From NCBI GenBank assembly GCA_964633605.1, contig CAZWGF010000002.1:1-40016 (forward strand): a DNA stretch of 40,016 nt, in the 5' to 3' direction. Below, piece after piece: positions 1 through 40,016 of this stretch. Source of the DNA: Candidatus Woesearchaeota archaeon. GTDB taxonomy: Archaea; Nanobdellota; Nanobdellia; Pacearchaeales; GW2011-AR1. Both the position numbers and the translations under genes were made by a program. The notes under the pieces are model-generated. The model worked only from the letters and a program-made list of their open reading frames with translations. It had not been told where the DNA came from and searched no databases. How positions within the stretch are numbered: position 1 is the stretch's first letter; every line of letters begins with the position of its first letter.

Positions 1-146
1 GATTCTCTGGGTATTTGCAGTGCTATGCCGTCGCCGTAGCCGTCGCCGTAGCCGTCGCCGTAGCCGTAGCCGTAGCCGTCGCCGTAGCCGTAGCCGGAGC
101 CGTCGCCGTAGCCGTAGCCGGAGCCGGAGCCGGAGGTTAATTCCAT
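1..146 (-). CDS. Gly/Tyr/Asp-rich repeat protein, N-terminal fragment (ORF continues past left edge)
   Basis: ATG at 146-144 with GGGAGG 8 nt upstream. Open to nt 1. Reads MELTSGSGSGYGYGDGSGYGYGDGYGYGYGDGYGDGYGDGIALQIPRE. Overlaps the stop of the upstream gene by 10 nt. Missing from the ORF track only because there is no stop in the window. Confidence 0.6.
   Translation of the reverse strand, partial: MELTSGSGSGYGYGDGSGYGYGDGYGYGYGDGYGDGYGDGIALQIPRE
27..134. repeat. 18 tandem hexamers GCCG(TA/TC/GA)
   Basis: Counted directly: GCCGTC, GCCGTA and GCCGGA units lie back to back from 27 to 134. On the minus strand they are (Y/D/S)-G codon pairs of the edge ORF. Confidence 0.95.
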
Positions 147-433
147 GGTGCGGCCTCCCATTGTTTAATAGCAATATCTGTACAGTAAATTACAGATGTC
201 ACGCCATTAACTTTTAGCTTGGGAACCGGAGGCGTAATTCGTGACCCGTCCTGTGGGCCTATGCTGGCAAGTCCCAGCACGCCCTTGCTATCGCTTGACC
301 AATACACTGCCATCCTTGCATCTTCCAAGATCACGACATCCTCTTCCTCGGATACAATATTCCCGAAGAACACACCCTTTCTGTCTTTGTCTGTCGTCAC
401 TACTACCCATTGTTCGTTTCGCTGCTTTTCCAT
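137..433 (-). CDS. hypothetical small phage protein
   Basis: ORF track gives 137..472. I prefer ATG 433 (GAGGTG 7 nt upstream); ATG 472 has no SD. 98 aa, no diagnostic motif. Confidence 0.7.
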   Translation of the reverse strand: MEKQRNEQWVVVTTDKDRKGVFFGNIVSEEEDVVILEDARMAVYWSSDSKGVLGLASIGPQDGSRITPPVPKLKVNGVTSVIYCTDIAIKQWEAAPWN

Positions 434-489
434 TGGTTCACCTCGTTTGTTATAGGATTTCAATTTCCGCATAACTACATGTTATCTTG

Positions 490-816
490 CTAAATACCCA
501 GCCTGCGACATCCATCTGCGAAGATGAAAAGCTGGCTTGGATCGTCATAAACAATGTATGCTTGGCCTTTGTAGGCATACACGTAAGGTGTCCATTTTGC
601 CGCTATATCGGCTAGGGGCTCAGTAACAAAAAATGCTAAATTACCCTTTTCTAATCCATTGCGTAATAGTGATAGATTCTGCTCAAATCTTGATGGTTTA
701 GGTTTGATGTAATCTTGTGTCTTAGATGTGGTAGTCGAACTTAGCAGGAAGGTTGTAGACGCAACCACCGCAGCAATTAGAGGCAACATAACAGCAATAA
801 TGTTTAATCTAGACAT
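490..816 (-). CDS. signal-anchor / exported protein
   Basis: ORF track gives 490..837. ATG 816 has a GAGAGGA RBS. An N-terminal hydrophobic helix LNIIAVMLPLIAAVVASTTFLL is followed by a soluble domain. Confidence 0.7.
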   Translation of the reverse strand: MSRLNIIAVMLPLIAAVVASTTFLLSSTTTSKTQDYIKPKPSRFEQNLSLLRNGLEKGNLAFFVTEPLADIAAKWTPYVYAYKGQAYIVYDDPSQLFIFADGCRRLGI

Positions 817-881
817 TTCAATCCTCTCTGATAACAATCCGATGCATCGAGTCCTCCTGCGTCGGCTCGTGAGCTAGGGCG

Positions 882-1301
882 TTAATCAACAACATCAATA
901 ACAATATTGGGGTCATGATACAATGCTTCGTGTACCCAAAACGCAAGCGTCAAACGGGATAGCCCGCCACGATGCGGAGCGATAGGCCTGGACGCGTAGG
1001 TAGCGTAGTACTTGCCGGTAGCTAGAGGGGTGAATGTGAACGCCAAAACGTTGGGCTCGGTCGTGTCCCAGGTAAACCCGGCAGGCGCGGTCAGTGGATC
1101 ATACTGAACAACAATACCCGCTTGCCTCTCAGTGTCCCTGCCGTCGATTGCCTGTCCGAGTACCAACTCAATGGCGTAGACTTCACCTTCGACCTGACTC
1201 GCATCAACCCAGCCAGGAGGGCCAGGCAGTAAAACGAAAAAAGTTCCGACAGCAGCAGAACACGCAACAAACACAATTAGTATGAACATCAATTTTCTCA
1301 T
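882..1301 (-). CDS. exported or membrane-anchored protein
   Basis: 139 aa. MRK is followed by LMFILIVFVACSAAVGTFFVLL (FVAC is only a weak lipobox). 4-nt start/stop overlap with the upstream gene. Confidence 0.75.
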   Translation of the reverse strand: MRKLMFILIVFVACSAAVGTFFVLLPGPPGWVDASQVEGEVYAIELVLGQAIDGRDTERQAGIVVQYDPLTAPAGFTWDTTEPNVLAFTFTPLATGKYYATYASRPIAPHRGGLSRLTLAFWVHEALYHDPNIVIDVVD

Positions 1302-1486
1302 CTGTCTAGCTCCAGCCTTTCTTGTAGTTCTGATTCCCGGTCAATAAGTGCAGCGGCAGTGGGGGTCAGACCCTCGGCAATCATGTTGGTCAGACACAAA
1401 CATAGATCGTCTTTTCCTGTAAATTGAGTGCCGCAGTAAATGCACAGCATGGGTTGCCTGACTGTTATCTCGGCTCTTGTTAGCAT
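1298..1486 (-). CDS. small Cys-containing hypothetical protein
   Basis: 62 aa with CIYCG...CLC cysteines. Translationally coupled (4-nt overlap) to the 882..1301 gene. Confidence 0.6.
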   Translation of the reverse strand: MLTRAEITVRQPMLCIYCGTQFTGKDDLCLCLTNMIAEGLTPTAAALIDRESELQERLELDR

Positions 1487-1498
1487 GGTGACTCCCTG

Positions 1499-1693
1499 TT
1501 ATGTTCTGTGCGTATACAGTCCCCCAAGAATGCAATTAATGAGGCTTGTTTCATTCCTACCGCCCATGTTGGCTTCATTTCCCAGAGACCCTTTCATTAA
1601 CTGCACCCTGTTACAAACAACGTCTTTGTCACCCGGACCACTGGCAGTTAGTATTTTCTGCGCGATCAGTTTCGCTAATTTTGCGTTGTGCAT
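1499..1693 (-). CDS. small hypothetical protein
   Basis: ORF track gives 1499..1735 (TTG start). ATG 1693 is preceded by AGAAAGGG. 64 aa. Lies directly after the terminator-like hairpin. Confidence 0.4.
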   Translation of the reverse strand: MHNAKLAKLIAQKILTASGPGDKDVVCNRVQLMKGSLGNEANMGGRNETSLINCILGGLYTHRT

Positions 1694-1706
1694 ATGTACC
1701 CTTTCT

Positions 1707-1753
1707 GATAAGAAAAACAGCAGCCCGCTATGCAATACACATCAACGGGCTGC
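1707..1753 (-). terminator. rho-independent terminator candidate ending the structural operon
   Basis: On the minus strand: GCAGCCCG (1753-1746), an 18-nt loop, CGGGCTGC (1727-1720), then TGTTTTTCTTATC. 8-bp GC-rich stem plus T-tract. The large loop weakens the call. Confidence 0.5.
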
Positions 1754-1891
1754 CTGAGGTGAACCACCGTCGTGCAACGGAGGAACTTCTAATAGTGGCC
1801 TGATTATAGCTCAGGCGGGCTTTGCCGGCTTACTATCGGTCCACCGGCATCTTCCAGGCTGAATCGTTTACGTTCACCTCATATTAAAATG

Positions 1892-2038
1892 TCAAAGATG
1901 GGCCTCCGTGCCCTGCCATCCGTGGCTGGCCATCCGTGAAAGGTCAAAACGCGGCGTAGACGTATAGAGTGATAGGGAGAGAGGGAGAGAACGACGCACG
2001 CCGCTTAGCAGGTTTAATTGTGATTTTGACTGTCCCAT
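1892..2038 (-). CDS. possible small ORF in the gap downstream of the giant gene
   Basis: ATG 2038 with GAGGTGG 8 nt upstream; 48 aa (MGQSKSQLNLLSG...). No other support. Confidence 0.2.
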   Translation of the reverse strand: MGQSKSQLNLLSGVRRSLPLSLSLYTSTPRFDLSRMASHGWQGTEAHL

Positions 2039-2143
2039 ATTTAAGTCCACCTCATGAACAAATACTGCACTCAAACTACCACGGATTTTTCATACGTCAA
2101 CGCTTATTTTTGAGAATGCCCAAAATGGAAGACGTACCGCCGT

Positions 2144-5100
2144 TTATGGCAGCCGCCTGCGTATACGCTGATAGATGCGTTTTCGCTGGGGATCGTTTGT
2201 GGTTTTCTCCAGTGCTTCATAATCAGTTTGAAGTTGCGTCGCCACCTTATTGAATCGGGTCCGCATAGCTCTTTCCTTGGGCGTGATCTTCTTGGAGGCG
2301 AACTTTCTATTGAGCGTGTCCCTGGCCTTGTAGAACTTGGTGAGCTGGTCTCTGGGTGAATTGGGTTCTCGCATGAACAGTGTACCGAACACAGGTATAT
2401 CGCTGTAATTCCGTGACCCCTGCTGTGAGCCGGAAATCATCCCCCAACCCCTGGCGAACCTACGGAACAAACCGCCCGAGTAACTATCAATCAGATACTC
2501 AGTGCGGGATGGTGACATATTCAGGGCCCTGCCGATTGCTTTCATAGTATCCGTGGTGTACCTGCCGTACTGATCCTCGTCAAGCAAGTGCATTGTGCCA
2601 GGCGGAACGATAGGCCGGCCTGCCCAGTCCTTATTCCGCATAACGTCTACCACAGGCCCAGCCAGTGCCATGCCCGTAATGATATTGCGAGAGCCGAACG
2701 GATTGGACTGGTCGAGCATTTCAACCAGATCATCCGGCAAGGATGTCGGATCTTTCCGGTATGCCGCATCGACTGCGGCAACAGGCAGAGAGGCAAAGAC
2801 GTGGCCCACCTGGAACGGCACCGGCAGGCGCACAACCGTATCAGTTCCGGGCGCTCTAAAGTGCATGTAGTTTACCCGCTCGAAGTCTGCCATGTTCTTC
2901 CACCAGTCCTCATCACGATAGGCATACCACAGGCCGAGTGCTGGGATGGTCAAAGTCCCTATGGCCATAGCCGCCGCACGTCCCCGCGTCTTGGGATCTG
3001 CAAAGGTACGGAATATTTTCTGTGGGCCCTGGATATTGGCATTGTAGAACGGGAATACCTGATTCAACACCTTGGCAATTTTGCCGTGCCGCGTAAAGTT
3101 CGTTGTGACATCCTGGGCAGCATTGAGCGCAAACAAAGAAGCATTAAGTGTCCCCTTACCGAACTTCTCCTCACCGACCTTTAGGGCTGCCTCGAACTCT
3201 GCGATCCTCACGCCAGACTCGGTCACACTGAATAGTTCCCGAGCCGCCTGTATTGGGTGTGCTACGGTCTTGATGACGTACTTACCCATTTTTGTACGGT
3301 CCAGCAACATCTCGGCACGCAGGTTCTTGGCTGCTACACGGTCGTGCATGAGCTGGCCGGACATTTCGCCACCAAGAGCTTTGAAGTGTCGCGCCGCTTC
3401 AGTCCCCCGGATATCTGAAACAACACCCCTGGCTGCTGAGATCGCGCCACCTTTTGCGTGTTCTGCCGTCACCCCAAAGGTCGAAGCATCTCGCACAAAG
3501 TTACGAATCAGGCCAAAGCCGGGATTCAATCCTGTTGCTCCCAGTCGTCGTAATCGTGTAGCGCCACCAACTGTAGCGTTTAGCCATGGAGGCAATGAGT
3601 ATTGATCTAAAGCCATAACGGTCTGGAATACGTCCTTATCGAGCTGAATGAATTCGCGTTTGCCCTCGGCATTGATAATGGGAATGATATTGTCCTTACC
3701 CCAGTACTGGGCAGCGTTGGAGTAAACCGTCAACATTTCATCCCATCTTTCTTTGAGTGCTTCAGGATCTACGTCAGGTAGGTCGCCCAGGTCGATCCCA
3801 AGCTTATCTTCGATGATTTTAAGAACGTCGCCTTTGATCTGTTCTACGGAGAAATTGGTCGCCGTCCGGGGCGTGGGTACTTTTTCGCCAAACTGATGCC
3901 CGCCAGGCTGATTGACTACCTTGGCTATCGCCTGGGCAACCATTGTCTTATGCGCGATCGAGATAAGCCTTTCGGCCTGCGTTAACATGGCCTCTATTGG
4001 TTCCATGAACTCTCGGCCACTGCCAGACAAGACATTGATCGGCTTGGAGTGCGTGCGGAATCCCTTTCCGGATCCGCTTGCGATTTTGACTTCACCCCAA
4101 TCAAAGATCCGTAAGAACGGAATATAAACCGGGTTTAGCGTCCTAATGGTCTTGATTGTATCCTCGCTTATGGCGCCTGCTTCACCCATGTAATCCAACA
4201 CGCGGCCATTCCATGAAGTTACCTCGTCAAGCACGTCATCGTAAATCTTGGCGGTTTCATCGCTGGTATCTTTGATCACAAACTCGGCATCAGCCTTGGA
4301 TATGCCAGGGTTCTTGCCCCGCCTTATCAGATCGAGAGCTCGCGTGGCCACAGCGTACTGCACCCATTCTGTGATGTGGTCAATGGGCTTGAATATCTCG
4401 GTCAGGCCGGGCCCGGTAGTGTAGCCAGATAGGTTCGTCGTGCTGTGTAGAATGAACTTCCGTGCCACTGCAGGCGCCTTATCAGCATATGCAACGGCCA
4501 AGGTGTACGGGTTACGCTCCGGGGGCAGATCAAACAGGCCAGCCGTAATGAGTCGCCGTTTTAGGGGCGCCAGTTCGTCGATAAAGTTTACCTCAGTCCA
4601 CAGGCTTGCCCGCTCCATGCGTTCGCCTAGCGTTCCCCTGAATGGCTTGCGGTTGATCATGGAAGATATCCGGCCCCTCGCGCCCTGGTGCCTCCATGTG
4701 CTGATCATCTGTCGCAACTTGTTCAGATTGCGGTTTGTGTCTGGGTGTTTGGGCAGGAACACATCCTTGAACCATTTGTCCATGTTGGGTGCAATGCTCG
4801 CAGTGTCGCCACCTGTTAGGTATTCCCGCATGTACTCGGCCCAACCCTCAGACTTGTAGCCGCCCACGGGCTTGCGGTTGCCGTACAGGGCAACGCCCAT
4901 ATCGAACAGTTCCTTGCCGATCTCGGTGCTGGCTGGGTGCTTGCTGATCCTATCCCCATCGATGTGGTCTATGTGGTGCCCTACCTCATGCGTGGCTGTG
5001 GTGATGGAACGGACATCCTGCAACCGGATACTTTTGCCAAACGGATGATACCAGCCAAGTGCATGGGCCATCCTGAACGTTGCCTTGCCGCGGATAGGTA

Positions 5101-7915
5101 TCTGGAATGCACGCTGGGCAAATGCGATGATATCACGCGATGGGACGGGCTTGACGGGGCCGCCGGCGTCCATGGCCACCTTGATCCGGCCACGGTCGAT
5201 TTCGTTCTGTGATACCACTGTCGAGGGTGAGGACTCATCGCCCAGGTAGGCCGGGCTTTTCTCTCGGGGCCATCTGGCATCGGCCTCTATATCGCTCTGG
5301 AAGTCTGCTTGGGGCTCAGTACCAGCCCATGCGTAAACAGGCGTCTTGTCCTGCATGAAGTTTTTGTCAACGATCTTGGCGTTTACCATGCGGCCCAGAA
5401 CCTCGGCGTTCTCCTTGCTTGCTTCCTTGCTGCCTGTCCACTGCTCGGCCGTCATCCACGTTCGGGCCGGGAGTTTGTTGCCCAGGATGAATAATGGGCT
5501 TCTTGACGCAACGTCGTCTGTCCTCAACAGGTCTGCATTGACCAGCATCTGTGCCAACTGTTGGGGAAAGGGCTTACTGCCTGCCGATACACGCACGGGC
5601 GTTTTCTGTGCAACGTTGGGTGTCAGTACGGTACTGACTGCATTCACGGGCATGGTTACGGTTTGCGTCTGGCCCTTGGGGCTCCGGGTCAATATGGGCC
5701 GTAGTTCATCGCCTTCTGGCAGGAACATCTTGATCTTTGTTTCGCCCCTCGATGCGTGCAGCTCCAGGGCATCTTTGAGGAAATTCGAGTTGACGGCAAC
5801 TACCTGCTCTGCCCCGTCCTTCACGCCGATCTGCGCTGCGATCCCCGCCTCATGGCCTGCACTGGCAAAGCCTATGGTTCCGTCAGGGTTCTTCATGATG
5901 GCGATTGTGGGTATTTCGCCCTTACCGCTCGGCGCGGCTACTGCTGCCTGTCTGACCTGCTGCCAGGTCTTGCGAGTGTTCAACTCGATTCCATCGGCTG
6001 CCTTGACCTCGGGAATGATTGCCTTGTAGTCTGGGAAGTTGCCCCGCGTTTCGTCCTTTGCGAGTGTCCGTTGCTTCAGCTCACCCTTCTTGAACGCCGC
6101 CGGTTCGTCGTAGAGTCCGTCCGGGCCCCAATCGCCTTTGAGGATGTACGCACGCTGTCCGTCCGTGACGACAAGGTCCTTACCCTTGACCAGGGCCCCG
6201 TCAACTGCATACCTGGAGGCCTTTTTAGCCTTGCCCTTACCGAGCCTACTGAACAGGTTCTTGGCTGGTGCAGGATATGACGGGGTAGCGATTGCGGGGG
6301 GCTTTCCGGGCTTGGTCTTGGCCAATGGCTTTAGCTTGGCCATTTCGGATGCGACCTTAGCCATCGCCTTCTCATTGCCTGGCAGTGCAAACAGTTGAGC
6401 GTCTGGTATGCCGGTGGGGAACTCAACTGCCACAGTATGGTAGGCTTCGTCCACCTTGTCCGCATCTTTGAATGGCTTTGTTGTTAGTTTCGTACTTGGG
6501 TCATTCGCCCACGCCTGGTAATCCGTTATGATTTCGTTGGCTTGTTCTCGGGAAAGAGCTGTAACTGTTTCCCCCGGTTGTTGCGTATCAATTGGCTGAG
6601 GCGTAATCGGGGCCGGGGCCGTCGGACTGACGGGCGGCGGGGTGATTTGCGTGGCATCTGGTGTCCCCTTTAGTTGTAGTTGCTGCTCTTGCGGTTGCAA
6701 TTGCTGGATGATTGCCGCACTCTTCTGGTTAGCTGGAACTCCGGCAGCCTTGGCCCTGGCCTGGATCTGCTTTCGGGAGAGCTTTGTCAGGTCAGTCGTC
6801 GGCTGTTTCGGTGGTTGCTGCGCCAGCGGGATCGGCGCGGGAGGCGTACCCGGTTGCCTGGTGGCCAGGGGGTGCTTTCCGAAGTCCTTTAATGGCGGTT
6901 GCTTCACCTTTTTGGGAGTAACCCGCTTTGGATCCAAACCTTGATATTTCACCCGGACGGCATCCCATCTGGTACGATCCCCTGTCTTTTTCCAGTGTTT
7001 TATTGCTGCATCGATCTCGGCCCGGGCACTCTGCCGCGTTACCTGCGCGTGGGTCTTGGCCGTTTTAGCGGCGCGCAGGCCCCGAACGAACCGGCCCAGT
7101 TTCTCCACTCCGAGCTCGCCGGCGCCGAACATGACACCAATCCCGAACTCGAAGCTGATACCCCCGTAATCCACGGGCTCGTTGTTTATGACCTTGTCCG
7201 AGAATTCCTCACCAGCCTTGCGTGTGGCAAAGGTCAGGCCACTGCCCGCCATCACCTTGAGTGCCCGCTTGCCCGCGATCCGCTTGATCACTGGGGCCGC
7301 TATCTTGCCCGCTGTACTGATCCCGGTCATGAAATTAGCGATATCTCCGGCTGCAATATCCTGCTTTTTGGGCTTGAACCCCGTCATATGGTCAACAATG
7401 CCCGCCAAACTGTCGATCTTGCCGCCACTGACCCGCTTGGCTGCAGCATCGGCCACACCCAGAGTAAGCCCGGAGACGGCCTCTGTGCCCGTATGAAGGA
7501 TACCCTTGCCGATGGTCCTAAATGGAGTCTCTTCCGCCCCCAGCGGTCGCGTAGGAGCCGGAACAGGACGTGGGCGGCCTGGTGCACCGAAGAGTGCCGT
7601 ACCAATATCTGCCGGCGGTGGAGGGGCCTGCTGGATCGTCTCCTGGCCTCGGGGGGCTAGGGGGTCAACAGTGACCGCTGATCCGGTGTCAGTAACGGGG
7701 ATGTCCTGGCCAGCTACGCGGATGGTAGGTGTGCCAGGTCTGGGCATGAGGGCTGCCGTGGCGTTCTTGAGTACATCGGGGTCAATACCGGCGCCTGCTA
7801 ACTCTACCGGGGCATCCAGGGAATACCTGCTGGCCTGGGGAGTTGAAGGGCCGGCGTCAATGGAATATTTACTGGCAGGCTGCTCGGCGTCCAGTGAGTA
7901 CTTGCTGATAGCCAT
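2144..7915 (-). CDS. giant multidomain (polyvalent-type) internal virion / ejection protein
   Basis: Uninterrupted 1923-aa ORF abutting the upstream gene (stop 7918, start 7915). Domains seen: aa 4-35 three SKYSLDA-like motifs; aa 375-406 HeH/SAP-like LSRKQIQARAKAAGVPANQKSAAIIQQL; aa 568-759 DnaN-like motifs (VVTDGQRAY, GNFPDYKAIIP, TVTMPV); aa 976-981 HEVGHH with downstream EGWAEY; hydrophobic AAAMAIGTLTIPALGLWYAY near the C-terminus. Its position after the fibre and internal-protein genes fits an ejected protein. Function is inferred. Confidence 0.85.
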   Translation of the reverse strand: MAISKYSLDAEQPASKYSIDAGPSTPQASRYSLDAPVELAGAGIDPDVLKNATAALMPRPGTPTIRVAGQDIPVTDTGSAVTVDPLAPRGQETIQQAPPPPADIGTALFGAPGRPRPVPAPTRPLGAEETPFRTIGKGILHTGTEAVSGLTLGVADAAAKRVSGGKIDSLAGIVDHMTGFKPKKQDIAAGDIANFMTGISTAGKIAAPVIKRIAGKRALKVMAGSGLTFATRKAGEEFSDKVINNEPVDYGGISFEFGIGVMFGAGELGVEKLGRFVRGLRAAKTAKTHAQVTRQSARAEIDAAIKHWKKTGDRTRWDAVRVKYQGLDPKRVTPKKVKQPPLKDFGKHPLATRQPGTPPAPIPLAQQPPKQPTTDLTKLSRKQIQARAKAAGVPANQKSAAIIQQLQPQEQQLQLKGTPDATQITPPPVSPTAPAPITPQPIDTQQPGETVTALSREQANEIITDYQAWANDPSTKLTTKPFKDADKVDEAYHTVAVEFPTGIPDAQLFALPGNEKAMAKVASEMAKLKPLAKTKPGKPPAIATPSYPAPAKNLFSRLGKGKAKKASRYAVDGALVKGKDLVVTDGQRAYILKGDWGPDGLYDEPAAFKKGELKQRTLAKDETRGNFPDYKAIIPEVKAADGIELNTRKTWQQVRQAAVAAPSGKGEIPTIAIMKNPDGTIGFASAGHEAGIAAQIGVKDGAEQVVAVNSNFLKDALELHASRGETKIKMFLPEGDELRPILTRSPKGQTQTVTMPVNAVSTVLTPNVAQKTPVRVSAGSKPFPQQLAQMLVNADLLRTDDVASRSPLFILGNKLPARTWMTAEQWTGSKEASKENAEVLGRMVNAKIVDKNFMQDKTPVYAWAGTEPQADFQSDIEADARWPREKSPAYLGDESSPSTVVSQNEIDRGRIKVAMDAGGPVKPVPSRDIIAFAQRAFQIPIRGKATFRMAHALGWYHPFGKSIRLQDVRSITTATHEVGHHIDHIDGDRISKHPASTEIGKELFDMGVALYGNRKPVGGYKSEGWAEYMREYLTGGDTASIAPNMDKWFKDVFLPKHPDTNRNLNKLRQMISTWRHQGARGRISSMINRKPFRGTLGERMERASLWTEVNFIDELAPLKRRLITAGLFDLPPERNPYTLAVAYADKAPAVARKFILHSTTNLSGYTTGPGLTEIFKPIDHITEWVQYAVATRALDLIRRGKNPGISKADAEFVIKDTSDETAKIYDDVLDEVTSWNGRVLDYMGEAGAISEDTIKTIRTLNPVYIPFLRIFDWGEVKIASGSGKGFRTHSKPINVLSGSGREFMEPIEAMLTQAERLISIAHKTMVAQAIAKVVNQPGGHQFGEKVPTPRTATNFSVEQIKGDVLKIIEDKLGIDLGDLPDVDPEALKERWDEMLTVYSNAAQYWGKDNIIPIINAEGKREFIQLDKDVFQTVMALDQYSLPPWLNATVGGATRLRRLGATGLNPGFGLIRNFVRDASTFGVTAEHAKGGAISAARGVVSDIRGTEAARHFKALGGEMSGQLMHDRVAAKNLRAEMLLDRTKMGKYVIKTVAHPIQAARELFSVTESGVRIAEFEAALKVGEEKFGKGTLNASLFALNAAQDVTTNFTRHGKIAKVLNQVFPFYNANIQGPQKIFRTFADPKTRGRAAAMAIGTLTIPALGLWYAYRDEDWWKNMADFERVNYMHFRAPGTDTVVRLPVPFQVGHVFASLPVAAVDAAYRKDPTSLPDDLVEMLDQSNPFGSRNIITGMALAGPVVDVMRNKDWAGRPIVPPGTMHLLDEDQYGRYTTDTMKAIGRALNMSPSRTEYLIDSYSGGLFRRFARGWGMISGSQQGSRNYSDIPVFGTLFMREPNSPRDQLTKFYKARDTLNRKFASKKITPKERAMRTRFNKVATQLQTDYEALEKTTNDPQRKRIYQRIRRRLP

Positions 7916-7917
7916 GA

Positions 7918-8955
7918 CTACCTCTTTCGCTTTTTCGCCGCTGTGGTAGGTTCCTCAAGCTCCAAGCCCTCAAAGAACGCCTCTATCTGCGTCCTATAGT
8001 TCTCAAAACGCGGATCTGTGGAATACAGAATGTTCTTGAGTCTGCCAGTGGAGAAGCCGGGCAGGTCCCGCTCCTTGAAAAACTCCTGCCGAAGCTCTTG
8101 CATCTCTTGGAGCAATGGCATGGGCATTTGCCTCACCGACGCATTGCCAGGCTCAAGGCCGAGATTGATCAGGATCGCCGTTTTCTTCTGCTCTACTGGA
8201 AGAGTTGAGATTAGCCGCTCAAACTCCGTGCGATCAGGCACGCTGAATCCGTCGGCCTGGGCCTGGATCAGGGCTGCCTTGCCCTTTTCCGTCTTGATCA
8301 GGGCCTTCCTGTACTTCTTGTCAATGATCTGGTCCTGCTTGGCCAGCCGGAATTGCTTGCGCTGGAGTGGAGTCATCTGCCCCATGAGCTTGGTACGCTT
8401 TTCGGACTCAAGAGCCAGGGCTGTCTGGTATTGGTTCATTGGTGATGGCTTGCCCACTTGCCCGGTCAGTGCATCCGTGTGCCTGGTTCCTGCCCTGGTT
8501 GCTTCAGTGCGGGCCTGCTGCCCCTCGATCTGGCCAGGGGTTACTTGTTCAGAAATCTTAGTACCAGATAGCGTAGACTGTATCTGTGCCTCAGTAAGGC
8601 CAGTCCTTGCAGACAGCGCCTTGAGCTGTTCGGGTGCTAATTGCTTGGAGATGCCGGTCTGCGTCTGTGTTGCTTCCGTTCTGGCCCCGAGGTTCTCTAC
8701 CTGCGCCTTCTGCACTGGGTTGAGGATCCGCTGCAACTGGATCTGCAATCCCATCTGCGTGCCCTGGGGCGTGAGCAGTTCGCCAAGCCCTTCCTCGATT
8801 GTGCCGTTACTGAGCCGTTCGGATATGGTTTGCAGGTCTTTGCGAACTCGCTCTTGTTCGATCTTTTGGGTGAAGGCAGAAAAGAAACCCTCTGCGCCAG
8901 TCCTAAGACCAGTTGCCAATGGGTGTGGTGTCTCTGGTATCACTGTCAGAGCCAT
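7918..8955 (-). CDS. Q/T-rich helical internal virion protein (putative)
   Basis: 345 aa; AAGGAG RBS (CATAAGGAGTACAAGCTATG). Low-complexity helical sequence. Position lies between the S74-domain protein and the giant protein. Confidence 0.75.
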   Translation of the reverse strand: MALTVIPETPHPLATGLRTGAEGFFSAFTQKIEQERVRKDLQTISERLSNGTIEEGLGELLTPQGTQMGLQIQLQRILNPVQKAQVENLGARTEATQTQTGISKQLAPEQLKALSARTGLTEAQIQSTLSGTKISEQVTPGQIEGQQARTEATRAGTRHTDALTGQVGKPSPMNQYQTALALESEKRTKLMGQMTPLQRKQFRLAKQDQIIDKKYRKALIKTEKGKAALIQAQADGFSVPDRTEFERLISTLPVEQKKTAILINLGLEPGNASVRQMPMPLLQEMQELRQEFFKERDLPGFSTGRLKNILYSTDPRFENYRTQIEAFFEGLELEEPTTAAKKRKR

Positions 8956-8967
8956 AGCTTGTACTCC

Positions 8968-9993
8968 TTATGCCGCTTCTAATTGTGGAATCAGCCTACC
9001 ATAGTCAATGGCCAGGTGATCGTTTACTTTGACAACGCAGTCGGGGTGCCGTTCCTCTACGTCCTGGGCGATCAGGCCAAAGCCTTGACCGTATAGGCCG
9101 TACTTCTCGCCGGCCTCTGCATTCCATGTCCAGGTAGTAACCCGCATACCATCCATCTCGCCCTGGACCTCGATATTGTCCTTTAAGCGTTCATCGCTCA
9201 AGGCCGCCGCTATCGCTGACGCACCGGCCTGGCCAGCAAACGCGCCAGCCCCCTGCCCTGCCCCGCCGACGAGCGAGCCGAGCAACTGCGTGGCCAGGGG
9301 TGTCTTTGTCGTGGTAAACGGTTCAGCAAACTGGCCACCTAACAGCCCAAGGGCGAGCTGGATCTGTGACGACTTCAAAGGATCTTGAAGCTCAAACTTC
9401 TGCCGCTCGCCAAGGAGTTGTTCCGATTTAATACCGCGTTCTTCCCTGCCGACTCCGCTTAGAAAGTTCTGCAAGTCGAGCAGTGCCATGTTAGCGCCAA
9501 TTTGCTGCTGATTCTGCTGTAGACCAAATGGCAGGGCTTGGGCCTGGGATGCCAGCGTAAATTCCTGCAGTGCGTCGGTTATGGCATCCCGAGATGCGCT
9601 TGAACTCGTTGCGTCCAGTGCCCCGAACCTATTGGCCACGCCCTCCAGCTTGTTATCCAGGAATCCTTGACCGCCCGCCAGGATCTGGGAAATGATATCA
9701 TTGCCGGATTGCGGATTGGCAATGCCTTGCAGATTTGCCCCGACCTGCTGGCCCAACTGAGGGGCTTGATTGAACACTGACTGCTGTAGTGATGTGGGGC
9801 CTTCAGTGAATGCTCCGGGGAACGTTCGGCCGGGCTGACCAATTGCGCTACCGCCTGTCTGGCCAAGCACTAGGCTTGAAAGTGCTTGCTCGATACCGCT
9901 TTGGTTTGGCGTGAGGGATGACACCTGCCCGCTTACTTGCTTAGGTGGATCGAATCCCAGTATGTCGTCGAATATTTTGTCAAAGAGTCCCAC
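8968..9993 (-). CDS. Gly/Gln-rich fibre/needle-like protein with C-terminal S74-type intramolecular chaperone domain
   Basis: GTG start with AGGAGAATAAC upstream. The C-terminus ALSDERLKDNIE...GLIAQDVEERHPDCVV...AIDYGRL matches the SDxRxK...IAQ(D/E)V...(D/E)Y signature of the endosialidase-type auto-cleaving chaperone. Confidence 0.8.
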   Translation of the reverse strand: MGLFDKIFDDILGFDPPKQVSGQVSSLTPNQSGIEQALSSLVLGQTGGSAIGQPGRTFPGAFTEGPTSLQQSVFNQAPQLGQQVGANLQGIANPQSGNDIISQILAGGQGFLDNKLEGVANRFGALDATSSSASRDAITDALQEFTLASQAQALPFGLQQNQQQIGANMALLDLQNFLSGVGREERGIKSEQLLGERQKFELQDPLKSSQIQLALGLLGGQFAEPFTTTKTPLATQLLGSLVGGAGQGAGAFAGQAGASAIAAALSDERLKDNIEVQGEMDGMRVTTWTWNAEAGEKYGLYGQGFGLIAQDVEERHPDCVVKVNDHLAIDYGRLIPQLEAA

Positions 9994-10072
9994 GTTATTC
10001 TCCTATCTGCTCTGTATGTTCCTTCTCGTTTTGCTTGGGGGCGTCAGGCCCGTTGGGGCGTTATGTGTGATC

Positions 10073-10234
10073 TCATTGCTCACTGTCTTTGTCTTCCTCG
10101 TCAACTACCGTGCTTGTTTGCTGAATAATCGCCAACTTAACAAGATCGTCCTTGCCATAGGCACCACGCCGCATTCCAGTTTCGATAAGACTCTCAATCG
10201 CTTATTTGCCTTCTTTGTCTGTTTGAATCTTCAT
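10073..10234 (-). pseudogene. small ORF interrupted by an in-frame TAA at codon 11
   Basis: ATG 10234 with GAAAGGGAAAGT upstream. Reads MKIQTDKEGK-TAA-AIESLIETGMRRGAYGKDDLVKLAIIQQTSTVVDEEDKDSEQ-TGA in a single frame. The internal ATG has no SD. Confidence 0.25.
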
Positions 10235-10255
10235 ACTTTCCCTTTCGTTATCTTT

Positions 10256-13141
10256 CTATGTCCCACCTTTTTGGGATAAAACCATGCTTACTTTATGAAA
10301 TGTTATTGTTCTACTCACCGCCCCACCACTTAATCTTTCAACCCATAATTCCACAGTGTCATTCGCTGCAACATCAATTATTCCAACACCACCAGTATTC
10401 CCGATTGTCTGATTCCCAGCAGTATCTCTATGAGCGGATGTGCATGGGAAATCAACCGTTCCGTTATTGGTATGAACGTGGAAATCGTATTCAATAGACA
10501 CTGCTGATGTCTGTGAGAAGTCAATGCTGATAATGACTTCGTACCTACCTGCCTTAACTATAGTAATATGATCGTTCGTGTGATCCGGCGTAGCGTTGTT
10601 GCTTTCACCATCTATACTAAATGCCGTTACTTGATAAAATGTGTCTTGGGCAGCAAGGGCCAAAGTACTGACTCCATCCTCATCGTAGATTTGAGCGAAA
10701 GGCAAACCTGATGCCCCGACAAATACTATATTCCCAGTACTATCCAACAAGCAATAATTTGTATTATCGTCACCAATCTTTGCGGAACCAACAACTTGCA
10801 AAGTTTCATCTGGCGTTGTCGTCCCAACCCCGACCTTGCCGTCAGCGGTTACTCTCATATGCTCTGTTGTACTTCCATCAGGGCTGAAATAAGTCTCAAA
10901 GCCCATTCCTACTCTCGCCCCATTTGTCAATTCCGTAACGCTGGTAATCCTTCCGCCAATCCCGTCTGCTGCCGAACCGTCATTAGATCCAAATAATAAT
11001 TGCGAGTTAACTTCCCCTATACTTGTTACTGTATTTTTGCCACCCTCAACCTTTATCGTCCCTGTTACACTATCTGCGGCCTTTACGTGCAATAGTTCCT
11101 CTGCACTCCCAGTACCAATCAAGACATTGCCATCTGCATCCACACTAACAGCAGGATTCGGCGTGCCATCAGATGCAGACAATTCAGAATGCCGGTGCAG
11201 GGCGTCTACCATGGAATCGTTAACCAGGGTTGTGTATGGCGACAGCATTGCGAGTATGATCGAGCCCGCTGCATTGGTTACGCCTATCTCGCTCGCCGTC
11301 CCTGTAATTGTCGCCAGGACAGGATCGACGCCTGTAGAACCTATGGGTAGCTGCCCGTTCGTCGCCTGGGCTAAGACTGTAACATCTCCAGTACCAGAAC
11401 CAACCATCAACCCGCCATCTGTCAACGTTGCAAGGCCAGTACCACCAGAGGTTACGTCAAGCGGATCTCCAAGGACAAGAGTGTCGTCTATCCAGGCTTT
11501 ATTGCCCACTTCAAGGTCATTTTCCACAGCCAAGTCAGCCAAAGAGTCCAGGCCGTGGGGGGAGGTGTAGCTGGCGGAGGTGGCCACTACTTGGTGGTTA
11601 GAGCCTACGGCGTTGGACTCTGTTCCTGTTCCAGAATTATAAATCGAGTCTATTTCGGCTTGAGACAATGCTTTGTTGTAAATACGAACATCATCTATAC
11701 TACCGTCAAAATAGTTGCCCGGCGAGGCGTCCTCTTGTCTTCCGATGGATAAATTATCAATAGTATCTAAAGCGTTATTTATGACATTTGTTCCAACTGA
11801 TATACTATCAACAAACAACTCTCTATCTGTGAGAGAGCTAAACACTCCTACAATGTGGTGCCAGCTTCCATCGTTATAAGTGCCACTAGATGCTATTGAA
11901 CTAGTATTAGTGGTGTTAAGTTGCCATCGTAAATAAGCAAAGCCTCCTGATATAATTTCAATACCGTATTTTGAATTAGCGGAGTTGTTTCCTTGCGACA
12001 ATACAGCGCTAGTTCCTCCATCTGTCGTTTGTATCCAAGCAGCAAAACTGAATGGCAACAAACTTTGTTTTGCACCATTTATATTAACAGAATCACTACT
12101 TCCATTAAACGTCAGAGCCTCATTGATCTTTCCGGCTGTCGTCAATGCAGATGTGTTCTGTTGAGCAGTTCCGTCGTTCGCACCTTGCGTGTCAATAACA
12201 TTGGTAGTGGCAAGATTGTCGTTCATCTTCCACTGTGACACCAGGCCAGAGATAGGCCCAGACGTCGACGTCACCCCGCCCAGGAAGGCCTGCTGGGAAA
12301 CATAAAGGTCGCCGCTAACTGTTGCATCATTCGTGACAGTCAGATCGTTTCCAACGGAGGCGTCAGTCGTGATCGTTAGGTTATCGAAGGTCGGGCTTGC
12401 TCCCGTGTGAATATCCTGGGGCAATGCCAGGGTAATACTGCCCGCTGCATTTGTTACTGTGACCTGGTTTATTGCCCCGATGAGGACAGCCAATACCGGA
12501 TCAGCCCCCGTCGAGCCTATGGGCAACTGCCCGTTCGTCGCCTGGCCAAGGACCGTTACAGGGGCCGCACCGGACCCCAGGACAATGCCGCCATCCGTCA
12601 ATGAAGCGGCACCCGTCCCGCCCTTGCTGACAGCGAGCGGATCCACTATGCCAATCTTGACAGTCCCATCACCAACGTCAGTAACGCTAATTTCCAAATC
12701 GGTCCCGGCAATCCACTGCGTCAAATCATCGACCGAAGTGAGTTGCTTGTTTGCGTCAGTGGATGTAAGCCGGGATGCGGTCAGGCCGGATAATACCAGT
12801 CCGACAAGTGTTGCAATACCGGCGCTCGATAATGTGCTTTTTGTTGTCCAAGTGCCGGATTCTTTCAGTTGGATGAGGTACTCAGATGAGGATTCGCCGT
12901 TGAGCCTCCATGTGCCGTTGGGGTAATCGCCTGTCGCGTCCTTCTCGCCCAGATAGACAATGCCGCCTGGGATTATATCCAATAACAGGTTGATTCTTTC
13001 ATGGATGTCATGTATGCGGAACTCTTGCAGTTCACTTATCAACTCCGTGAGGTAATTGGCAAGCTCTTTCGGATCTCCACTTGTGATAGCTGGCACATCC
13101 AAAGGCAGCCTAACTTGCTCATCTAGTTTTTCGATTGACAT
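10256..13141 (-). CDS. tail fibre with internal LamG/ConA-like lectin domain
   Basis: ORF track gives 10256..13177. I prefer ATG 13141 (MSIEKLDEQ, AGAGGAA upstream). The LamG-like stretch is LTFNGSSDSVNI...FSFAAWIQ...SWHHIVGVF...DDVRIYNKALSQAEI. Two ~74-aa repeated modules flank it. Confidence 0.85.
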   Translation of the reverse strand: MSIEKLDEQVRLPLDVPAITSGDPKELANYLTELISELQEFRIHDIHERINLLLDIIPGGIVYLGEKDATGDYPNGTWRLNGESSSEYLIQLKESGTWTTKSTLSSAGIATLVGLVLSGLTASRLTSTDANKQLTSVDDLTQWIAGTDLEISVTDVGDGTVKIGIVDPLAVSKGGTGAASLTDGGIVLGSGAAPVTVLGQATNGQLPIGSTGADPVLAVLIGAINQVTVTNAAGSITLALPQDIHTGASPTFDNLTITTDASVGNDLTVTNDATVSGDLYVSQQAFLGGVTSTSGPISGLVSQWKMNDNLATTNVIDTQGANDGTAQQNTSALTTAGKINEALTFNGSSDSVNINGAKQSLLPFSFAAWIQTTDGGTSAVLSQGNNSANSKYGIEIISGGFAYLRWQLNTTNTSSIASSGTYNDGSWHHIVGVFSSLTDRELFVDSISVGTNVINNALDTIDNLSIGRQEDASPGNYFDGSIDDVRIYNKALSQAEIDSIYNSGTGTESNAVGSNHQVVATSASYTSPHGLDSLADLAVENDLEVGNKAWIDDTLVLGDPLDVTSGGTGLATLTDGGLMVGSGTGDVTVLAQATNGQLPIGSTGVDPVLATITGTASEIGVTNAAGSIILAMLSPYTTLVNDSMVDALHRHSELSASDGTPNPAVSVDADGNVLIGTGSAEELLHVKAADSVTGTIKVEGGKNTVTSIGEVNSQLLFGSNDGSAADGIGGRITSVTELTNGARVGMGFETYFSPDGSTTEHMRVTADGKVGVGTTTPDETLQVVGSAKIGDDNTNYCLLDSTGNIVFVGASGLPFAQIYDEDGVSTLALAAQDTFYQVTAFSIDGESNNATPDHTNDHITIVKAGRYEVIISIDFSQTSAVSIEYDFHVHTNNGTVDFPCTSAHRDTAGNQTIGNTGGVGIIDVAANDTVELWVERLSGGAVSRTITFHKVSMVLSQKGGT
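11243..11464 (-). repeat. fibre repeat module, copy 2 (aa ~572-645)
   Basis: PLDVTSGGTGLATLTDGGLMVGSGTGDVTVLAQATNGQLPIGSTGVDPVLA... Shares an exact 19-mer CTGCCCGTTCGTCGCCTGG (11351-11369) with copy 1 (12527-12545). Confidence 0.85.
12419..12640 (-). repeat. fibre repeat module, copy 1 (aa ~180-253)
   Basis: PLAVSKGGTGAASLTDGGIVLGSGAAPVTVLGQATNGQLPIGSTGADPVLA... In-frame paralogue of 11243-11464. Confidence 0.85.
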
Positions 13142-13625
13142 ACTGCTTACGTTCCTCTTCCACTGTTTTCCAAACACAGCAAAACGTTTTTCCTAGCATG
13201 GCACCAATGGCTTCATAACTACAGCCAGCAATGCGGAGTAGAACGATACGCCTTGCCCTCTGCGTGCATGTGTTGAGAAAGTTGTTAATGTCGTCTACGT
13301 CATCGTATGTGTAGCGGGGTTTACGTGCTTGTAAGTGTATGGTTTGGTCAGTTTCATCAAACGCATCCAAGTAGACATACTTCACGTTATGAGTACGTGT
13401 TGCCGACCTGGGCTTGCCCACAATGTATTGCCGCATTGACCTAATGGCAATCGTTCCTACCATTTTATCTGAGCTATCCTTGGGTAGTCGTTTGACAGAG
13501 TTAAGCCAGGCCTCATTCACGAGTTCATCCACTTGGATTAACCCTACGCTATGACTGTTATTCAGGGTGTACTGTGCACATCGTCGCATTATCGAAAGCC
13601 AGTTGTCGTTCCATGTTTTTGTCAT
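13119..13625 (-). CDS. ECF-like sigma factor / region-4 HTH transcription regulator
   Basis: ORF track gives 13119..13661. ATG 13625 forms an ATGA overlap with the upstream stop. Region-2-like ELVNEAWLNSVKRLPKD...IAIRSMRQYI and region-4-like RARRIVLLRIAGCSYEAIGAMLGKTFCCVWKTVEE. Confidence 0.5.
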   Translation of the reverse strand: MTKTWNDNWLSIMRRCAQYTLNNSHSVGLIQVDELVNEAWLNSVKRLPKDSSDKMVGTIAIRSMRQYIVGKPRSATRTHNVKYVYLDAFDETDQTIHLQARKPRYTYDDVDDINNFLNTCTQRARRIVLLRIAGCSYEAIGAMLGKTFCCVWKTVEEERKQYVNRKTR

Positions 13626-15229
13626 GGGTTTATGTGTCCTGCCGGCTCCATCTCCAGCCATGTTGCATGGATGACCGGAAGATTTGCCTTGGCATCATTT
13701 GAGAACTCGATCTGATGGGTGTCACCTGTCTCGCCTCCAGCGTGTAACGTCTCCCAGTGCTTATCGCTGTTTCCTGTGCAGGTAATGGTCTGCGTCTTAT
13801 ATGCTGTACTGCTGGTATTCTTGTACAGCTTGACATCGAAGCTGGCCGTCGCTGATGTGTCCACGAGGACCGCAACTCGGCCCAATGAGCATCGTTTGCC
13901 GATCTTATTGAACGGGTTCAGCCTGGCCGATGCCGCCTTAAAATCGTACTTAACGTCATTATCAGATGTGCCTGTGAACATTCGCCACAACCATCCGTCA
14001 CGCCCGCCATAGACGGGAAACCAGGCCTTTTCACTGATAACATCGAGGCCGCCGGCAATAGGCATCTCGGCCAGCGTGGCACCATCTGTGGCGTATGCTG
14101 CGTCGGCGTCGTCCCATTGCGGCATTGCAGCCCCGTTGTACATCGCAAGTGCGTGCACCGGGAACTTATGGATTGCCCAGACTTTGTCCGTGATGCCGTA
14201 CTCTAGTATCCTGTCGGGATAGGTAGAGCCTGTCGCTGCAAAGGTGATATAGACCCGCCTATTTGTGCTGTCAAACACCCCCCAACTGTATTTTAAGGCA
14301 CTCCATTCAAACTGTGCGAGGATGTTGTTCAGGTTCGGCAGGTTCATTCTCTTGACTTCATAGCCGTCAAAATACAATAGGTCCTTGTGGCCTACCGTCA
14401 TCATGCCCTTGTCGAAGGGGATGCACACGCCAGGCGTTTGGCTGCCCAGATCCCCCCGGATGTAATCAAACCTAAACGGAATTGCAGTAGAGCCGCTCGG
14501 GCGCAGCATGTGTAGGGAGTTCTCGAACCAGATATAGATATACCGACCCAACCGCATACCTGCGACGGGCTTGTCGTCGGACTGGACATCGAGGTAGTTG
14601 CCATCCTGGAAGCTCGGCGTTTCGCCCCATGCAAGCGTCTGGCTGTAGCGTAGGCGGTAGGGTCTGTACGTGCCATCATCCACAATATCAAATGCCAGGA
14701 AGCGGTCACTAAGGAAGAATAGCATGTGAGCCGTGTTCATCTTCGCGCCCGATGTGGCATGTGTCGTCAGGTCCATGGCCGATACCGCCGTGGGTACGGA
14801 CGGTTCAAAGGCATCACCATCGAACATGTACATTGTGTCCTGAAAGTTGGTCATGTAGGTTTTGCCGTGGAGTGTCATGAAATTGAACAGATCCGCAGCC
14901 CCGCCCGAAAAGATATCACTACCGCCGCTGACATCCAACATAGCTGTTGTTTCGGGCGAGTAGACATTTGGCCTGGCCGTATCACAAGCGAGCAGGAAAT
15001 GCTGATTCTTAGACGAATGGGTCCACAGGCCGGTAATCGTCGTCGTCTGAACCGCCCCGCCGTGGTTCATCTGTGCGAGGTGAGCAGATCCGGCCCGCTT
15101 GGATAGGATGCCATCAATGCAACGGGCATTCTCCAGAGTCACGAAAGCATCCTCGGGAGAGATCCACGGTTCCTTTGTGGTTTGGAAACCCGTACTGTAA
15201 TTCGATATTAAAAATCCTTTGTAAGCCAT
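13622..15229 (-). CDS. tail structural protein (nozzle/tubular-type, beta-propeller-like; function tentative)
   Basis: 535 aa with repeated blade-like segments (YMFDG, YIYIWFENS, LLYFDGY, RVYITFAA, WLWRMF). Placed between a beta-helix protein and the fibre gene. Confidence 0.7.
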   Translation of the reverse strand: MAYKGFLISNYSTGFQTTKEPWISPEDAFVTLENARCIDGILSKRAGSAHLAQMNHGGAVQTTTITGLWTHSSKNQHFLLACDTARPNVYSPETTAMLDVSGGSDIFSGGAADLFNFMTLHGKTYMTNFQDTMYMFDGDAFEPSVPTAVSAMDLTTHATSGAKMNTAHMLFFLSDRFLAFDIVDDGTYRPYRLRYSQTLAWGETPSFQDGNYLDVQSDDKPVAGMRLGRYIYIWFENSLHMLRPSGSTAIPFRFDYIRGDLGSQTPGVCIPFDKGMMTVGHKDLLYFDGYEVKRMNLPNLNNILAQFEWSALKYSWGVFDSTNRRVYITFAATGSTYPDRILEYGITDKVWAIHKFPVHALAMYNGAAMPQWDDADAAYATDGATLAEMPIAGGLDVISEKAWFPVYGGRDGWLWRMFTGTSDNDVKYDFKAASARLNPFNKIGKRCSLGRVAVLVDTSATASFDVKLYKNTSSTAYKTQTITCTGNSDKHWETLHAGGETGDTHQIEFSNDAKANLPVIHATWLEMEPAGHINP

Positions 15230-15244
15230 TCGCTTGTACTTTCA

Positions 15245-17539
15245 CTATGGCGCCCATGTTGCATTCGTTCCGACGACAATCCACTTTGATTGAATGTCAG
15301 ACCACTGTAACGTGCAAGATTCGCCATCGTCTGTAAAGGTGACTGATGTTCCGATCAAGTTTGCTCCAGTTAAAACCCCAGAGCCGCCATCAACAACGTG
15401 CATGACGGTTTTAAATTGCCCTTGAGTAATGCCATCAGAAATCGTCAGGGCCTGTGCCCCACCGTCTGATGTGTACTCTGTTATCGACGTGGTAGCGTTG
15501 ATAGCCCCAGCACCTGTCAAAGCCTGGGGTGCCCCACTCATAGCTATGGTGTCGCTAAAGATCGTTCCAGGAGCCGACACTGGTTCCACGAGCGTAGTGC
15601 CTGTCCAGGTGTAAGCTTTCAATGAGCCGGTATTGATCTGCAACCCCCAAAGCCAATGAGCCCCAGTTCCAGTTGAACCCGCTGGACGGAGACGAACTTG
15701 GAACTTGGTCGAATTATACGCCCCAGTTGTGGCACTGTACACGTATCGATTCCATTCGGTTGTTGATGTAGTTGGAGAAAATTGGCCGATGTTGACATAG
15801 GCTGCTGGTCCGGCTGCTGCATCCCAAGCCCATAATTGAATGTCCAGGGCGACACTTGCATCGTCTTTAAGTGCATACAAAGATACGAAGACTGATGTTC
15901 CTGTAGGGACCGAGGTAATCGTACCTGTGTTTTGGGTAATATATCCGCCTGCTGATGTAGCGTCAATGTGGTCTGCTGTAGTAGAGCCATCAGGAGCTAC
16001 CGCATCATTAGCTGTAGACGTAATGGTTGTCTCTACCCACCCGGTCAGATCCTCAGAGTTGGGCATGAGGTTGCCAAGCTGCCCGGCAGCAAATGCCCCT
16101 GTGCTAATGCCTGCCATTGTACTTAGCGGGAAGAAATCCATCTCACCATTACGATGCCGGATAGAAGATTTAGTTACGGTTAATGTGCCTGGTCGACAGT
16201 TTACCAAATCAACATTGTAGCTATTGCTAATAGTCAATGTCCCACCATCAAATCCAGAGATATTGACGTTTGTACAGTTGGTAATAGACGTTGCCAAGGT
16301 TCCAGTTGACAAGTAAGGGCTTCTAAGTGATACGTCCGAACAACCGTTGAGAGTGATGGAATTTGTCACGCTCTCAGAATACACGAGATCAAAGAGAACT
16401 CCTGCCGAATTGAACACATTACCTATTCGGATACCGTTTGTCTGGCCTTCGATATTAGGGGAGATGAAATTCAGGCCAGTACCGCTAATATCAACACCCC
16501 ATCCAGAGGCGTTGTTTTGCTCGAATTCACAACTGGTCCAAGTCACATTATTGATATAGCCGCCGCTGCCTCCGTATTGCAATACGCCGTTATAGTTGTT
16601 CGTAAATCCACAATAAGCAGCATTCATCCTTGCGATTTTAGTCAGAGTTAAGCCGGCTTTTCCTGCGGTTGAAAATGCCCTGGCAACGACATGTTTTAGT
16701 TCAACTCTAACCATGGTATCAAGATCGATGCCGCTACCGTCTGAGTTTGTGCCATCAAAATAGACGCTATCTAGTGTTAGACCTGTAAAGCCGCTGGCTT
16801 CAAAAGCATTTGAGCCATCCGTGATATATGGGATAAAATGAGCATAGTCGCTTGGGCCAGTAATGTTATTGTATCCAGCCCCCAAAATATGTGTGGCTGC
16901 TGTCGAGGTCAATGCTCCAGTATATTCTACTTCCAGAGGCGCTTTGAGTTTGCGCCGTGCCGTTCCCGCCGCTGCAATCGCTCTGTTATAGGCCGCTGCA
17001 TTCTCTGTCCTCACACCCGCTGATTGACTTTGGCCAGGCACCACACCGAACCATTCGGGACGTATCCATGTATTCTTCCCGAACGTATCAGGTGTCATGG
17101 TGCTTTGGAATATTTGGTGCTTTGTGTCTTCGTAGGCCCCGTTGTTCGTGAATGTTGACGATCCATCTCCCATTAAGGAAGCGCCTGGCGCAAACCTGAC
17201 AGTGACGTTTTCACTGATTTCAATGGCTGTCAGAAACTTATAGGCGTTTCCAGTCGTCGGAAAAAACAAAATGCCGCCGTTATCATCGGCCGCCGCTTCC
17301 GCCGCTTCAATCGCCGCTTCGTCATCCGAGCCATCGCCCACAGCGCCATAGTTCGAATCGGTAACATTAAACACTGCCCCATATCCAGACGCAGCAGTAA
17401 GCGCAGCGAAATTGGCTCTGATATCGTCATCCGCCTTATCCCACCGTCGGACATCCGTTGGTTTTGTGGGGTCGAACTGCCCTAAAGCAGCGGTCGTAAT
17501 TGCTATTGTCAGAAGTGCGGTCAGTAGCTTCATCGTCAA
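15245..17539 (-). CDS. pectate-lyase-fold beta-helix glycanase with N-terminal signal peptide
   Basis: MTMKLLTALLTIAITTAALG-QF is signal-like. It is followed almost immediately by VFNVTDSNYGAVGDGSDDEAAIEAAEAAADDNGGILFFP, the typical start of pectate-lyase-3/tailspike catalytic domains. 4-nt overlap with the upstream gene. Confidence 0.8.
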   Translation of the reverse strand: MTMKLLTALLTIAITTAALGQFDPTKPTDVRRWDKADDDIRANFAALTAASGYGAVFNVTDSNYGAVGDGSDDEAAIEAAEAAADDNGGILFFPTTGNAYKFLTAIEISENVTVRFAPGASLMGDGSSTFTNNGAYEDTKHQIFQSTMTPDTFGKNTWIRPEWFGVVPGQSQSAGVRTENAAAYNRAIAAAGTARRKLKAPLEVEYTGALTSTAATHILGAGYNNITGPSDYAHFIPYITDGSNAFEASGFTGLTLDSVYFDGTNSDGSGIDLDTMVRVELKHVVARAFSTAGKAGLTLTKIARMNAAYCGFTNNYNGVLQYGGSGGYINNVTWTSCEFEQNNASGWGVDISGTGLNFISPNIEGQTNGIRIGNVFNSAGVLFDLVYSESVTNSITLNGCSDVSLRSPYLSTGTLATSITNCTNVNISGFDGGTLTISNSYNVDLVNCRPGTLTVTKSSIRHRNGEMDFFPLSTMAGISTGAFAAGQLGNLMPNSEDLTGWVETTITSTANDAVAPDGSTTADHIDATSAGGYITQNTGTITSVPTGTSVFVSLYALKDDASVALDIQLWAWDAAAGPAAYVNIGQFSPTTSTTEWNRYVYSATTGAYNSTKFQVRLRPAGSTGTGAHWLWGLQINTGSLKAYTWTGTTLVEPVSAPGTIFSDTIAMSGAPQALTGAGAINATTSITEYTSDGGAQALTISDGITQGQFKTVMHVVDGGSGVLTGANLIGTSVTFTDDGESCTLQWSDIQSKWIVVGTNATWAP

Positions 17540-18576
17540 AACTCCCTATAAACGACGTTGGCTTGTTCCTGTTTCGATTTGGTGCCCTTGATTTTGCTCA
17601 TGTAGTACAGGTAGGTCCCTGGCTTATTGGACCGACCCATTAGCCGCTCCGCCTTCTCATCTGCCCCCAGGCGGTTCAGATAGGCTATTGCGTCGCCCAT
17701 CGCAATCGTATGGCCCCAAAGCTCATTGTAGACAGCATCTGTGCCAGCAGACAAATCTGTGGGCTTGTAGAATACCATGGGCAGCTTGAGCCGGTAAATG
17801 TCGTCTGGCTTCGGCCTGGCAATAATATCCCGGCCCTCGATCAATACAGCCCGTGGCATCGCTCTGAAGGCCGGATCGCCGTCGGTATAGGTATCCGTTA
17901 CCTCGGCAGCGTCCAGACCAGTGGTGCCCGGTACAAACGTCGCCCCGGACGTGTAAACGACCACATACCCCATAACGATCTCATTGGACCCTGGAGCCGG
18001 TAGATCGTTGAGTGCACGGCCAATGGTATCCCACCCGGTTGCGTTATTGTTGCCATCGTACACTGTGACCGTTTTATCGGCATCAACTGTCAGGAGATAA
18101 GCGCCGTATTTGCCGTCGGGGATCGTATCGCCGCTCAGAGCCACCTCGGCAGTTCCGATCTCGTAGACGTAACCGCTCAACTCATAAGCAAATCCAGCGT
18201 AAAGCACCTTTGTCGTGTCCGTGCCTATGCTCAATGTTGGAGGGGTTGTGTACCCTTCTTCATTGTCTGGATATGCCCGGTAAAACTCCGCAAGGTCCCG
18301 AAACACTGTGATGGGGTTGCCGTTAAGCCAGGCCTTTTGGACATCAACCACGTTTGAAGGCAGGTCATAGGACCCGCTATCTGTCGCTGCTGTGGCAATG
18401 TTGTAGTCCTGGTGGTAGTCGTCGGTATTGACCTCGGGAGCGAATAGGTTGACGTAATGATCGTTGACTCTAATAGTAATGGTCGCGTCTGCAATGTCGG
18501 CAGCCTCTGATAGGCCCGTGTAGTCCCGCCAGAGCTGAATGATGCCTTCTAGGGTATTGTAGTCTGTGCCTGCCAT
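17536..18576 (-). CDS. head-tail adaptor-like structural protein (tentative)
   Basis: 346 aa. The C-terminal pattern IIARPKPDDIYRLKLPMVFYKPTDL...ELWGHTIAMGDAIAYL resembles head-tail connector families. The middle looks like an inserted domain. Confidence 0.6.
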   Translation of the reverse strand: MAGTDYNTLEGIIQLWRDYTGLSEAADIADATITIRVNDHYVNLFAPEVNTDDYHQDYNIATAATDSGSYDLPSNVVDVQKAWLNGNPITVFRDLAEFYRAYPDNEEGYTTPPTLSIGTDTTKVLYAGFAYELSGYVYEIGTAEVALSGDTIPDGKYGAYLLTVDADKTVTVYDGNNNATGWDTIGRALNDLPAPGSNEIVMGYVVVYTSGATFVPGTTGLDAAEVTDTYTDGDPAFRAMPRAVLIEGRDIIARPKPDDIYRLKLPMVFYKPTDLSAGTDAVYNELWGHTIAMGDAIAYLNRLGADEKAERLMGRSNKPGTYLYYMSKIKGTKSKQEQANVVYREF

Positions 18577-18797
18577 TATCTCACCGGATTCATTAAAATG
18601 GATTTAACCTCTTTTACGTCACTGGCCATGTCGTCGATCTTGGCCTGCAAGTGAGTGTAGTCGTTCTCAATCACAGCTATTCGTTTGTCATTGTCGTAAA
18701 ACTTACTTACCCCAGCCAATGCCATCACCACCGTAAACGCAATAATGGGCCACACGAGTTTCAGCCAATTTAACACTACTCCGTCTTTAGGCATCAC
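18576..18797 (-). CDS. single-pass membrane protein with coiled-coil tail
   Basis: 73 aa. TM segment LVWPIIAFTVVMALAGV, then helical DYTHLQAKIDDMASDVKEVK. Confidence 0.65.
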   Translation of the reverse strand: MMPKDGVVLNWLKLVWPIIAFTVVMALAGVSKFYDNDKRIAVIENDYTHLQAKIDDMASDVKEVKSILMNPVR

Positions 18798-18803
18798 TTT
18801 TCC

Positions 18804-19019
18804 TCATTTCTTGTACGTTCGCAGATGCTTGTGTAATACGTGCTTTGCGTGAACCTTTAGGAACTTCTTGTCCTTATACCAATCGCAAAGCAGATCGCCA
18901 TCTACGATATCACGATCCGAACATGTCTTAAATTGGCATTTCATCTTGGCCGATGGTGCCGACATGACAAGTCCGGCAATCAAGAACAGCATCGCTAGAA
19001 TAATCAGTTTCTTGGTCAT
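18804..19019 (-). CDS. small secreted Cys-containing basic protein
   Basis: 71 aa. MTKK + LIILAMLFLIAGLVMSA signal peptide; mature part has 3 Cys and is Lys/His-rich. Confidence 0.65.
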   Translation of the reverse strand: MTKKLIILAMLFLIAGLVMSAPSAKMKCQFKTCSDRDIVDGDLLCDWYKDKKFLKVHAKHVLHKHLRTYKK

Positions 19020-19031
19020 TAGGACACCTCG

Positions 19032-19634
19032 TTACCATCTTGCATGTGCGTAGAGTGTCGTTGCGGCCTCGAATGTGGTCGCAATCACAATGACCTTTCG
19101 CCAACCTTTCATATTGACTCTGTAGATTGCCATTCTGTCCGTGGCGCTATCAAGAACAGAATCATCGTCGATAAGAACCCCGTTCGATGCTGTCACGACA
19201 ATAGTATCCACAAAGAAGTTGCTGACTGTCGCTTGCTGCTTACCGCCCGTAAGGGTAAGGATTGCCCCGAGGGTGAATTGATCCTCAGTTGGGCCATCGG
19301 CCAAGTACTGTGCGACGGCAACCCATATTTCAATCACATGTGCATCTGCATCAGCCTTGGTCTCAAGCCGGATATCAACGAATGGGGCAAGCTGTGGAAC
19401 ATCCCACTGAATTGTCTTGGCATCCGTCAAAGCTACCATTGTGGCCCAATCGCGTGCCCCGACCGCTGGCGTTGCCTGTGATGCTGTCAGATTGCCTATA
19501 TCCGTCCATCTTGTGGTTGGACCGCCATCTAGTACCGGCTGAATTATGTCGCCTGACCGGGTTCTCTGAAAGCCGTAGATTAAGGGCAATACTAAAAGCC
19601 CTATGACGGCCATTGTTTGTAGGGTTTTTTTCAT
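19032..19634 (-). CDS. exported protein, unknown function
   Basis: 200 aa. MKK + TMAVIGLLVLPLIYGF hydrophobic N-terminus, beta-rich body, C-terminal ...LYAHARW. Confidence 0.75.
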   Translation of the reverse strand: MKKTLQTMAVIGLLVLPLIYGFQRTRSGDIIQPVLDGGPTTRWTDIGNLTASQATPAVGARDWATMVALTDAKTIQWDVPQLAPFVDIRLETKADADAHVIEIWVAVAQYLADGPTEDQFTLGAILTLTGGKQQATVSNFFVDTIVVTASNGVLIDDDSVLDSATDRMAIYRVNMKGWRKVIVIATTFEAATTLYAHARW

Positions 19635-19654
19635 CGTACTGCCTTTCTAATTTT

Positions 19655-19684
19655 GGCGGGGGGGTGCGTCCAGCCACCGGGCCG
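19655..19684. repeat. 30-nt exact inverted-repeat copy A (partner 36553-36582)
   Basis: + strand reads GGCGGGGGGGTGCGTCCAGCCACCGGGCCG, the exact reverse complement of the + strand at 36553-36582. Checked base by base against ORF-track anchors. Intergenic here. Confidence 0.9.
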
Positions 19685-19705
19685 TAATGAAGGAGGAGAG
19701 GATTG

Positions 19706-19990
19706 TTAGTCTGGAATCACAGCAATGATCGCGTCCGTTGACATACCCACATAGCTGGTCCCGTCGATTTCCACTTCGTCACTCATTTCTTTAACAAAAA
19801 CAACATGGTCGTAGTACTCATACTCAGGCACGACTTCCTCGCCTGGTTCACATGGTTCAGGATCATTTCCGTTGTTTGACTTCAACAGCAGCGGGCTCAT
19901 GTGGCATGTATGCTGTGCTATTCGACCAATATTGTTCTTGCCTTCGTCCAAAGTGACGAGCAGTCTACTTCCTAGCAGTTTTGGTTCCAT
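19706..19990 (-). CDS. GroES/Cpn10-like small protein (tentative)
   Basis: 94 aa. PKLLGSRLLVTLDE at the N-terminus and DHVVFVKEMSDEVEIDGTSYVGMSTDAIIAVIP at the C-terminus parallel GroES IRPLHDRVIVK... and GDIVIF...ID(G/N)EE(Y/V)L(I/M)...DILAV. Confidence 0.6.
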   Translation of the reverse strand: MEPKLLGSRLLVTLDEGKNNIGRIAQHTCHMSPLLLKSNNGNDPEPCEPGEEVVPEYEYYDHVVFVKEMSDEVEIDGTSYVGMSTDAIIAVIPD

Positions 19991-20000
19991 GTCGCACCTG

Positions 20001-21017
20001 TTATTCTGAGGTAGCTATAAACGGAACTTGGTCCCATGTGTCTGTCCCGCCAGAAGCGGCCTGCGTGTTGTTTAAGGCTCGCACAAGGTTGAAGTCGTAG
20101 CCAGCGGTTGACGTATCGCAATCCACTTCGGTGAAGGCCTTATTTCCGAATATCCAGAAGTCGTCGCTTTCGTCGTCAATCCATAACCCAGACGATATGA
20201 TAGTGTTATACGCAATAATGGATTGAGCAATCACCGTTTCGTCAACATTGACTCCAATGGCACCGTAGAGAAGGTTGTTGGTGATTTGGATATTCGTCGG
20301 CCCTGTAGTGTCGTTGGGTATTTCGATTGCAGATGACGAGAAGTTCGTTCCGTCGGGGGAGCCAAATTCGCAGCCATCTACGACCAGCCAACCACATTCA
20401 GAAGCTTCAAGACCAACAGTTGCCGTGCCATTAGCCTGAATCAGACACCCATGGAACTCAAGACCCGCCTGCCCGTCTACGTCCCACACCTCAGCCGCCT
20501 GGTCGCCATAGAACTGCATGTTGTACCACCGGCAAGAGGGCGTGGCCGTTGTGCTTGGGATTATATGGTTCCCGACAATCGCACATCTATCATAGGGGTT
20601 GTTGTTGCCCAGCCCAATAATATCCGTTTTTTGCGCCATCAACACAAGATCCTCAGTGAGCGTGTCGCCAATGCAGTATATTGTGTTTCTCGCCGCCCAC
20701 TTTCTATAGGAACTCACCGCCATATCCGCGTGAGACGCAGCCAGGGCGGCAGACAGGGTTGTAAAAGCGTCGTCCCAAGATGCTCCATTGCCGGCGGTGC
20801 TCTTATTGCCGTCAACGTAATAGACTCGGCCACTGGGATCTGCCCCGCTATTGAAGGCGGTCGCATCTTCAAGGCCTCCGATATGATCACGCAGATACCT
20901 TTCCAGGGAACGGGGATTCGTCACTGTGTCGTATCTCAATGGGTACGTCCCCAAAGCCGCGAGGGCCGGGGACACGATCATACTTAGGATGAACATGACT
21001 ACTACGAGTCGTTTCAT
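20001..21017 (-). CDS. secreted right-handed beta-helix protein (polysaccharide lyase/hydrolase-like)
   Basis: MKRLVVVMFILSMIVSPALA-A is a clear Sec signal. PbH1-like repeats follow (CLIQANGTATVGLE, VVDGCEFGS, IQITNNLLYGAIGVNV, AYNTIISSG). Confidence 0.8.
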   Translation of the reverse strand: MKRLVVVMFILSMIVSPALAALGTYPLRYDTVTNPRSLERYLRDHIGGLEDATAFNSGADPSGRVYYVDGNKSTAGNGASWDDAFTTLSAALAASHADMAVSSYRKWAARNTIYCIGDTLTEDLVLMAQKTDIIGLGNNNPYDRCAIVGNHIIPSTTATPSCRWYNMQFYGDQAAEVWDVDGQAGLEFHGCLIQANGTATVGLEASECGWLVVDGCEFGSPDGTNFSSSAIEIPNDTTGPTNIQITNNLLYGAIGVNVDETVIAQSIIAYNTIISSGLWIDDESDDFWIFGNKAFTEVDCDTSTAGYDFNLVRALNNTQAASGGTDTWDQVPFIATSE

Positions 21018-21070
21018 TTTATGTACTCCTTATGCTGTGTTTCTCATTTATTGTTTGCCCGAACGCCTGC

Positions 21071-21310
21071 TTAGATGGACAGGGGATCGGGGTCTATCAC
21101 CGGCTCGGGTTCCGGCTTCAGCTTGAGTTCAATTATCTGTGCATGCAACGCTTCTTGGTTGACTTCAAGTTCGGCAACCTTAGCTTGCAACGCCTTGACG
21201 CCTTTCGCAGATTTCTGCCCAGCTAACGTGGCAAGCCTCGCATAAAGGTTGTTGAAGAGTTTGCAGACTTCGTCAAAACTTTCGCACTGCTGTTTTCTGA
21301 TTCTAGGCAT
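21071..21310 (-). CDS. small coiled-coil protein
   Basis: 79 aa; helical heptad-like LQAKVAELEVNQEALHAQIIELK; Pro/Glu-rich tail. Confidence 0.6.
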   Translation of the reverse strand: MPRIRKQQCESFDEVCKLFNNLYARLATLAGQKSAKGVKALQAKVAELEVNQEALHAQIIELKLKPEPEPVIDPDPLSI

Positions 21311-21319
21311 AATAGCCTC

Positions 21320-22066
21320 CTATGTTAATGCTTCTTGAATGAGTTCTTCATCCGACATGTTTTCGGACGGATCAGGCTCGACAACAGACCCAAGTACTTC
21401 CCCTTTTGGTGCTGGCCCGATTATCGTAAATCGAAACCGTGGGATGTCCTTGCATCGCTGGGATATGACGTGCCCTGTGTGAGGGTCTTTACCCTGCTTG
21501 AACACGGGGCTAACACAACGCCTGGCCAGCGACATCAGAACAAGGTCAGTAACAGTCCTAAGCTTGGCCGCTTCGATACTCAGCCCACAACTAATCCAGA
21601 ACTTGGTTAATGTGGTCATGAGATTTTTGTCGTCAAGGGGCCGAGACGTTACTAAGCACTCGGGCATTACGAACCGCAAACCGTCCCACAAATGAAAGGT
21701 GTATGTTCCCACCGTGAATGGAAGATCGGCGCCGTCCTCTTGATTAGTGGCAGGGCTCTCCTGGTTATGAAATTCCACCACAACCCTGCGAGAGTTTCTG
21801 ATTGCCACATCTTGAGGTGAAGGCCGTTTCGAGCCCGAGGGGTTTCCGCCTGACTTTGCTGCAGACTCAGCCCTTAACTCGGCTCTGGCCTGATTTTCTG
21901 CATTGATCTGCAACTTTACTGCAGCCCGTGTAATAGCTACAATCAACTGCTGATCGTTCAGCTTGGCATAATCAACCTTGAGATTCTTTGCCGTATCTAC
22001 CAGCTCATCGTGCTTCAGTGTCGCAAGTACGTCTGTCGTCGTTGCCATAATCCAATCCTTATTCAT
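21320..22066 (-). CDS. hypothetical head-module protein with N-terminal HeH-like motif
   Basis: 248 aa. Alternative start ATG 22048 has the better RBS (AAGGA). LATLKHDELVDTAKNLKVDYAKLNDQQLIVAI resembles a SAP/HeH motif. Confidence 0.75.
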   Translation of the reverse strand: MNKDWIMATTTDVLATLKHDELVDTAKNLKVDYAKLNDQQLIVAITRAAVKLQINAENQARAELRAESAAKSGGNPSGSKRPSPQDVAIRNSRRVVVEFHNQESPATNQEDGADLPFTVGTYTFHLWDGLRFVMPECLVTSRPLDDKNLMTTLTKFWISCGLSIEAAKLRTVTDLVLMSLARRCVSPVFKQGKDPHTGHVISQRCKDIPRFRFTIIGPAPKGEVLGSVVEPDPSENMSDEELIQEALT

Positions 22067-22077
22067 TTTGTAATACT

Positions 22078-22740
22078 TCAGGGGTTAATGAACCGATCAT
22101 GAATGCCGTCGGTCCAGCCATCAACGTCGCCCCAGATATCGACCTGATCGGCCATCCAGGCATCGTAGATGTGATAGTCGCCGTCGGTCATCAGTGCCGC
22201 TGCTACGCGGAAACCTTGATATCCGTTGCGATAGGTGGCCTGGTTGACAATCTCGAACCGTACATCACTGTCCAAGAACTGCTCACCCGTGGCTGATGCC
22301 CAGGTCGGTTCCGTGCCGCTACTGGTGCCAGCCGTAACGCACTCTGCAATCAGGCTGCGATCAGCCACAAGGCCATCGGCTGTCACTGCACTGGCGGTGG
22401 GCTTGATAAAGGTTCCGGGGGCTGTTGCCGTTCTGGCTGTTGCAGCCGTGGAAACAGCAGAAGCCCACTCGGTGATAGTTGGCTTCTCGGCCGCAGTGTT
22501 GTACGACGCAAACCCGCCCCCGTCGGCCAGTAGTGTTGCAGCGCCGCCGTCAACATCGTACTGCAAGCCCTCGATGCTGCTCAAGGCTGCGTCCACGTCG
22601 CTATCCTCAAGTACTCGATGCCAGACGTGCATGATCCCGTCCGTTGTCATCTCATACATATCAACCTTGTCGGGTATGAATCCAACAGGAACATAGATTG
22701 CACCGCCATCGACAAGCAGTATACCGTTTCTGTACTTCAT
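22078..22740 (-). CDS. hypothetical protein downstream of capsid gene (decoration/head accessory?)
   Basis: 220 aa; TATAGGAGTACAAAACG leader. No motif recognised. Confidence 0.75.
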   Translation of the reverse strand: MKYRNGILLVDGGAIYVPVGFIPDKVDMYEMTTDGIMHVWHRVLEDSDVDAALSSIEGLQYDVDGGAATLLADGGGFASYNTAAEKPTITEWASAVSTAATARTATAPGTFIKPTASAVTADGLVADRSLIAECVTAGTSSGTEPTWASATGEQFLDSDVRFEIVNQATYRNGYQGFRVAAALMTDGDYHIYDAWMADQVDIWGDVDGWTDGIHDRFINP

Positions 22741-22795
22741 CGTTTTGTACTCCTATACTATGTTGGGTTGTGTTGATTTACTCGCTTGATGCTGA

Positions 22796-23734
22796 TTAGC
22801 GAGATCCGCGTGTCCCGATCAGGGCGTGAATCCAGTTGTCGTTCAGGATCTTTGCCGCATAGACAGCCTTCCAACCGTAGGTGGAATACTGCTTGAGGGG
22901 ACTGCCGACCTGATCCGGTCGTAGGTGGATGAGCATTTCGTCAGCGCTTTCAATTCGCACATTGCCGTATGCTTCCTCGCCGATGATGGTCATGTAGTAG
23001 TTGGACCCGGACGTGTGTGCGTTCTGCGTCAATGCGAGTCTGACATCCGTCACCGAACCAATCTCGCCGTCATACAGGGACGTGGCAGAACCGTATTGGT
23101 TAGTGTACTTGAAACCGGAAATGTCAATGATATCATTTCTCAGTAGCGTGTGTGCGATCCCTGCGAATGCAGGTAAGATCGGACTTGTTCCTTGCCCCGT
23201 TCCGGCTGCCACGTTTGCTGTGAAATAATTGGCATAGTTGCCAAGCATTACCTCTGTAACAGTCTCGATGTCCTTGAGGTTGTAGTCAGTGGCCACGCCG
23301 CTACCGTTTGAGCAGGTGGTATTGCTCGCAGTACCGGAGATCACGACACGGCACAAGGTGTCAATCGTGATGCGGAATTGATCGGCCAGCCAGCGAGTGC
23401 GTTGTGCTGCATCGCTGTTCTCGCCGGTCAGGTCCAGCCAGCTTGACACCTTCATCCAGGCACCATAGGGCTGGACAGCTTGAGTCAAGTCTGTCTTAGA
23501 CTGCATGATCGGTGTGGGATCTTCGCCCTCGGTCAGGACGGTTGTCTGTGCCGTCGGGCTTGCGTAGCGTCTCCACTTGATGATTTCGCCTGCGTGGGCA
23601 GGCATGTTCTCCATGAGTCCCCACTGCTGATGGATCATGAGGGGCATGGAACGGCGGAGGAATTGCTTGCGATAAAAGATGTTTATCGGGTGATCAATCC
23701 TTCCGGTTGTCATCATGTTTCTGGTTGAAGGCAT
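22796..23734 (-). CDS. major capsid protein (HK97 fold, N4-gp56-like pattern)
   Basis: 312 aa immediately after the scaffold-like gene. IKWRRY...LTEGEDPTP and a C-terminal YGWKAVYAAKIL recall the N4-gp56-type capsid family (recollection only). Confidence 0.8.
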   Translation of the reverse strand: MPSTRNMMTTGRIDHPINIFYRKQFLRRSMPLMIHQQWGLMENMPAHAGEIIKWRRYASPTAQTTVLTEGEDPTPIMQSKTDLTQAVQPYGAWMKVSSWLDLTGENSDAAQRTRWLADQFRITIDTLCRVVISGTASNTTCSNGSGVATDYNLKDIETVTEVMLGNYANYFTANVAAGTGQGTSPILPAFAGIAHTLLRNDIIDISGFKYTNQYGSATSLYDGEIGSVTDVRLALTQNAHTSGSNYYMTIIGEEAYGNVRIESADEMLIHLRPDQVGSPLKQYSTYGWKAVYAAKILNDNWIHALIGTRGSR

Positions 23735-23745
23735 TTCGATAACTC

Positions 23746-24588
23746 CTATGTTTTGTCGAACCTCCCAGCCAATACGTCGCGCTCGTGCGCATCAAATTCG
23801 TTGTCTGCCATTGCTGCAACGTTTGCATTTGTATTAACCGCACCATCACCACCAACCGCCGCTGCTGATCCGGGCTGTAGCCGGGCTGTAGCCGAGTTTT
23901 CGGCATATGCCTGGGCCGCTGTTTGGCCTGCTGCATTGGGCGGGGGCGGGGTGTTTGCTGTGGCTAACTGCATTTCTTGCTTGGCTATTTGATACGCAAC
24001 GTCCTTTGCGCTTATTTCGTTTGGCTGCTGCTTAATCCACTGGACTAAGGCAGGGTTCTTGGTGATTGCTGATTTCATGTGTTCTGACATTGTTAATTGG
24101 CCGGTCGTTGGATCGACCTGGCCTACTACTTGTGCGTAATCTTGGTGTGTAGCGTCAAACAATCTTTGCTCTACACTCTGGAAACGTTCGTTATACGTTT
24201 TCCGCAATTCCGCATCACGGGCTCTGGCTGCCTCCAGGGGGACATAATCGTAACCATCCCATTCGCTGTAGGGATCTTCCTCTGTCGCCGCCTGGGGTGC
24301 GGGCTGTGCTGCGGTAGGCTGCTGTGGGGTTGCGGCCATCATCTGCACTTGCTGCTGCAGTTGCTGGTAATTGGCTTTAAGTTCCGCATTTTCTTGCTGG
24401 GTCTGCTGGAGTTGTTCGTTCACATCGACCTGCGGTTCCTGCGGTGCATTTGCGTCAGTGGCGGGCTGAGCGGGGGTATCGCCGTTGGTTTGGTCAGGAG
24501 CAACCTGATCTTGCACCGGGTTGGGTTGGCCAGTGGCGGGCTGTGCTGAGGTATCGCCGTTTGCCAGTTGATCGTTGATTTCTGCCAT
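23746..24588 (-). CDS. scaffolding protein (putative)
   Basis: 280 aa, Q/A/P-rich and helical, between the portal-proximal small genes and the capsid gene. Internal duplicate NGDT(S/P)AQPAT. Confidence 0.65.
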   Translation of the reverse strand: MAEINDQLANGDTSAQPATGQPNPVQDQVAPDQTNGDTPAQPATDANAPQEPQVDVNEQLQQTQQENAELKANYQQLQQQVQMMAATPQQPTAAQPAPQAATEEDPYSEWDGYDYVPLEAARARDAELRKTYNERFQSVEQRLFDATHQDYAQVVGQVDPTTGQLTMSEHMKSAITKNPALVQWIKQQPNEISAKDVAYQIAKQEMQLATANTPPPPNAAGQTAAQAYAENSATARLQPGSAAAVGGDGAVNTNANVAAMADNEFDAHERDVLAGRFDKT

Positions 24589-24623
24589 GTTTTACCCCTT
24601 CTTTGCAGTTATAAAAAAAGCTC

Positions 24624-24704
24624 TTAGCGCTCTACGTTAAATGATGTTTCAGTTTCAGCCAATAGGTGATGGGCGTACAGTTCTAACCAACCATATTTTT
24701 TCAT
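24624..24704 (-). CDS. possible 26-aa micro-ORF
   Basis: ATG 24704 overlaps the TGA of the upstream gene (ATGA). Reads MKKYGWLELYAHHLLAETETSFNVER. Fills most of a 112-nt gap. Confidence 0.2.
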   Translation of the reverse strand: MKKYGWLELYAHHLLAETETSFNVER

Positions 24705-24985
24705 GCTGACACCGCTCCACAAGATTCAATGTAAAATTCTCCGTTCGGGCTGCCTATTGAGCTTTCCCTGAAACCGCACCGAAGAACAGGATTGCCTTTG
24801 TAGGAAACCACAGTGATATCCGTCTTGATGTCCACGTGGTATTTCAGGTGCTGTTGGGCCAGGTCATCCGTTAGTCCGACGATGTTATCGGCAATGGCTT
24901 GCTCTAGAGCAACCATGCCGTCCTGGATGCCCGTTACTTTCGGCACCCTCACCTCTACGCCTTGGTTTTCGTTTGGTGCAATCAT
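24701..24985 (-). CDS. hypothetical protein
   Basis: 94 aa; start overlaps the upstream stop by 1 nt. Confidence 0.7.
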   Translation of the reverse strand: MIAPNENQGVEVRVPKVTGIQDGMVALEQAIADNIVGLTDDLAQQHLKYHVDIKTDITVVSYKGNPVLRCGFRESSIGSPNGEFYIESCGAVSA

Positions 24986-25194
24986 TATCGCATCGCCTTC
25001 TTAACAACAGCGGCTTTCTTTTGCAGTCTCTTTTCTGCCCGCTTCAACAACCTGGGGTTTTCTCGTATTTCCTCAGCTCTCATTAGCGTGTCGGCTGCGT
25101 TCTCGGCTTCCCAATCACGATCTACTGACAACTGGGGTCCTGTGGTGTTTGGGGAACGTTTTTTTGCTGCCTTCTTTGCTTTCTTCTTAGCCAT
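24985..25194 (-). CDS. highly basic Lys-rich small protein (nucleic-acid binding?)
   Basis: 69 aa; MAKKKAKKAAKKR... and KRAEKRLQKKAAVVKKAMR. Confidence 0.65.
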   Translation of the reverse strand: MAKKKAKKAAKKRSPNTTGPQLSVDRDWEAENAADTLMRAEEIRENPRLLKRAEKRLQKKAAVVKKAMR

Positions 25195-25446
25195 TTATCC
25201 AATCCTTCCAACATTATTGCGATAAACATGCACGGCACCCGACCGATCCATTCTCCAAACCAATTCGCTCGGGTGACATTTTTGTATAATGGCCTCTTGC
25301 CTGATAACTGCCTTGAGATATGCACGACGTTGTTGGGGCAATTTCTTAATGATCGGGTCCTTGTAGCCCCGGCCGCGGCAAAGTGCCATGGCCTTAAGCT
25401 TCTCTTGCTGTGTCGCTGGTCTTCGTAGCATCCCACGCATTGGCAT
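25195..25446 (-). CDS. hypothetical protein
   Basis: 83 aa; leader TCGAAAGGGATAGCA-ATG. Abuts the next gene. Preferred over the overlapping alternative frame 25122..25436. Confidence 0.65.
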   Translation of the reverse strand: MPMRGMLRRPATQQEKLKAMALCRGRGYKDPIIKKLPQQRRAYLKAVIRQEAIIQKCHPSELVWRMDRSGAVHVYRNNVGRIG

Positions 25447-25461
25447 TGCTATCCCTTTCGA

Positions 25462-27483
25462 CTATTTCAGTGCTTTCTGTCTGCGTCTACGACCTTTTGT
25501 GCTTTGCTTCTTGTCGTTGGCAGTTGTCTGGCTCGCCTGGCTCAAGGCTGCCTGGGTCTGGGCCCGCATTAGCTCGACCTTGGCCTTTCGCTCTGCCAGG
25601 TCCATGAGTTGCTCATTGTTGAGGTTCAGCAGCTCTCCGGCGGTCTGTGCGTTCTTGAGTGCCACGGAGGACTTATTCACCTGGATGTCTGAGATGTCCT
25701 CGCGGGCCCTGGCCACCTTGGCTGCTGTCTCGGCCTGAACAAGCTTATTGATCTGCTCTTGCTCTTGTTGCTGCTTTTGGGCCGCCTGGTCACGCTGCTG
25801 CTCACGCTGCTTGATACGTGCCATGAACTGCGGTTTCTTCTGAAGGTTTGAGGACTCTATGATGTCGCTAATGGTAATGACTTCTGCTGCGTCAGGATAC
25901 AAGCTGCGAATCTCTGTCAATTCACGCATGTTTGACTGCTGCTGGTTCTCTGTAAGAAGCCCCTCGGTAGGATTGCAGTCGTAATAAATCATATCATCTG
26001 CGTAAAACTCTTTGACCGGCATCTCGTTAATCATTCGTTGTACGCGGATCGGGTCTTGCCATATCTGATTAAGCCTGGCCTGTTTCCTTCCGACCTGCTG
26101 TTTGGCTATCCTGAAGCCCTCAAATAGTCCCTGGTGTCCGGTCAAGGCCTGGCCGGTCCTGTGGCGGCTTAGGATCGCTGGGATGTCGCCGGTATCAGTA
26201 CCGAAGATTTCCTCATTCATCCCGCCAACGTCGGTTTCCTCTTTGTCCATGAGTGTCAGCATCTGGAAGAATCCGGGCGGAATGTCCGGGGTCGGTGCCT
26301 GCCAAAACGCATCCGTTAGCTGGCCCTCGAAGTCATCTCGCACCTCGATAACCTTGCCTTGACCAGACTGGAAAACGTCCTTGGGGTTCTTTAGGGAGCC
26401 CTCTTTGTACAGCCGGTAGGTGGTCAACTGGGATTCAACGATGTCGATTGTCTGATTGATCCTTCTGTTGCGTGCCTTCTGGGGATCCCTAAGAATCCTC
26501 ACGAAAGACTGAAGCTTGAGTTCTTCGCGGTCCATCTCACTGACCCACTCACCGGGGAACCACACGACGTTGTAGTCGTCAAGGGCCAGCGGGTTTATAT
26601 CGTTCCACACGGGTTCGCTGTCCACGTAGATGGTAAGCTTAACCTTGTTTATCGGCTTCTTGAACCGGCTGAGTGCTGGGGTGCCGTTCGGGAGTTTTGC
26701 GTTTGCGATCAGGAATTCGACTCTGTTCTTGTCGCCGTGCCGCTTTACCAATTCCTTGAATGGTATCTCCTGGGCGGTCAATCGGCTAATGATGGTATCC
26801 TCAAAAGTTGTCTCTCGCCGCCAATATTCCTCGTACAACCGCATTTTTTGCTGTCTGGCATATCCGTGGTTGTGATTGTAGTCCCACCTTTGCGTGCCCT
26901 GGCCGTGCGGGATCTTATTGATGTCGTCTGCATTCTCGGGAAGGAGCTGCAATGCCGTCGATTCGTGCATGTACCGGCCTGTTTGGTAGTAGGTGCAGTC
27001 GCTTAGATCCGTAAAGGTCAGGGCCGGATCCAGCAGGAATTGATTGTAGGCCAGGCGGGCGTACCGGAAAAAGCCGAGACGGTCCCGGTGAATCTCCATG
27101 AGATTGCTGCCAGAAACTAATTGGCCCATCTTGAAGCAGTCTGACATGACGCCATAACCGCCGAATAATGACATTTGCTGCGTGATGAGTGCTGTATGCT
27201 GCCGTGCGGATTCGTTGTCCTCACTGCCAATGGGAGACATCTTCAGGATGTGCCGGTTGCGGATCTCATAGCCCGACAACAGCTTTACCTGCCGTTTCGT
27301 CTTGTTGATTACATAGATCGGCCTGCCGGTGCGCCTCGCAAACTCTTCGTCGTCCTTGCTGTTCTGTGCGCCCAGGTACATCTCGGTATCGACGGCGCCC
27401 TCGTCCAGGAAACCGCTCCATCCTTGCCGGGCAAAGTCGTATCTGTCCTCTCGCTCCGATTTAAGGTCATTCATCTCTGACAT
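25462..27483 (-). CDS. portal protein
   Basis: 673 aa directly after TerL (TGA 27487, AAGGTG RBS, ATG 27483). Size and position are typical. Long helical Q/A/K-rich C-terminal tail (about the last 110 aa), like barrel-bearing portals. Confidence 0.85.
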   Translation of the reverse strand: MSEMNDLKSEREDRYDFARQGWSGFLDEGAVDTEMYLGAQNSKDDEEFARRTGRPIYVINKTKRQVKLLSGYEIRNRHILKMSPIGSEDNESARQHTALITQQMSLFGGYGVMSDCFKMGQLVSGSNLMEIHRDRLGFFRYARLAYNQFLLDPALTFTDLSDCTYYQTGRYMHESTALQLLPENADDINKIPHGQGTQRWDYNHNHGYARQQKMRLYEEYWRRETTFEDTIISRLTAQEIPFKELVKRHGDKNRVEFLIANAKLPNGTPALSRFKKPINKVKLTIYVDSEPVWNDINPLALDDYNVVWFPGEWVSEMDREELKLQSFVRILRDPQKARNRRINQTIDIVESQLTTYRLYKEGSLKNPKDVFQSGQGKVIEVRDDFEGQLTDAFWQAPTPDIPPGFFQMLTLMDKEETDVGGMNEEIFGTDTGDIPAILSRHRTGQALTGHQGLFEGFRIAKQQVGRKQARLNQIWQDPIRVQRMINEMPVKEFYADDMIYYDCNPTEGLLTENQQQSNMRELTEIRSLYPDAAEVITISDIIESSNLQKKPQFMARIKQREQQRDQAAQKQQQEQEQINKLVQAETAAKVARAREDISDIQVNKSSVALKNAQTAGELLNLNNEQLMDLAERKAKVELMRAQTQAALSQASQTTANDKKQSTKGRRRRQKALK

Positions 27484-27486
27484 GTG

Positions 27487-28962
27487 TCACCTTGGCCTCA
27501 CATATTGCTCGTTGAGTTGCATCAATTCTTCCTCATTGAGCCTGTTCGCAGCGGAGGAAGATACCCGGTTGATTGCTTTCGACAGATACCGCAGTGAGTC
27601 GGCTGCGTGTTCGTTTCCGTCCCGCTCGGGCGTGCCGGTGTATACGGTATGATCCTCGCTGCTCATGCTATTGTTTATGCCCTCATGGTAGCCTAAGACC
27701 TTCTCGATGCCTATCTCGCAGTCAACAGAATCAAAGCGGGCGGTATACAGGAAATTCTTTGTTCTGATGATACCATCCTTCACGCTGCGTTCCATCTTCA
27801 TTTTCGTGAAGTTTATGCCCGCTCGCCTTGCCTCGGCCAGGAGGCCCCTGCCAGCAACAACCTTGTAGGCGTTTGAATCAACGTCGAATGGGGCGAAGAA
27901 CTTTCCGTAAACGTATCCGTACTTTTTCCGCCAGGTCCTGAACAGCTCAGCATAATCTTTCATGTCCTGGCCGGAGTCTTCATAGAACCTGATGATGTTG
28001 CAGAAACCGCTCTCTAGTACCTGGAAGAACCACCACGCGCTCGTGTACCCTGGATCAACGACTCCGTGTACCAAGTAGCCGGGTATCATGCCAATGTCGC
28101 AGATACGGCCTTTTTTCTCCAGCCAGTCTAAGACCTTGTGGTAGTATGACCCAAGCACGGCCTTTTCTGAAATGCCCCCGAGAACTCGTACCGCGTACTC
28201 GTCAGAATGCCTCCCGTGCTTGCGGGCCATGCGCTCCTCGAAATCTCGGCCATAAACGCCTGGGATTACTGTACGGCCTTCTTTGTAGTTTGGTGTATCC
28301 AGGACTGAAACCTGGATGTGGTTGTAATCCGGATCCTTGAAAGTCCTGGCAAAGTCGCCAACACCAGAAGTTGCATTTCCAATCGCCAGAAACCTCACAT
28401 TGTCCGGGGTGCCCATTAGGGATTCAGCAGCTCTCCAAATCTCAGGAAGAATGCCGGCAGCTTCGTCGAATAGGATAAGAACGTTTTTGTTATGGAAACC
28501 CTGAAAACCCGTGGCTTCCTTTGTGACGGTGTCCGGTTTAGTGGCCACGCCGATAGCGAAGTACTTCATGCCGAGGTTCGGCTGAAGGTCAAGCTTCTGT
28601 GTACTCAGGTCGCCAAACAGGGGTATCTTTGCGTTTTCGTATGATTCCCTAATCTCTCGCCAAAGAAGGTCTTTTACCTGGGTCGCTGTCGGGGCTGTTG
28701 TGACGACGGTTGCCGGTGGGTAGCAGTACAGGAAGGTCAAGACGAGGCGTGCCGCGTAGTAAGTTTTTGATAGCCCGTGGCCGGCCCTCACTGTGGTGCG
28801 CTTGTTATCACGCACTGATTCGGCTATCTCGTTCATCTTGGGCCAAACGTACCTCTCCTGCACATCGAGAGCGTGAGTGGTAAACCAGACGTGATCGTCC
28901 CTACCCCTCTTGCACATCTCCCGGACTTGCTGGACTGTCGTTTTGCCCCTCGTGGCTATCAT
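27487..28962 (-). CDS. terL: terminase large subunit
   Basis: 491 aa. Walker A-like RAGHGLSKTY, Walker B-like VLILFDEAAG, and nuclease-half motifs VVDPGYTSAWW and HAADSLRY. Confidence 0.9.
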   Translation of the reverse strand: MIATRGKTTVQQVREMCKRGRDDHVWFTTHALDVQERYVWPKMNEIAESVRDNKRTTVRAGHGLSKTYYAARLVLTFLYCYPPATVVTTAPTATQVKDLLWREIRESYENAKIPLFGDLSTQKLDLQPNLGMKYFAIGVATKPDTVTKEATGFQGFHNKNVLILFDEAAGILPEIWRAAESLMGTPDNVRFLAIGNATSGVGDFARTFKDPDYNHIQVSVLDTPNYKEGRTVIPGVYGRDFEERMARKHGRHSDEYAVRVLGGISEKAVLGSYYHKVLDWLEKKGRICDIGMIPGYLVHGVVDPGYTSAWWFFQVLESGFCNIIRFYEDSGQDMKDYAELFRTWRKKYGYVYGKFFAPFDVDSNAYKVVAGRGLLAEARRAGINFTKMKMERSVKDGIIRTKNFLYTARFDSVDCEIGIEKVLGYHEGINNSMSSEDHTVYTGTPERDGNEHAADSLRYLSKAINRVSSSAANRLNEEELMQLNEQYVRPR

Positions 28963-29410
28963 CGTGTAAGAGTTCTTTCATGGCCTCGGCAAAGGTCTTC
29001 ATCTTGCCCTTGTCCGAGTCCTCGTAATACAATACATGCTTGGCCAGTTTTTCGACCGCTGACAGAACCTCGGAGTGTGTTGGCTCAGCTTTCGGCTCAT
29101 ACTCTGCGATCTTCAGCAGTCTTGCCGTTATCTGCTCGTGCTGAACTTTGGTGTGCAGCTTCTTCTCGTCAATGAGTTCTTCAATACGGTCACTAACATC
29201 TGCATAACGCAAAAGCCGCCTGGCTATCTTGGCGGCGTAGTTGATGTCTCGTTTGTTGAATGGCTCTAAGGGGATTTCCTCTACAACTTCCCCGCCATCC
29301 CAGTGCTGCCTTTTGTAGTGCTGGGTTCTGATGATTGCAGCGCCTGGGTCCAGGTCCCACACATATTCAATACAGAAGCGCTCGTGCGCAGCAAATTCTA
29401 GTTCAGGCAT
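28901..29410 (-). CDS. terS: terminase small subunit
   Basis: 169 aa upstream of TerL. ERFCIEYVWDLDPGAAIIRT and AAKIARRLLRYADVSDRIEEL fit the Terminase_2-type pattern. 62-nt overlap with the TerL ORF (TerL start uncertain). Confidence 0.7.
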   Translation of the reverse strand: MPELEFAAHERFCIEYVWDLDPGAAIIRTQHYKRQHWDGGEVVEEIPLEPFNKRDINYAAKIARRLLRYADVSDRIEELIDEKKLHTKVQHEQITARLLKIAEYEPKAEPTHSEVLSAVEKLAKHVLYYEDSDKGKMKTFAEAMKELLHDDSHEGQNDSPASPGDVQEG

Positions 29411-29411
29411 T

Positions 29412-29639
29412 TTACTTCACCTCGATCCGGGGCGTTCCTGGTTTTGGGGGAACTGCCTTCATAGCTTTGTGCCCGTAGCCAAATGCAGTCAGGGCCACAC
29501 CAACGACAGCAATCACCTTGCCAGCAGAAACGGGGATGCCTTCCGGCCAGATTATTACACTGGATGGAATCACCACAGCCCAGTAAAAATGCCCGATGTG
29601 TGCCTTGCGGCCATTTAATAGATCCCAAAGCTTCAACAC
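29412..29639 (-). CDS. small two-TM membrane protein
   Basis: ORF track gives 29412..29693. GTG 29639 has AAAAGGGG 7 nt upstream. The stop TAA lies 1 nt before the terS ATG. Hydrophobic YWAVVIPSSVIIW and VIAVVGVALTAFGY. Confidence 0.6.
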   Translation of the reverse strand: MLKLWDLLNGRKAHIGHFYWAVVIPSSVIIWPEGIPVSAGKVIAVVGVALTAFGYGHKAMKAVPPKPGTPRIEVK

Positions 29640-29650
29640 GATAATGCCCC

Positions 29651-29700
29651 TTTTGTAAAAGCACGGGCCCGGATCACCGGCTAGCAGGCTCACCGGGCCC
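29651..29700 (-). terminator. hairpin / terminator candidate after the OMP-like gene
   Basis: Minus strand: GGGCCCGG (29700-29693), a 20-nt loop, CCGGGCCC (29672-29665), then GTGCTTTTAC. All-GC 8-bp stem, but a long loop and only 4 T. Confidence 0.4.
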
Positions 29701-29721
29701 TGTCTGTTGAAAGGTTCGTTA

Positions 29722-30267
29722 TTAATCGTCCCGCCAGCGAATCACCAGGCCGCCCGTCACCAGATTGTTGCTTCCATACAGCTCAGCGTCGCGCACGTAC
29801 TGATAGCCACCAACGGCCATCACTTCCCAACTCACAATCCCAGCTTCGTTGATTTTCCGGTCAAGTAGGACGTGGGCGGATACACCAATTGGCGTATACC
29901 ATTCCTCCATGCTCGTAACGTCAACGACTAGGGACGCCTCCACGAATAGCTTACCTTGGACTGGAGCCTCGACGCCGGACCAATTCAACAGCGGATACCG
30001 GATGAACGCACCGACCGACCAGTCCCTGACATGCAAATCGGCGTCGCGTGTTGAGTCGTTGACATAATGCCCGATGCCGACAATGCCATAGTCAATATTT
30101 GTGCCGTTTTCCTCCATGATTGGGCTGCGTCCCACCTGGATCGCGAACAGATCATCGGCCAAGTTCAGGCCAAAATTGGTGTATTTGCCCCATATATCAG
30201 CGAGTGAGGTTGAACAGAGAATACCCAGGAGGACGACCGCGAATACCACTTTCTTCCCAATACCCAT
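29722..30267 (-). CDS. outer-membrane beta-barrel-like protein (Lom/OmpX-class moron)
   Basis: 181 aa. Signal peptide MGIGKKVVFAVVLLGILCSTSLA-D. Alternating-hydrophobic strands (VGAFIRYPL, KLFVEASLVVDV, IVSWEVMAVGGYQYV, LVTGGLVIRW). Flanked by an 87-nt upstream gap and a downstream hairpin. Confidence 0.5.
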   Translation of the reverse strand: MGIGKKVVFAVVLLGILCSTSLADIWGKYTNFGLNLADDLFAIQVGRSPIMEENGTNIDYGIVGIGHYVNDSTRDADLHVRDWSVGAFIRYPLLNWSGVEAPVQGKLFVEASLVVDVTSMEEWYTPIGVSAHVLLDRKINEAGIVSWEVMAVGGYQYVRDAELYGSNNLVTGGLVIRWRDD

Positions 30268-30354
30268 GCCATTTCCCTTTCAAAGTGCCATAAATCTATC
30301 AATACAGCTTACCTAGCCGACCCAATAACCGGCTTTACGGCTCAGTGTCAAGCT

Positions 30355-30696
30355 TTATTCCGCTGATTTTACAGATGTTTCCCCTTTGATGTGTCCCTGG
30401 ATCATCGCCAGGAGCGTTGGATCCTGCTTGATTTCCTGTAGTTTTCGCAAAGCATTGTCGCCCTGAGAAACCGCTGCAATCCACGCAGTTCTTTTGCCGA
30501 CTTCGGCCTGGATCTTGGCGTGCGCCTTGGCCTTTTGTTCGTCTGTGCCTTGTGCCTCTACTCGGTTCTGCCATGATTTTATCTGGGCTTCCAAGTACTC
30601 CATGAGTTCACTTACGGGCGAATTGCCATGGATCTCTGCACCACATTCGCCACAGAATCTTGACTTCCACTTCTTGTTACAGTGTTTGATTGCCAT
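30355..30696 (-). CDS. Zn-ribbon + helical hypothetical protein
   Basis: 113 aa. N-terminal HCNKK...FCGECG, with the remainder helical. Confidence 0.7.
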   Translation of the reverse strand: MAIKHCNKKWKSRFCGECGAEIHGNSPVSELMEYLEAQIKSWQNRVEAQGTDEQKAKAHAKIQAEVGKRTAWIAAVSQGDNALRKLQEIKQDPTLLAMIQGHIKGETSVKSAE

Positions 30697-30735
30697 GCTT
30701 ACAGCTCCTTTATTTGAGTGTCATTTCATTCCTGC

Positions 30736-31254
30736 TCAGTCAACGATGTACCAGCCATCGGTGATCATCTCGACTTGGGACGGCAACCACCCGCATATCC
30801 AATCCCCGTTTCCTGCGTGCATGGCAAAGTACGGTGGACAATGCAGTGGCACGTCCTCACCGCTAAACTTGGCTGTACGATCATTGACCTTGCGTGCAGT
30901 CCCTTGGGTGTTGAACGGTGGTAGATCCAAAGTAGGCTGCATGACGACAAACTGATCTTTGGCATACCAATCACGGAATGCGATCTTGAGGCCCTTCTTG
31001 GCCGCCTCAATGGCGAGCCCGAACATCATGCGGTCTGTGCGGCGGTAGGCGTTATCGGCAACATTCTTTGGACTCCATGAGATATAGTTCTCATGGTCTG
31101 GATGGTTACTGTTCGGGCTGTCCAGGTATTCAACCAGGTATCCATCATCAACTGGGTCTTCGCCTTCTGGGATTTCCCAACCACGGTACTGATTGTACTG
31201 GCCTCTGGTCATTGCTCTCATTGCGACTAGTTTCACTCCAATGTACTTTTCCAT
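30736..31254 (-). CDS. DUF2829 (Tad2-like) domain protein with N-terminal YxVEY...ISWSPK domain
   Basis: 172 aa. The C-terminal half MFGLAIEAAKKGLKIAFRDW...PPYFAMHAGNGDWICGWLPSQVEMITDGWYIVD fits the DUF2829 pattern (F..A...K.G.k..R..W ... W.psq.D....DW.iv). Recollection only, not searched. Confidence 0.55.
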   Translation of the reverse strand: MEKYIGVKLVAMRAMTRGQYNQYRGWEIPEGEDPVDDGYLVEYLDSPNSNHPDHENYISWSPKNVADNAYRRTDRMMFGLAIEAAKKGLKIAFRDWYAKDQFVVMQPTLDLPPFNTQGTARKVNDRTAKFSGEDVPLHCPPYFAMHAGNGDWICGWLPSQVEMITDGWYIVD

Positions 31255-31255
31255 A

Positions 31256-31657
31256 CTACAATCCTTTCTTCACTGAGTACGTTTTCGTTTTTCTGCTATA
31301 CCTTAGCACTTTCATTTTGAGTAACTGGTCTACGCATTTATTCAAAGTCCCGTGGCACTTGAAATGGTCTGTGTTCCCGCTAAACAAGTCGAGGTTTTTG
31401 ATATCGTTATCCGTTTTCACCATGCTAATGTGATGCACTTGCTCAGTGGGTTTCAGGTATCTTTTGAGCTTCTTTTCCATTACAAGCCGATGTTGCGCAA
31501 CAAAACCTTTCCTTGCGTATGGGTGTTCTGTTCGCTTCTCTAGCACTGGCCCCTCACACCCACCTCTTTTGTGTTTGGTCGTTCCATCTGGCTTCAATGT
31601 TTTCTTTTCACAACCCCATGTCAAGCATTCTGGCACAATCCGCCAGTAGCATCGCAT
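31256..31657 (-). CDS. HNH endonuclease
   Basis: 133 aa. AQHRLVMEKKL...EQVHHISMVKTDNDIKNLDLF...HFKCH carries His-Asn-His spacing. The start is uncertain (50-nt overlap with the upstream gene, no SD). Confidence 0.75.
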   Translation of the reverse strand: MRCYWRIVPECLTWGCEKKTLKPDGTTKHKRGGCEGPVLEKRTEHPYARKGFVAQHRLVMEKKLKRYLKPTEQVHHISMVKTDNDIKNLDLFSGNTDHFKCHGTLNKCVDQLLKMKVLRYSRKTKTYSVKKGL

Positions 31658-32054
31658 CGGCCACGGCGTGCGTTATCTTCTGTTCTGGCCATCGCCTTTG
31701 TGCCGCTATCTTGCTTACATTTTTATCGCCTCCTGTCCGGCAGTTCATTTTAGTCATCCACTTGGTTGGAGTTATTAGCTGGTAGGGTATTTTTAAACCA
31801 ACTAGACACATCTCTAACTGGCCATAGCTTTGGCCAAATTTGAATGTTGACGAGACTCCCTGTTTCGGCATTGCTGACACTCGCTCAAGAAATGCTGTCT
31901 TAGGATTAAAGTCACGCTTACAGATTACCATTTCATGAGCCAGATCGGCCAAGGTTAGTCCCTTGAACTTGAACACCTTGGCGATGCGGCCCTTTTCGTT
32001 AACCACGGCACAACCCCCGGACGCGCCGGGATCAACTCCGAGATAGAACGACAT
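31608..32054 (-). CDS. RuvC-like Holliday junction resolvase
   Basis: 148 aa. N-terminal YLGVDPGASGG catalytic-Asp motif and C-terminal HAVADAMLLADCAR. TAATG coupling to the upstream gene. Confidence 0.8.
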   Translation of the reverse strand: MSFYLGVDPGASGGCAVVNEKGRIAKVFKFKGLTLADLAHEMVICKRDFNPKTAFLERVSAMPKQGVSSTFKFGQSYGQLEMCLVGLKIPYQLITPTKWMTKMNCRTGGDKNVSKIAAQRRWPEQKITHAVADAMLLADCARMLDMGL

Positions 32055-32749
32055 TATTCCCCCTCCCCCAGCCAGAAGCTCAGGTCATCGTCTGCTGCTG
32101 GATCGGCAGCGTCAGGGGCCGGCCCGGGCCCCTCTGGGAGTTCTTCCATGGGATCTGTCAGACCGCCAAGCTTTTCATCTGCGAGGGCGTTCGCTTCAGC
32201 AACGGTCAGCTCTTCCGACGGGCCAGTATTTGTTTCCGCATCCCCAGCAGCAGTAGGTTCCTCCCCCGTCGGAGTGGATGTGTCCGCGTCCGCATCGGGG
32301 GCAGGTGTAGGGTCCGGGTCGAAAGGCAATATCTCCTGCGGATCATCCGTGGGTTCCTCGTCCTCGTCCGGGATAAGTTTCGGTGTCGGGTCCATGCGGC
32401 GCTCTTCTGGAAACATTGGCCGCTGCTGGATAAGCTCTTGCGTCTCTTTGTTGCACAGCTCAGCCGTCAACGTGGAGTAGTTGAGGGTAAGGGTACATTC
32501 AACACTTCGCATCTTCTTGCCGCTCATCAGGCCCTTCTTCAGGTCCTCAAGCACCTCTGTGAGTTTTTTCGCTCTGGCCGTCAGATCGGCTACAACAGCC
32601 TTCTTTTCGGCGTCCAGGTCGTTCTGTTTCTGCAGGCACTGCAATAACTGGTCTTGATCGAACTCTTTTTCTGTGGCATTCATTGGGCACAAAATAATGT
32701 GCGGCTCGTGGGTGACTTTCACTAAATCTTTGTCTTTGTCGTCCTTCAT
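32054..32749 (-). CDS. acidic protein with D/E/P-rich C-terminal half
   Basis: 231 aa. Helical N-half, with the C-terminal ~110 aa dominated by D/E/P/T/A. Ends ...ADDDLSFWLGEGE. Confidence 0.75.
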   Translation of the reverse strand: MKDDKDKDLVKVTHEPHIILCPMNATEKEFDQDQLLQCLQKQNDLDAEKKAVVADLTARAKKLTEVLEDLKKGLMSGKKMRSVECTLTLNYSTLTAELCNKETQELIQQRPMFPEERRMDPTPKLIPDEDEEPTDDPQEILPFDPDPTPAPDADADTSTPTGEEPTAAGDAETNTGPSEELTVAEANALADEKLGGLTDPMEELPEGPGPAPDAADPAADDDLSFWLGEGE

Positions 32750-32771
32750 CGGGGTTTCCTTTCGTTAACAA

Positions 32772-32981
32772 TTATCTTCTCATTAGGATTAGAATGTTAT
32801 CACAGATTTTGTTGTATTCAGACATTGACGTTGCGCCTGAACACACGTTTTGCCATGCCGTCGCCTCCATCGCACTATTCACATCAGTACGTCTACACGC
32901 CCGTTCGGCCTGGTCTCGATGCCTGGCCGTTCTCCTGACTGTCACTTGGTGTGCTGTTTTGTCTACTAGCATTTTACTCAC
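32772..32981 (-). CDS. hypothetical basic protein
   Basis: 69 aa; abuts the upstream gene (stop 32982, start 32981). Confidence 0.55.
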   Translation of the reverse strand: MSKMLVDKTAHQVTVRRTARHRDQAERACRRTDVNSAMEATAWQNVCSGATSMSEYNKICDNILILMRR

Positions 32982-33221
32982 CTATCCGAACAAGGTTTTC
33001 TTATTCGCTTTCTTTCGTTCGCCGTGTTGAATAACGCGGGAAATATGTTCTCCTAGCTGGCCCCAGTTATCGGGGTGATGCTCGGCAAGGTAGTTGGTAC
33101 ACGCCGCACGGAGGGTTTCAATGGCGATGACACGGTCCTCAATGCAGTCGGCCCGCACAGAGTCGCCCATACACCGATGGACCATGTCCTCAAAGTGCTT
33201 GTAGTGCCTATCCTCCAGCAT
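32982..33221 (-). CDS. hypothetical protein
   Basis: 79 aa; 14-nt overlap with the upstream gene. Confidence 0.65.
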   Translation of the reverse strand: MLEDRHYKHFEDMVHRCMGDSVRADCIEDRVIAIETLRAACTNYLAEHHPDNWGQLGEHISRVIQHGERKKANKKTLFG

Positions 33222-33840
33222 CAGTCACCCTCCGGTAACCATAAACCCAGACCCAAGGGTCGGTGTCCCAGCCATAGCCACGGGCCGCGTTGATTGAGTC
33301 CCAAAGCTCGCGGAAACTATCAAAGCACGCCCCCATACACGCGCCTAGGCAGGGTAAGCCCTCGGCCCCTATAGCGCGATGCGTTATGTCCTGTAGCTTC
33401 TCAGGGTGAACGTCCAAAACCCTAACAGTGGGCCTTGACGCCCACCTTGGCATGAAGATCGATGGCCGCTTATGGTAGCGTAGGTCTGTACGGTGCCTGG
33501 GCTTTTCCTGGGGAACGGTTACGGCCTTCTTGCCAACCGCCTTGAACGTCCAGGCCTGCCGTCCGGTCTTTGTTTCCCCGTTCTTGACCCACTTACCCCA
33601 CTGCCAAAACGTCTCACGCACCCACAATATGTCACCTTCGCTGTATCTGGGGACACGGTCAACGCAATTCGGCACTTCGCTGGCGTCCATCTCTGCCATC
33701 CAGTTCCACACCCCGTCAACGCAGGTAGGGTCATACCCTACACCCTCGGGCTGAGGCACGATCACGCGACGCGTCTCCGTCTTCAAGCCATACAAGCTCG
33801 CTTCCACTAGATGACTCTTCATCAACATCGGTTTATCCAT
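33208..33840 (-). CDS. ASCH-like phage protein
   Basis: 210 aa. LYGLKTETRRV, GDILWVRETF, PSIFMPRWASRPTVRVLDVHPEKLQDIT, and WDSINAARGYGWDTDPWVWVY match the widespread phage family with KT.TRR / LWVRE / MPRWASR / NPWVW motifs. Confidence 0.7.
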   Translation of the reverse strand: MDKPMLMKSHLVEASLYGLKTETRRVIVPQPEGVGYDPTCVDGVWNWMAEMDASEVPNCVDRVPRYSEGDILWVRETFWQWGKWVKNGETKTGRQAWTFKAVGKKAVTVPQEKPRHRTDLRYHKRPSIFMPRWASRPTVRVLDVHPEKLQDITHRAIGAEGLPCLGACMGACFDSFRELWDSINAARGYGWDTDPWVWVYGYRRVTDAGG

Positions 33841-34039
33841 CTTTGTTCCCTTTCACGACAGGACGGCGGAAATGTTCAGCCAGTGGGCATTTACCAAAGT
33901 GGCATTCGCCGTCGGCTTGGATGGGCATTAACTTGCCACCCTTGGTTTTAATGAACCATATCTTGCAGGAACAGCCCTTGCACGACGCTGGTTCAGTAAT
34001 CCAGTTCAATAGACGTTCGATTCTTTCTTCTGGTGTCAT
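33833..34039 (-). CDS. small Cys/His zinc-binding protein
   Basis: ORF track gives 33833..34078. ATG 34039 has a GGAGG RBS and an ATGA overlap with the upstream stop. CKGCSC...ECHFGKCP. Confidence 0.65.
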   Translation of the reverse strand: MTPEERIERLLNWITEPASCKGCSCKIWFIKTKGGKLMPIQADGECHFGKCPLAEHFRRPVVKGNKDG

Positions 34040-34347
34040 TTCGATGCCTCCTGGCAAAGCACTGCCACTATGATCCATTGCTTGGGATCCGATAATCGCA
34101 TGCTGCAGTCTGATTCGTTACCAGTCACAGCCGACAGCCACCAATCCCAATCACAGGACTTTTCCCCATTAATGTCAGCGGCCACTAGGGCGTCACGCAT
34201 CTCGAACGCCACGTCGGCCAGGGAGCCGGGGATATCTACGTACTGGCCATACATGAGAAAGTGTGTACAGCCACCCATCAGCCCCCAGTACGCTGCGATC
34301 ACCCGCTCATGCTTCAAGAGATCCTTGCACTCAAGTAGCTCTTTCAT
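34036..34347 (-). CDS. hypothetical protein
   Basis: ORF track gives 34036..34404. ATG 34347 is preceded by TTATTGAAAGGGACATT (shared leader motif). Confidence 0.65.
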   Translation of the reverse strand: MKELLECKDLLKHERVIAAYWGLMGGCTHFLMYGQYVDIPGSLADVAFEMRDALVAADINGEKSCDWDWWLSAVTGNESDCSMRLSDPKQWIIVAVLCQEASK

Positions 34348-34366
34348 AATGTCCCTTTCAATAAAC

Positions 34367-35041
34367 TCACTTCGGCTGTATCTCCAATAGACCATACTTG
34401 TCACTCTCTGCCCGAATACGTTTCTCGGCCAACTTTATGTACTCTGGATTTAGTTCGCATCCCACATAATCTCGGTTGTTCTGGTAGGCCACCATGGCGG
34501 TTACTGCTGTTCCCATGAACGGTTCAAGGGTTATCCCCGGCCTAAAGCCTGCGTTGCATTTGCAGCGGGTCCAGCCGGTGGTTTCTGCTGGTGCAGCGTC
34601 CAGGTGTGGCTGTGTTCCATTGGGAAGTCTTGTTTGGCCACTGTTGGGCCTACTTGGGACAATGCCCTTCTCTACGGCATGTTCGTTCATCTGCCGCCAA
34701 GACTCGTCTTTGACTTTCTCGTATGTCGATTGCCCTGTTTTCTCGATTATCCTGCTCCTGGGTTCCCCGCACTCCACGCATACCTCTTTGGGGCACCCGG
34801 CCAGGATGCAGGGCAGGATCAGGGCAGGAGGAAAAGTGGCGAAGTGGCTTGACTCCTTGGTGTTTATGTTGTATAATGCACATTTACAATCTTCTTCTGG
34901 AAAGGATTTGTATGAAGACTTGTCAACAATGCGAAAAATCATTTGACCCAAGAAACGAACGTCCATCACATCCGGCCAAGTATTGCTCTCGAACATGCTC
35001 GCACATGGCCCAGACAACCCGTGTGAAATTAACCTGTTCAC
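34367..35041 (-). CDS. degenerate N6/N4 DNA methyltransferase-like protein lacking the catalytic (D/N/S)PPY half
   Basis: GTG 35041 overlaps the helicase TGA (GTGA). HFATFPPALILPCILAG, a Cys4 insert (CVECG...CKC), EPFMGTAVTAMVA and GCELNPEYIKLAEKRI match the C-terminal part of beta-class MTases. No DPPY-type motif occurs anywhere in the ORF. Confidence 0.6.
   Translation of the reverse strand: MNRLISHGLSGPCASMFESNTWPDVMDVRFLGQMIFRIVDKSSYKSFPEEDCKCALYNINTKESSHFATFPPALILPCILAGCPKEVCVECGEPRSRIIEKTGQSTYEKVKDESWRQMNEHAVEKGIVPSRPNSGQTRLPNGTQPHLDAAPAETTGWTRCKCNAGFRPGITLEPFMGTAVTAMVAYQNNRDYVGCELNPEYIKLAEKRIRAESDKYGLLEIQPK
34849..34877 (+). promoter_or_regulatory. near-consensus sigma70-type promoter pointing rightward
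   Basis: TTGACT (34849-54), a 17-nt spacer, then TATAAT (34872-77). Followed by GGAAAGGA and ATG 34912. Confidence 0.5.
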
Positions 35042-35322
35042 AATATCGCCCCTACCTCTTTCCAACGAAGCTCACTCTTGATCCAGTTGAACCCGATCCC
35101 CAGACGCGCACCAGGGCCGTTAGAAACCTTCAAAACATGCCACACAGCATTAAGCTCGGCAGTATCAGACATCAAACAACCGCTAAACTGCACCCTAAAC
35201 TCTTTAACCTTCTTCAACTGCTCAATCCAGATCACGCACTGCGAAAACTTGCCATACGCACGGCCACCAGCAATATCATCAATGTCAACGGCACCCCGAG
35301 CCACCTTACCCCGAGGATGTGA
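34912..35322 (+). CDS. candidate Zn-ribbon ORF antisense to the MTase-like and helicase genes
   Basis: Reads MKTCQQCEKSFDPRNERPSHPAKYCSRTCSHMAQ... (CxxC-x17-CxxxC with a YCS..C motif). Has its own promoter and RBS. The first in-frame stop is only at 35322, so the last 285 nt are antisense to the genuine helicase C-terminus. The real extent is unclear. Confidence 0.3.
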   Translation: MKTCQQCEKSFDPRNERPSHPAKYCSRTCSHMAQTTRVKLTCSQYRPYLFPTKLTLDPVEPDPQTRTRAVRNLQNMPHSIKLGSIRHQTTAKLHPKLFNLLQLLNPDHALRKLAIRTATSNIINVNGTPSHLTPRM

Positions 35323-36942
35323 CACGAACAGAATAGAGCAGTTGTACTTCGAGGCAATACGCTTGACACCCATCACCAAGTCACGGTCCAATTCAAACAC
35401 CTTGCCCCCCTTTGTGTCCAAAGCCGTTACAGGATCGACACAGATCACACGGCGACCAGAACGAGCTTGAGCCCCTATCCACGCCAAAAGATCACTATGC
35501 GTCATGTCAGACTGCTCGTACCCGATCACCATGCGACGCCCGATACCCTCCAAAATTGAAGCATCCTCAACAGCAAACGAACGGGCCAAAGCATTGTTCT
35601 CAGCGTCCTCCAACCACCGAGGATTGAACAAATTAGAGTCCCGACGGATCATGGCTGACAATCGAGACAAATGCCAGTACCGCTCGTGCTCCAGCCATAA
35701 ACACACATAATCTACACCAAGTTCCTCCCAGTGCATCATACACTGCAACAACGCAAAAGACTTGCCCTCACCAGGCTTGGCACCAATGATCGTCAACGTA
35801 CCAGGACACAACGGCAAGCACGTTTCATTCAAAGAACTAAACGGAACGTCAATAGCACGCATCGAACCAGAAATAATACGGTCCAAATAGCCCAATCGAA
35901 CCGCTAAATCGCCCAACCGTATGGCCTCAGACTTCACCTTAGCCAACAACATCGGCCAAGACCGGGGGTCACTATCTCCCAAATAATCGCCAACGTCCCA
36001 CTTCGGACCCGATGCACCCGCAACAACAGGATCTACACGAAACAAAGTGCAACCCAATCCCTCCAAATGACGACCCACAGCGTCCATGTGCGATGAACCA
36101 ACGTCATCATTGTCCGGCCATAAATATACCACCTTCCCAGACAACAAAGACCAGTCCGTCTTCCGCCCTTGCCAACTGTATTCGCCCGATTCAGATAAAA
36201 CACCAGCGCCACCAGCAGATGTAGTACCACATAAACCGGCAGCTATCAGTAAATTCGCACACTTCTCGCCCTCAACTACCCATACCTCGTCACTACCTCG
36301 AACGACTGACTCATTGTATACAGGAAATGGACCCGAAGGTGCACCCAAACACCAACCTCCAATAACTTCGCCGTTGGTGCCCTTAAGCTCACCAAACTTG
36401 CACTGTAAATAACGCTTGCCAATCTTGCCTGAAGAATCGTCACAACGAATTATCCCCAAATATGGAGCATTCCCCCTATTATAGATGTAGAAACTTCGGA
36501 AATTTTTAATTCTACGCTTTAGCTGGGCCAAGGGTATGTATGATGGGGTAGTCGGCCCGGTGGCTGGACGCACCCCCCCGCCCCCGCCCCCCCCCTCTCT
36601 GGTCCGCGCGATCGTGTCGCCGCTGTCCGGGCCGGCAGGTGTAGCTGCGACCGAGCCTGGCTGGCCGGCACTACGGTACAGCTCCTGCACGGTGCAGCCC
36701 CTGGCCCGAGCAAGTAGGTCCACCACATCACCCGACACGCCGCACTTGGCTCGGAAGCAGTAGGACCGCCAATGCCCAGTGCCCGACGCCTGGATCCACG
36801 CCGAGCGGTCATGGTCCGGGCAGTACGGGCAGTCAAACCCGTCACCAGCCCAGCGCAGGTCCTTATCCGTGGCATCATTGAGGACACGCACCAAAGCCGA
36901 GCGGTCCGTGGTTGATGGTAATGTATCGGATGTCACGGCCAT
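35038..36942 (-). CDS. bifunctional primase-helicase (Zn finger + Toprim + DnaB-like)
   Basis: ORF track gives 35038..37005. ATG 36942 has a GAGGGTG RBS. Motifs: CPYCPDH...FRAKCG zinc finger, Gly7 linker, Toprim VWVVEGEKCANLL and LWPDNDDVG, Walker A GAKPGEGKSF, Walker B RVICVDPV, DnaB-like LKVSNGPGARLGIGFNW. Confidence 0.9.
   Translation of the reverse strand: MAVTSDTLPSTTDRSALVRVLNDATDKDLRWAGDGFDCPYCPDHDRSAWIQASGTGHWRSYCFRAKCGVSGDVVDLLARARGCTVQELYRSAGQPGSVAATPAGPDSGDTIARTREGGGGGGGVRPATGPTTPSYIPLAQLKRRIKNFRSFYIYNRGNAPYLGIIRCDDSSGKIGKRYLQCKFGELKGTNGEVIGGWCLGAPSGPFPVYNESVVRGSDEVWVVEGEKCANLLIAAGLCGTTSAGGAGVLSESGEYSWQGRKTDWSLLSGKVVYLWPDNDDVGSSHMDAVGRHLEGLGCTLFRVDPVVAGASGPKWDVGDYLGDSDPRSWPMLLAKVKSEAIRLGDLAVRLGYLDRIISGSMRAIDVPFSSLNETCLPLCPGTLTIIGAKPGEGKSFALLQCMMHWEELGVDYVCLWLEHERYWHLSRLSAMIRRDSNLFNPRWLEDAENNALARSFAVEDASILEGIGRRMVIGYEQSDMTHSDLLAWIGAQARSGRRVICVDPVTALDTKGGKVFELDRDLVMGVKRIASKYNCSILFVSHPRGKVARGAVDIDDIAGGRAYGKFSQCVIWIEQLKKVKEFRVQFSGCLMSDTAELNAVWHVLKVSNGPGARLGIGFNWIKSELRWKEVGAIL
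36553..36582. repeat. 30-nt exact inverted-repeat copy B (partner 19655-19684)
   Basis: + strand reads CGGCCCGGTGGCTGGACGCACCCCCCCGCC. Lies inside the primase ORF (coding strand encodes GGVRPATGP). Confidence 0.9.
36573..36595 (-). repeat. G9-C-G5-C-G7 tract on the coding strand (Gly7 linker)
   Basis: + strand is C7 G C5 G C9, counted from the sequence and consistent with the seven-Pro run in shadow ORF 36536..36763. Confidence 0.9.
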
Positions 36943-37880
36943 ACACCCTCGACAGCAGCCTCGGCCAGCAGTGCGAGCACATCGACGGCCGGGTAGGCCT
37001 TGCATCGAGCTGCCCAGTCCACGTCTTCGTCGTGGTAGTCAGGATCCACGTCCTTGCCGGGCAGCAGGCCCCACAGTTTCAGAGCCGCCAGCATCCGCTT
37101 GCACTCTCTGGGCGTGAAGTACTGGAGGTGTGTACGCAGGAAGCGGGCGATGATTGGATGAACGTCCTTCACGGTGATCGGGTCATCTGGCGGGAACCGG
37201 CGGTAGGCTATCAGGTCGACCATTATGTCAGACGCAGTGTACTCTGACGACTCGCTTGGTCGTTCACATCCAGGTAGGTGGCTCGTATCCCCCCAATCGT
37301 CTGAATCATGGGTTTTCTGGTCTCTGTCTCCTTCTTTATTCTCTTTCTCCCTCTCTAATCTCGATTCACCCGGAGAATCCTTGTTTTCCTGGTTCCCCGA
37401 GTTCTTCCCCTTTTGTGTATTCTTCCTATCGTATGATAAGTTAGGTTGCTTTGGGTGTAGAGGCCACTTTGGGGTCGACACTTTGCCGTATGCCTTGCAC
37501 ACGAAGTGTTGGCAGTACCTGAGCATGACCAAGGGGTTATTATTGATATCAACGGCGTGTTCTGTGGGCACATACCGCTCGATCATGCCAGCCTCTTCGA
37601 GTTCATCGTTCAGTCTTTGCACGTCCCCAGGCTCTACTTTAGTGTGTGCGGCCGGGTTGATTCTGATGTAGAGCTGTAGGTATATCTCCGTGCAATCAGC
37701 CGTGTAGTTGCCCCACTTATCCAGTAGTGTCAGGAGCCGGAAGTAGTGGGCTTGGGCCAGTGGTGATACTCCCGCCAGTGCGTGCGACAGCAGGATCGGC
37801 CGGTGCAGTGGCACGAAGTCCGCCGTGTATTGGGGCATGTATCTCTGGTCCTGGTTGGGTTGTGGCTCTATCGTTGGCAT
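36933..37880 (-). CDS. replisome-organizer / DnaD-like winged-helix protein (tentative)
   Basis: ORF track gives 36933..38054. ATG 37880 has AGGAG 8 nt upstream. FVPLHRPILLSHALAGVSPLAQAHYFRLLTLLDKWGNY resembles the N-terminal domains of phage replication organizers. Central K/E/N-rich linker. Confidence 0.6.
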   Translation of the reverse strand: MPTIEPQPNQDQRYMPQYTADFVPLHRPILLSHALAGVSPLAQAHYFRLLTLLDKWGNYTADCTEIYLQLYIRINPAAHTKVEPGDVQRLNDELEEAGMIERYVPTEHAVDINNNPLVMLRYCQHFVCKAYGKVSTPKWPLHPKQPNLSYDRKNTQKGKNSGNQENKDSPGESRLEREKENKEGDRDQKTHDSDDWGDTSHLPGCERPSESSEYTASDIMVDLIAYRRFPPDDPITVKDVHPIIARFLRTHLQYFTPRECKRMLAALKLWGLLPGKDVDPDYHDEDVDWAARCKAYPAVDVLALLAEAAVEGVWP

Positions 37881-38301
37881 TGGTGGGCTCCTGTTTGGTG
37901 GGCTGTAATCGTTTGGGTATTGGTGGCAGGCCGGTGGGTAATTGTGTGATCTTGCGTCGTGATTGGTGCTTGAAGGGTGCTTGGTCCCAGGTCTGCGTGG
38001 CCGATGAGTAATAGATCGCTGGTTGGCCGGGCCTATCGACCATGAACCCGGCAAACCCTACTTGGTTGGTCTCCGTGAATAGCTGGTATGCGCTGGCGTT
38101 GGGGTGTGCGATGTGGAACGGTTTGGAATTGTATCCTGGCTTGTGGTACGCCATTGGTCGCCCCTTATATGATATGCCCGGGCCGGCGTGCTTAACAGCG
38201 CAACCTGAGAGGCAGGGGCCGGCCCAGGCGTTGTGAGTTGCATTGTAATAGGCTGCGCTATAATCATGACCGACACAATTACCGCATCTGTGTTGTGACA
38301 A
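37717..38301 (-). CDS. Cys-rich hypothetical protein, first gene of the leftward train
   Basis: TTG 38301 has no SD. The alternative ATG 38154 has an AAGGGG RBS. The N-terminal CGNC-x21-CLSGC looks like a zinc ribbon. The last ~55 codons overlap the next gene and look like out-of-frame read-on. Confidence 0.5.
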   Translation of the reverse strand: MSQHRCGNCVGHDYSAAYYNATHNAWAGPCLSGCAVKHAGPGISYKGRPMAYHKPGYNSKPFHIAHPNASAYQLFTETNQVGFAGFMVDRPGQPAIYYSSATQTWDQAPFKHQSRRKITQLPTGLPPIPKRLQPTKQEPTNANDRATTQPGPEIHAPIHGGLRATAPADPAVARTGGSITTGPSPLLPAPDTTG

Positions 38302-38466
38302 TCAAGAAGAATCTCAAGTTTATTTCAGGGGGATAAGTCCTTGGGGTGCCTGGTGTTTACAATCATGGATGTCGTGTTTAGGAATATAAACCTGGACATT
38401 TCGGGGCCATGTGTCGTAGTATTTAGAGTATGGGGGCAACCGTTAATCTATTGAAAGGGATTTGTT
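38302..38466. promoter_or_regulatory. divergent intergenic control region
   Basis: Strand switch between the leftward train and the rightward genes. The best + strand promoter-like match is TGGACA (38393-98), an 18-nt spacer, then TAGTAT (38417-22). No convincing leftward hexamers found. Confidence 0.4.
38447..38460 (+). promoter_or_regulatory. conserved leader TCTATTGAAAGGGA (copy 1)
   Basis: Identical 14-mer at 39144-39157. Both copies end 6 nt before an ATG. Confidence 0.5.
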
Positions 38467-38700
38467 ATGGCCTTGTATTGTGACTACTGCGAACATAGTG
38501 GCGCCGTCCAGTGCGATGCGTGCGGGATGACGTATTGCCGGAAGTGCGATCCGCAAGCCGAGAAGTTCACTGGGTGCAACTGTCCAAATGAAGAATGTCC
38601 ACTCCATCCGATCACTGATCCGGATGTGGTCGAGGTGTTGACCGAGTGGGCCACGGACCAGGTCGTAGATATGCTGCCAGTGAAGGGGGTGAGGCTATGA
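38467..38700 (+). CDS. B-box-like multi-Cys zinc-finger protein
   Basis: 77 aa; CDYC...CDAC...YCRKC...CNC...C. Confidence 0.7.
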   Translation: MALYCDYCEHSGAVQCDACGMTYCRKCDPQAEKFTGCNCPNEECPLHPITDPDVVEVLTEWATDQVVDMLPVKGVRL

Positions 38701-38915
38701 GCCGCGAGAAAGAGTTGTTGGCGATCCATGACAAGTTTGTTTGCTCACTGCCTAGCCAAGCCGTTGACCTGATCGGCGACTATGGGACGTATGACTTTTG
38801 GGCAGACTACAAAGCGTTCCTCTGTTTACACTATGACACCGTAGAACCGCGTTGGGAAGCGTTCACCCGCGCGGCAATCCTCTTTTCACGTATCCCTGGA
38901 AGGTCGAAATCATAA
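38697..38915 (+). CDS. hypothetical protein
   Basis: ORF track gives 38646..38915. ATG 38697 forms ATGA with the upstream stop and has a GGGGGTGAGG RBS. Confidence 0.65.
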   Translation: MSREKELLAIHDKFVCSLPSQAVDLIGDYGTYDFWADYKAFLCLHYDTVEPRWEAFTRAAILFSRIPGRSKS

Positions 38916-39091
38916 AGGTAGAAATCAGCAAAACCGAAATCAAGATTACTGTCCCCATCGCTCCCCGTCCGTCCAAGTCGGGCAAAACCACGCTACTGGC
39001 ATCGATCGCCGGAACGGAGTCTAAGGTACCTGGGCTGGTGTATGACGGCAAACAGGTCACGGTCGGCCTGAATGTCTACGTCCCCAAATAG
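38852..39091 (+). CDS. hypothetical beta-rich small protein (start unresolved)
   Basis: The only canonical start is TTG 38852, which lacks an SD and gives a 64-nt overlap. The convincing part begins about 38915 (KVEISKTEIKITVPIAPRPSKSGKTTLLASI...). Confidence 0.5.
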   Translation: MGSVHPRGNPLFTYPWKVEIIKVEISKTEIKITVPIAPRPSKSGKTTLLASIAGTESKVPGLVYDGKQVTVGLNVYVPK

Positions 39092-39143
39092 CCGACACCG
39101 GGCAGCGCTGGGGGGCCTGCCCGAGGTCAGTTATTTGGAAACG

Positions 39144-39157
39144 TCTATTGAAAGGGA
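39144..39157 (+). promoter_or_regulatory. conserved leader TCTATTGAAAGGGA (copy 2)
   Basis: See 38447-38460. Confidence 0.5.
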
Positions 39158-39163
39158 CTGATT

Positions 39164-39625
39164 ATGATGCTTGAAGTGCCGAAAACCAAAGTGGGTACGG
39201 CCGAGTCGGCAGCCGATGTATTCCTATCGCTGTTGAGGGCCGCCGACGAAGTTGAGCAGGACAAGGAACATGTTTGGGCCATGGGCCTGGACAATGCGCA
39301 CCGTATCAAGTACGTCGAGCTGGGTGATCAGGATGAGATTGTCGCTCTATTTGAGCTGGCGCGTGCTTTGCCTCATATGATCCATTTCGGATATACCGCT
39401 CGGCAGGATCTGCGCTACGCCGGGCGCCCCGCTAATTTGCGGATTAACGGATCCGGGTGGGCGCGCGGCAAGATGAACGAATACTGCGTTGTGCAGAAAC
39501 CGACGGGCACCAATCCGGTTTGCCCTGGAAATTGCCGCACATGTGATCTGTGCAAGATCGAGCGCGGCATTGTAATCGAATCTGTTTTGCGTCGGCCAGG
39601 CCGGCAGAAAGTGAGGTCGTCTTGA
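39164..39625 (+). CDS. hypothetical protein: RadC-N-terminal-like start, Cys-cluster C-terminus
   Basis: 153 aa. GTAESAADVFLSLL...EHVWAMGLDNAHRIKYVEL resembles the beginning of RadC/JAB proteins, but no HxHPSG motif follows. C-terminal CPGNCRTCDLC. Confidence 0.7.
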   Translation: MMLEVPKTKVGTAESAADVFLSLLRAADEVEQDKEHVWAMGLDNAHRIKYVELGDQDEIVALFELARALPHMIHFGYTARQDLRYAGRPANLRINGSGWARGKMNEYCVVQKPTGTNPVCPGNCRTCDLCKIERGIVIESVLRRPGRQKVRSS

Positions 39626-40016
39626 ACATCAACGGCGAAGAAATTACATTGGATCAGGTGGATAAGATGAAGGTTAATAAAAGACAATGGCGGATTACGC
39701 CATTGGGAAACTGGGTCACGCTCGGAAACGGGGTCAAGCTCGGAAACGGGGTCACGCTCGGAAACGAGGTCACGCTCGGAGACAGGGTCACGCTCGGAAA
39801 CGAGGTCAAGCTCGGAAACGGGGTCAAGCTCGGAAACGGGGTCACGCTCGGAGACTGGGTCAAGCTCGGAGACGGGGTCACGCTCGGAGACGGGGTCACG
39901 CTCGGAGACGGGGTCAAGCTCGGAGACAGGGTCACGCTCGGAAACGAGGTCAAGCTCGGAGACGGGGTCACGCTCGGAGACTGGGTCAAGCTCGGAGACG
40001 GGGTCACGCTCGGAGA
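39622..40016 (+). CDS. hexapeptide-repeat (left-handed beta-helix-like) protein, N-terminal fragment running off the right edge
   Basis: TTG 39622 overlaps the upstream TGA (GAGG 5 nt upstream). Alternative ATG 39667 has AGGTGG upstream. Open to the window end. 17 consecutive (N/D)-x-V-(T/K)-L-G units. Confidence 0.7.
   Translation, partial: MNINGEEITLDQVDKMKVNKRQWRITPLGNWVTLGNGVKLGNGVTLGNEVTLGDRVTLGNEVKLGNGVKLGNGVTLGDWVKLGDGVTLGDGVTLGDGVKLGDRVTLGNEVKLGDGVTLGDWVKLGDGVTLG
39709..40016 (+). repeat. about 17 tandem 18-nt units GG(G/A/T)...GTCA(C/A)GCTCGGA(A/G)AC
   Basis: Read directly. The units differ at only about 4 nucleotide positions. Confidence 0.95.

What the first reader, a model, noticed from the sequence alone, without database searches (positions are those of the whole stretch)
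5639..6214. DnaN (sliding-clamp)-like region embedded in the 1923-aa virion protein
aa ~568-759 read RYAVDGALVKGKDLVVTDGQRAYIL ... RGNFPDYKAIIPEV ... VVAVNSNFLKDALEL ... IKMFLPEGDELRPILTR ... QTVTMPVNA.

E. coli DnaN has, in the same order, YLNGMLFE...VATDGHRLAV, VDGRFPDYRRVLP, IGFNVSYVLDVLNAL, VRMMLTDS...VQI and a terminal YVVMPMRL. The match therefore covers a shortened domain II plus a full domain III of a beta clamp. It sits between an HeH DNA-binding motif and a zincin domain in a protein that, by position, is packaged and ejected.

The window has no phage DNA polymerase. A clamp-like module delivered with the genome could therefore bind host clamp partners or DNA ends. This is speculative.
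Basis: partly seen in the sequence, partly recalled or inferred. Interest (0 to 1): 0.6.

Follow-up and report, generated by a model that had tools for sequence, protein, structure and literature searches.

The report
Cut-down sliding-clamp module in giant phage protein
A roughly 200-residue stretch of a 1923-residue phage "polyvalent" protein is a true but reduced relative of the bacterial DNA sliding clamp that keeps the clamp's partner-docking pocket and has lost the parts that close the ring, so the phage may use it to tether a DNA polymerase or repair enzyme to its DNA.

Summary
Residues 567-759 of the 1923-aa minus-strand ORF (nt 5639-6217) are homologous to the bacterial beta sliding clamp DnaN.

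- **Homology.** A 62-sequence family profile hits solved DnaN structures at E 5.9e-17. An AlphaFold model (pLDDT 88) returns only beta clamps as its top 50 PDB fold matches.
- **What is kept.** The match covers the first sheet of domain II, the FPDY connector and all of domain III. Domain I and the second half of domain II are missing, so the DnaN head-to-tail dimer ring cannot form.
- **Pocket.** All 18 residues of the clamp's peptide-binding pocket have counterparts. They are better conserved than the rest of the module (p = 3e-5).
- **Larger unit.** The module is part of a unit spanning aa ~481-765, with a conserved alpha-beta-beta-alpha element and a strongly basic Lys/Pro linker upstream.
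- **Distribution.** It recurs in about 65 clusters of 1000-3900-aa phage giants. It also occurs as 162-381-aa standalone proteins in phage replication gene clusters, one directly upstream of a family-A DNA polymerase.

Best reading (about 50%): a non-ring docking module that ties a polymerase or other clamp partner to the incoming phage DNA.

I found no description of it in the paper library searched here. I rate it a new variant of a known kind. The contig is mis-binned in an archaeal MAG, so the host is unknown.

The parts
2144..7915 (-). 1923-aa giant 'polyvalent' protein gene that carries the module
   Evidence: ORF list and translation. Pfam LPD38 at aa 1669-1841, E 1.4e-32. It lies at the end of a block of terminase, portal, major head and tail-fibre genes.
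6341..6475 (-). Conserved upstream accessory element (aa 481-525): helix, beta-hairpin, helix, with the motif D-x-x-L-F-A-(L/M)-P-G-x-E-K
   Evidence: It co-occurs with the module in at least 90% of aligned relatives. phmmer detects it in 33 of 76 relatives. AF2 pLDDT is about 80, with H485-495, E497-500, E507-510 and H515-526. It has no similarity to DnaN or to any PDB entry.
6218..6340 (-). Basic Lys/Pro-rich linker (aa 526-566)
   Evidence: Net charge is +11 in the window. The family median is +7 over the 40 residues before the module, with 25% K+R. Part of it is placed with confidence by AF2 (pLDDT about 85).
6038..6217 (-). Remnant of clamp domain II (aa 567-626): three strands carrying the RYA(V/I)xG and (V/A)TDG(Q/R)R motifs
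   Evidence: It aligns to E. coli DnaN 151-180: R568~R152, T584/D585/G586~T172/D173/G174, R588~R176. DnaN 201-226 and 229-233 have no counterpart.
6011..6037 (-). Interdomain connector FPDYKAIIP (aa 627-635)
   Evidence: It aligns to DnaN F241-P249. P628 (~P242) is invariant in 62 of 62 family members.
5639..6010 (-). Complete clamp domain III (aa 636-759), ending in the TMPVN pocket strand
   Evidence: It aligns to DnaN 250-365. Both helices and all strands are predicted with pLDDT above 90. A family member reaches the Pfam DNA_pol3_beta_3 gathering score.
4973..4990 (-). HExxH motif (HEVGHH, aa 976-981) of the putative processing metallopeptidase downstream of the module
   Evidence: Read directly from the sequence. 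There is no Pfam hit for the segment. The region is conserved in 12 of 76 module-bearing relatives.
2393..2911 (-). LPD38 domain, the hallmark of phage-type polyvalent proteins
   Evidence: Pfam PF18857, 113.7 bits against a cut-off of 27. Found again in the genome search at C2:2390-2911.

Best explanation
**What it is.** Residues ~567-759 are a diverged homolog of the bacterial beta sliding clamp. It is reduced to the part that forms the clamp's hydrophobic partner-binding pocket: the first beta-sheet of domain II, the FPDY connector and the whole of domain III.

With an upstream helix-hairpin-helix element and a highly basic Lys/Pro linker, it forms a roughly 285-residue mobile unit (aa ~481-765). 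This unit exists in two forms:
- as standalone proteins in phage replication and recombination gene clusters;
- as a cargo module inside giant phage polyvalent proteins encoded next to virion genes.

**Why it is not a DnaN ring.** It lacks domain I and half of domain II, so it cannot form the DnaN-type head-to-tail dimer ring.

**Proposed mechanism.**
1. The giant protein is packaged and enters the cell with the DNA.
2. It may then be cut by its own metallopeptidase.
3. The module docks a polymerase or another protein that carries a clamp-binding-type peptide in its conserved pocket.
4. The basic linker and the domain-III helices hold the module on DNA.
5. The result is that replication or repair enzymes are tethered to the incoming phage genome without a ring or a clamp loader, as non-ring viral processivity factors do.

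**Shown:** homology, fold, which parts are kept and which are lost, pocket conservation, recurrence, and genomic contexts.

**Inferred:** packaging, proteolytic release, peptide binding, DNA binding, and the direction of the effect (recruiting rather than sequestering).
For: **Homology and fold.** all point to DnaN.

**Pocket.**
- All 18 pocket residues listed in the beta-clamp review PMC11139829 fall in aligned columns.
- They are more conserved than the other 159 aligned columns: 2.89 against 1.97 bits, Mann-Whitney p = 2.9e-5.
- Family residue counts out of 62: T172->T 59, G174->G 59, P242->P 62, M362->M 55, P363->P 57, R152->R 48, R176->R 52, N320->N 49.
- The hydrophobic subsite I stays hydrophobic.
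- The DnaN segments with no counterpart contain no pocket residue.

**Selection.** The module is one of the best-conserved regions between the window protein and its closest relative P0002: 68% identity, against 38-73% for the other regions (only the 41-residue putative HeH segment, at 73%, is higher).

**Recurrence.** It appears in about 65 giant clusters and in 7 IMG/VR loci.

**Link to replication.**
- Standalone P0069 (333 aa, upstream element plus module) lies directly upstream of a family-A DNA polymerase in three contigs.
- Other standalone members sit beside SSB, a PDDEXK nuclease, AAA_24, UDG and an SNF2 helicase.
- In cultured phage Seurat, a 246-aa protein with a similar fold is translationally coupled to the DNA polymerase gene.

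**Polymerase-less phages.** The window contig and two complete module-bearing viral genomes (59.8 kb with terminal repeats, and 58.7 kb) have no PolA, PolB or Pol III alpha. The window does encode a primase/helicase.

**DNA contact.** The linker is basic across the family, median +7.

**Delivery.** An LPD38 giant is present in phi24B virions, and another is needed for efficient infection.
Against:
- The pocket motifs are also the most conserved parts of DnaN in general. They partly drive the alignment, so their conservation is not fully independent evidence of pocket use.
- Three pocket positions changed character in the family: R246->D/E, R365->N and H175->R. The window copy has A589 where the family has L/M. 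Any ligand may therefore differ from the canonical QLxLF.
- No convincing clamp-binding motif was found in the window's proteins or at the C-terminus of the polymerase next to P0069.
- The upstream element could occupy or complete the missing half of domain II, or occlude the pocket.
- The adjacency to PolA comes from one phage lineage.
- The 40-kb contig may be incomplete.
- The host is unknown, because the contig is mis-binned.
Confidence: 0.5

Rival explanations
1. It is a minimal but genuine ring clamp. After release from the giant protein, the roughly 285-residue unit would oligomerise into a closed ring around DNA, for example as a PCNA-like trimer of two-domain protomers. The upstream helix-hairpin-helix would replace the lost half of domain II. 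The ring would then act as a true sliding processivity factor.
For: - The upstream element is always linked to the module and is placed with confidence by AF2 (pLDDT about 80).
- Standalone relatives sit directly before DNA polymerase genes, as real clamps do.
- Short phage proteins of 211-246 aa annotated as sliding clamps share the fold.
- Both DNA-facing helices of domain III are kept, and helix 1 is Arg-rich.
Against: - Adding the upstream element does not improve superposition on DnaN. The query-normalised TM-score falls from 0.67 to 0.52, and longer alignments have rmsd of 16-18 A.
- The element has no sequence similarity to any clamp segment.
- The domain-III side of the DnaN dimer interface is poorly conserved (the I272 column carries 0.96 bits).
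- No clamp loader is evident in the window.
- The domain-II helix that would line the ring is deleted.
Confidence: 0.2
2. It is a decoy or poison directed at the host. The injected module would titrate clamp-binding-motif proteins away from the host clamp. Alternatively, it would cap host beta monomers through its domain-III edge. Either way it would shut down host replication, mismatch repair or a clamp-dependent defence, rather than help phage replication directly.
For: - The pocket is conserved while ring-forming parts are lost, as expected for a competitor.
- Polyvalent proteins are proposed to carry counter-host effectors (PMC5512222).
- Neighbouring cargo in relatives includes methyltransferase and acetyltransferase domains typical of host-modifying or anti-restriction functions.
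Against: - Standalone relatives lie in replication modules next to polymerases, which fits a pro-replication role better.
- A few copies injected per virion would have to compete with hundreds of host clamps (inference).
- The interface residues needed to cap host beta are not conserved.
Confidence: 0.15
3. It is an exapted fold with no clamp-like activity. The domain would serve as a structural spacer, a capsid-packing or portal-docking element, or a docking site for another part of the same giant protein. Its conserved motifs would be kept only for folding.
For: - Many conserved positions are Gly or Pro, which can be structural.
- Several pocket positions have changed (R246->D/E, R365->N).
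- No partner motif was found.
Against: - Surface pocket residues such as R152, R176, N320 and M362 are conserved across members that share only 25-40% identity.
- The same unit persists as a standalone protein outside any giant, in replication neighbourhoods.
Confidence: 0.1
4. The resemblance is due to chance or to convergent low-complexity similarity, not homology.
For: The window sequence alone reaches no Pfam threshold. Its direct PDB hits are weak (E 0.12).
Against: - The family profile reaches E 5.9e-17 against DnaN structures.
- hhalign gives 97-98% probability.
- All of the top 50 fold hits are clamps.
- A family member passes the Pfam gathering score.
Confidence: 0.01

Closest known systems
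Bacterial beta sliding clamp DnaN (Pfam PF00712/PF02767/PF02768; e.g. E. coli 1MMI, Stenotrophomonas 7RZM)
   Same: - Homologous fold and sequence over DnaN residues ~147-365.
- The same order of motifs: RYxxNG, ATDGxR, FPDY..IP, N..F/Y and MP at the C-terminus.
- All 18 peptide-pocket positions are present and mostly conservatively kept.
   Different: - No domain I, and no second half of domain II (DnaN 193-195, 201-226 and 229-233 missing), so no DnaN-type dimer ring.
- Embedded in a 1923-aa phage protein beside virion genes, not in a dnaA-dnaN-recF context.
- Carries an extra upstream helix-hairpin-helix and a basic linker.
- Pocket changes: R246->D/E, R365->N and H175->R/Q.
- Near-neutral rather than acidic.
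Phage polyvalent proteins (Iyer, Burroughs, Anand, de Souza, Aravind 2017, PMC5512222), LPD38-type; e.g. phi24B gp47, PTXU04_00025
   Same: - A giant multidomain protein with a C-terminal LPD38 domain and an HExxH motif.
- Encoded at the end of the virion gene block.
- Variable cargo among relatives: methyltransferase, GNAT, LPD14.
   Different: - The 2017 survey never mentions a clamp, DnaN or PCNA domain.
- phi24B, the relative with virion proteomics, has no such module.
- No GenBank phage record matched the module by tblastn, apart from five weak metagenomic hits.
Short phage 'PolIII beta-like' proteins (PHROG 6615; e.g. Escherichia phage Seurat gp31 246 aa, Xanthomonas phage Suba 222 aa, Bacillus phage Sam46 217 aa)
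   Same: - Similar size and a reduced clamp fold (Foldseek BFVD TM 0.59-0.68).
- PHROG 6615 matches the window at E 4.6e-6.
- Like the standalone relatives of this module, Seurat gp31 sits directly upstream of the DNA polymerase gene.
   Different: - These proteins are standalone, not embedded.
- Sequence relationship to this family is not significant for Seurat gp31 (hhalign probability 2%).
- Their function is also untested, as far as the literature searched here shows.
Non-ring clamp-fold processivity factors of herpesviruses (UL42 / UL44 type). Analogy from general knowledge, not tested here.
   Same: As a working model only: a clamp-fold protein that does not encircle DNA, holds its polymerase through a peptide-binding groove equivalent to the clamp pocket, and contacts DNA through a basic surface.
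   Different: - These belong to the PCNA lineage, not the DnaN lineage.
- No sequence or fold comparison with them was run.
- They are standalone replication proteins, not virion-delivered cargo.

Membership tests
Beta sliding clamp DnaN | Significant sequence or profile similarity to DNA_pol3_beta domains | tested here: met
   The family profile hits PDB DnaN at E 5.9e-17. hhalign to E. coli DnaN gives 97.3% probability. A relative reaches the PF02768 gathering score. The window piece alone is below Pfam thresholds.
Beta sliding clamp DnaN | Clamp fold (beta-alpha-beta-beta-beta repeats) | tested here: met
   The AF2 model has pLDDT 88. Its top 50 Foldseek PDB hits are all beta clamps, with probability 1.00.
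Beta sliding clamp DnaN | Three domains (N-terminal, central, C-terminal) in a chain of about 366-380 aa | tested here: not met
   Only DnaN ~147-365 is matched. There is no PF00712 or PF02767 signal. DnaN 193-195, 201-226 and 229-233 are deleted.
Beta sliding clamp DnaN | Head-to-tail homodimer ring via the domain I / domain III interface | tested here: not met
   Domain I, which carries I78, F106 and R103, is absent. The domain-III interface column I272 is poorly conserved (0.96 bits). The actual oligomeric state could not be tested.
Beta sliding clamp DnaN | Hydrophobic clamp-binding-motif pocket (subsites I and II) | tested here: met
   All 18 residues listed in PMC11139829 have aligned counterparts, which are conserved above background. 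Actual peptide binding is not testable with these tools.
Beta sliding clamp DnaN | Works with a clamp loader as the replisome processivity subunit | not testable with these tools
   No clamp loader gene was recognised in the window. Function was not assayed.
Phage polyvalent proteins (LPD38 type) | Very large multidomain protein carrying an LPD domain | tested here: met
   The protein is 1923 aa. LPD38 scores 113.7 bits against a cut-off of 27.
Phage polyvalent proteins (LPD38 type) | Encoded among late or virion genes | tested here: met
   Terminase, portal, major head and tail-fibre genes lie upstream on the same strand. The same order, S74-domain protein then giant, is seen in relative L003.
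Phage polyvalent proteins (LPD38 type) | Zincin-like processing metallopeptidase | tested here: inconclusive
   An HEVGHH motif is present, and the region is conserved in 12 relatives. There is no Pfam match.
Phage polyvalent proteins (LPD38 type) | Packaged in the virion and delivered with the DNA | not testable with these tools
   The only evidence is by analogy: phi24B gp47 (LPD38) was detected in virions by proteomics.
Short phage PolIII-beta-like proteins (PHROG 6615) | Match to the PHROG profile | tested here: met
   E 4.6e-6, with residues 77-220 of the piece matching profile positions 61-211 of 214.
Short phage PolIII-beta-like proteins (PHROG 6615) | Standalone protein of about 210-250 aa in the replication module | tested here: not met
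   The window copy is embedded in a giant protein. Standalone relatives of the same family do exist.

The most novel reading that the evidence does not exclude
Polymerase-less phages inject, together with their genome, a ring-less 'clamp pocket on a basic tether'. This captures the host replicative polymerase, or another clamp-binding enzyme, and places it on the incoming DNA. It would bypass the host clamp and clamp loader to jump-start replication. This would be a new, loader-independent way of hijacking the bacterial replisome, carried as a swappable module in polyvalent proteins.
Probability: 0.3. Interest if true: 0.8.

Novelty: new variant of a known kind. Interest (0 to 1): 0.55.

Why it matters
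The beta clamp is the central hub of bacterial replication and repair, and its pocket is an antibiotic target.

A natural, widespread, minimal version that keeps only the pocket-forming half shows which part of the clamp phages find worth carrying. If it binds host partners, it would be:
- a new class of phage-delivered replisome-hijacking or replisome-blocking tool;
- a ready-made minimal scaffold for studying or screening pocket ligands.

It also adds a replication-type cargo to the catalogue of polyvalent-protein domains, where none of this kind is listed. It links that cargo to standalone phage proteins that sit next to DNA polymerases and whose function is equally untested.

Tried and rejected
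**Self-docking clamp-binding motif.** The conserved upstream 'D-x-x-L-F-A-M-P-G' could in principle be a built-in clamp-binding peptide that docks in the module's own pocket. I do not favour this. AF2 places it as one strand of a beta-hairpin between two helices, and distant members keep a strand-like alternating pattern. Without coordinates I cannot exclude it.

**Upstream element as displaced beta1-alpha1 of domain II, or a remnant of domain I.** There is no sequence support, and adding it brings no gain in structural superposition.

**Scan for clamp-binding motifs in all window proteins and in P0002.** It gave seven hits in the window, about what chance predicts, including QQMSLF inside the portal. 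None is terminal, and P0002 has none. The scan is uninformative.

**Search for the module in cultured phages.**
- tblastn with the window piece found nothing.
- tblastn with a standalone relative found nothing.
- tblastn with the family consensus found only five weak metagenomic fragments.
- phi24B, whose LPD38 giant is known to be in the virion, has no module.

**Host identification.**
- The MAG is archaeal: it has PCNA and PolB, and there is no DnaN in it or in 20 relatives.
- The contig is a composition outlier: 52% GC against 31%, with a tetranucleotide distance five times the median. It is mis-binned.

**Other dead ends.**
- Pfam finds nothing for the putative HeH, zincin, N-terminal and middle segments.
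- Seurat gp31 is not significantly related to the family by sequence.

Full report
**The object.** The window is a 40-kb phage contig whose genes nearly all run on the minus strand.
- It encodes small and large terminase, portal, major head protein, tail and fibre proteins, and a protein carrying an S74-type chaperone domain.
- At the end of this block lies a 1923-aa ORF, nt 2144-7915.
- The giant has a Pfam LPD38 domain at aa 1669-1841 (E 1.4e-32) and an HEVGHH motif at aa 976-981.
- It therefore belongs to the phage 'polyvalent proteins' of Iyer et al. 2017 (PMC5512222).
- The finding's coordinates (5639-6214) translate on the minus strand to aa 568-759.

**Is the clamp resemblance real?** Yes.
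- On its own, the 246-aa piece matches only PHROG 6615, annotated 'DNA polymerase' (E 4.6e-6). In the PDB it matches only two beta clamps, weakly. Pfam gives nothing.
- A full phmmer scan of 1.84 billion cluster representatives found 77 proteins.
- One of these, P0076, is a normal three-domain DnaN by Pfam. It was reached at a library-wide E of 2.9e-4.
- One hit, P0032, is a spurious repeat protein.
- I aligned 62 module sequences without any DnaN (A1). The profile hits 55 distinct PDB beta-clamp sequences, best 5.9e-17, with profile positions 6-193 aligned to DnaN 151-373.
- hhalign gives 98.1% probability to P0076 and 97.3% to E. coli DnaN residues 147-365.
- AlphaFold2 with this alignment gives pLDDT 88.1 and pTM 0.84.
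- The top 50 Foldseek hits in the PDB are all beta clamps (E about 1e-9, probability 1.00, TM about 0.67 normalised to the query).
- In a related 2163-aa giant (L006), the module reaches Pfam's own gathering score for DNA_pol3_beta_3.

**What is kept and what is lost.** I aligned E. coli DnaN to the family model.
- Kept: residues ~147-192 (two to three strands of domain II with the RYYLNG and ATDGHR motifs), the FPDYRRVLP connector, and all of domain III to the C-terminal MPMR strand.
- Lost: DnaN 193-195, 201-226 and 229-233, which form the second half of domain II including its ring-lining helix. All of domain I is also absent.
- The beta-clamp review PMC11139829 lists the peptide-binding pocket:
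  - subsite I: R152, L155, T172, G174, H175, R176, L177, P242, R246, V247, V360, M362;
  - subsite II: H175, N320, Y323, V344, M362, P363, M364, R365.
- All 18 positions fall in aligned columns, and none lies in a deleted segment.
- These columns carry 2.89 bits on average, against 1.97 for the other 159 aligned columns (Mann-Whitney p = 2.9e-5).
- Typical family occupancy out of 62: R 48, I/L, T 59, G 59, R/H, R 52, L/M, P 62, I/V, V/I, M 55, N 49, F/Y, P 57.
- Three positions changed character: R246->D/E, R365->N and H175->R. The window copy has Q587 and A589 at the H175 and L177 positions.
- The domain-III side of the DnaN dimer interface is not well kept (the I272 column carries 0.96 bits). 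Its partner, domain I, does not exist here.
- A DnaN-style ring is therefore excluded. Other oligomers are not.
- One caveat applies. These motifs are also the most conserved in DnaN generally and help to anchor the alignment.

**The module is larger than the finding.**
- Extending the relatives upstream shows a co-conserved block at window aa ~481-525, with consensus QVD.AYRT...D..LFAMPGKEK..AIA.KMAK.
- A Lys/Pro-rich linker follows. It carries +11 net charge in the window and a median of +7 across the family.
- AF2 of aa 472-764 (alignment A2; pLDDT 84.7, pTM 0.72) predicts helix 485-495, hairpin 497-500 and 507-510, and helix 515-526, at pLDDT about 80. Part of the linker reaches about 85.
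- Foldseek still finds only DnaN, but the query-normalised TM-score drops to 0.52.
- The element has no sequence similarity to DnaN or to any PDB entry.
- It is therefore an accessory element of unknown role.
- The module core is near neutral (median charge -1.5), whereas the same part of DnaN is acidic (-7 to -12).

**Where else it occurs.**
- Of the 76 genuine relatives, about 65 are proteins of 1000-3900 aa.
- Twelve to sixteen of them share the window's downstream regions, namely the HExxH region, the C-terminal regions and LPD38. The others have different architectures.
- Their cargo varies: a SAM methyltransferase in P0012, a GNAT in P0002, LPD14 in P0025.
- BFVD also returns a 'Large polyvalent protein-associated domain-containing protein'.
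- Between the window protein and its nearest relative P0002, the module is one of the best-conserved regions: 68% identity, against 38-73% for the other regions, with only the short putative HeH segment (73%) higher.
- Eleven relatives are 162-381 aa.
- P0069 (333 aa) contains both the upstream element and the module. It lies directly upstream of a family-A DNA polymerase, followed by a PDDEXK nuclease and an AAA_24 protein, in three contigs of 43-47 kb.
- P0041 sits with an SNF2 helicase, MutS_I, UDG, PDDEXK and AAA_24.
- P0045 lies near SSB. P0046 lies near a dGTP pyrophosphohydrolase-type gene.
- On a quick tree, standalone and embedded copies are interleaved (branch supports were not assessed).
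- By fold, short phage proteins of 211-246 aa annotated as PolIII-beta-like are similar.
- In phage Seurat, such a gene overlaps the start of the DNA polymerase gene. Its sequence relation to this family is not significant.

**Polymerase content.**
- The window encodes a primase/helicase.
- No PolA, PolB or Pol III alpha hit falls on its contig.
- Seven IMG/VR loci carry the module.
- Two of them are complete genomes with strong matches: G001 (59.8 kb, terminal repeats) and G004 (58.7 kb). Both lack all three polymerase families.
- This is suggestive, but the sample is tiny, and the window contig may be only two-thirds of a genome.

**Delivery.**
- Packaging is inferred from gene position and from relatives.
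- phi24B gp47, an LPD38 giant, is abundant in virions by proteomics and is proposed to be an ejection protein (bioRxiv 10.64898/2026.04.10.717836).
- An LPD38 giant of phage PTXU04 is required for efficient infection.
- phi24B itself lacks the clamp module.

**Mechanism.** I commit, at about 50%, to a non-ring docking or tether module.
- The pocket would hold a polymerase or another clamp-partner peptide.
- The basic linker and the Arg-rich first helix of domain III would contact DNA.
- In giants, the unit would arrive with the genome and help start replication or repair in phages that bring no polymerase.
- The standalone forms next to polymerase genes are what makes me prefer recruitment over sequestration.

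Rivals:
- a minimal ring clamp completed by the upstream element (0.2);
- a decoy or poison against the host clamp network (0.15);
- an exapted structural domain (0.1);
- chance resemblance (0.01).

None of the functional steps is shown.

**Novelty.**
- The polyvalent-protein survey does not mention a clamp, DnaN, PCNA or processivity domain.
- Literature searches found no description of such a module.
- No Pfam family covers the module.
- Other agents of this scan reported the same kind of module in other genomes. Those are unchecked AI notes that I read after forming my view. They agree with it but are not independent evidence.
- I rate it a new variant of a known kind: the clamp fold and polyvalent proteins are both known, while this reduced pocket-only form and its placement are not described.

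**Host caveat.**
- The contig is binned in a 739-kb MAG that is archaeal. It has PCNA and PolB, and there is no DnaN in it or in 20 relatives.
- The MAG's contigs are about 31% GC. This contig is 52% GC and is a tetranucleotide outlier.
- It is almost certainly mis-binned, and the true host is unknown.

Noticed in passing
whole window (contig C2 of G000): The contig sits in a small archaeal MAG. That MAG has PCNA on C12 and PolB on C9, and neither it nor 20 relatives have DnaN. The contig is 52% GC against about 31% for the MAG core, and it is one of the two strongest tetranucleotide outliers. It is very likely mis-binned. C1 (41% GC, carries a PolA), C15, C34 and C37 are also outliers.
   Followed up: yes
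L014:10001-13231 (P0069 and the adjacent PolA): The standalone clamp-like protein and the DNA polymerase encoded right after it begin with nearly the same peptide (MSTMPPIYVKP... and MQSKPIYVKPP...). This may be a shared docking tag. It was seen in one phage lineage only.
   Followed up: no
window 7918-9993 and L003:4564-6578: The gene order 'protein with Peptidase_S74 chaperone domain, then a 314-345-aa protein, then the giant' is the same in the window and in a distant module-bearing phage (G001).
   Followed up: partly
window 30736-31254 (-): A 172-aa protein has a Tad2-like (Thoeris anti-defence 2) domain, Pfam E 1.4e-13. This suggests a bacterial rather than archaeal host.
   Followed up: no
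window 25462-27483 (-), portal aa 103-108: The portal protein contains QQMSLF, a perfect clamp-binding-motif-like peptide. It is probably chance, since about two such hits are expected in 11,000 residues.
   Followed up: partly
window 1-140 and 39860-40016: Both contig ends consist of short tandem repeats: GCCGTA/GCCGTC hexamers at the left end, and a repeat of about 36-45 nt (CTCGGAGACGGGGTCA...) at the right end. There is no terminal overlap, so the contig may be broken at repeats.
   Followed up: partly
P0032 (3315 aa): This protein is made of 31 near-identical 105-aa repeats. It scored E 1.6e-18 against the module only by summing weak repeat hits, so it is a false positive of the representative search.
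   Followed up: partly
L006:7250-13741 (2163-aa giant), aa 660-704: There is a weak FtsK_gamma (winged-helix DNA-binding) hit upstream of the clamp module, at the position where the window protein has its putative HeH motif. A DNA-binding element ahead of the module may be a recurring theme.
   Followed up: no

What the first reader, a model, noticed from the sequence alone, without database searches (positions are those of the whole stretch)
19655..19684. 30-nt perfect inverted repeat joins an intergenic site at 19.66 kb to the primase linker at 36.55 kb
CGGCCCGGTGGCTGGACGCACCCCCCCGCC lies on the + strand at 36553-36582. There it is inside the primase-helicase ORF and antisense to it. Its exact reverse complement lies at 19655-19684, in the gap between the 94-aa and 200-aa genes, so there it reads in the sense of the leftward operon. 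I see no similarity in the flanks on either side. A 30-nt exact match is far beyond chance in 40 kb.

Possible explanations:
- a module-exchange or recombination linker;
- a binding site for a phage or host protein;
- a substrate for inversion of the intervening 16.9-kb head + packaging + replication block;
- an assembly artefact. 30 nt equals k-1 for k=31 de Bruijn assemblers, so a chimeric join has to be excluded.
Basis: seen in the sequence. Interest (0 to 1): 0.65.

Follow-up and report, generated by a model that had tools for sequence, protein, structure and literature searches.

The report
Primase fragment overwrote a phage stem-loop
A real 30-base inverted repeat in an Antarctic lake phage most likely records one copying accident that replaced a conserved intergenic RNA hairpin with sequence antisense to the phage's own primase gene, and whether it now regulates anything is untested.

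Summary
The 30-nt perfect inverted repeat (19655-19684 and 36553-36582) is real and far beyond chance. It is not an assembly artefact. Both contexts recur with identical flanks in 19 contigs (11 intergenic, 8 primase) from k=141 MEGAHIT, JGI and Logan assemblies of several Ace Lake samples. One 45-kb contig carries both copies at the same 16,868-nt spacing. No inverted junction was seen and no recombinase gene is present.

The new finding concerns the intergenic copy. Eight distinct relatives, and three phages that share the 94-aa gene, have a stable GC-rich stem-loop at that position (-17 to -31 kcal/mol in the eight relatives folded). In relatives of the 200-aa gene it lies between a CU-rich motif and the ribosome-binding site. 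In this phage the 30-mer fills that slot exactly but does not fold.

The primase copy encodes GGGVRPATGP, the end of a Gly7 tract in an unusually long zinc-finger to TOPRIM linker, at a sharp GC step.

Best reading (about 0.55): one ectopic, microhomology-guided copy event between the hairpin slot and the G-rich linker, direction unresolved.

Consequences: the hairpin is lost, and the late mRNA leader becomes perfectly complementary to primase mRNA (30 bp, -79 kcal/mol). An adaptive antisense role is possible (about 0.2) but untestable here, because the population is clonal and relatives lack this primase.

The parts
19655..19684 (-). Intergenic copy of the 30-mer. On the - (mRNA) strand it reads CGGCCCGGTGGCTGGACGCACCCCCCCGCC. 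It fills the slot that holds a GC-rich stem-loop in all relatives examined.
   Evidence: Slot homology: alignment A3. It does not fold (-9 kcal/mol, z +1.0 alone; whole gap -12.9, z +0.6).
36553..36582 (-). Primase copy. On the - (mRNA) strand it reads GGCGGGGGGGTGCGTCCAGCCACCGGGCCG and encodes GGGVRPATGP (residues 142-151 of the 655-aa ORF, 121-130 of the 634-aa called protein). These are the last three Gly codons of a Gly7 tract plus VRPATGP.
19635..19705 (-). 71-nt intergenic region between the 94-aa and 200-aa genes. It runs stop codon, CU-rich motif, 30-mer, A-rich spacer, ribosome-binding site.
19689..19701 (-). CU-rich motif CCTCTCCTCCTTC upstream of the slot. A similar CU-rich tract lies there in seven of the eight relatives; in L035 it sits in the hairpin loop.
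19642..19647 (-). GAAAGG, the putative ribosome-binding site of the 200-aa gene, 7 nt before the ATG. It is conserved in the closer relatives.
19032..19634 (-). 200-aa gene downstream of the slot. The protein has an N-terminal hydrophobic helix and a beta-sandwich body. Function unknown.
19706..19990 (-). 94-aa gene upstream of the slot. It has a weak GroES-like C-terminal similarity and is part of a 338+94-aa cassette that differs from the 509-543-aa gene of relatives.
35038..37005 (-). Primase-helicase gene with a zinc-binding domain, a long linker, a TOPRIM domain and a RecA/DnaB-like helicase. Gene callers start it at the ATG at 36942 (634 aa).
36553..36660 (-). GC-rich linker segment (72-80% GC) whose gene-sense 3' edge coincides with the edge of the 30-mer. 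In gene sense it contains G9-C-G5-C-G7. The linker is about 24 aa longer than in 10 homologues.

Best explanation
The repeat is the footprint of one ectopic copying event. The mechanism would be either a replication template switch or break repair that used a distant sequence with microhomology as template.

The two partners were:
- a hairpin-forming intergenic slot in the late operon;
- the G-rich poly-glycine linker of the phage's own primase-helicase gene, 16.9 kb away.

I favour primase to intergenic region as the direction, by about 55:45. In that direction a single event explains both the 30/30 identity and the loss of the otherwise conserved stem-loop.

The copy became fixed in an essentially clonal phage population in Ace Lake. 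At the DNA level the two copies probably have no dedicated function.

Two consequences follow. The stem-loop that relatives keep between these genes is gone; it may be a leaky terminator, an RNA-processing site or a structure that occludes the ribosome-binding site. The untranslated leader of the 200-aa gene on the late mRNA is now perfectly complementary over 30 nt to the primase-helicase mRNA.

Shown: the repeat, its reproducibility, the conserved hairpin slot, the loss of folding, and the complementarity. Inferred: the copying mechanism, its direction, and near-neutrality.
For: - **Copying, not convergence:** identity is exact (30/30), the boundaries are abrupt and the flanks are unrelated.
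- **Conserved hairpin in relatives:** eight distinct relatives (44-82% identity in the 200-aa protein) have a stable hairpin at that position. It is followed by the ribosome-binding site and, in seven of them, preceded by a CU-rich tract; in L035 that tract is in the loop. The hairpin sequences differ but pairing is kept: -17 to -31 kcal/mol, z -2.0 to -4.5.
- **Same feature after 94-aa homologues:** three phages that carry only the 94-aa homologue also have a GC hairpin directly after it, by inspection of the sequence.
- **Lost here:** the window's slot has the same length (30 nt against 25-36) but does not fold (z +0.6 and +1.0).
- **Possible microhomology:** both ends of the 30-mer resemble the hairpin arms of relatives (CGGCCCGGTGG against GGCCGGGCGG; CCCCCCCGCC against CCGCCCGGCC).
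- **Tolerant donor region:** in the primase gene the 30-mer lies in a non-conserved linker about 24 aa longer than in 10 homologues. It continues a native G-run and Gly7 tract and sits at a GC step.
- **No repeat family:** there are no other full or half copies in the window or in flanking contigs.
- **Not a common element:** no copies in IMG/VR, the JGI contig set or 185,579 species genomes.
- **Not an inversion system:** no recombinase gene and no inverted junctions in 19 contig contexts.
Against: - Neutrality is not demonstrated. The population is clonal (99.85-100% identity) and no relative carries this primase at 35-99% identity, so selection on the pairing cannot be tested.
- The copied tract coincides exactly with the hairpin cassette. 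That fits a functional replacement as well as a microhomology-limited patch.
- A hairpin kept by every relative was lost, yet the lineage was recovered from samples dated Nov 2013 to Oct 2014. This hints at compensation.
- A second exact complementarity (18 nt) between a late gene (portal) and the primase-helicase gene exists. It is marginally unexpected: 11 of 200 simulations produced any 18-nt inverted repeat.
- I found no documented example of a 17-kb-range templated patch in a phage.
Confidence: 0.55

Rival explanations
1. Adaptive trans-antisense control. The leader of the 200-aa gene on the late polycistronic mRNA pairs with the primase-helicase mRNA over 30 nt. The duplex blocks translation or is cut by a double-strand-specific RNase such as RNase III. 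This would shut down primase-helicase synthesis late in infection and also process the late mRNA at the place where relatives have a stem-loop.
For: - All genes from 38054 down to 137 are on the - strand, so the two mRNAs carry complementary versions of the 30-mer.
- The perfect 30-bp duplex is worth -79.4 kcal/mol, and co-folding 141-nt and 140-nt contexts gains about -45 kcal/mol over the separate folds.
- The late-mRNA copy lies in an untranslated, otherwise unstructured gap.
- It replaces a conserved structured element exactly.
- The target stretch includes an in-frame GUG preceded by a G-run, in the linker where T7 gene 4 has the internal start of its short isoform. This comparison is from memory and is speculative.
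- A second 18-nt complementarity links the portal and primase mRNAs.
Against: - There is no conservation or covariation evidence. Relatives keep a hairpin and carry other replication modules.
- There are no expression data.
- No discrete sRNA promoter or terminator is present.
- The 18-mer lies in conserved coding sequence of both genes with no sign of insertion and is only marginally non-random.
- A single clonal lineage cannot separate selection from hitch-hiking.
Confidence: 0.2
2. Both copies come from a third source. A small mobile or recombinogenic GC-rich element, REP- or MITE-like or a hairpin cassette exchanged between phages, would have landed independently in the intergenic slot and in the primase linker.
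For: - The hairpin cassette differs completely between close relatives while its flanks stay conserved, which suggests frequent turnover of the cassette.
- A 30-nt in-frame insertion would explain part of the extra linker length.
Against: - There are only two copies in more than 45 kb of phage sequence.
- The 30-mer, or a 20- or 22-nt core, is absent from IMG/VR, the JGI contig collection and 185,579 species genomes.
- The sequence is not palindromic and does not fold.
- The cassettes of relatives have no second copy in the DNA available for them.
Confidence: 0.08
3. The 30-mer is a recognition site, present twice, for a DNA-binding protein. Candidates are a promoter for the phage's ECF-sigma-like protein, an operator, or a replication or packaging site.
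For: - Two identical 30-bp sites exist.
- The phage encodes a 180-aa ECF-sigma-like protein.
Against: - There is no dyad symmetry and there are no further full or half sites.
- The orientations are opposite and one site is buried antisense in a coding region.
- Relatives have unrelated hairpin sequences in the same slot.
- By inspection there is no recognisable ECF-type -35/-10 pair at the right spacing.
Confidence: 0.07
4. The repeat is a substrate for inversion of the intervening 16.9 kb, either by a site-specific invertase or by homologous recombination through the ERF-type recombinase encoded just outside the window.
For: - A 30-bp perfect inverted repeat is close to the minimum length for homologous recombination (from memory).
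- An ERF-family gene and a DUF3799 gene lie beyond the right end of the window (locus L012).
Against: - Inversion would separate the zinc-binding domain from the TOPRIM-helicase part of the primase and reverse the head and packaging genes relative to the rest.
- No serine or tyrosine recombinase gene is in the window.
- All 19 contig contexts show parental junctions, and two long contigs share the window's arrangement.
Confidence: 0.05
5. The repeat is an assembly artefact, a k-1 = 30 overlap mis-join in a k=31 de Bruijn graph.
For: - Thirty nt equals k-1 for k=31.
- One Logan contig (L069; Logan's k=31 is from memory) starts inside the 30-mer, so the repeat or the adjacent G-run does break such graphs.
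Against: - Both contexts, with identical flanks, occur in MEGAHIT k=141 contigs from many ENA samples, in JGI assemblies and in Logan contigs. A 141-mer spans the 30-mer plus both flanks, so each junction is present in single reads.
- The primase ORF reads through the copy in frame and joins domains that are fused in all homologues.
- A chimeric join would leave one copy, not two.
Confidence: 0.02

Closest known systems
Quasipalindrome or inverted-repeat template-switch mutagenesis (PMC7202029; PMC8604942)
   Same: A hairpin-forming sequence is the site of the change. Several bases change in one step. The new sequence is an exact copy, in inverted orientation, of another stretch of the same genome. 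G/C-rich microhomology lies at the edges.
   Different: The known cases switch between the two arms of the same hairpin, tens of bases apart, and make the hairpin more perfect. Here the template lies 16.9 kb away in a coding region and the hairpin is destroyed.
Ectopic gene-conversion patch by break repair through synthesis-dependent strand annealing (from memory)
   Same: Transfer is one-way, covers a short tract with sharp borders, leaves the donor unchanged and involves no crossover or inversion.
   Different: The usable homology is only a few bases. The event has not been observed, so donor and recipient cannot be assigned with certainty.
Antisense RNA control in phages, such as lambda OOP and P22 sar (from memory), and RNase III cleavage of sense-antisense duplexes
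   Same: There is extended perfect complementarity to a phage mRNA, and a duplex long enough to be an RNase III substrate.
   Different: The known phage antisense RNAs are transcribed from the opposite strand of the target locus (cis) and have their own promoter and terminator. Here the complementary stretch is embedded in a distant, co-directional late mRNA (trans). No discrete RNA, conservation or expression evidence exists.
Intergenic stem-loops in phage late operons, such as intrinsic terminators, attenuators and T7 RNase III sites (from memory)
   Same: Relatives have exactly such an element at this position: a GC-rich stem of 10-12 bp or more between two late genes, often followed by a U-rich stretch.
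   Different: The window phage itself fails the defining feature, because no stable stem is present.
Invertible DNA segments such as Hin, Gin and Cin systems and shufflons (from memory)
   Same: A pair of short inverted repeats brackets a DNA segment.
   Different: There is no recombinase gene, no dyad-symmetric site and no second orientation in the population. Inversion would disrupt an essential gene.

Membership tests
Intergenic stem-loop (terminator or processing hairpin) conserved in relatives | Stable GC-rich stem of about 10 bp or more at the slot upstream of the ribosome-binding site | tested here: not met
   Window slot: -9 kcal/mol, z +1.0; whole gap -12.9 kcal/mol, z +0.6. Relatives: -17 to -31 kcal/mol, z -2.0 to -4.5.
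Intergenic stem-loop (terminator or processing hairpin) conserved in relatives | Same position and flanks as in relatives | tested here: met
   Alignment A3. The 30-mer lies between the CU-rich motif CTCCTCCTTC and TTAGAAAGG-N7-ATG, as the hairpins of L026, L021 and L033 do.
Invertible segment (site-specific invertase system) | Recombinase gene (serine or tyrosine) in or next to the segment | tested here: not met
   Pfam scans of 40 ORFs found none. A few short ORFs were not scanned.
Invertible segment (site-specific invertase system) | Both orientations present in the population | tested here: not met
   All 19 contig contexts are parental. L068 has the same arrangement and the same 16,868-nt spacing as the window. 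Reads were not examined.
Trans-acting antisense RNA regulation | Extended complementarity between regulator and target RNA | tested here: met
   30/30 complementarity, -79.4 kcal/mol. The sense of each mRNA is inferred from gene orientation.
Trans-acting antisense RNA regulation | Complementarity conserved or covarying in related genomes | not testable with these tools
   The population is clonal. No primase relatives exist at 35-99% identity. Structural-module relatives carry a hairpin instead.
Trans-acting antisense RNA regulation | Both RNAs expressed together, with an effect on target level | not testable with these tools
   No transcriptome or experiment is available.
REP/MITE-like dispersed element | Many copies in the host or phage genomes, with a palindromic core | tested here: not met
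   Two copies only. None in IMG/VR, the JGI contig set or 185,579 genomes. The sequence does not fold.
Phage-borne CRISPR mini-array or solitary spacer | Spacer-sized match flanked by direct repeats | tested here: not met
   The flanks ...cttcatta and aaaattag... share no repeat. No repeat family was found.
De Bruijn-graph assembly artefact | Junction seen only in small-k assemblies and not reproducible across samples or assemblers | tested here: not met
   k=141 MEGAHIT, JGI and Logan contigs from at least 10 samples reproduce both junctions.
Template-switch or ectopic conversion patch | Exact identity with abrupt borders to a second locus in the same genome | tested here: met
Template-switch or ectopic conversion patch | Microhomology between donor and the ancestral recipient at the tract borders | tested here: inconclusive
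   The hairpin arms of relatives (GGCCGGGCGG / CCGCCCGGCC) share GGCC and GCC with the ends of the 30-mer. The true ancestor is unknown and the composition is G/C-only.

The most novel reading that the evidence does not exclude
The phage has turned a terminator or stem-loop slot in its late operon into a built-in antisense cassette against its own replication gene.

- A 30-nt piece of the primase-helicase linker was captured in inverted orientation, so every late transcript carries a perfect anti-primase sequence.
- The piece spans an in-frame GUG preceded by a G-run, which might be an internal start.
- Pairing would trigger double-strand-specific cleavage. This would switch off primase-helicase synthesis and process the late mRNA at the position where relatives use a hairpin.
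- The 18-nt complementarity between the portal and primase genes would be a second, weaker contact of the same kind.
Probability: 0.15. Interest if true: 0.7.

Novelty: new variant of a known kind. Interest (0 to 1): 0.35.

Why it matters
- **If it is a mutational scar:** it is a clean natural example of a long-range (17 kb), 30-nt templated replacement of a hairpin in a phage genome, fixed in a wild population. It shows that short exact dispersed repeats in viral contigs can be real and need not be functional sites or mis-assemblies.
- **If the RNA pairing is used:** it would be an unusual way to make a regulator, by copying a fragment of the target gene into the leader of a late mRNA. It would be a trans mRNA-mRNA switch between the late and replication programmes of a phage.
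- **In either case:** comparison with relatives defines a conserved hairpin element upstream of the ribosome-binding site, usually preceded by a CU-rich tract, in an undescribed group of P22-portal-type phages from polar and saline waters.

Tried and rejected
**Searches that found nothing**
- INPHARED phages, megablast with 20 kb of the window: no match.
- The 30-mer in IMG/VR, a 22-mer core in the JGI metagenome contig collection, and the 30-mer and a 20-mer core in 185,579 species genomes: no match. The JGI collection evidently lacks the Ace Lake assemblies, so that negative result says little about this phage's own environment.
- Protein-guided search of IMG/VR with the primase and the 200-aa protein: nothing.
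- Rfam on the window and on five relatives: no family. No tRNA genes.

**Leads that went nowhere**
- A flank-anchored pattern (TCCTCCTTC...TTAGAAAGG...ATG) in IMG/VR returned three unrelated loci. In two of them (L027, L029) TCCTCCTTC is the reverse of a divergent gene's Shine-Dalgarno sequence.
- The hairpin cassettes of relatives have no second copy in the DNA held for them. Coverage of those genomes is partial.
- No other intergenic region of the window has a strong GC hairpin, so there is no hairpin family in this phage.
- Structure prediction of the 200-aa protein (pLDDT 85) gave only weak jelly-roll or beta-sandwich matches and no function.

**Ideas considered and rejected**
- A local terminator or hairpin formed by the 30-mer itself: it does not fold.
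- A promoter for the ECF-like sigma factor: no motif, and no conservation in relatives.
- A CRISPR mini-array: no flanking repeats.
- An attP core: there is no integrase gene, and an attP would be a single copy.

**Limit on inference**
- Population microdiversity as a test of constraint: the contigs are 99.85-100% identical to the window, so the test has no power.

Full report
**1.

The + strand carries CGGCCCGGTGGCTGGACGCACCCCCCCGCC at 36553-36582, and its exact reverse complement lies at 19655-19684. It is the longest repeat of any kind in the window. The next longest are a 19-nt direct repeat and an 18-nt inverted repeat. None of 100 dinucleotide-preserving shuffles gave a match, even with 3 mismatches allowed. 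In 200 order-2 Markov simulations of the window, only 11 produced any exact inverted repeat of 18 nt. The flanks are unrelated on both sides.

**2. It is not an assembly artefact, and the arrangement is fixed**

- Exact-protein look-ups recovered the intergenic context in 11 contigs (L001-L010, L067) and the primase context in 8 (L011-L016, L068, L070). All have identical flanks.
- These contigs come from MEGAHIT k=141 assemblies of several ENA samples, from JGI assemblies and from Logan.
- A 141-mer covers the 30-mer and both flanks, so each junction exists in single reads.
- Locus L068 is a slice of a 45-kb k=141 contig. It carries both copies in the same orientation with the same 16,868 nt between them.
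- No contig shows a recombinant (inverted) junction.
- One Logan contig (L069) begins inside the 30-mer. The repeat or the adjacent G-run therefore breaks small-k graphs rather than creating chimeras.
- Four of the JGI samples are Ace Lake, Antarctica, collected from 26 Nov 2013 to 21 Oct 2014 at 13-24 m (PMC7416419 supplement).
- All contigs are 99.85-100% identical to the window. The population is effectively clonal.

**3. The genome and the primase site**

The window is a tailed-phage genome fragment with almost all genes on the - strand.
- Recognised genes include a P22-type portal, large and small terminase, a major head protein (312 aa, phrog_1357), tail-fibre-like proteins, a DNA methylase and a Tad2-like protein.
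- No close relative exists in INPHARED or IMG/VR.

The ORF at 35038-37005 is a primase-helicase. It has a CHC2-type zinc-binding region, a TOPRIM domain (EGEK, WPDNDD) and a RecA/DnaB-like ATPase.
- In gene sense the 30-mer encodes GGGVRPATGP. This is the end of a Gly7 tract, written G9-C-G5-C-G7 in DNA, followed by VRPATGP. It lies in the linker between the zinc-binding and TOPRIM domains.
- That linker is about 24 residues longer than in ten homologues of about 30% identity and is not conserved.
- GC content jumps from 0.38-0.47 to 0.72-0.80 at the edge of the 30-mer (36552/36553) and stays high through the zinc-binding part.
- No primase between 35% and 99% identity exists among 5.8 billion proteins.

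**4. The intergenic site is a conserved hairpin slot, and here the hairpin is gone**

The 200-aa protein has a graded series of relatives at 38-82% identity. Contigs for them were fetched.

Eight distinct relatives (L026, L021/L032, L033, L031, L030, L024/L034, L035, L040/L041) share this layout: stop codon, a 25-36-nt GC-rich hairpin, an A/T-rich spacer, a GAAAGG-type ribosome-binding site and the ATG. A CU-rich tract (CTCCTCCTTC or similar) precedes the hairpin in seven of them and lies in its loop in L035.
- The hairpin sequences differ widely, for example GGTCGGGCGG/CCGCCCGGCC, GGGCGGTCGG/CCGACCGCCC and GAGCGTGGGG/CCTCACGCTC.
- Each still folds stably: -17 to -31 kcal/mol, z -2.0 to -4.5 against shuffles.
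- Three other phages share only the 338/341-aa plus 94-aa gene pair. By inspection they also have a GC hairpin directly after the 94-aa homologue, with a T-rich tail clearest in L066.

In the window the flanks are the same: ...ctctcctccttcatta and aaaattagaaaggcagtacgATG.
- The 30-mer fills the slot from edge to edge, but it does not fold. Alone it gives -9 kcal/mol (z +1.0), and the whole gap gives -12.9 kcal/mol (z +0.6).
- No other intergenic region of the window holds a strong hairpin.
- No Rfam family matches the window or the relatives.

The slot is also a mosaic junction.
- Upstream, the window's 338-aa protein shares only about 95 N-terminal residues (30% identity) with the 543-aa protein of L021, and the 94-aa gene is absent there.
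- Downstream, the 346-aa protein is 69% identical to its L021 counterpart.

**5. What the repeat is not**

- **Invertible segment:** no recombinase gene, no second orientation, and inversion would cut the primase gene.
- **Dispersed element:** only two copies, none in three public collections, and no palindromic structure.
- **Family of protein sites:** no further full or half sites beyond low-complexity C-runs.
- **CRISPR-like unit:** no flanking repeats.

**6. Origin**

Identity of 30/30 between otherwise unrelated contexts requires copying. The two loci share only G/C-rich character. The ends of the 30-mer resemble the arms of relatives' hairpins (CGGCCCGGTGG against GGCCGGGCGG; CCCCCCCGCC against CCGCCCGGCC). 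That would provide a few bases of microhomology at each border.

Hairpins stall replication and are break-prone. Template switching at inverted repeats is a documented source of multi-base changes (PMC7202029, PMC8604942), although the documented cases act within one hairpin.

I therefore read the repeat as one ectopic templated event between the hairpin slot and the primase linker. The direction is unresolved.
- **Primase to intergenic region (favoured, about 55:45):** one event explains both the identity and the loss of a hairpin that every relative keeps. The copy also starts in the middle of a native Gly7 tract.
- **Intergenic region to primase:** this would give a 10-codon in-frame insertion that lengthens the linker. 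It requires the hairpin to have decayed before the copy was made.

**7. Consequences and possible function**

Shown:
- The stem-loop is absent.
- On the - strand transcripts, the late-operon leader carries CGGCCCGG...CGCC and the primase mRNA carries its complement.
- The 30-bp RNA duplex is worth -79.4 kcal/mol. Co-folding 141-nt and 140-nt contexts gains about -45 kcal/mol over the separate folds.

Inferred:
- If both RNAs are present together they should pair.
- A perfect duplex of this length is a substrate for double-strand-specific RNases (from memory).

Whether this is exploited, for example to shut off primase-helicase late in infection while processing the late mRNA where relatives have a hairpin, cannot be tested here. 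There is no sequence diversity, no relative with the same primase and no expression data.

An 18-nt exact complementarity between the portal and primase-helicase genes (27135-27152 and 35499-35516) is suggestive. It lies in conserved coding sequence of both genes and is only marginally beyond chance.

**8. Verdict**

- The most likely explanation is a mutational footprint with side effects on RNA structure (confidence about 0.55).
- The most interesting reading not excluded is a self-derived antisense cassette (about 0.15-0.2).
- Relative to known kinds it is a new variant: a long-range templated replacement of a hairpin. It is not a new kind of system.
- Interest is moderate to low (0.35) unless RNA data show that the pairing is used.

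Noticed in passing
window 27135-27152 and 35499-35516: A second exact inverted repeat, 18 nt (AGCAGTCTGACATGACGC), links the portal gene to the primase-helicase gene, so these two mRNAs would also be complementary. It lies in conserved coding sequence of both genes and is present in all population contigs. Any 18-nt inverted repeat arose in 11 of 200 simulations.
   Followed up: partly
window 23938-23951 and 36576-36589: A 14-nt inverted match (GGGCGGGGGCGGGG) links the 280-aa scaffold-like gene to the G-run that overlaps the end of the primase 30-mer. It is low-complexity and probably chance.
   Followed up: no
window 36571-36605 (- strand): The primase linker contains G9-C-G5-C-G7, coding Gly7, followed by an in-frame GUG. 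Such runs are prone to slippage. The GUG with its G-rich upstream run could be an internal start giving an isoform without the zinc-finger domain, as in T7 gene 4 (from memory).
   Followed up: no
window 36440-36680: There is a sharp compositional step inside the primase gene, from 38-47% GC to 72-80% GC at 36552/36553. In addition, 35001-36500 has unusual strand skews (GC skew about -0.3, AT skew about +0.25). This suggests that the gene is a chimera of two sources or was recently acquired.
   Followed up: partly
window 39713-40016 (array continues beyond the window end; locus L012 5569-5930): An 18-nt tandem array of about 17 copies encodes a hexapeptide repeat (GNGVTL-like) in a + strand gene that starts near 39.66 kb. 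The window ends inside it, so the contig probably broke there.
   Followed up: partly
window 1-146: A GCCGTA-type repeat (periods 6, 12 and 24) encodes a Gly/Tyr/Asp-rich repeat (…GYGYGDGYGDG…) in a - strand gene that starts at about 146 and runs off the left end.
   Followed up: no
window 13119-13661 (-): A 180-aa protein with an ECF sigma-factor match (PF07638, E 1e-7) sits among the tail and structural genes.
   Followed up: no
window 30736-31254 (-): A 172-aa protein has a Tad2-like (Thoeris anti-defence 2) domain, E 1e-13.
   Followed up: no
window 19569-19634 (-) and alignment A2: The 200-aa protein has a 22-residue hydrophobic N-terminal helix (signal peptide or membrane anchor). This helix is missing from its closest relatives (72-82% identity) but present in more distant ones. 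The predicted body is a beta-sandwich with no confident structural match.
   Followed up: partly
window 19706-21017 compared with L021 8169-9800 and L064-L066: The genes upstream of the hairpin slot are a swapped cassette. The window has 338 aa plus 94 aa, as in L064/L065. The closest relatives by the 200-aa gene have a single 509-543-aa gene that shares only its N-terminal ~95 residues with the 338-aa protein. In L064-L066 the 200-aa homologue is absent.
   Followed up: partly
loci L019 and L020: Distant homologues (about 31% identity) of the primase-helicase lie in integrated elements next to a tyrosine integrase, beside PSCyt2/PSD1-domain genes. Those domains are typical of Planctomycetes (from memory). 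This may be a hint about the wider host range of this primase family.
   Followed up: no

What the first reader, a model, noticed from the sequence alone, without database searches (positions are those of the whole stretch)
34367..35322. Near-consensus rightward promoter and Zn-ribbon ORF lie antisense at the helicase/methyltransferase junction, and the methyltransferase lacks its catalytic half
Seen in sequence:
- TTGACT-17 nt-TATAAT (34849-34877), then GGAAAGGA, then ATG 34912. The ORF opens MKTCQQCEKSFDPRNERPSHPAKYCSRTCSHMAQ, a CxxC...YCSxxC zinc ribbon of a kind common in small phage proteins.
- Its leader AAAGGATTTGTATG resembles AAAGGGATTTGTTATG in front of the rightward Zn-finger gene at 38467.
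- All of this is antisense to the first ~45 codons of the leftward ORF 34367..35041. That ORF is itself start/stop-coupled (GTGA) to the helicase.
- The + ORF has no stop until 35322, so it runs 285 nt antisense through a clearly genuine DnaB-like C-terminus.
- The leftward ORF carries only the C-terminal motifs of beta-class N6/N4 methyltransferases. It has no (D/N/S)PP(Y/F) motif, only about 60 aa where such enzymes normally have 100-150 aa, and a weakened motif I (PFMGTA instead of PFxGSG).

Possible readings:
- a recombination scar in which a rightward cassette replaced the MTase N-half;
- a promoter making a cis-antisense RNA against the primase-helicase 3' end (a convergent-transcription switch);
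- an MTase remnant retained as a SAM/DNA-binding pseudoenzyme.
Basis: partly seen in the sequence, partly recalled or inferred. Interest (0 to 1): 0.7.

Follow-up and report, generated by a model that had tools for sequence, protein, structure and literature searches.

The report
Fossil homing-endonuclease cassette in truncated methylase
The rightward promoter and zinc-ribbon ORF are the dead 5' stump of a selfish HNH homing-endonuclease gene, and in related phages the intact gene sits backwards inside a DNA-methylase gene without breaking the methylase reading frame.

Summary
They have one origin.

- **What the + strand segment is.** Window 34849-35043 (+) holds the promoter, Shine-Dalgarno and first 44 codons of an HNH homing-endonuclease gene (HEG). 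The 44 codons are 70-75 % identical to 165-174-aa HNH proteins.
- **The intact element.** In 23 distinct metagenomic phage loci the intact HEG lies on the strand opposite a beta-class N6/N4 DNA methyltransferase. It always sits directly upstream of the SHFATFPP codons. The methylase frame has no stop across the whole about 570-nt cassette in all 23.
- **The promoter.** The -35/17 nt/-10 promoter and SD keep their positions in most of 31 relatives.
- **What happened in the window.** HEG codons 45 to the end and about 240 N-terminal methylase residues (including SPPY motif IV) are gone. The junction is at 35044-35049. The primase-helicase stop codon and the remnant's GTG start are therefore HEG-derived DNA.
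- **Status.** Both genes look dead. The + ORF tail to 35322 is a chance antisense ORF.
- **Closest described thing.** The mycobacteriophage "ShiLan domain" (2025) hides its HNH on the same strand. This family uses the opposite strand and has its own promoter.
- **Not tested.** Whether the orphan promoter still fires.

The parts
34849..34877 (+). The HEG's own sigma-70-type promoter: -35 TTGACT (34849-34854), 17-nt spacer, -10 TATAAT (34872-34877). The predicted start is about 34884. The -35 hexamer and its neighbours also encode 'TKESS' of the leftward ORF.
   Evidence: In most of 31 homologous cassettes the best match in the 75 nt upstream has the same layout: TTGACT/TTGTCT/TTGTTT, 17 nt, TAgAAT/TATAAT.
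34899..34906 (+). Shine-Dalgarno-like GGAAAGGA, 5 nt before the ATG.
   Evidence: Relatives carry AGGAGG or GAAAGGA at the same distance, for example L029 GAAAGGATTATCAGATG.
34912..35043 (+). Codons 1-44 of an HNH homing-endonuclease gene. These encode the N-terminal CxxC...YCSxxC zinc ribbon. The catalytic HNH part is missing.
   Evidence: 70-75 % identical to residues 1-44 of P0121-P0124, E 8e-12 to 5e-10. 83-84 % nucleotide identity to L021 and L034. GC is 42 % against 54 % in the flanks.
35044..35049 (.). Breakpoint zone where homology to intact HEGs ends. This is the right end of the deletion or recombination scar.
   Evidence: DNA alignments with L014, L034 and L021.
35044..35322 (+). 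Non-homologous tail of the + ORF. It is a chance open frame, exactly complementary to the helicase codons, and is not a gene.
   Evidence: No homologue beyond residue 44. The helicase has only 18 TTA/CTA/TCA codons in 635, the last at codon 540.
34367..34846 (-). C-terminal remnant (residues 66-224) of a beta-class N6/N4 DNA methyltransferase. It holds the HFATFPP motif, a Cys-rich insert (CxxC...C.C), motif I (FMGTA) and the C-terminal helices. There is no catalytic motif IV.
34847..35041 (-). First 65 codons of the 224-aa leftward ORF, with the GTG start at 35041-35039. This is antisense read-through of HEG DNA, in the same antisense phase that intact invaded methylases keep stop-free. It has no methylase homology.
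   Evidence: For example, window NRLISHGLS...FESNTWPD.MD.R.LGQMIFRIVDKSSY matches the L034 read-through. pLDDT is below 50 for residues 1-72.
35038..36942 (-). Primase-helicase gene. Its last 1-3 codons and its TGA stop (35040-35038) lie in HEG-derived DNA, so its native 3' end was lost at the scar.
   Evidence: PHROG 239 matches profile positions 191-558 of 801, and only 56 residues follow the match, so a C-terminal truncation is possible. Distant relatives leave this undecided.

Best explanation
**What it is.** The locus is a decayed copy of a mobile element.

**The intact element (seen in relatives).**
- It is a 165-174-aa HNH homing endonuclease with an N-terminal zinc ribbon.
- It has its own sigma-70-type promoter and SD.
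- It is inserted on the opposite strand inside a phage beta-class N6/N4 DNA methyltransferase gene, between the '..VW..TKP(Y/F)' segment and the 'SHFATFPP' motif.
- The cassette is about 570 nt and in frame. It contains no stop codon in the methylase frame, so the methylase ORF reads through it as a loop insertion of about 190 aa.

**What happened in the window phage (inferred).** A deletion or illegitimate recombination removed HEG codons 45 to the end together with the whole N-terminal part of the methylase (about 240 aa). It probably also removed the native 3' end of the primase-helicase gene.

**What is left.**
- The HEG promoter, leader and 44 codons remain on the + strand.
- On the - strand there is a 224-aa chimeric ORF: 65 codons of antisense HEG followed by 159 codons of methylase C-half.
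- That ORF starts at a GTG that happens to overlap a stop codon terminating the helicase. Both codons are supplied by HEG DNA.

**Shown versus inferred.**
- Shown: the homologies, the shared insertion site, the conserved promoter, the stop-free host frame in relatives, and the breakpoint.
- Inferred: the order of events, and that the endonuclease and the methylase are both inactive here.
- Also inferred: the promoter may still fire and produce an RNA antisense to the helicase 3' end, as a by-product and not an evolved switch.
For: **HEG identity**
- The + ORF's first 44 aa match four HNH proteins at 70-75 % identity. The rest of the ORF matches nothing.
- P0123 and the L035 HNH ORF pass the Pfam HNH threshold.

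**Same site, opposite strand**
- In about 30 loci the HNH gene is antisense to an N6_N4 methylase, between P0009 residues 241/242 and 243.
- L013 (empty site) and L029 (occupied site) have about 90 % identical flanks and differ by an insert of about 570 nt.

**Stop-free host frame**
- The methylase frame has 0 stops in 23 of 25 complete HEGs, at GC 41-63 %. The other two antisense frames have 0-11 and 6-16 stops.
- Synonymous-codon shuffles expect 1.7-5.7 stops. The fraction of shuffles with none is 0-0.126 per locus.
- Ten loci give one uninterrupted open frame from SPPY to the natural stop. An example is the 613-aa ORF of L035, which is also the closest relative of the window remnant at 51 %.

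**Promoter and coding strand**
- The promoter and SD keep their positions in most relatives.
- HNH-frame third positions vary most.

**Truncation and breakpoint**
- Searches show the truncation. Searches place the breakpoint.

**Other support**
- The HEG stump is a 42 % GC island in 54 % GC flanks.
- The junction is identical in 7 independent contigs.
- Other decayed copies exist: L052 and L053 lack HEG codons 23-128.
- In the P0009 model the insertion site falls in a low-confidence loop just before the helix that follows HFATFPP.
Against: - No close relative of this phage with an intact locus was found. 'Deletion in situ' therefore cannot be told apart from 'a fragment acquired by illegitimate recombination'. 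The original extent of the helicase C-terminus is also unknown.
- The methylase C-half has no frameshift or stop in 159 codons. The HEG stump keeps a near-perfect promoter and an intact zinc ribbon. This fits a recent event but also retention by selection.
- Inactivity of the remnant is inferred from the missing motifs and a poor AlphaFold model built on a shallow alignment. It was not measured.
- All relatives are metagenomic contigs with unknown hosts.
Confidence: 0.85

Rival explanations
1. Exapted antisense promoter. The retained near-consensus promoter is kept because it makes a cis-antisense RNA, or collides with leftward transcription, and so tunes expression of the primase-helicase and downstream replication genes (a convergent-transcription switch).
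For: - It is the strongest sigma-70 match in the window at 11/12.
- It is at least as good a consensus match as in any intact relative.
- It points into the helicase 3' end.
- No + strand terminator-like site was found between 34877 and 35322.
Against: - HEG ancestry fully explains the promoter.
- Only one essentially clonal phage carries this junction, so there is no evidence of conservation after the truncation.
- An 11/12 match is within the range of the intact cassettes (L026 and L029 also score 11/12).
Confidence: 0.08
2. Functional methylase fragment. The 224-aa product works as an AdoMet- or DNA-binding pseudoenzyme, or as the C-terminal subunit of a split methyltransferase whose catalytic N-half is encoded outside the window.
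For: - The C-half is intact over 159 codons.
- Its start is coupled to the helicase stop, with an AGGGG 7 nt upstream.
- C-half-only ORFs recur in other phage contigs. P0023 in L013 follows a separate 265-aa N6_N4 ORF and an 85-aa ORF.
Against: - No N-half is found in 40 kb. The longest contig carrying the gene is only 45 kb.
- Motif IV and profile columns 1-180 are absent.
- The AlphaFold model is poor: mean pLDDT 52.6, with the motif I region at 45-54.
- The first 65 residues are antisense HEG sequence.
Confidence: 0.08
3. Truncated endonuclease as a small DNA-binding protein. The 44-aa zinc ribbon, fused to 92 unrelated residues, is expressed. It binds the HEG target site, for example blocking cleavage by related HEGs from co-infecting phages.
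For: - The promoter, SD, ATG and all zinc-ligand cysteines are intact.
- Zinc-ribbon domains of phage HNH enzymes are DNA-binding modules (abstract of PMC3592412, listed).
Against: - The remainder of the ORF is antisense helicase sequence with no homologues.
- Differences from the nearest relatives are not concentrated at third positions: 7/8/7 against L021 and 4/7/10 against L034. This hints at relaxed constraint, though the counts are small.
Confidence: 0.03
4. Chance or artefact. The promoter-like hexamers and the ORF are coincidental, or the junction is an assembly chimera.
For: A promoter match of 11/12 or better appears in about 25 % of simulated 40-kb windows.
Against: - The homology has E-values down to 8e-12.
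- The promoter keeps its position in most relatives.
- Seven independent assemblies give the identical junction.
Confidence: 0.01

Closest known systems
ShiLan domain, the 'hidden HNH endonuclease' insertion in mycobacteriophage DNA methylases (Arsenault, Gosselin & Gogarten 2025, PMC11855218; earlier PMC9957025)
   Same: - Both are homing HNH genes lodged inside a phage DNA methylase ORF at a conserved motif.
- The insertion is in frame and has no stop in the methylase frame.
- There is no intron or intein signature.
- Distribution is disjunct (empty and occupied alleles).
- The insert is thought to be tolerated as a loop.
   Different: - In ShiLan the HNH ORF is on the same strand, in another frame. 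It has no recognisable promoter or RBS, and its expression is an open question in that paper.
- Here the HNH is on the opposite strand, with its own conserved -35/-10 and SD.
- There is no detectable sequence similarity: tblastn of P0123 against 50,697 phage records lists no Mycobacterium phage among the named organisms.
- The window copy is a truncated fossil, not an intact element.
Free-standing homing endonucleases that split phage genes into pieces (for example mobE in Aeromonas phage Aeh1 nrdA; from my own knowledge, Friedrich et al. 2007 PNAS)
   Same: - An intron-less, intein-less HEG with its own expression signals sits inside a conserved phage gene.
- L014 carries a second HNH that does break the methylase frame.
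   Different: Those insertions split the host gene into separate ORFs. This family keeps one continuous host ORF through the antisense HEG.
Antisense-oriented HEGs in nuclear group I introns of myxomycetes (PMC9223047 and PMC8395846, listed)
   Same: The HEG is encoded on the strand opposite its host gene.
   Different: Those HEGs sit in self-splicing introns of rRNA genes. Here no ribozyme is detected, and the insert has only about 60-70 nt outside the HNH ORF. The host is a protein-coding ORF that is read through.
Homing-endonuclease life cycle of invasion, fixation, degeneration and loss (from my own knowledge, Goddard & Burt 1999 PNAS)
   Same: The window copy and L052/L053 look like HEGs at the degeneration stage.
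   Different: Here the degeneration also took out the host gene's catalytic half, so precise loss and re-invasion are no longer possible.

Membership tests
Beta-class N6/N4 DNA methyltransferase (Pfam PF01555 N6_N4_Mtase) | Catalytic motif IV, (S/D/N)PP(Y/F/W) | tested here: not met
   Absent from the 224-aa ORF. tblastn with seven full-length relatives finds no N-half in the window.
Beta-class N6/N4 DNA methyltransferase (Pfam PF01555 N6_N4_Mtase) | N-terminal catalytic half (profile columns 1-180) | tested here: not met
   Only profile columns 183-221 are matched. The control P0009 matches columns 1-180 plus the C-terminal stretch.
Beta-class N6/N4 DNA methyltransferase (Pfam PF01555 N6_N4_Mtase) | C-terminal half: HFATFPP motif, motif I (FxGxG-like) and the following helices | tested here: met
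   Residues 66-224 align with 370-406-aa relatives at 36-50 % identity. The Pfam score is 41.1 bits against a cut-off of 26.7.
HNH homing endonuclease family P0121-P0124 (Pfam PF01844 HNH plus an N-terminal zinc ribbon) | N-terminal zinc ribbon MKTCQQC..F.P.NERPSHPA.YC..C | tested here: met
   70-75 % identity over 44 aa, E 8e-12 to 5e-10.
HNH homing endonuclease family P0121-P0124 (Pfam PF01844 HNH plus an N-terminal zinc ribbon) | HNH motif region (CxxCG..LHxHH..DNL..LCxxCH) | tested here: not met
   Homology stops after codon 44. The window ORF has no Pfam hit. Intact relatives pass the HNH threshold.
HNH homing endonuclease family P0121-P0124 (Pfam PF01844 HNH plus an N-terminal zinc ribbon) | Own -35/17 nt/-10 promoter and SD upstream, with the cassette antisense to and abutting the SHFATFPP codons of a methylase | tested here: met
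ShiLan-type hidden-HNH insertion in a phage methylase | In-frame insertion in a methylase ORF with no stop in the methylase frame | tested here: met
   23 of 25 relatives have 0 stops, and the shuffle null is rejected. In the window the surviving 65 codons are open in the same phase.
ShiLan-type hidden-HNH insertion in a phage methylase | HNH ORF in an alternative frame of the same strand as the methylase | tested here: not met
   The HNH is on the opposite strand in every locus and in the window.
ShiLan-type hidden-HNH insertion in a phage methylase | Sequence relatedness to the ShiLan or Pacc40 HNH | tested here: inconclusive
   tblastn of P0123 against 50,697 phage records lists no Mycobacterium phage among the named organisms. 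The best hits are 25-32 % identical free-standing HNHs. ShiLan itself was not aligned directly.
Group I or group II intron-borne HEG | A self-splicing ribozyme core flanking the HEG | tested here: not met
   No Rfam family matched in the window or in L014, L016, L029 and L035 at gathering thresholds, nor in L035 1400-2300 at E<=1. Only about 60-70 nt of the insert lies outside the HNH ORF.
Intein | An in-frame insert encoding splicing blocks (N-terminal C/S, C-terminal HN followed by C/S/T), with the endonuclease in the same frame | tested here: not met
   By inspection, the read-through peptides start with S/T/K-G/D/E-W.. and end ..(K/T)SS-H. The HNH is on the other strand.
Cis-antisense RNA or convergent-promoter regulator | A transcript initiated from the promoter that alters expression of the overlapped gene | not testable with these tools
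   Needs 5' RACE or dRNA-seq and promoter mutants.

The most novel reading that the evidence does not exclude
The window holds a fossil of a way, not found described in the papers and phage records searched here, for a homing endonuclease to live inside a protein-coding gene without an intron or intein. The HEG is encoded on the antisense strand with its own promoter and SD. Its sequence is under selection to contain no stop codon in the host frame. The host methylase would then be translated straight through a loop of about 190 aa and stay functional, giving a fully overlapping antisense gene pair. This would also suggest one way 'hidden' HNHs can be expressed, which the ShiLan paper left open. 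In the window itself, the orphaned promoter would still fire into the primase-helicase gene.
Probability: 0.5. Interest if true: 0.75.

Novelty: new variant of a known kind. Interest (0 to 1): 0.6.

Why it matters
**For this window**
- One origin explains four oddities: the promoter, the zinc-ribbon ORF, the GTGA coupling and the half methylase. All are one scar.
- The 224-aa 'methyltransferase' and the 136-aa + ORF should not be annotated as functional genes.

**Beyond the window**
- The trail leads to a coherent family of at least 23 metagenomic phage loci, with GC from 41 to 63 %.
- In these loci an HNH homing endonuclease and its host methylase are encoded on opposite strands of the same roughly 570 nt, and the host frame is kept stop-free.
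- This extends the single 2025 report of intron-less, intein-less 'hidden HNH' insertions to the opposite strand, with a visible promoter and SD.
- The family is a natural system for studying three things: selection on fully overlapping antisense genes, how far methylases tolerate large loop insertions, and HEG decay.
- Gene callers will annotate such loci either as one 560-770-aa methylase or as fragments, and either way the annotation hides the element.

Tried and rejected
**Searches for close relatives of this phage**
- blastn of 33000-38000 against GenBank phages gave only an 89-bp hit elsewhere.
- The helicase found no relative in viral contigs. It found only distant relatives in the protein database, aligning over only 13-88 % of the query at 24-41 % identity. 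Helicase C-terminal truncation could therefore not be settled.
- Synteny through the downstream genes failed. Relatives of the 210-aa ORF are 32-41 % identical and have no methylase or helicase nearby. The 119-aa ORF has no relatives.

**Ideas that did not hold**
- The 34849 promoter region is not a duplicate of the rightward early region near 38393. There is no extended homology, and the shared CCTKGGTGTTTA word is within chance.
- The leader similarity to 38467 is a shared SD word.
- No methylase N-half lies elsewhere in the window.
- No intron was found by Rfam.

**Other negative results**
- The HEG family was not found in one representative genome per species.
- No deposited phage record covers the methylase together with the insert.
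- The AlphaFold model of the remnant has too low confidence to support or exclude an autonomous fold.
- The near-identical contigs L001-L007 carry no informative variation.
Full report
**1. Observation**

The promoter is as described. TTGACT (34849-34854), a 17-nt spacer and TATAAT (34872-34877) are followed by GGAAAGGA (34899-34906) and an ATG at 34912.
- It is the best sigma-70 match in 28-40 kb.
- It is the only match of 11/12 or better in the whole window.
- A match that good appears in about 25 % of first-order-Markov simulated windows, so it needed outside support.

The + frame is open to 35322.

- It starts at a GTG (35041-35039) that overlaps the helicase TGA (35040-35038).
- Public gene callers call it as a 224-aa protein, P0001.
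- Pfam N6_N4_Mtase matches only profile columns 183-221 of 221.
- Against 370-406-aa relatives, homology begins at H66 of HFATFPP (nt 34846).
- The first 65 residues match nothing, and motif IV (SPPYWGLRDY in relatives) is absent.
- tblastn with seven full-length relatives finds no N-half elsewhere in the window.

The junction is not an assembly artefact. Seven contigs from different ENA and Logan samples are 99.86-100 % identical across it.

**2. What the + strand element is**

A search of the 136-aa + ORF returned four proteins of 165-170 aa. Two of them carry a precomputed Pfam HNH domain. They match only the first 44 residues of the query, at 70-75 % identity, with E-values from 8e-12 to 5e-10. 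P0123 and the L035 orthologue pass the Pfam HNH cut-off.

The 'zinc-ribbon ORF' is therefore the N-terminal stump of an HNH endonuclease gene. DNA alignments with the closest relatives (L034 84 %, L021 83 % over the 132 nt) show that homology also covers the leader and promoter. It ends at 35044-35049.

Three consequences follow.
- The helicase stop codon and its last 1-3 codons are HEG-derived DNA.
- The GTG of the leftward ORF is HEG-derived DNA too.
- The 'GTGA coupling' is a by-product of the scar.

The stump is a 42 % GC island in 54 % GC flanks.

The remaining 93 codons of the + ORF lie in the exact-complement frame of the helicase. That gene has only 18 TTA/CTA/TCA codons in 635, none after codon 540. 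This part of the ORF is chance.

**3. Where the intact gene lives**

Scans of viral and metagenome contigs with the HNH alignment gave about 30 loci. None came from one-genome-per-species bacterial and archaeal genomes.

In essentially every locus the HNH gene lies on the strand opposite a beta-class methylase. It sits at one site, between P0009 residues 241/242 ('..VW..TKP(Y/F)') and 243 ('(A/S)HFATFPP').

L013 and L029 form an empty-site and occupied-site pair. Their flanks are about 90 % identical, and they differ by an insert of about 570 nt at exactly this point.

The insert is almost entirely the HNH ORF plus about 60-70 nt of promoter and leader. No Rfam intron family matches. The read-through peptide has no intein termini.

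**4. The host frame is kept open**

| Measure | Result |
|---|---|
| Stops in the antisense phase matching the methylase frame | 0 in 23 of 25 complete HEGs (GC 41-63 %) |
| Stops in the other two antisense phases | 0-11 and 6-16 |
| Stops expected from synonymous-codon shuffles that keep the HNH protein and codon usage | 1.7-5.7 |
| Fraction of shuffles with no stop, per locus | 0-0.126 |

- The loci are related, so these probabilities cannot simply be multiplied. The sequences differ at 56 % of third positions, so stop avoidance must be maintained.
- In ten loci one open frame runs from SPPY through the antisense HEG to the natural methylase stop. An example is the 613-aa ORF of L035.
- Variation across the family is concentrated at HNH third positions (0.30/0.28/0.565). 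The HNH frame is therefore the constrained one, and the methylase frame across the insert is constrained mainly to stay open.
- In an AlphaFold model of the uninvaded P0009 (pTM 0.72), the site lies in a low-confidence loop. The loop is between the strand at residues 226-228 and the helix at 250-260 that follows HFATFPP. This fits a tolerated loop insertion but does not prove one.

**5. The promoter is part of the cassette**

Aligned on the ATG, the best promoter match in most of the 31 relatives has the same layout:
- TTGACT, TTGTCT or TTGTTT as the -35 hexamer;
- a 17-nt spacer;
- TAgAAT, TATAAT or TAAAAT as the -10 hexamer;
- then AGGAGG or GAAAGGA 5-9 nt before the ATG.

The -35 region is also the complement of the codons for 'T(K/E)(E/K)(S/T)S' that immediately precede HFATFPP.

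It is not met.

**6. What happened in the window**

Compared with an L035-like ancestor, the window lacks three things:
- HEG codons 45 to the end;
- methylase residues 1 to about 242;
- whatever followed the original helicase stop.

PHROG 239 aligns helicase residues 215-578 to profile positions 191-558 of 801, and only 56 residues follow. Distant relatives carry longer C-terminal regions. The helicase may have been clipped, but this is unresolved.

I could not find a sister phage with an intact locus. 'Deletion in place' therefore cannot be separated from 'acquisition of a fragment by illegitimate recombination'.

Other decayed copies exist. L052 and L053 lost HEG codons 23-128 in frame.

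**7. Function now**

- The endonuclease lacks its catalytic domain.
- The methylase lacks motif IV and the whole N-terminal half.
- The remnant models poorly alone: mean pLDDT is 52.6, residues 1-72 are below 50, and the motif I region is 45-54. The alignment was shallow.
- 'Weakened motif I' is not evidence of decay, because intact relatives share G-A-F or G-S-A variants.

I conclude, by inference, that both genes are dead and the locus is a recent scar. The promoter may still fire and give an RNA antisense to the helicase 3' end. Nothing here shows that this has been selected.

**8. Comparison with what is known**

| Known system | Same | Different |
|---|---|---|
| ShiLan domain of mycobacteriophage methylases (PMC11855218) | Stop-free, in-frame insertion in a phage methylase that hides a homing HNH; no intron or intein signature | The ShiLan HNH is on the same strand in another frame, and its expression is unexplained. 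Here it is on the opposite strand with its own promoter and SD |
| Myxomycete nuclear group I introns (PMC9223047, PMC8395846) | Antisense-oriented HEG | Those HEGs sit in self-splicing introns of rRNA genes |
| Gene-splitting free-standing HEGs (own knowledge) | Intron-less, intein-less HEG inside a conserved phage gene | Those break the host ORF into separate pieces |

- There is no detectable sequence similarity to any deposited phage beyond 25-32 % identical free-standing HNHs.
- No deposited phage record covers the methylase together with the insert.
- Five full-text searches found no description of an antisense, read-through HEG in a protein-coding gene. The library is incomplete, so this is absence of evidence only.

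**9. Verdict**

It is a scar, but of a homing-endonuclease cassette and its host gene.
- The window's copy is an ordinary dead remnant.
- The element it descends from is a new variant of a recently described and still rare kind.
- Interest is 0.6.

Noticed in passing
L022 ~5160-5170, L029 ~2158-2165, L039 ~1996-2004, L034 ~5357-5362 (all - strand): In four distinct HEG-invaded methylases the ORF is interrupted inside catalytic motif IV. The sequence reads ...SPPY(W), then a stop, then continues in the +1 frame as (K/R/E)(C/W)GLRDYG. This is caused by 7 extra nt after TAC TGG (TAAATGT, TAGATGG or TGAATGT), or by 4 extra nt in L034. The site is the same, the sequences differ, and a 0-frame stop lies exactly at the shift. 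It could be a conserved +1 recoding site or a recurrent scar in the most conserved motif.
   Followed up: partly
L014 1670-2380 (+), inside the methylase between GLEPTP and MVEVFREV: A second, unrelated 236-aa HNH gene is inserted antisense in the same methylase gene. Unlike the family studied here, it puts stops in the methylase frame, so that methylase is in pieces.
   Followed up: partly
L013 4942-6579 (+): A 265-aa N6_N4 ORF, an 85-aa ORF and the 192-aa C-half ORF P0023 lie in tandem. P0023 has an empty HEG site. L029 has the same P0023-like N-terminus but carries the HEG. This may be a naturally split methylase.
   Followed up: partly
L052 600-782 and L053 542-724: These HEG copies have an internal in-frame deletion of codons 23-128. 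They are still open in the methylase frame. This is a second kind of decayed copy.
   Followed up: partly
L043 741-1322: This HNH has a longer C-terminus (193 aa). No methylase homology is detected on its 3' side, and there are two stops in the methylase phase. It may be another locus that lost the methylase N-half, but the contig is too short to tell.
   Followed up: no
window 31256-31657 (-): An apparently intact free-standing HNH endonuclease gene (133 aa; several PHROG HNH families, E down to 3e-13) lies in the same leftward operon, next to a RuvC-like resolvase gene at 31608-32054.
   Followed up: no
window 39713-40016: An 18-bp tandem repeat (consensus GGGTCACGCTCGGAGACG, at least 16.9 copies, 89 % matches) runs off the end of the window. 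On the - strand it lies in an ORF reading PS(L/V)T(P/Q/S)(S/F) repeats.
   Followed up: no
L008-L010, bases 1-110: Three independent JGI contigs carrying the 212-aa C-half-only methylase P0006 all begin about 107 nt upstream of that gene. This suggests a genome end or an assembly-breaking repeat at that point.
   Followed up: no
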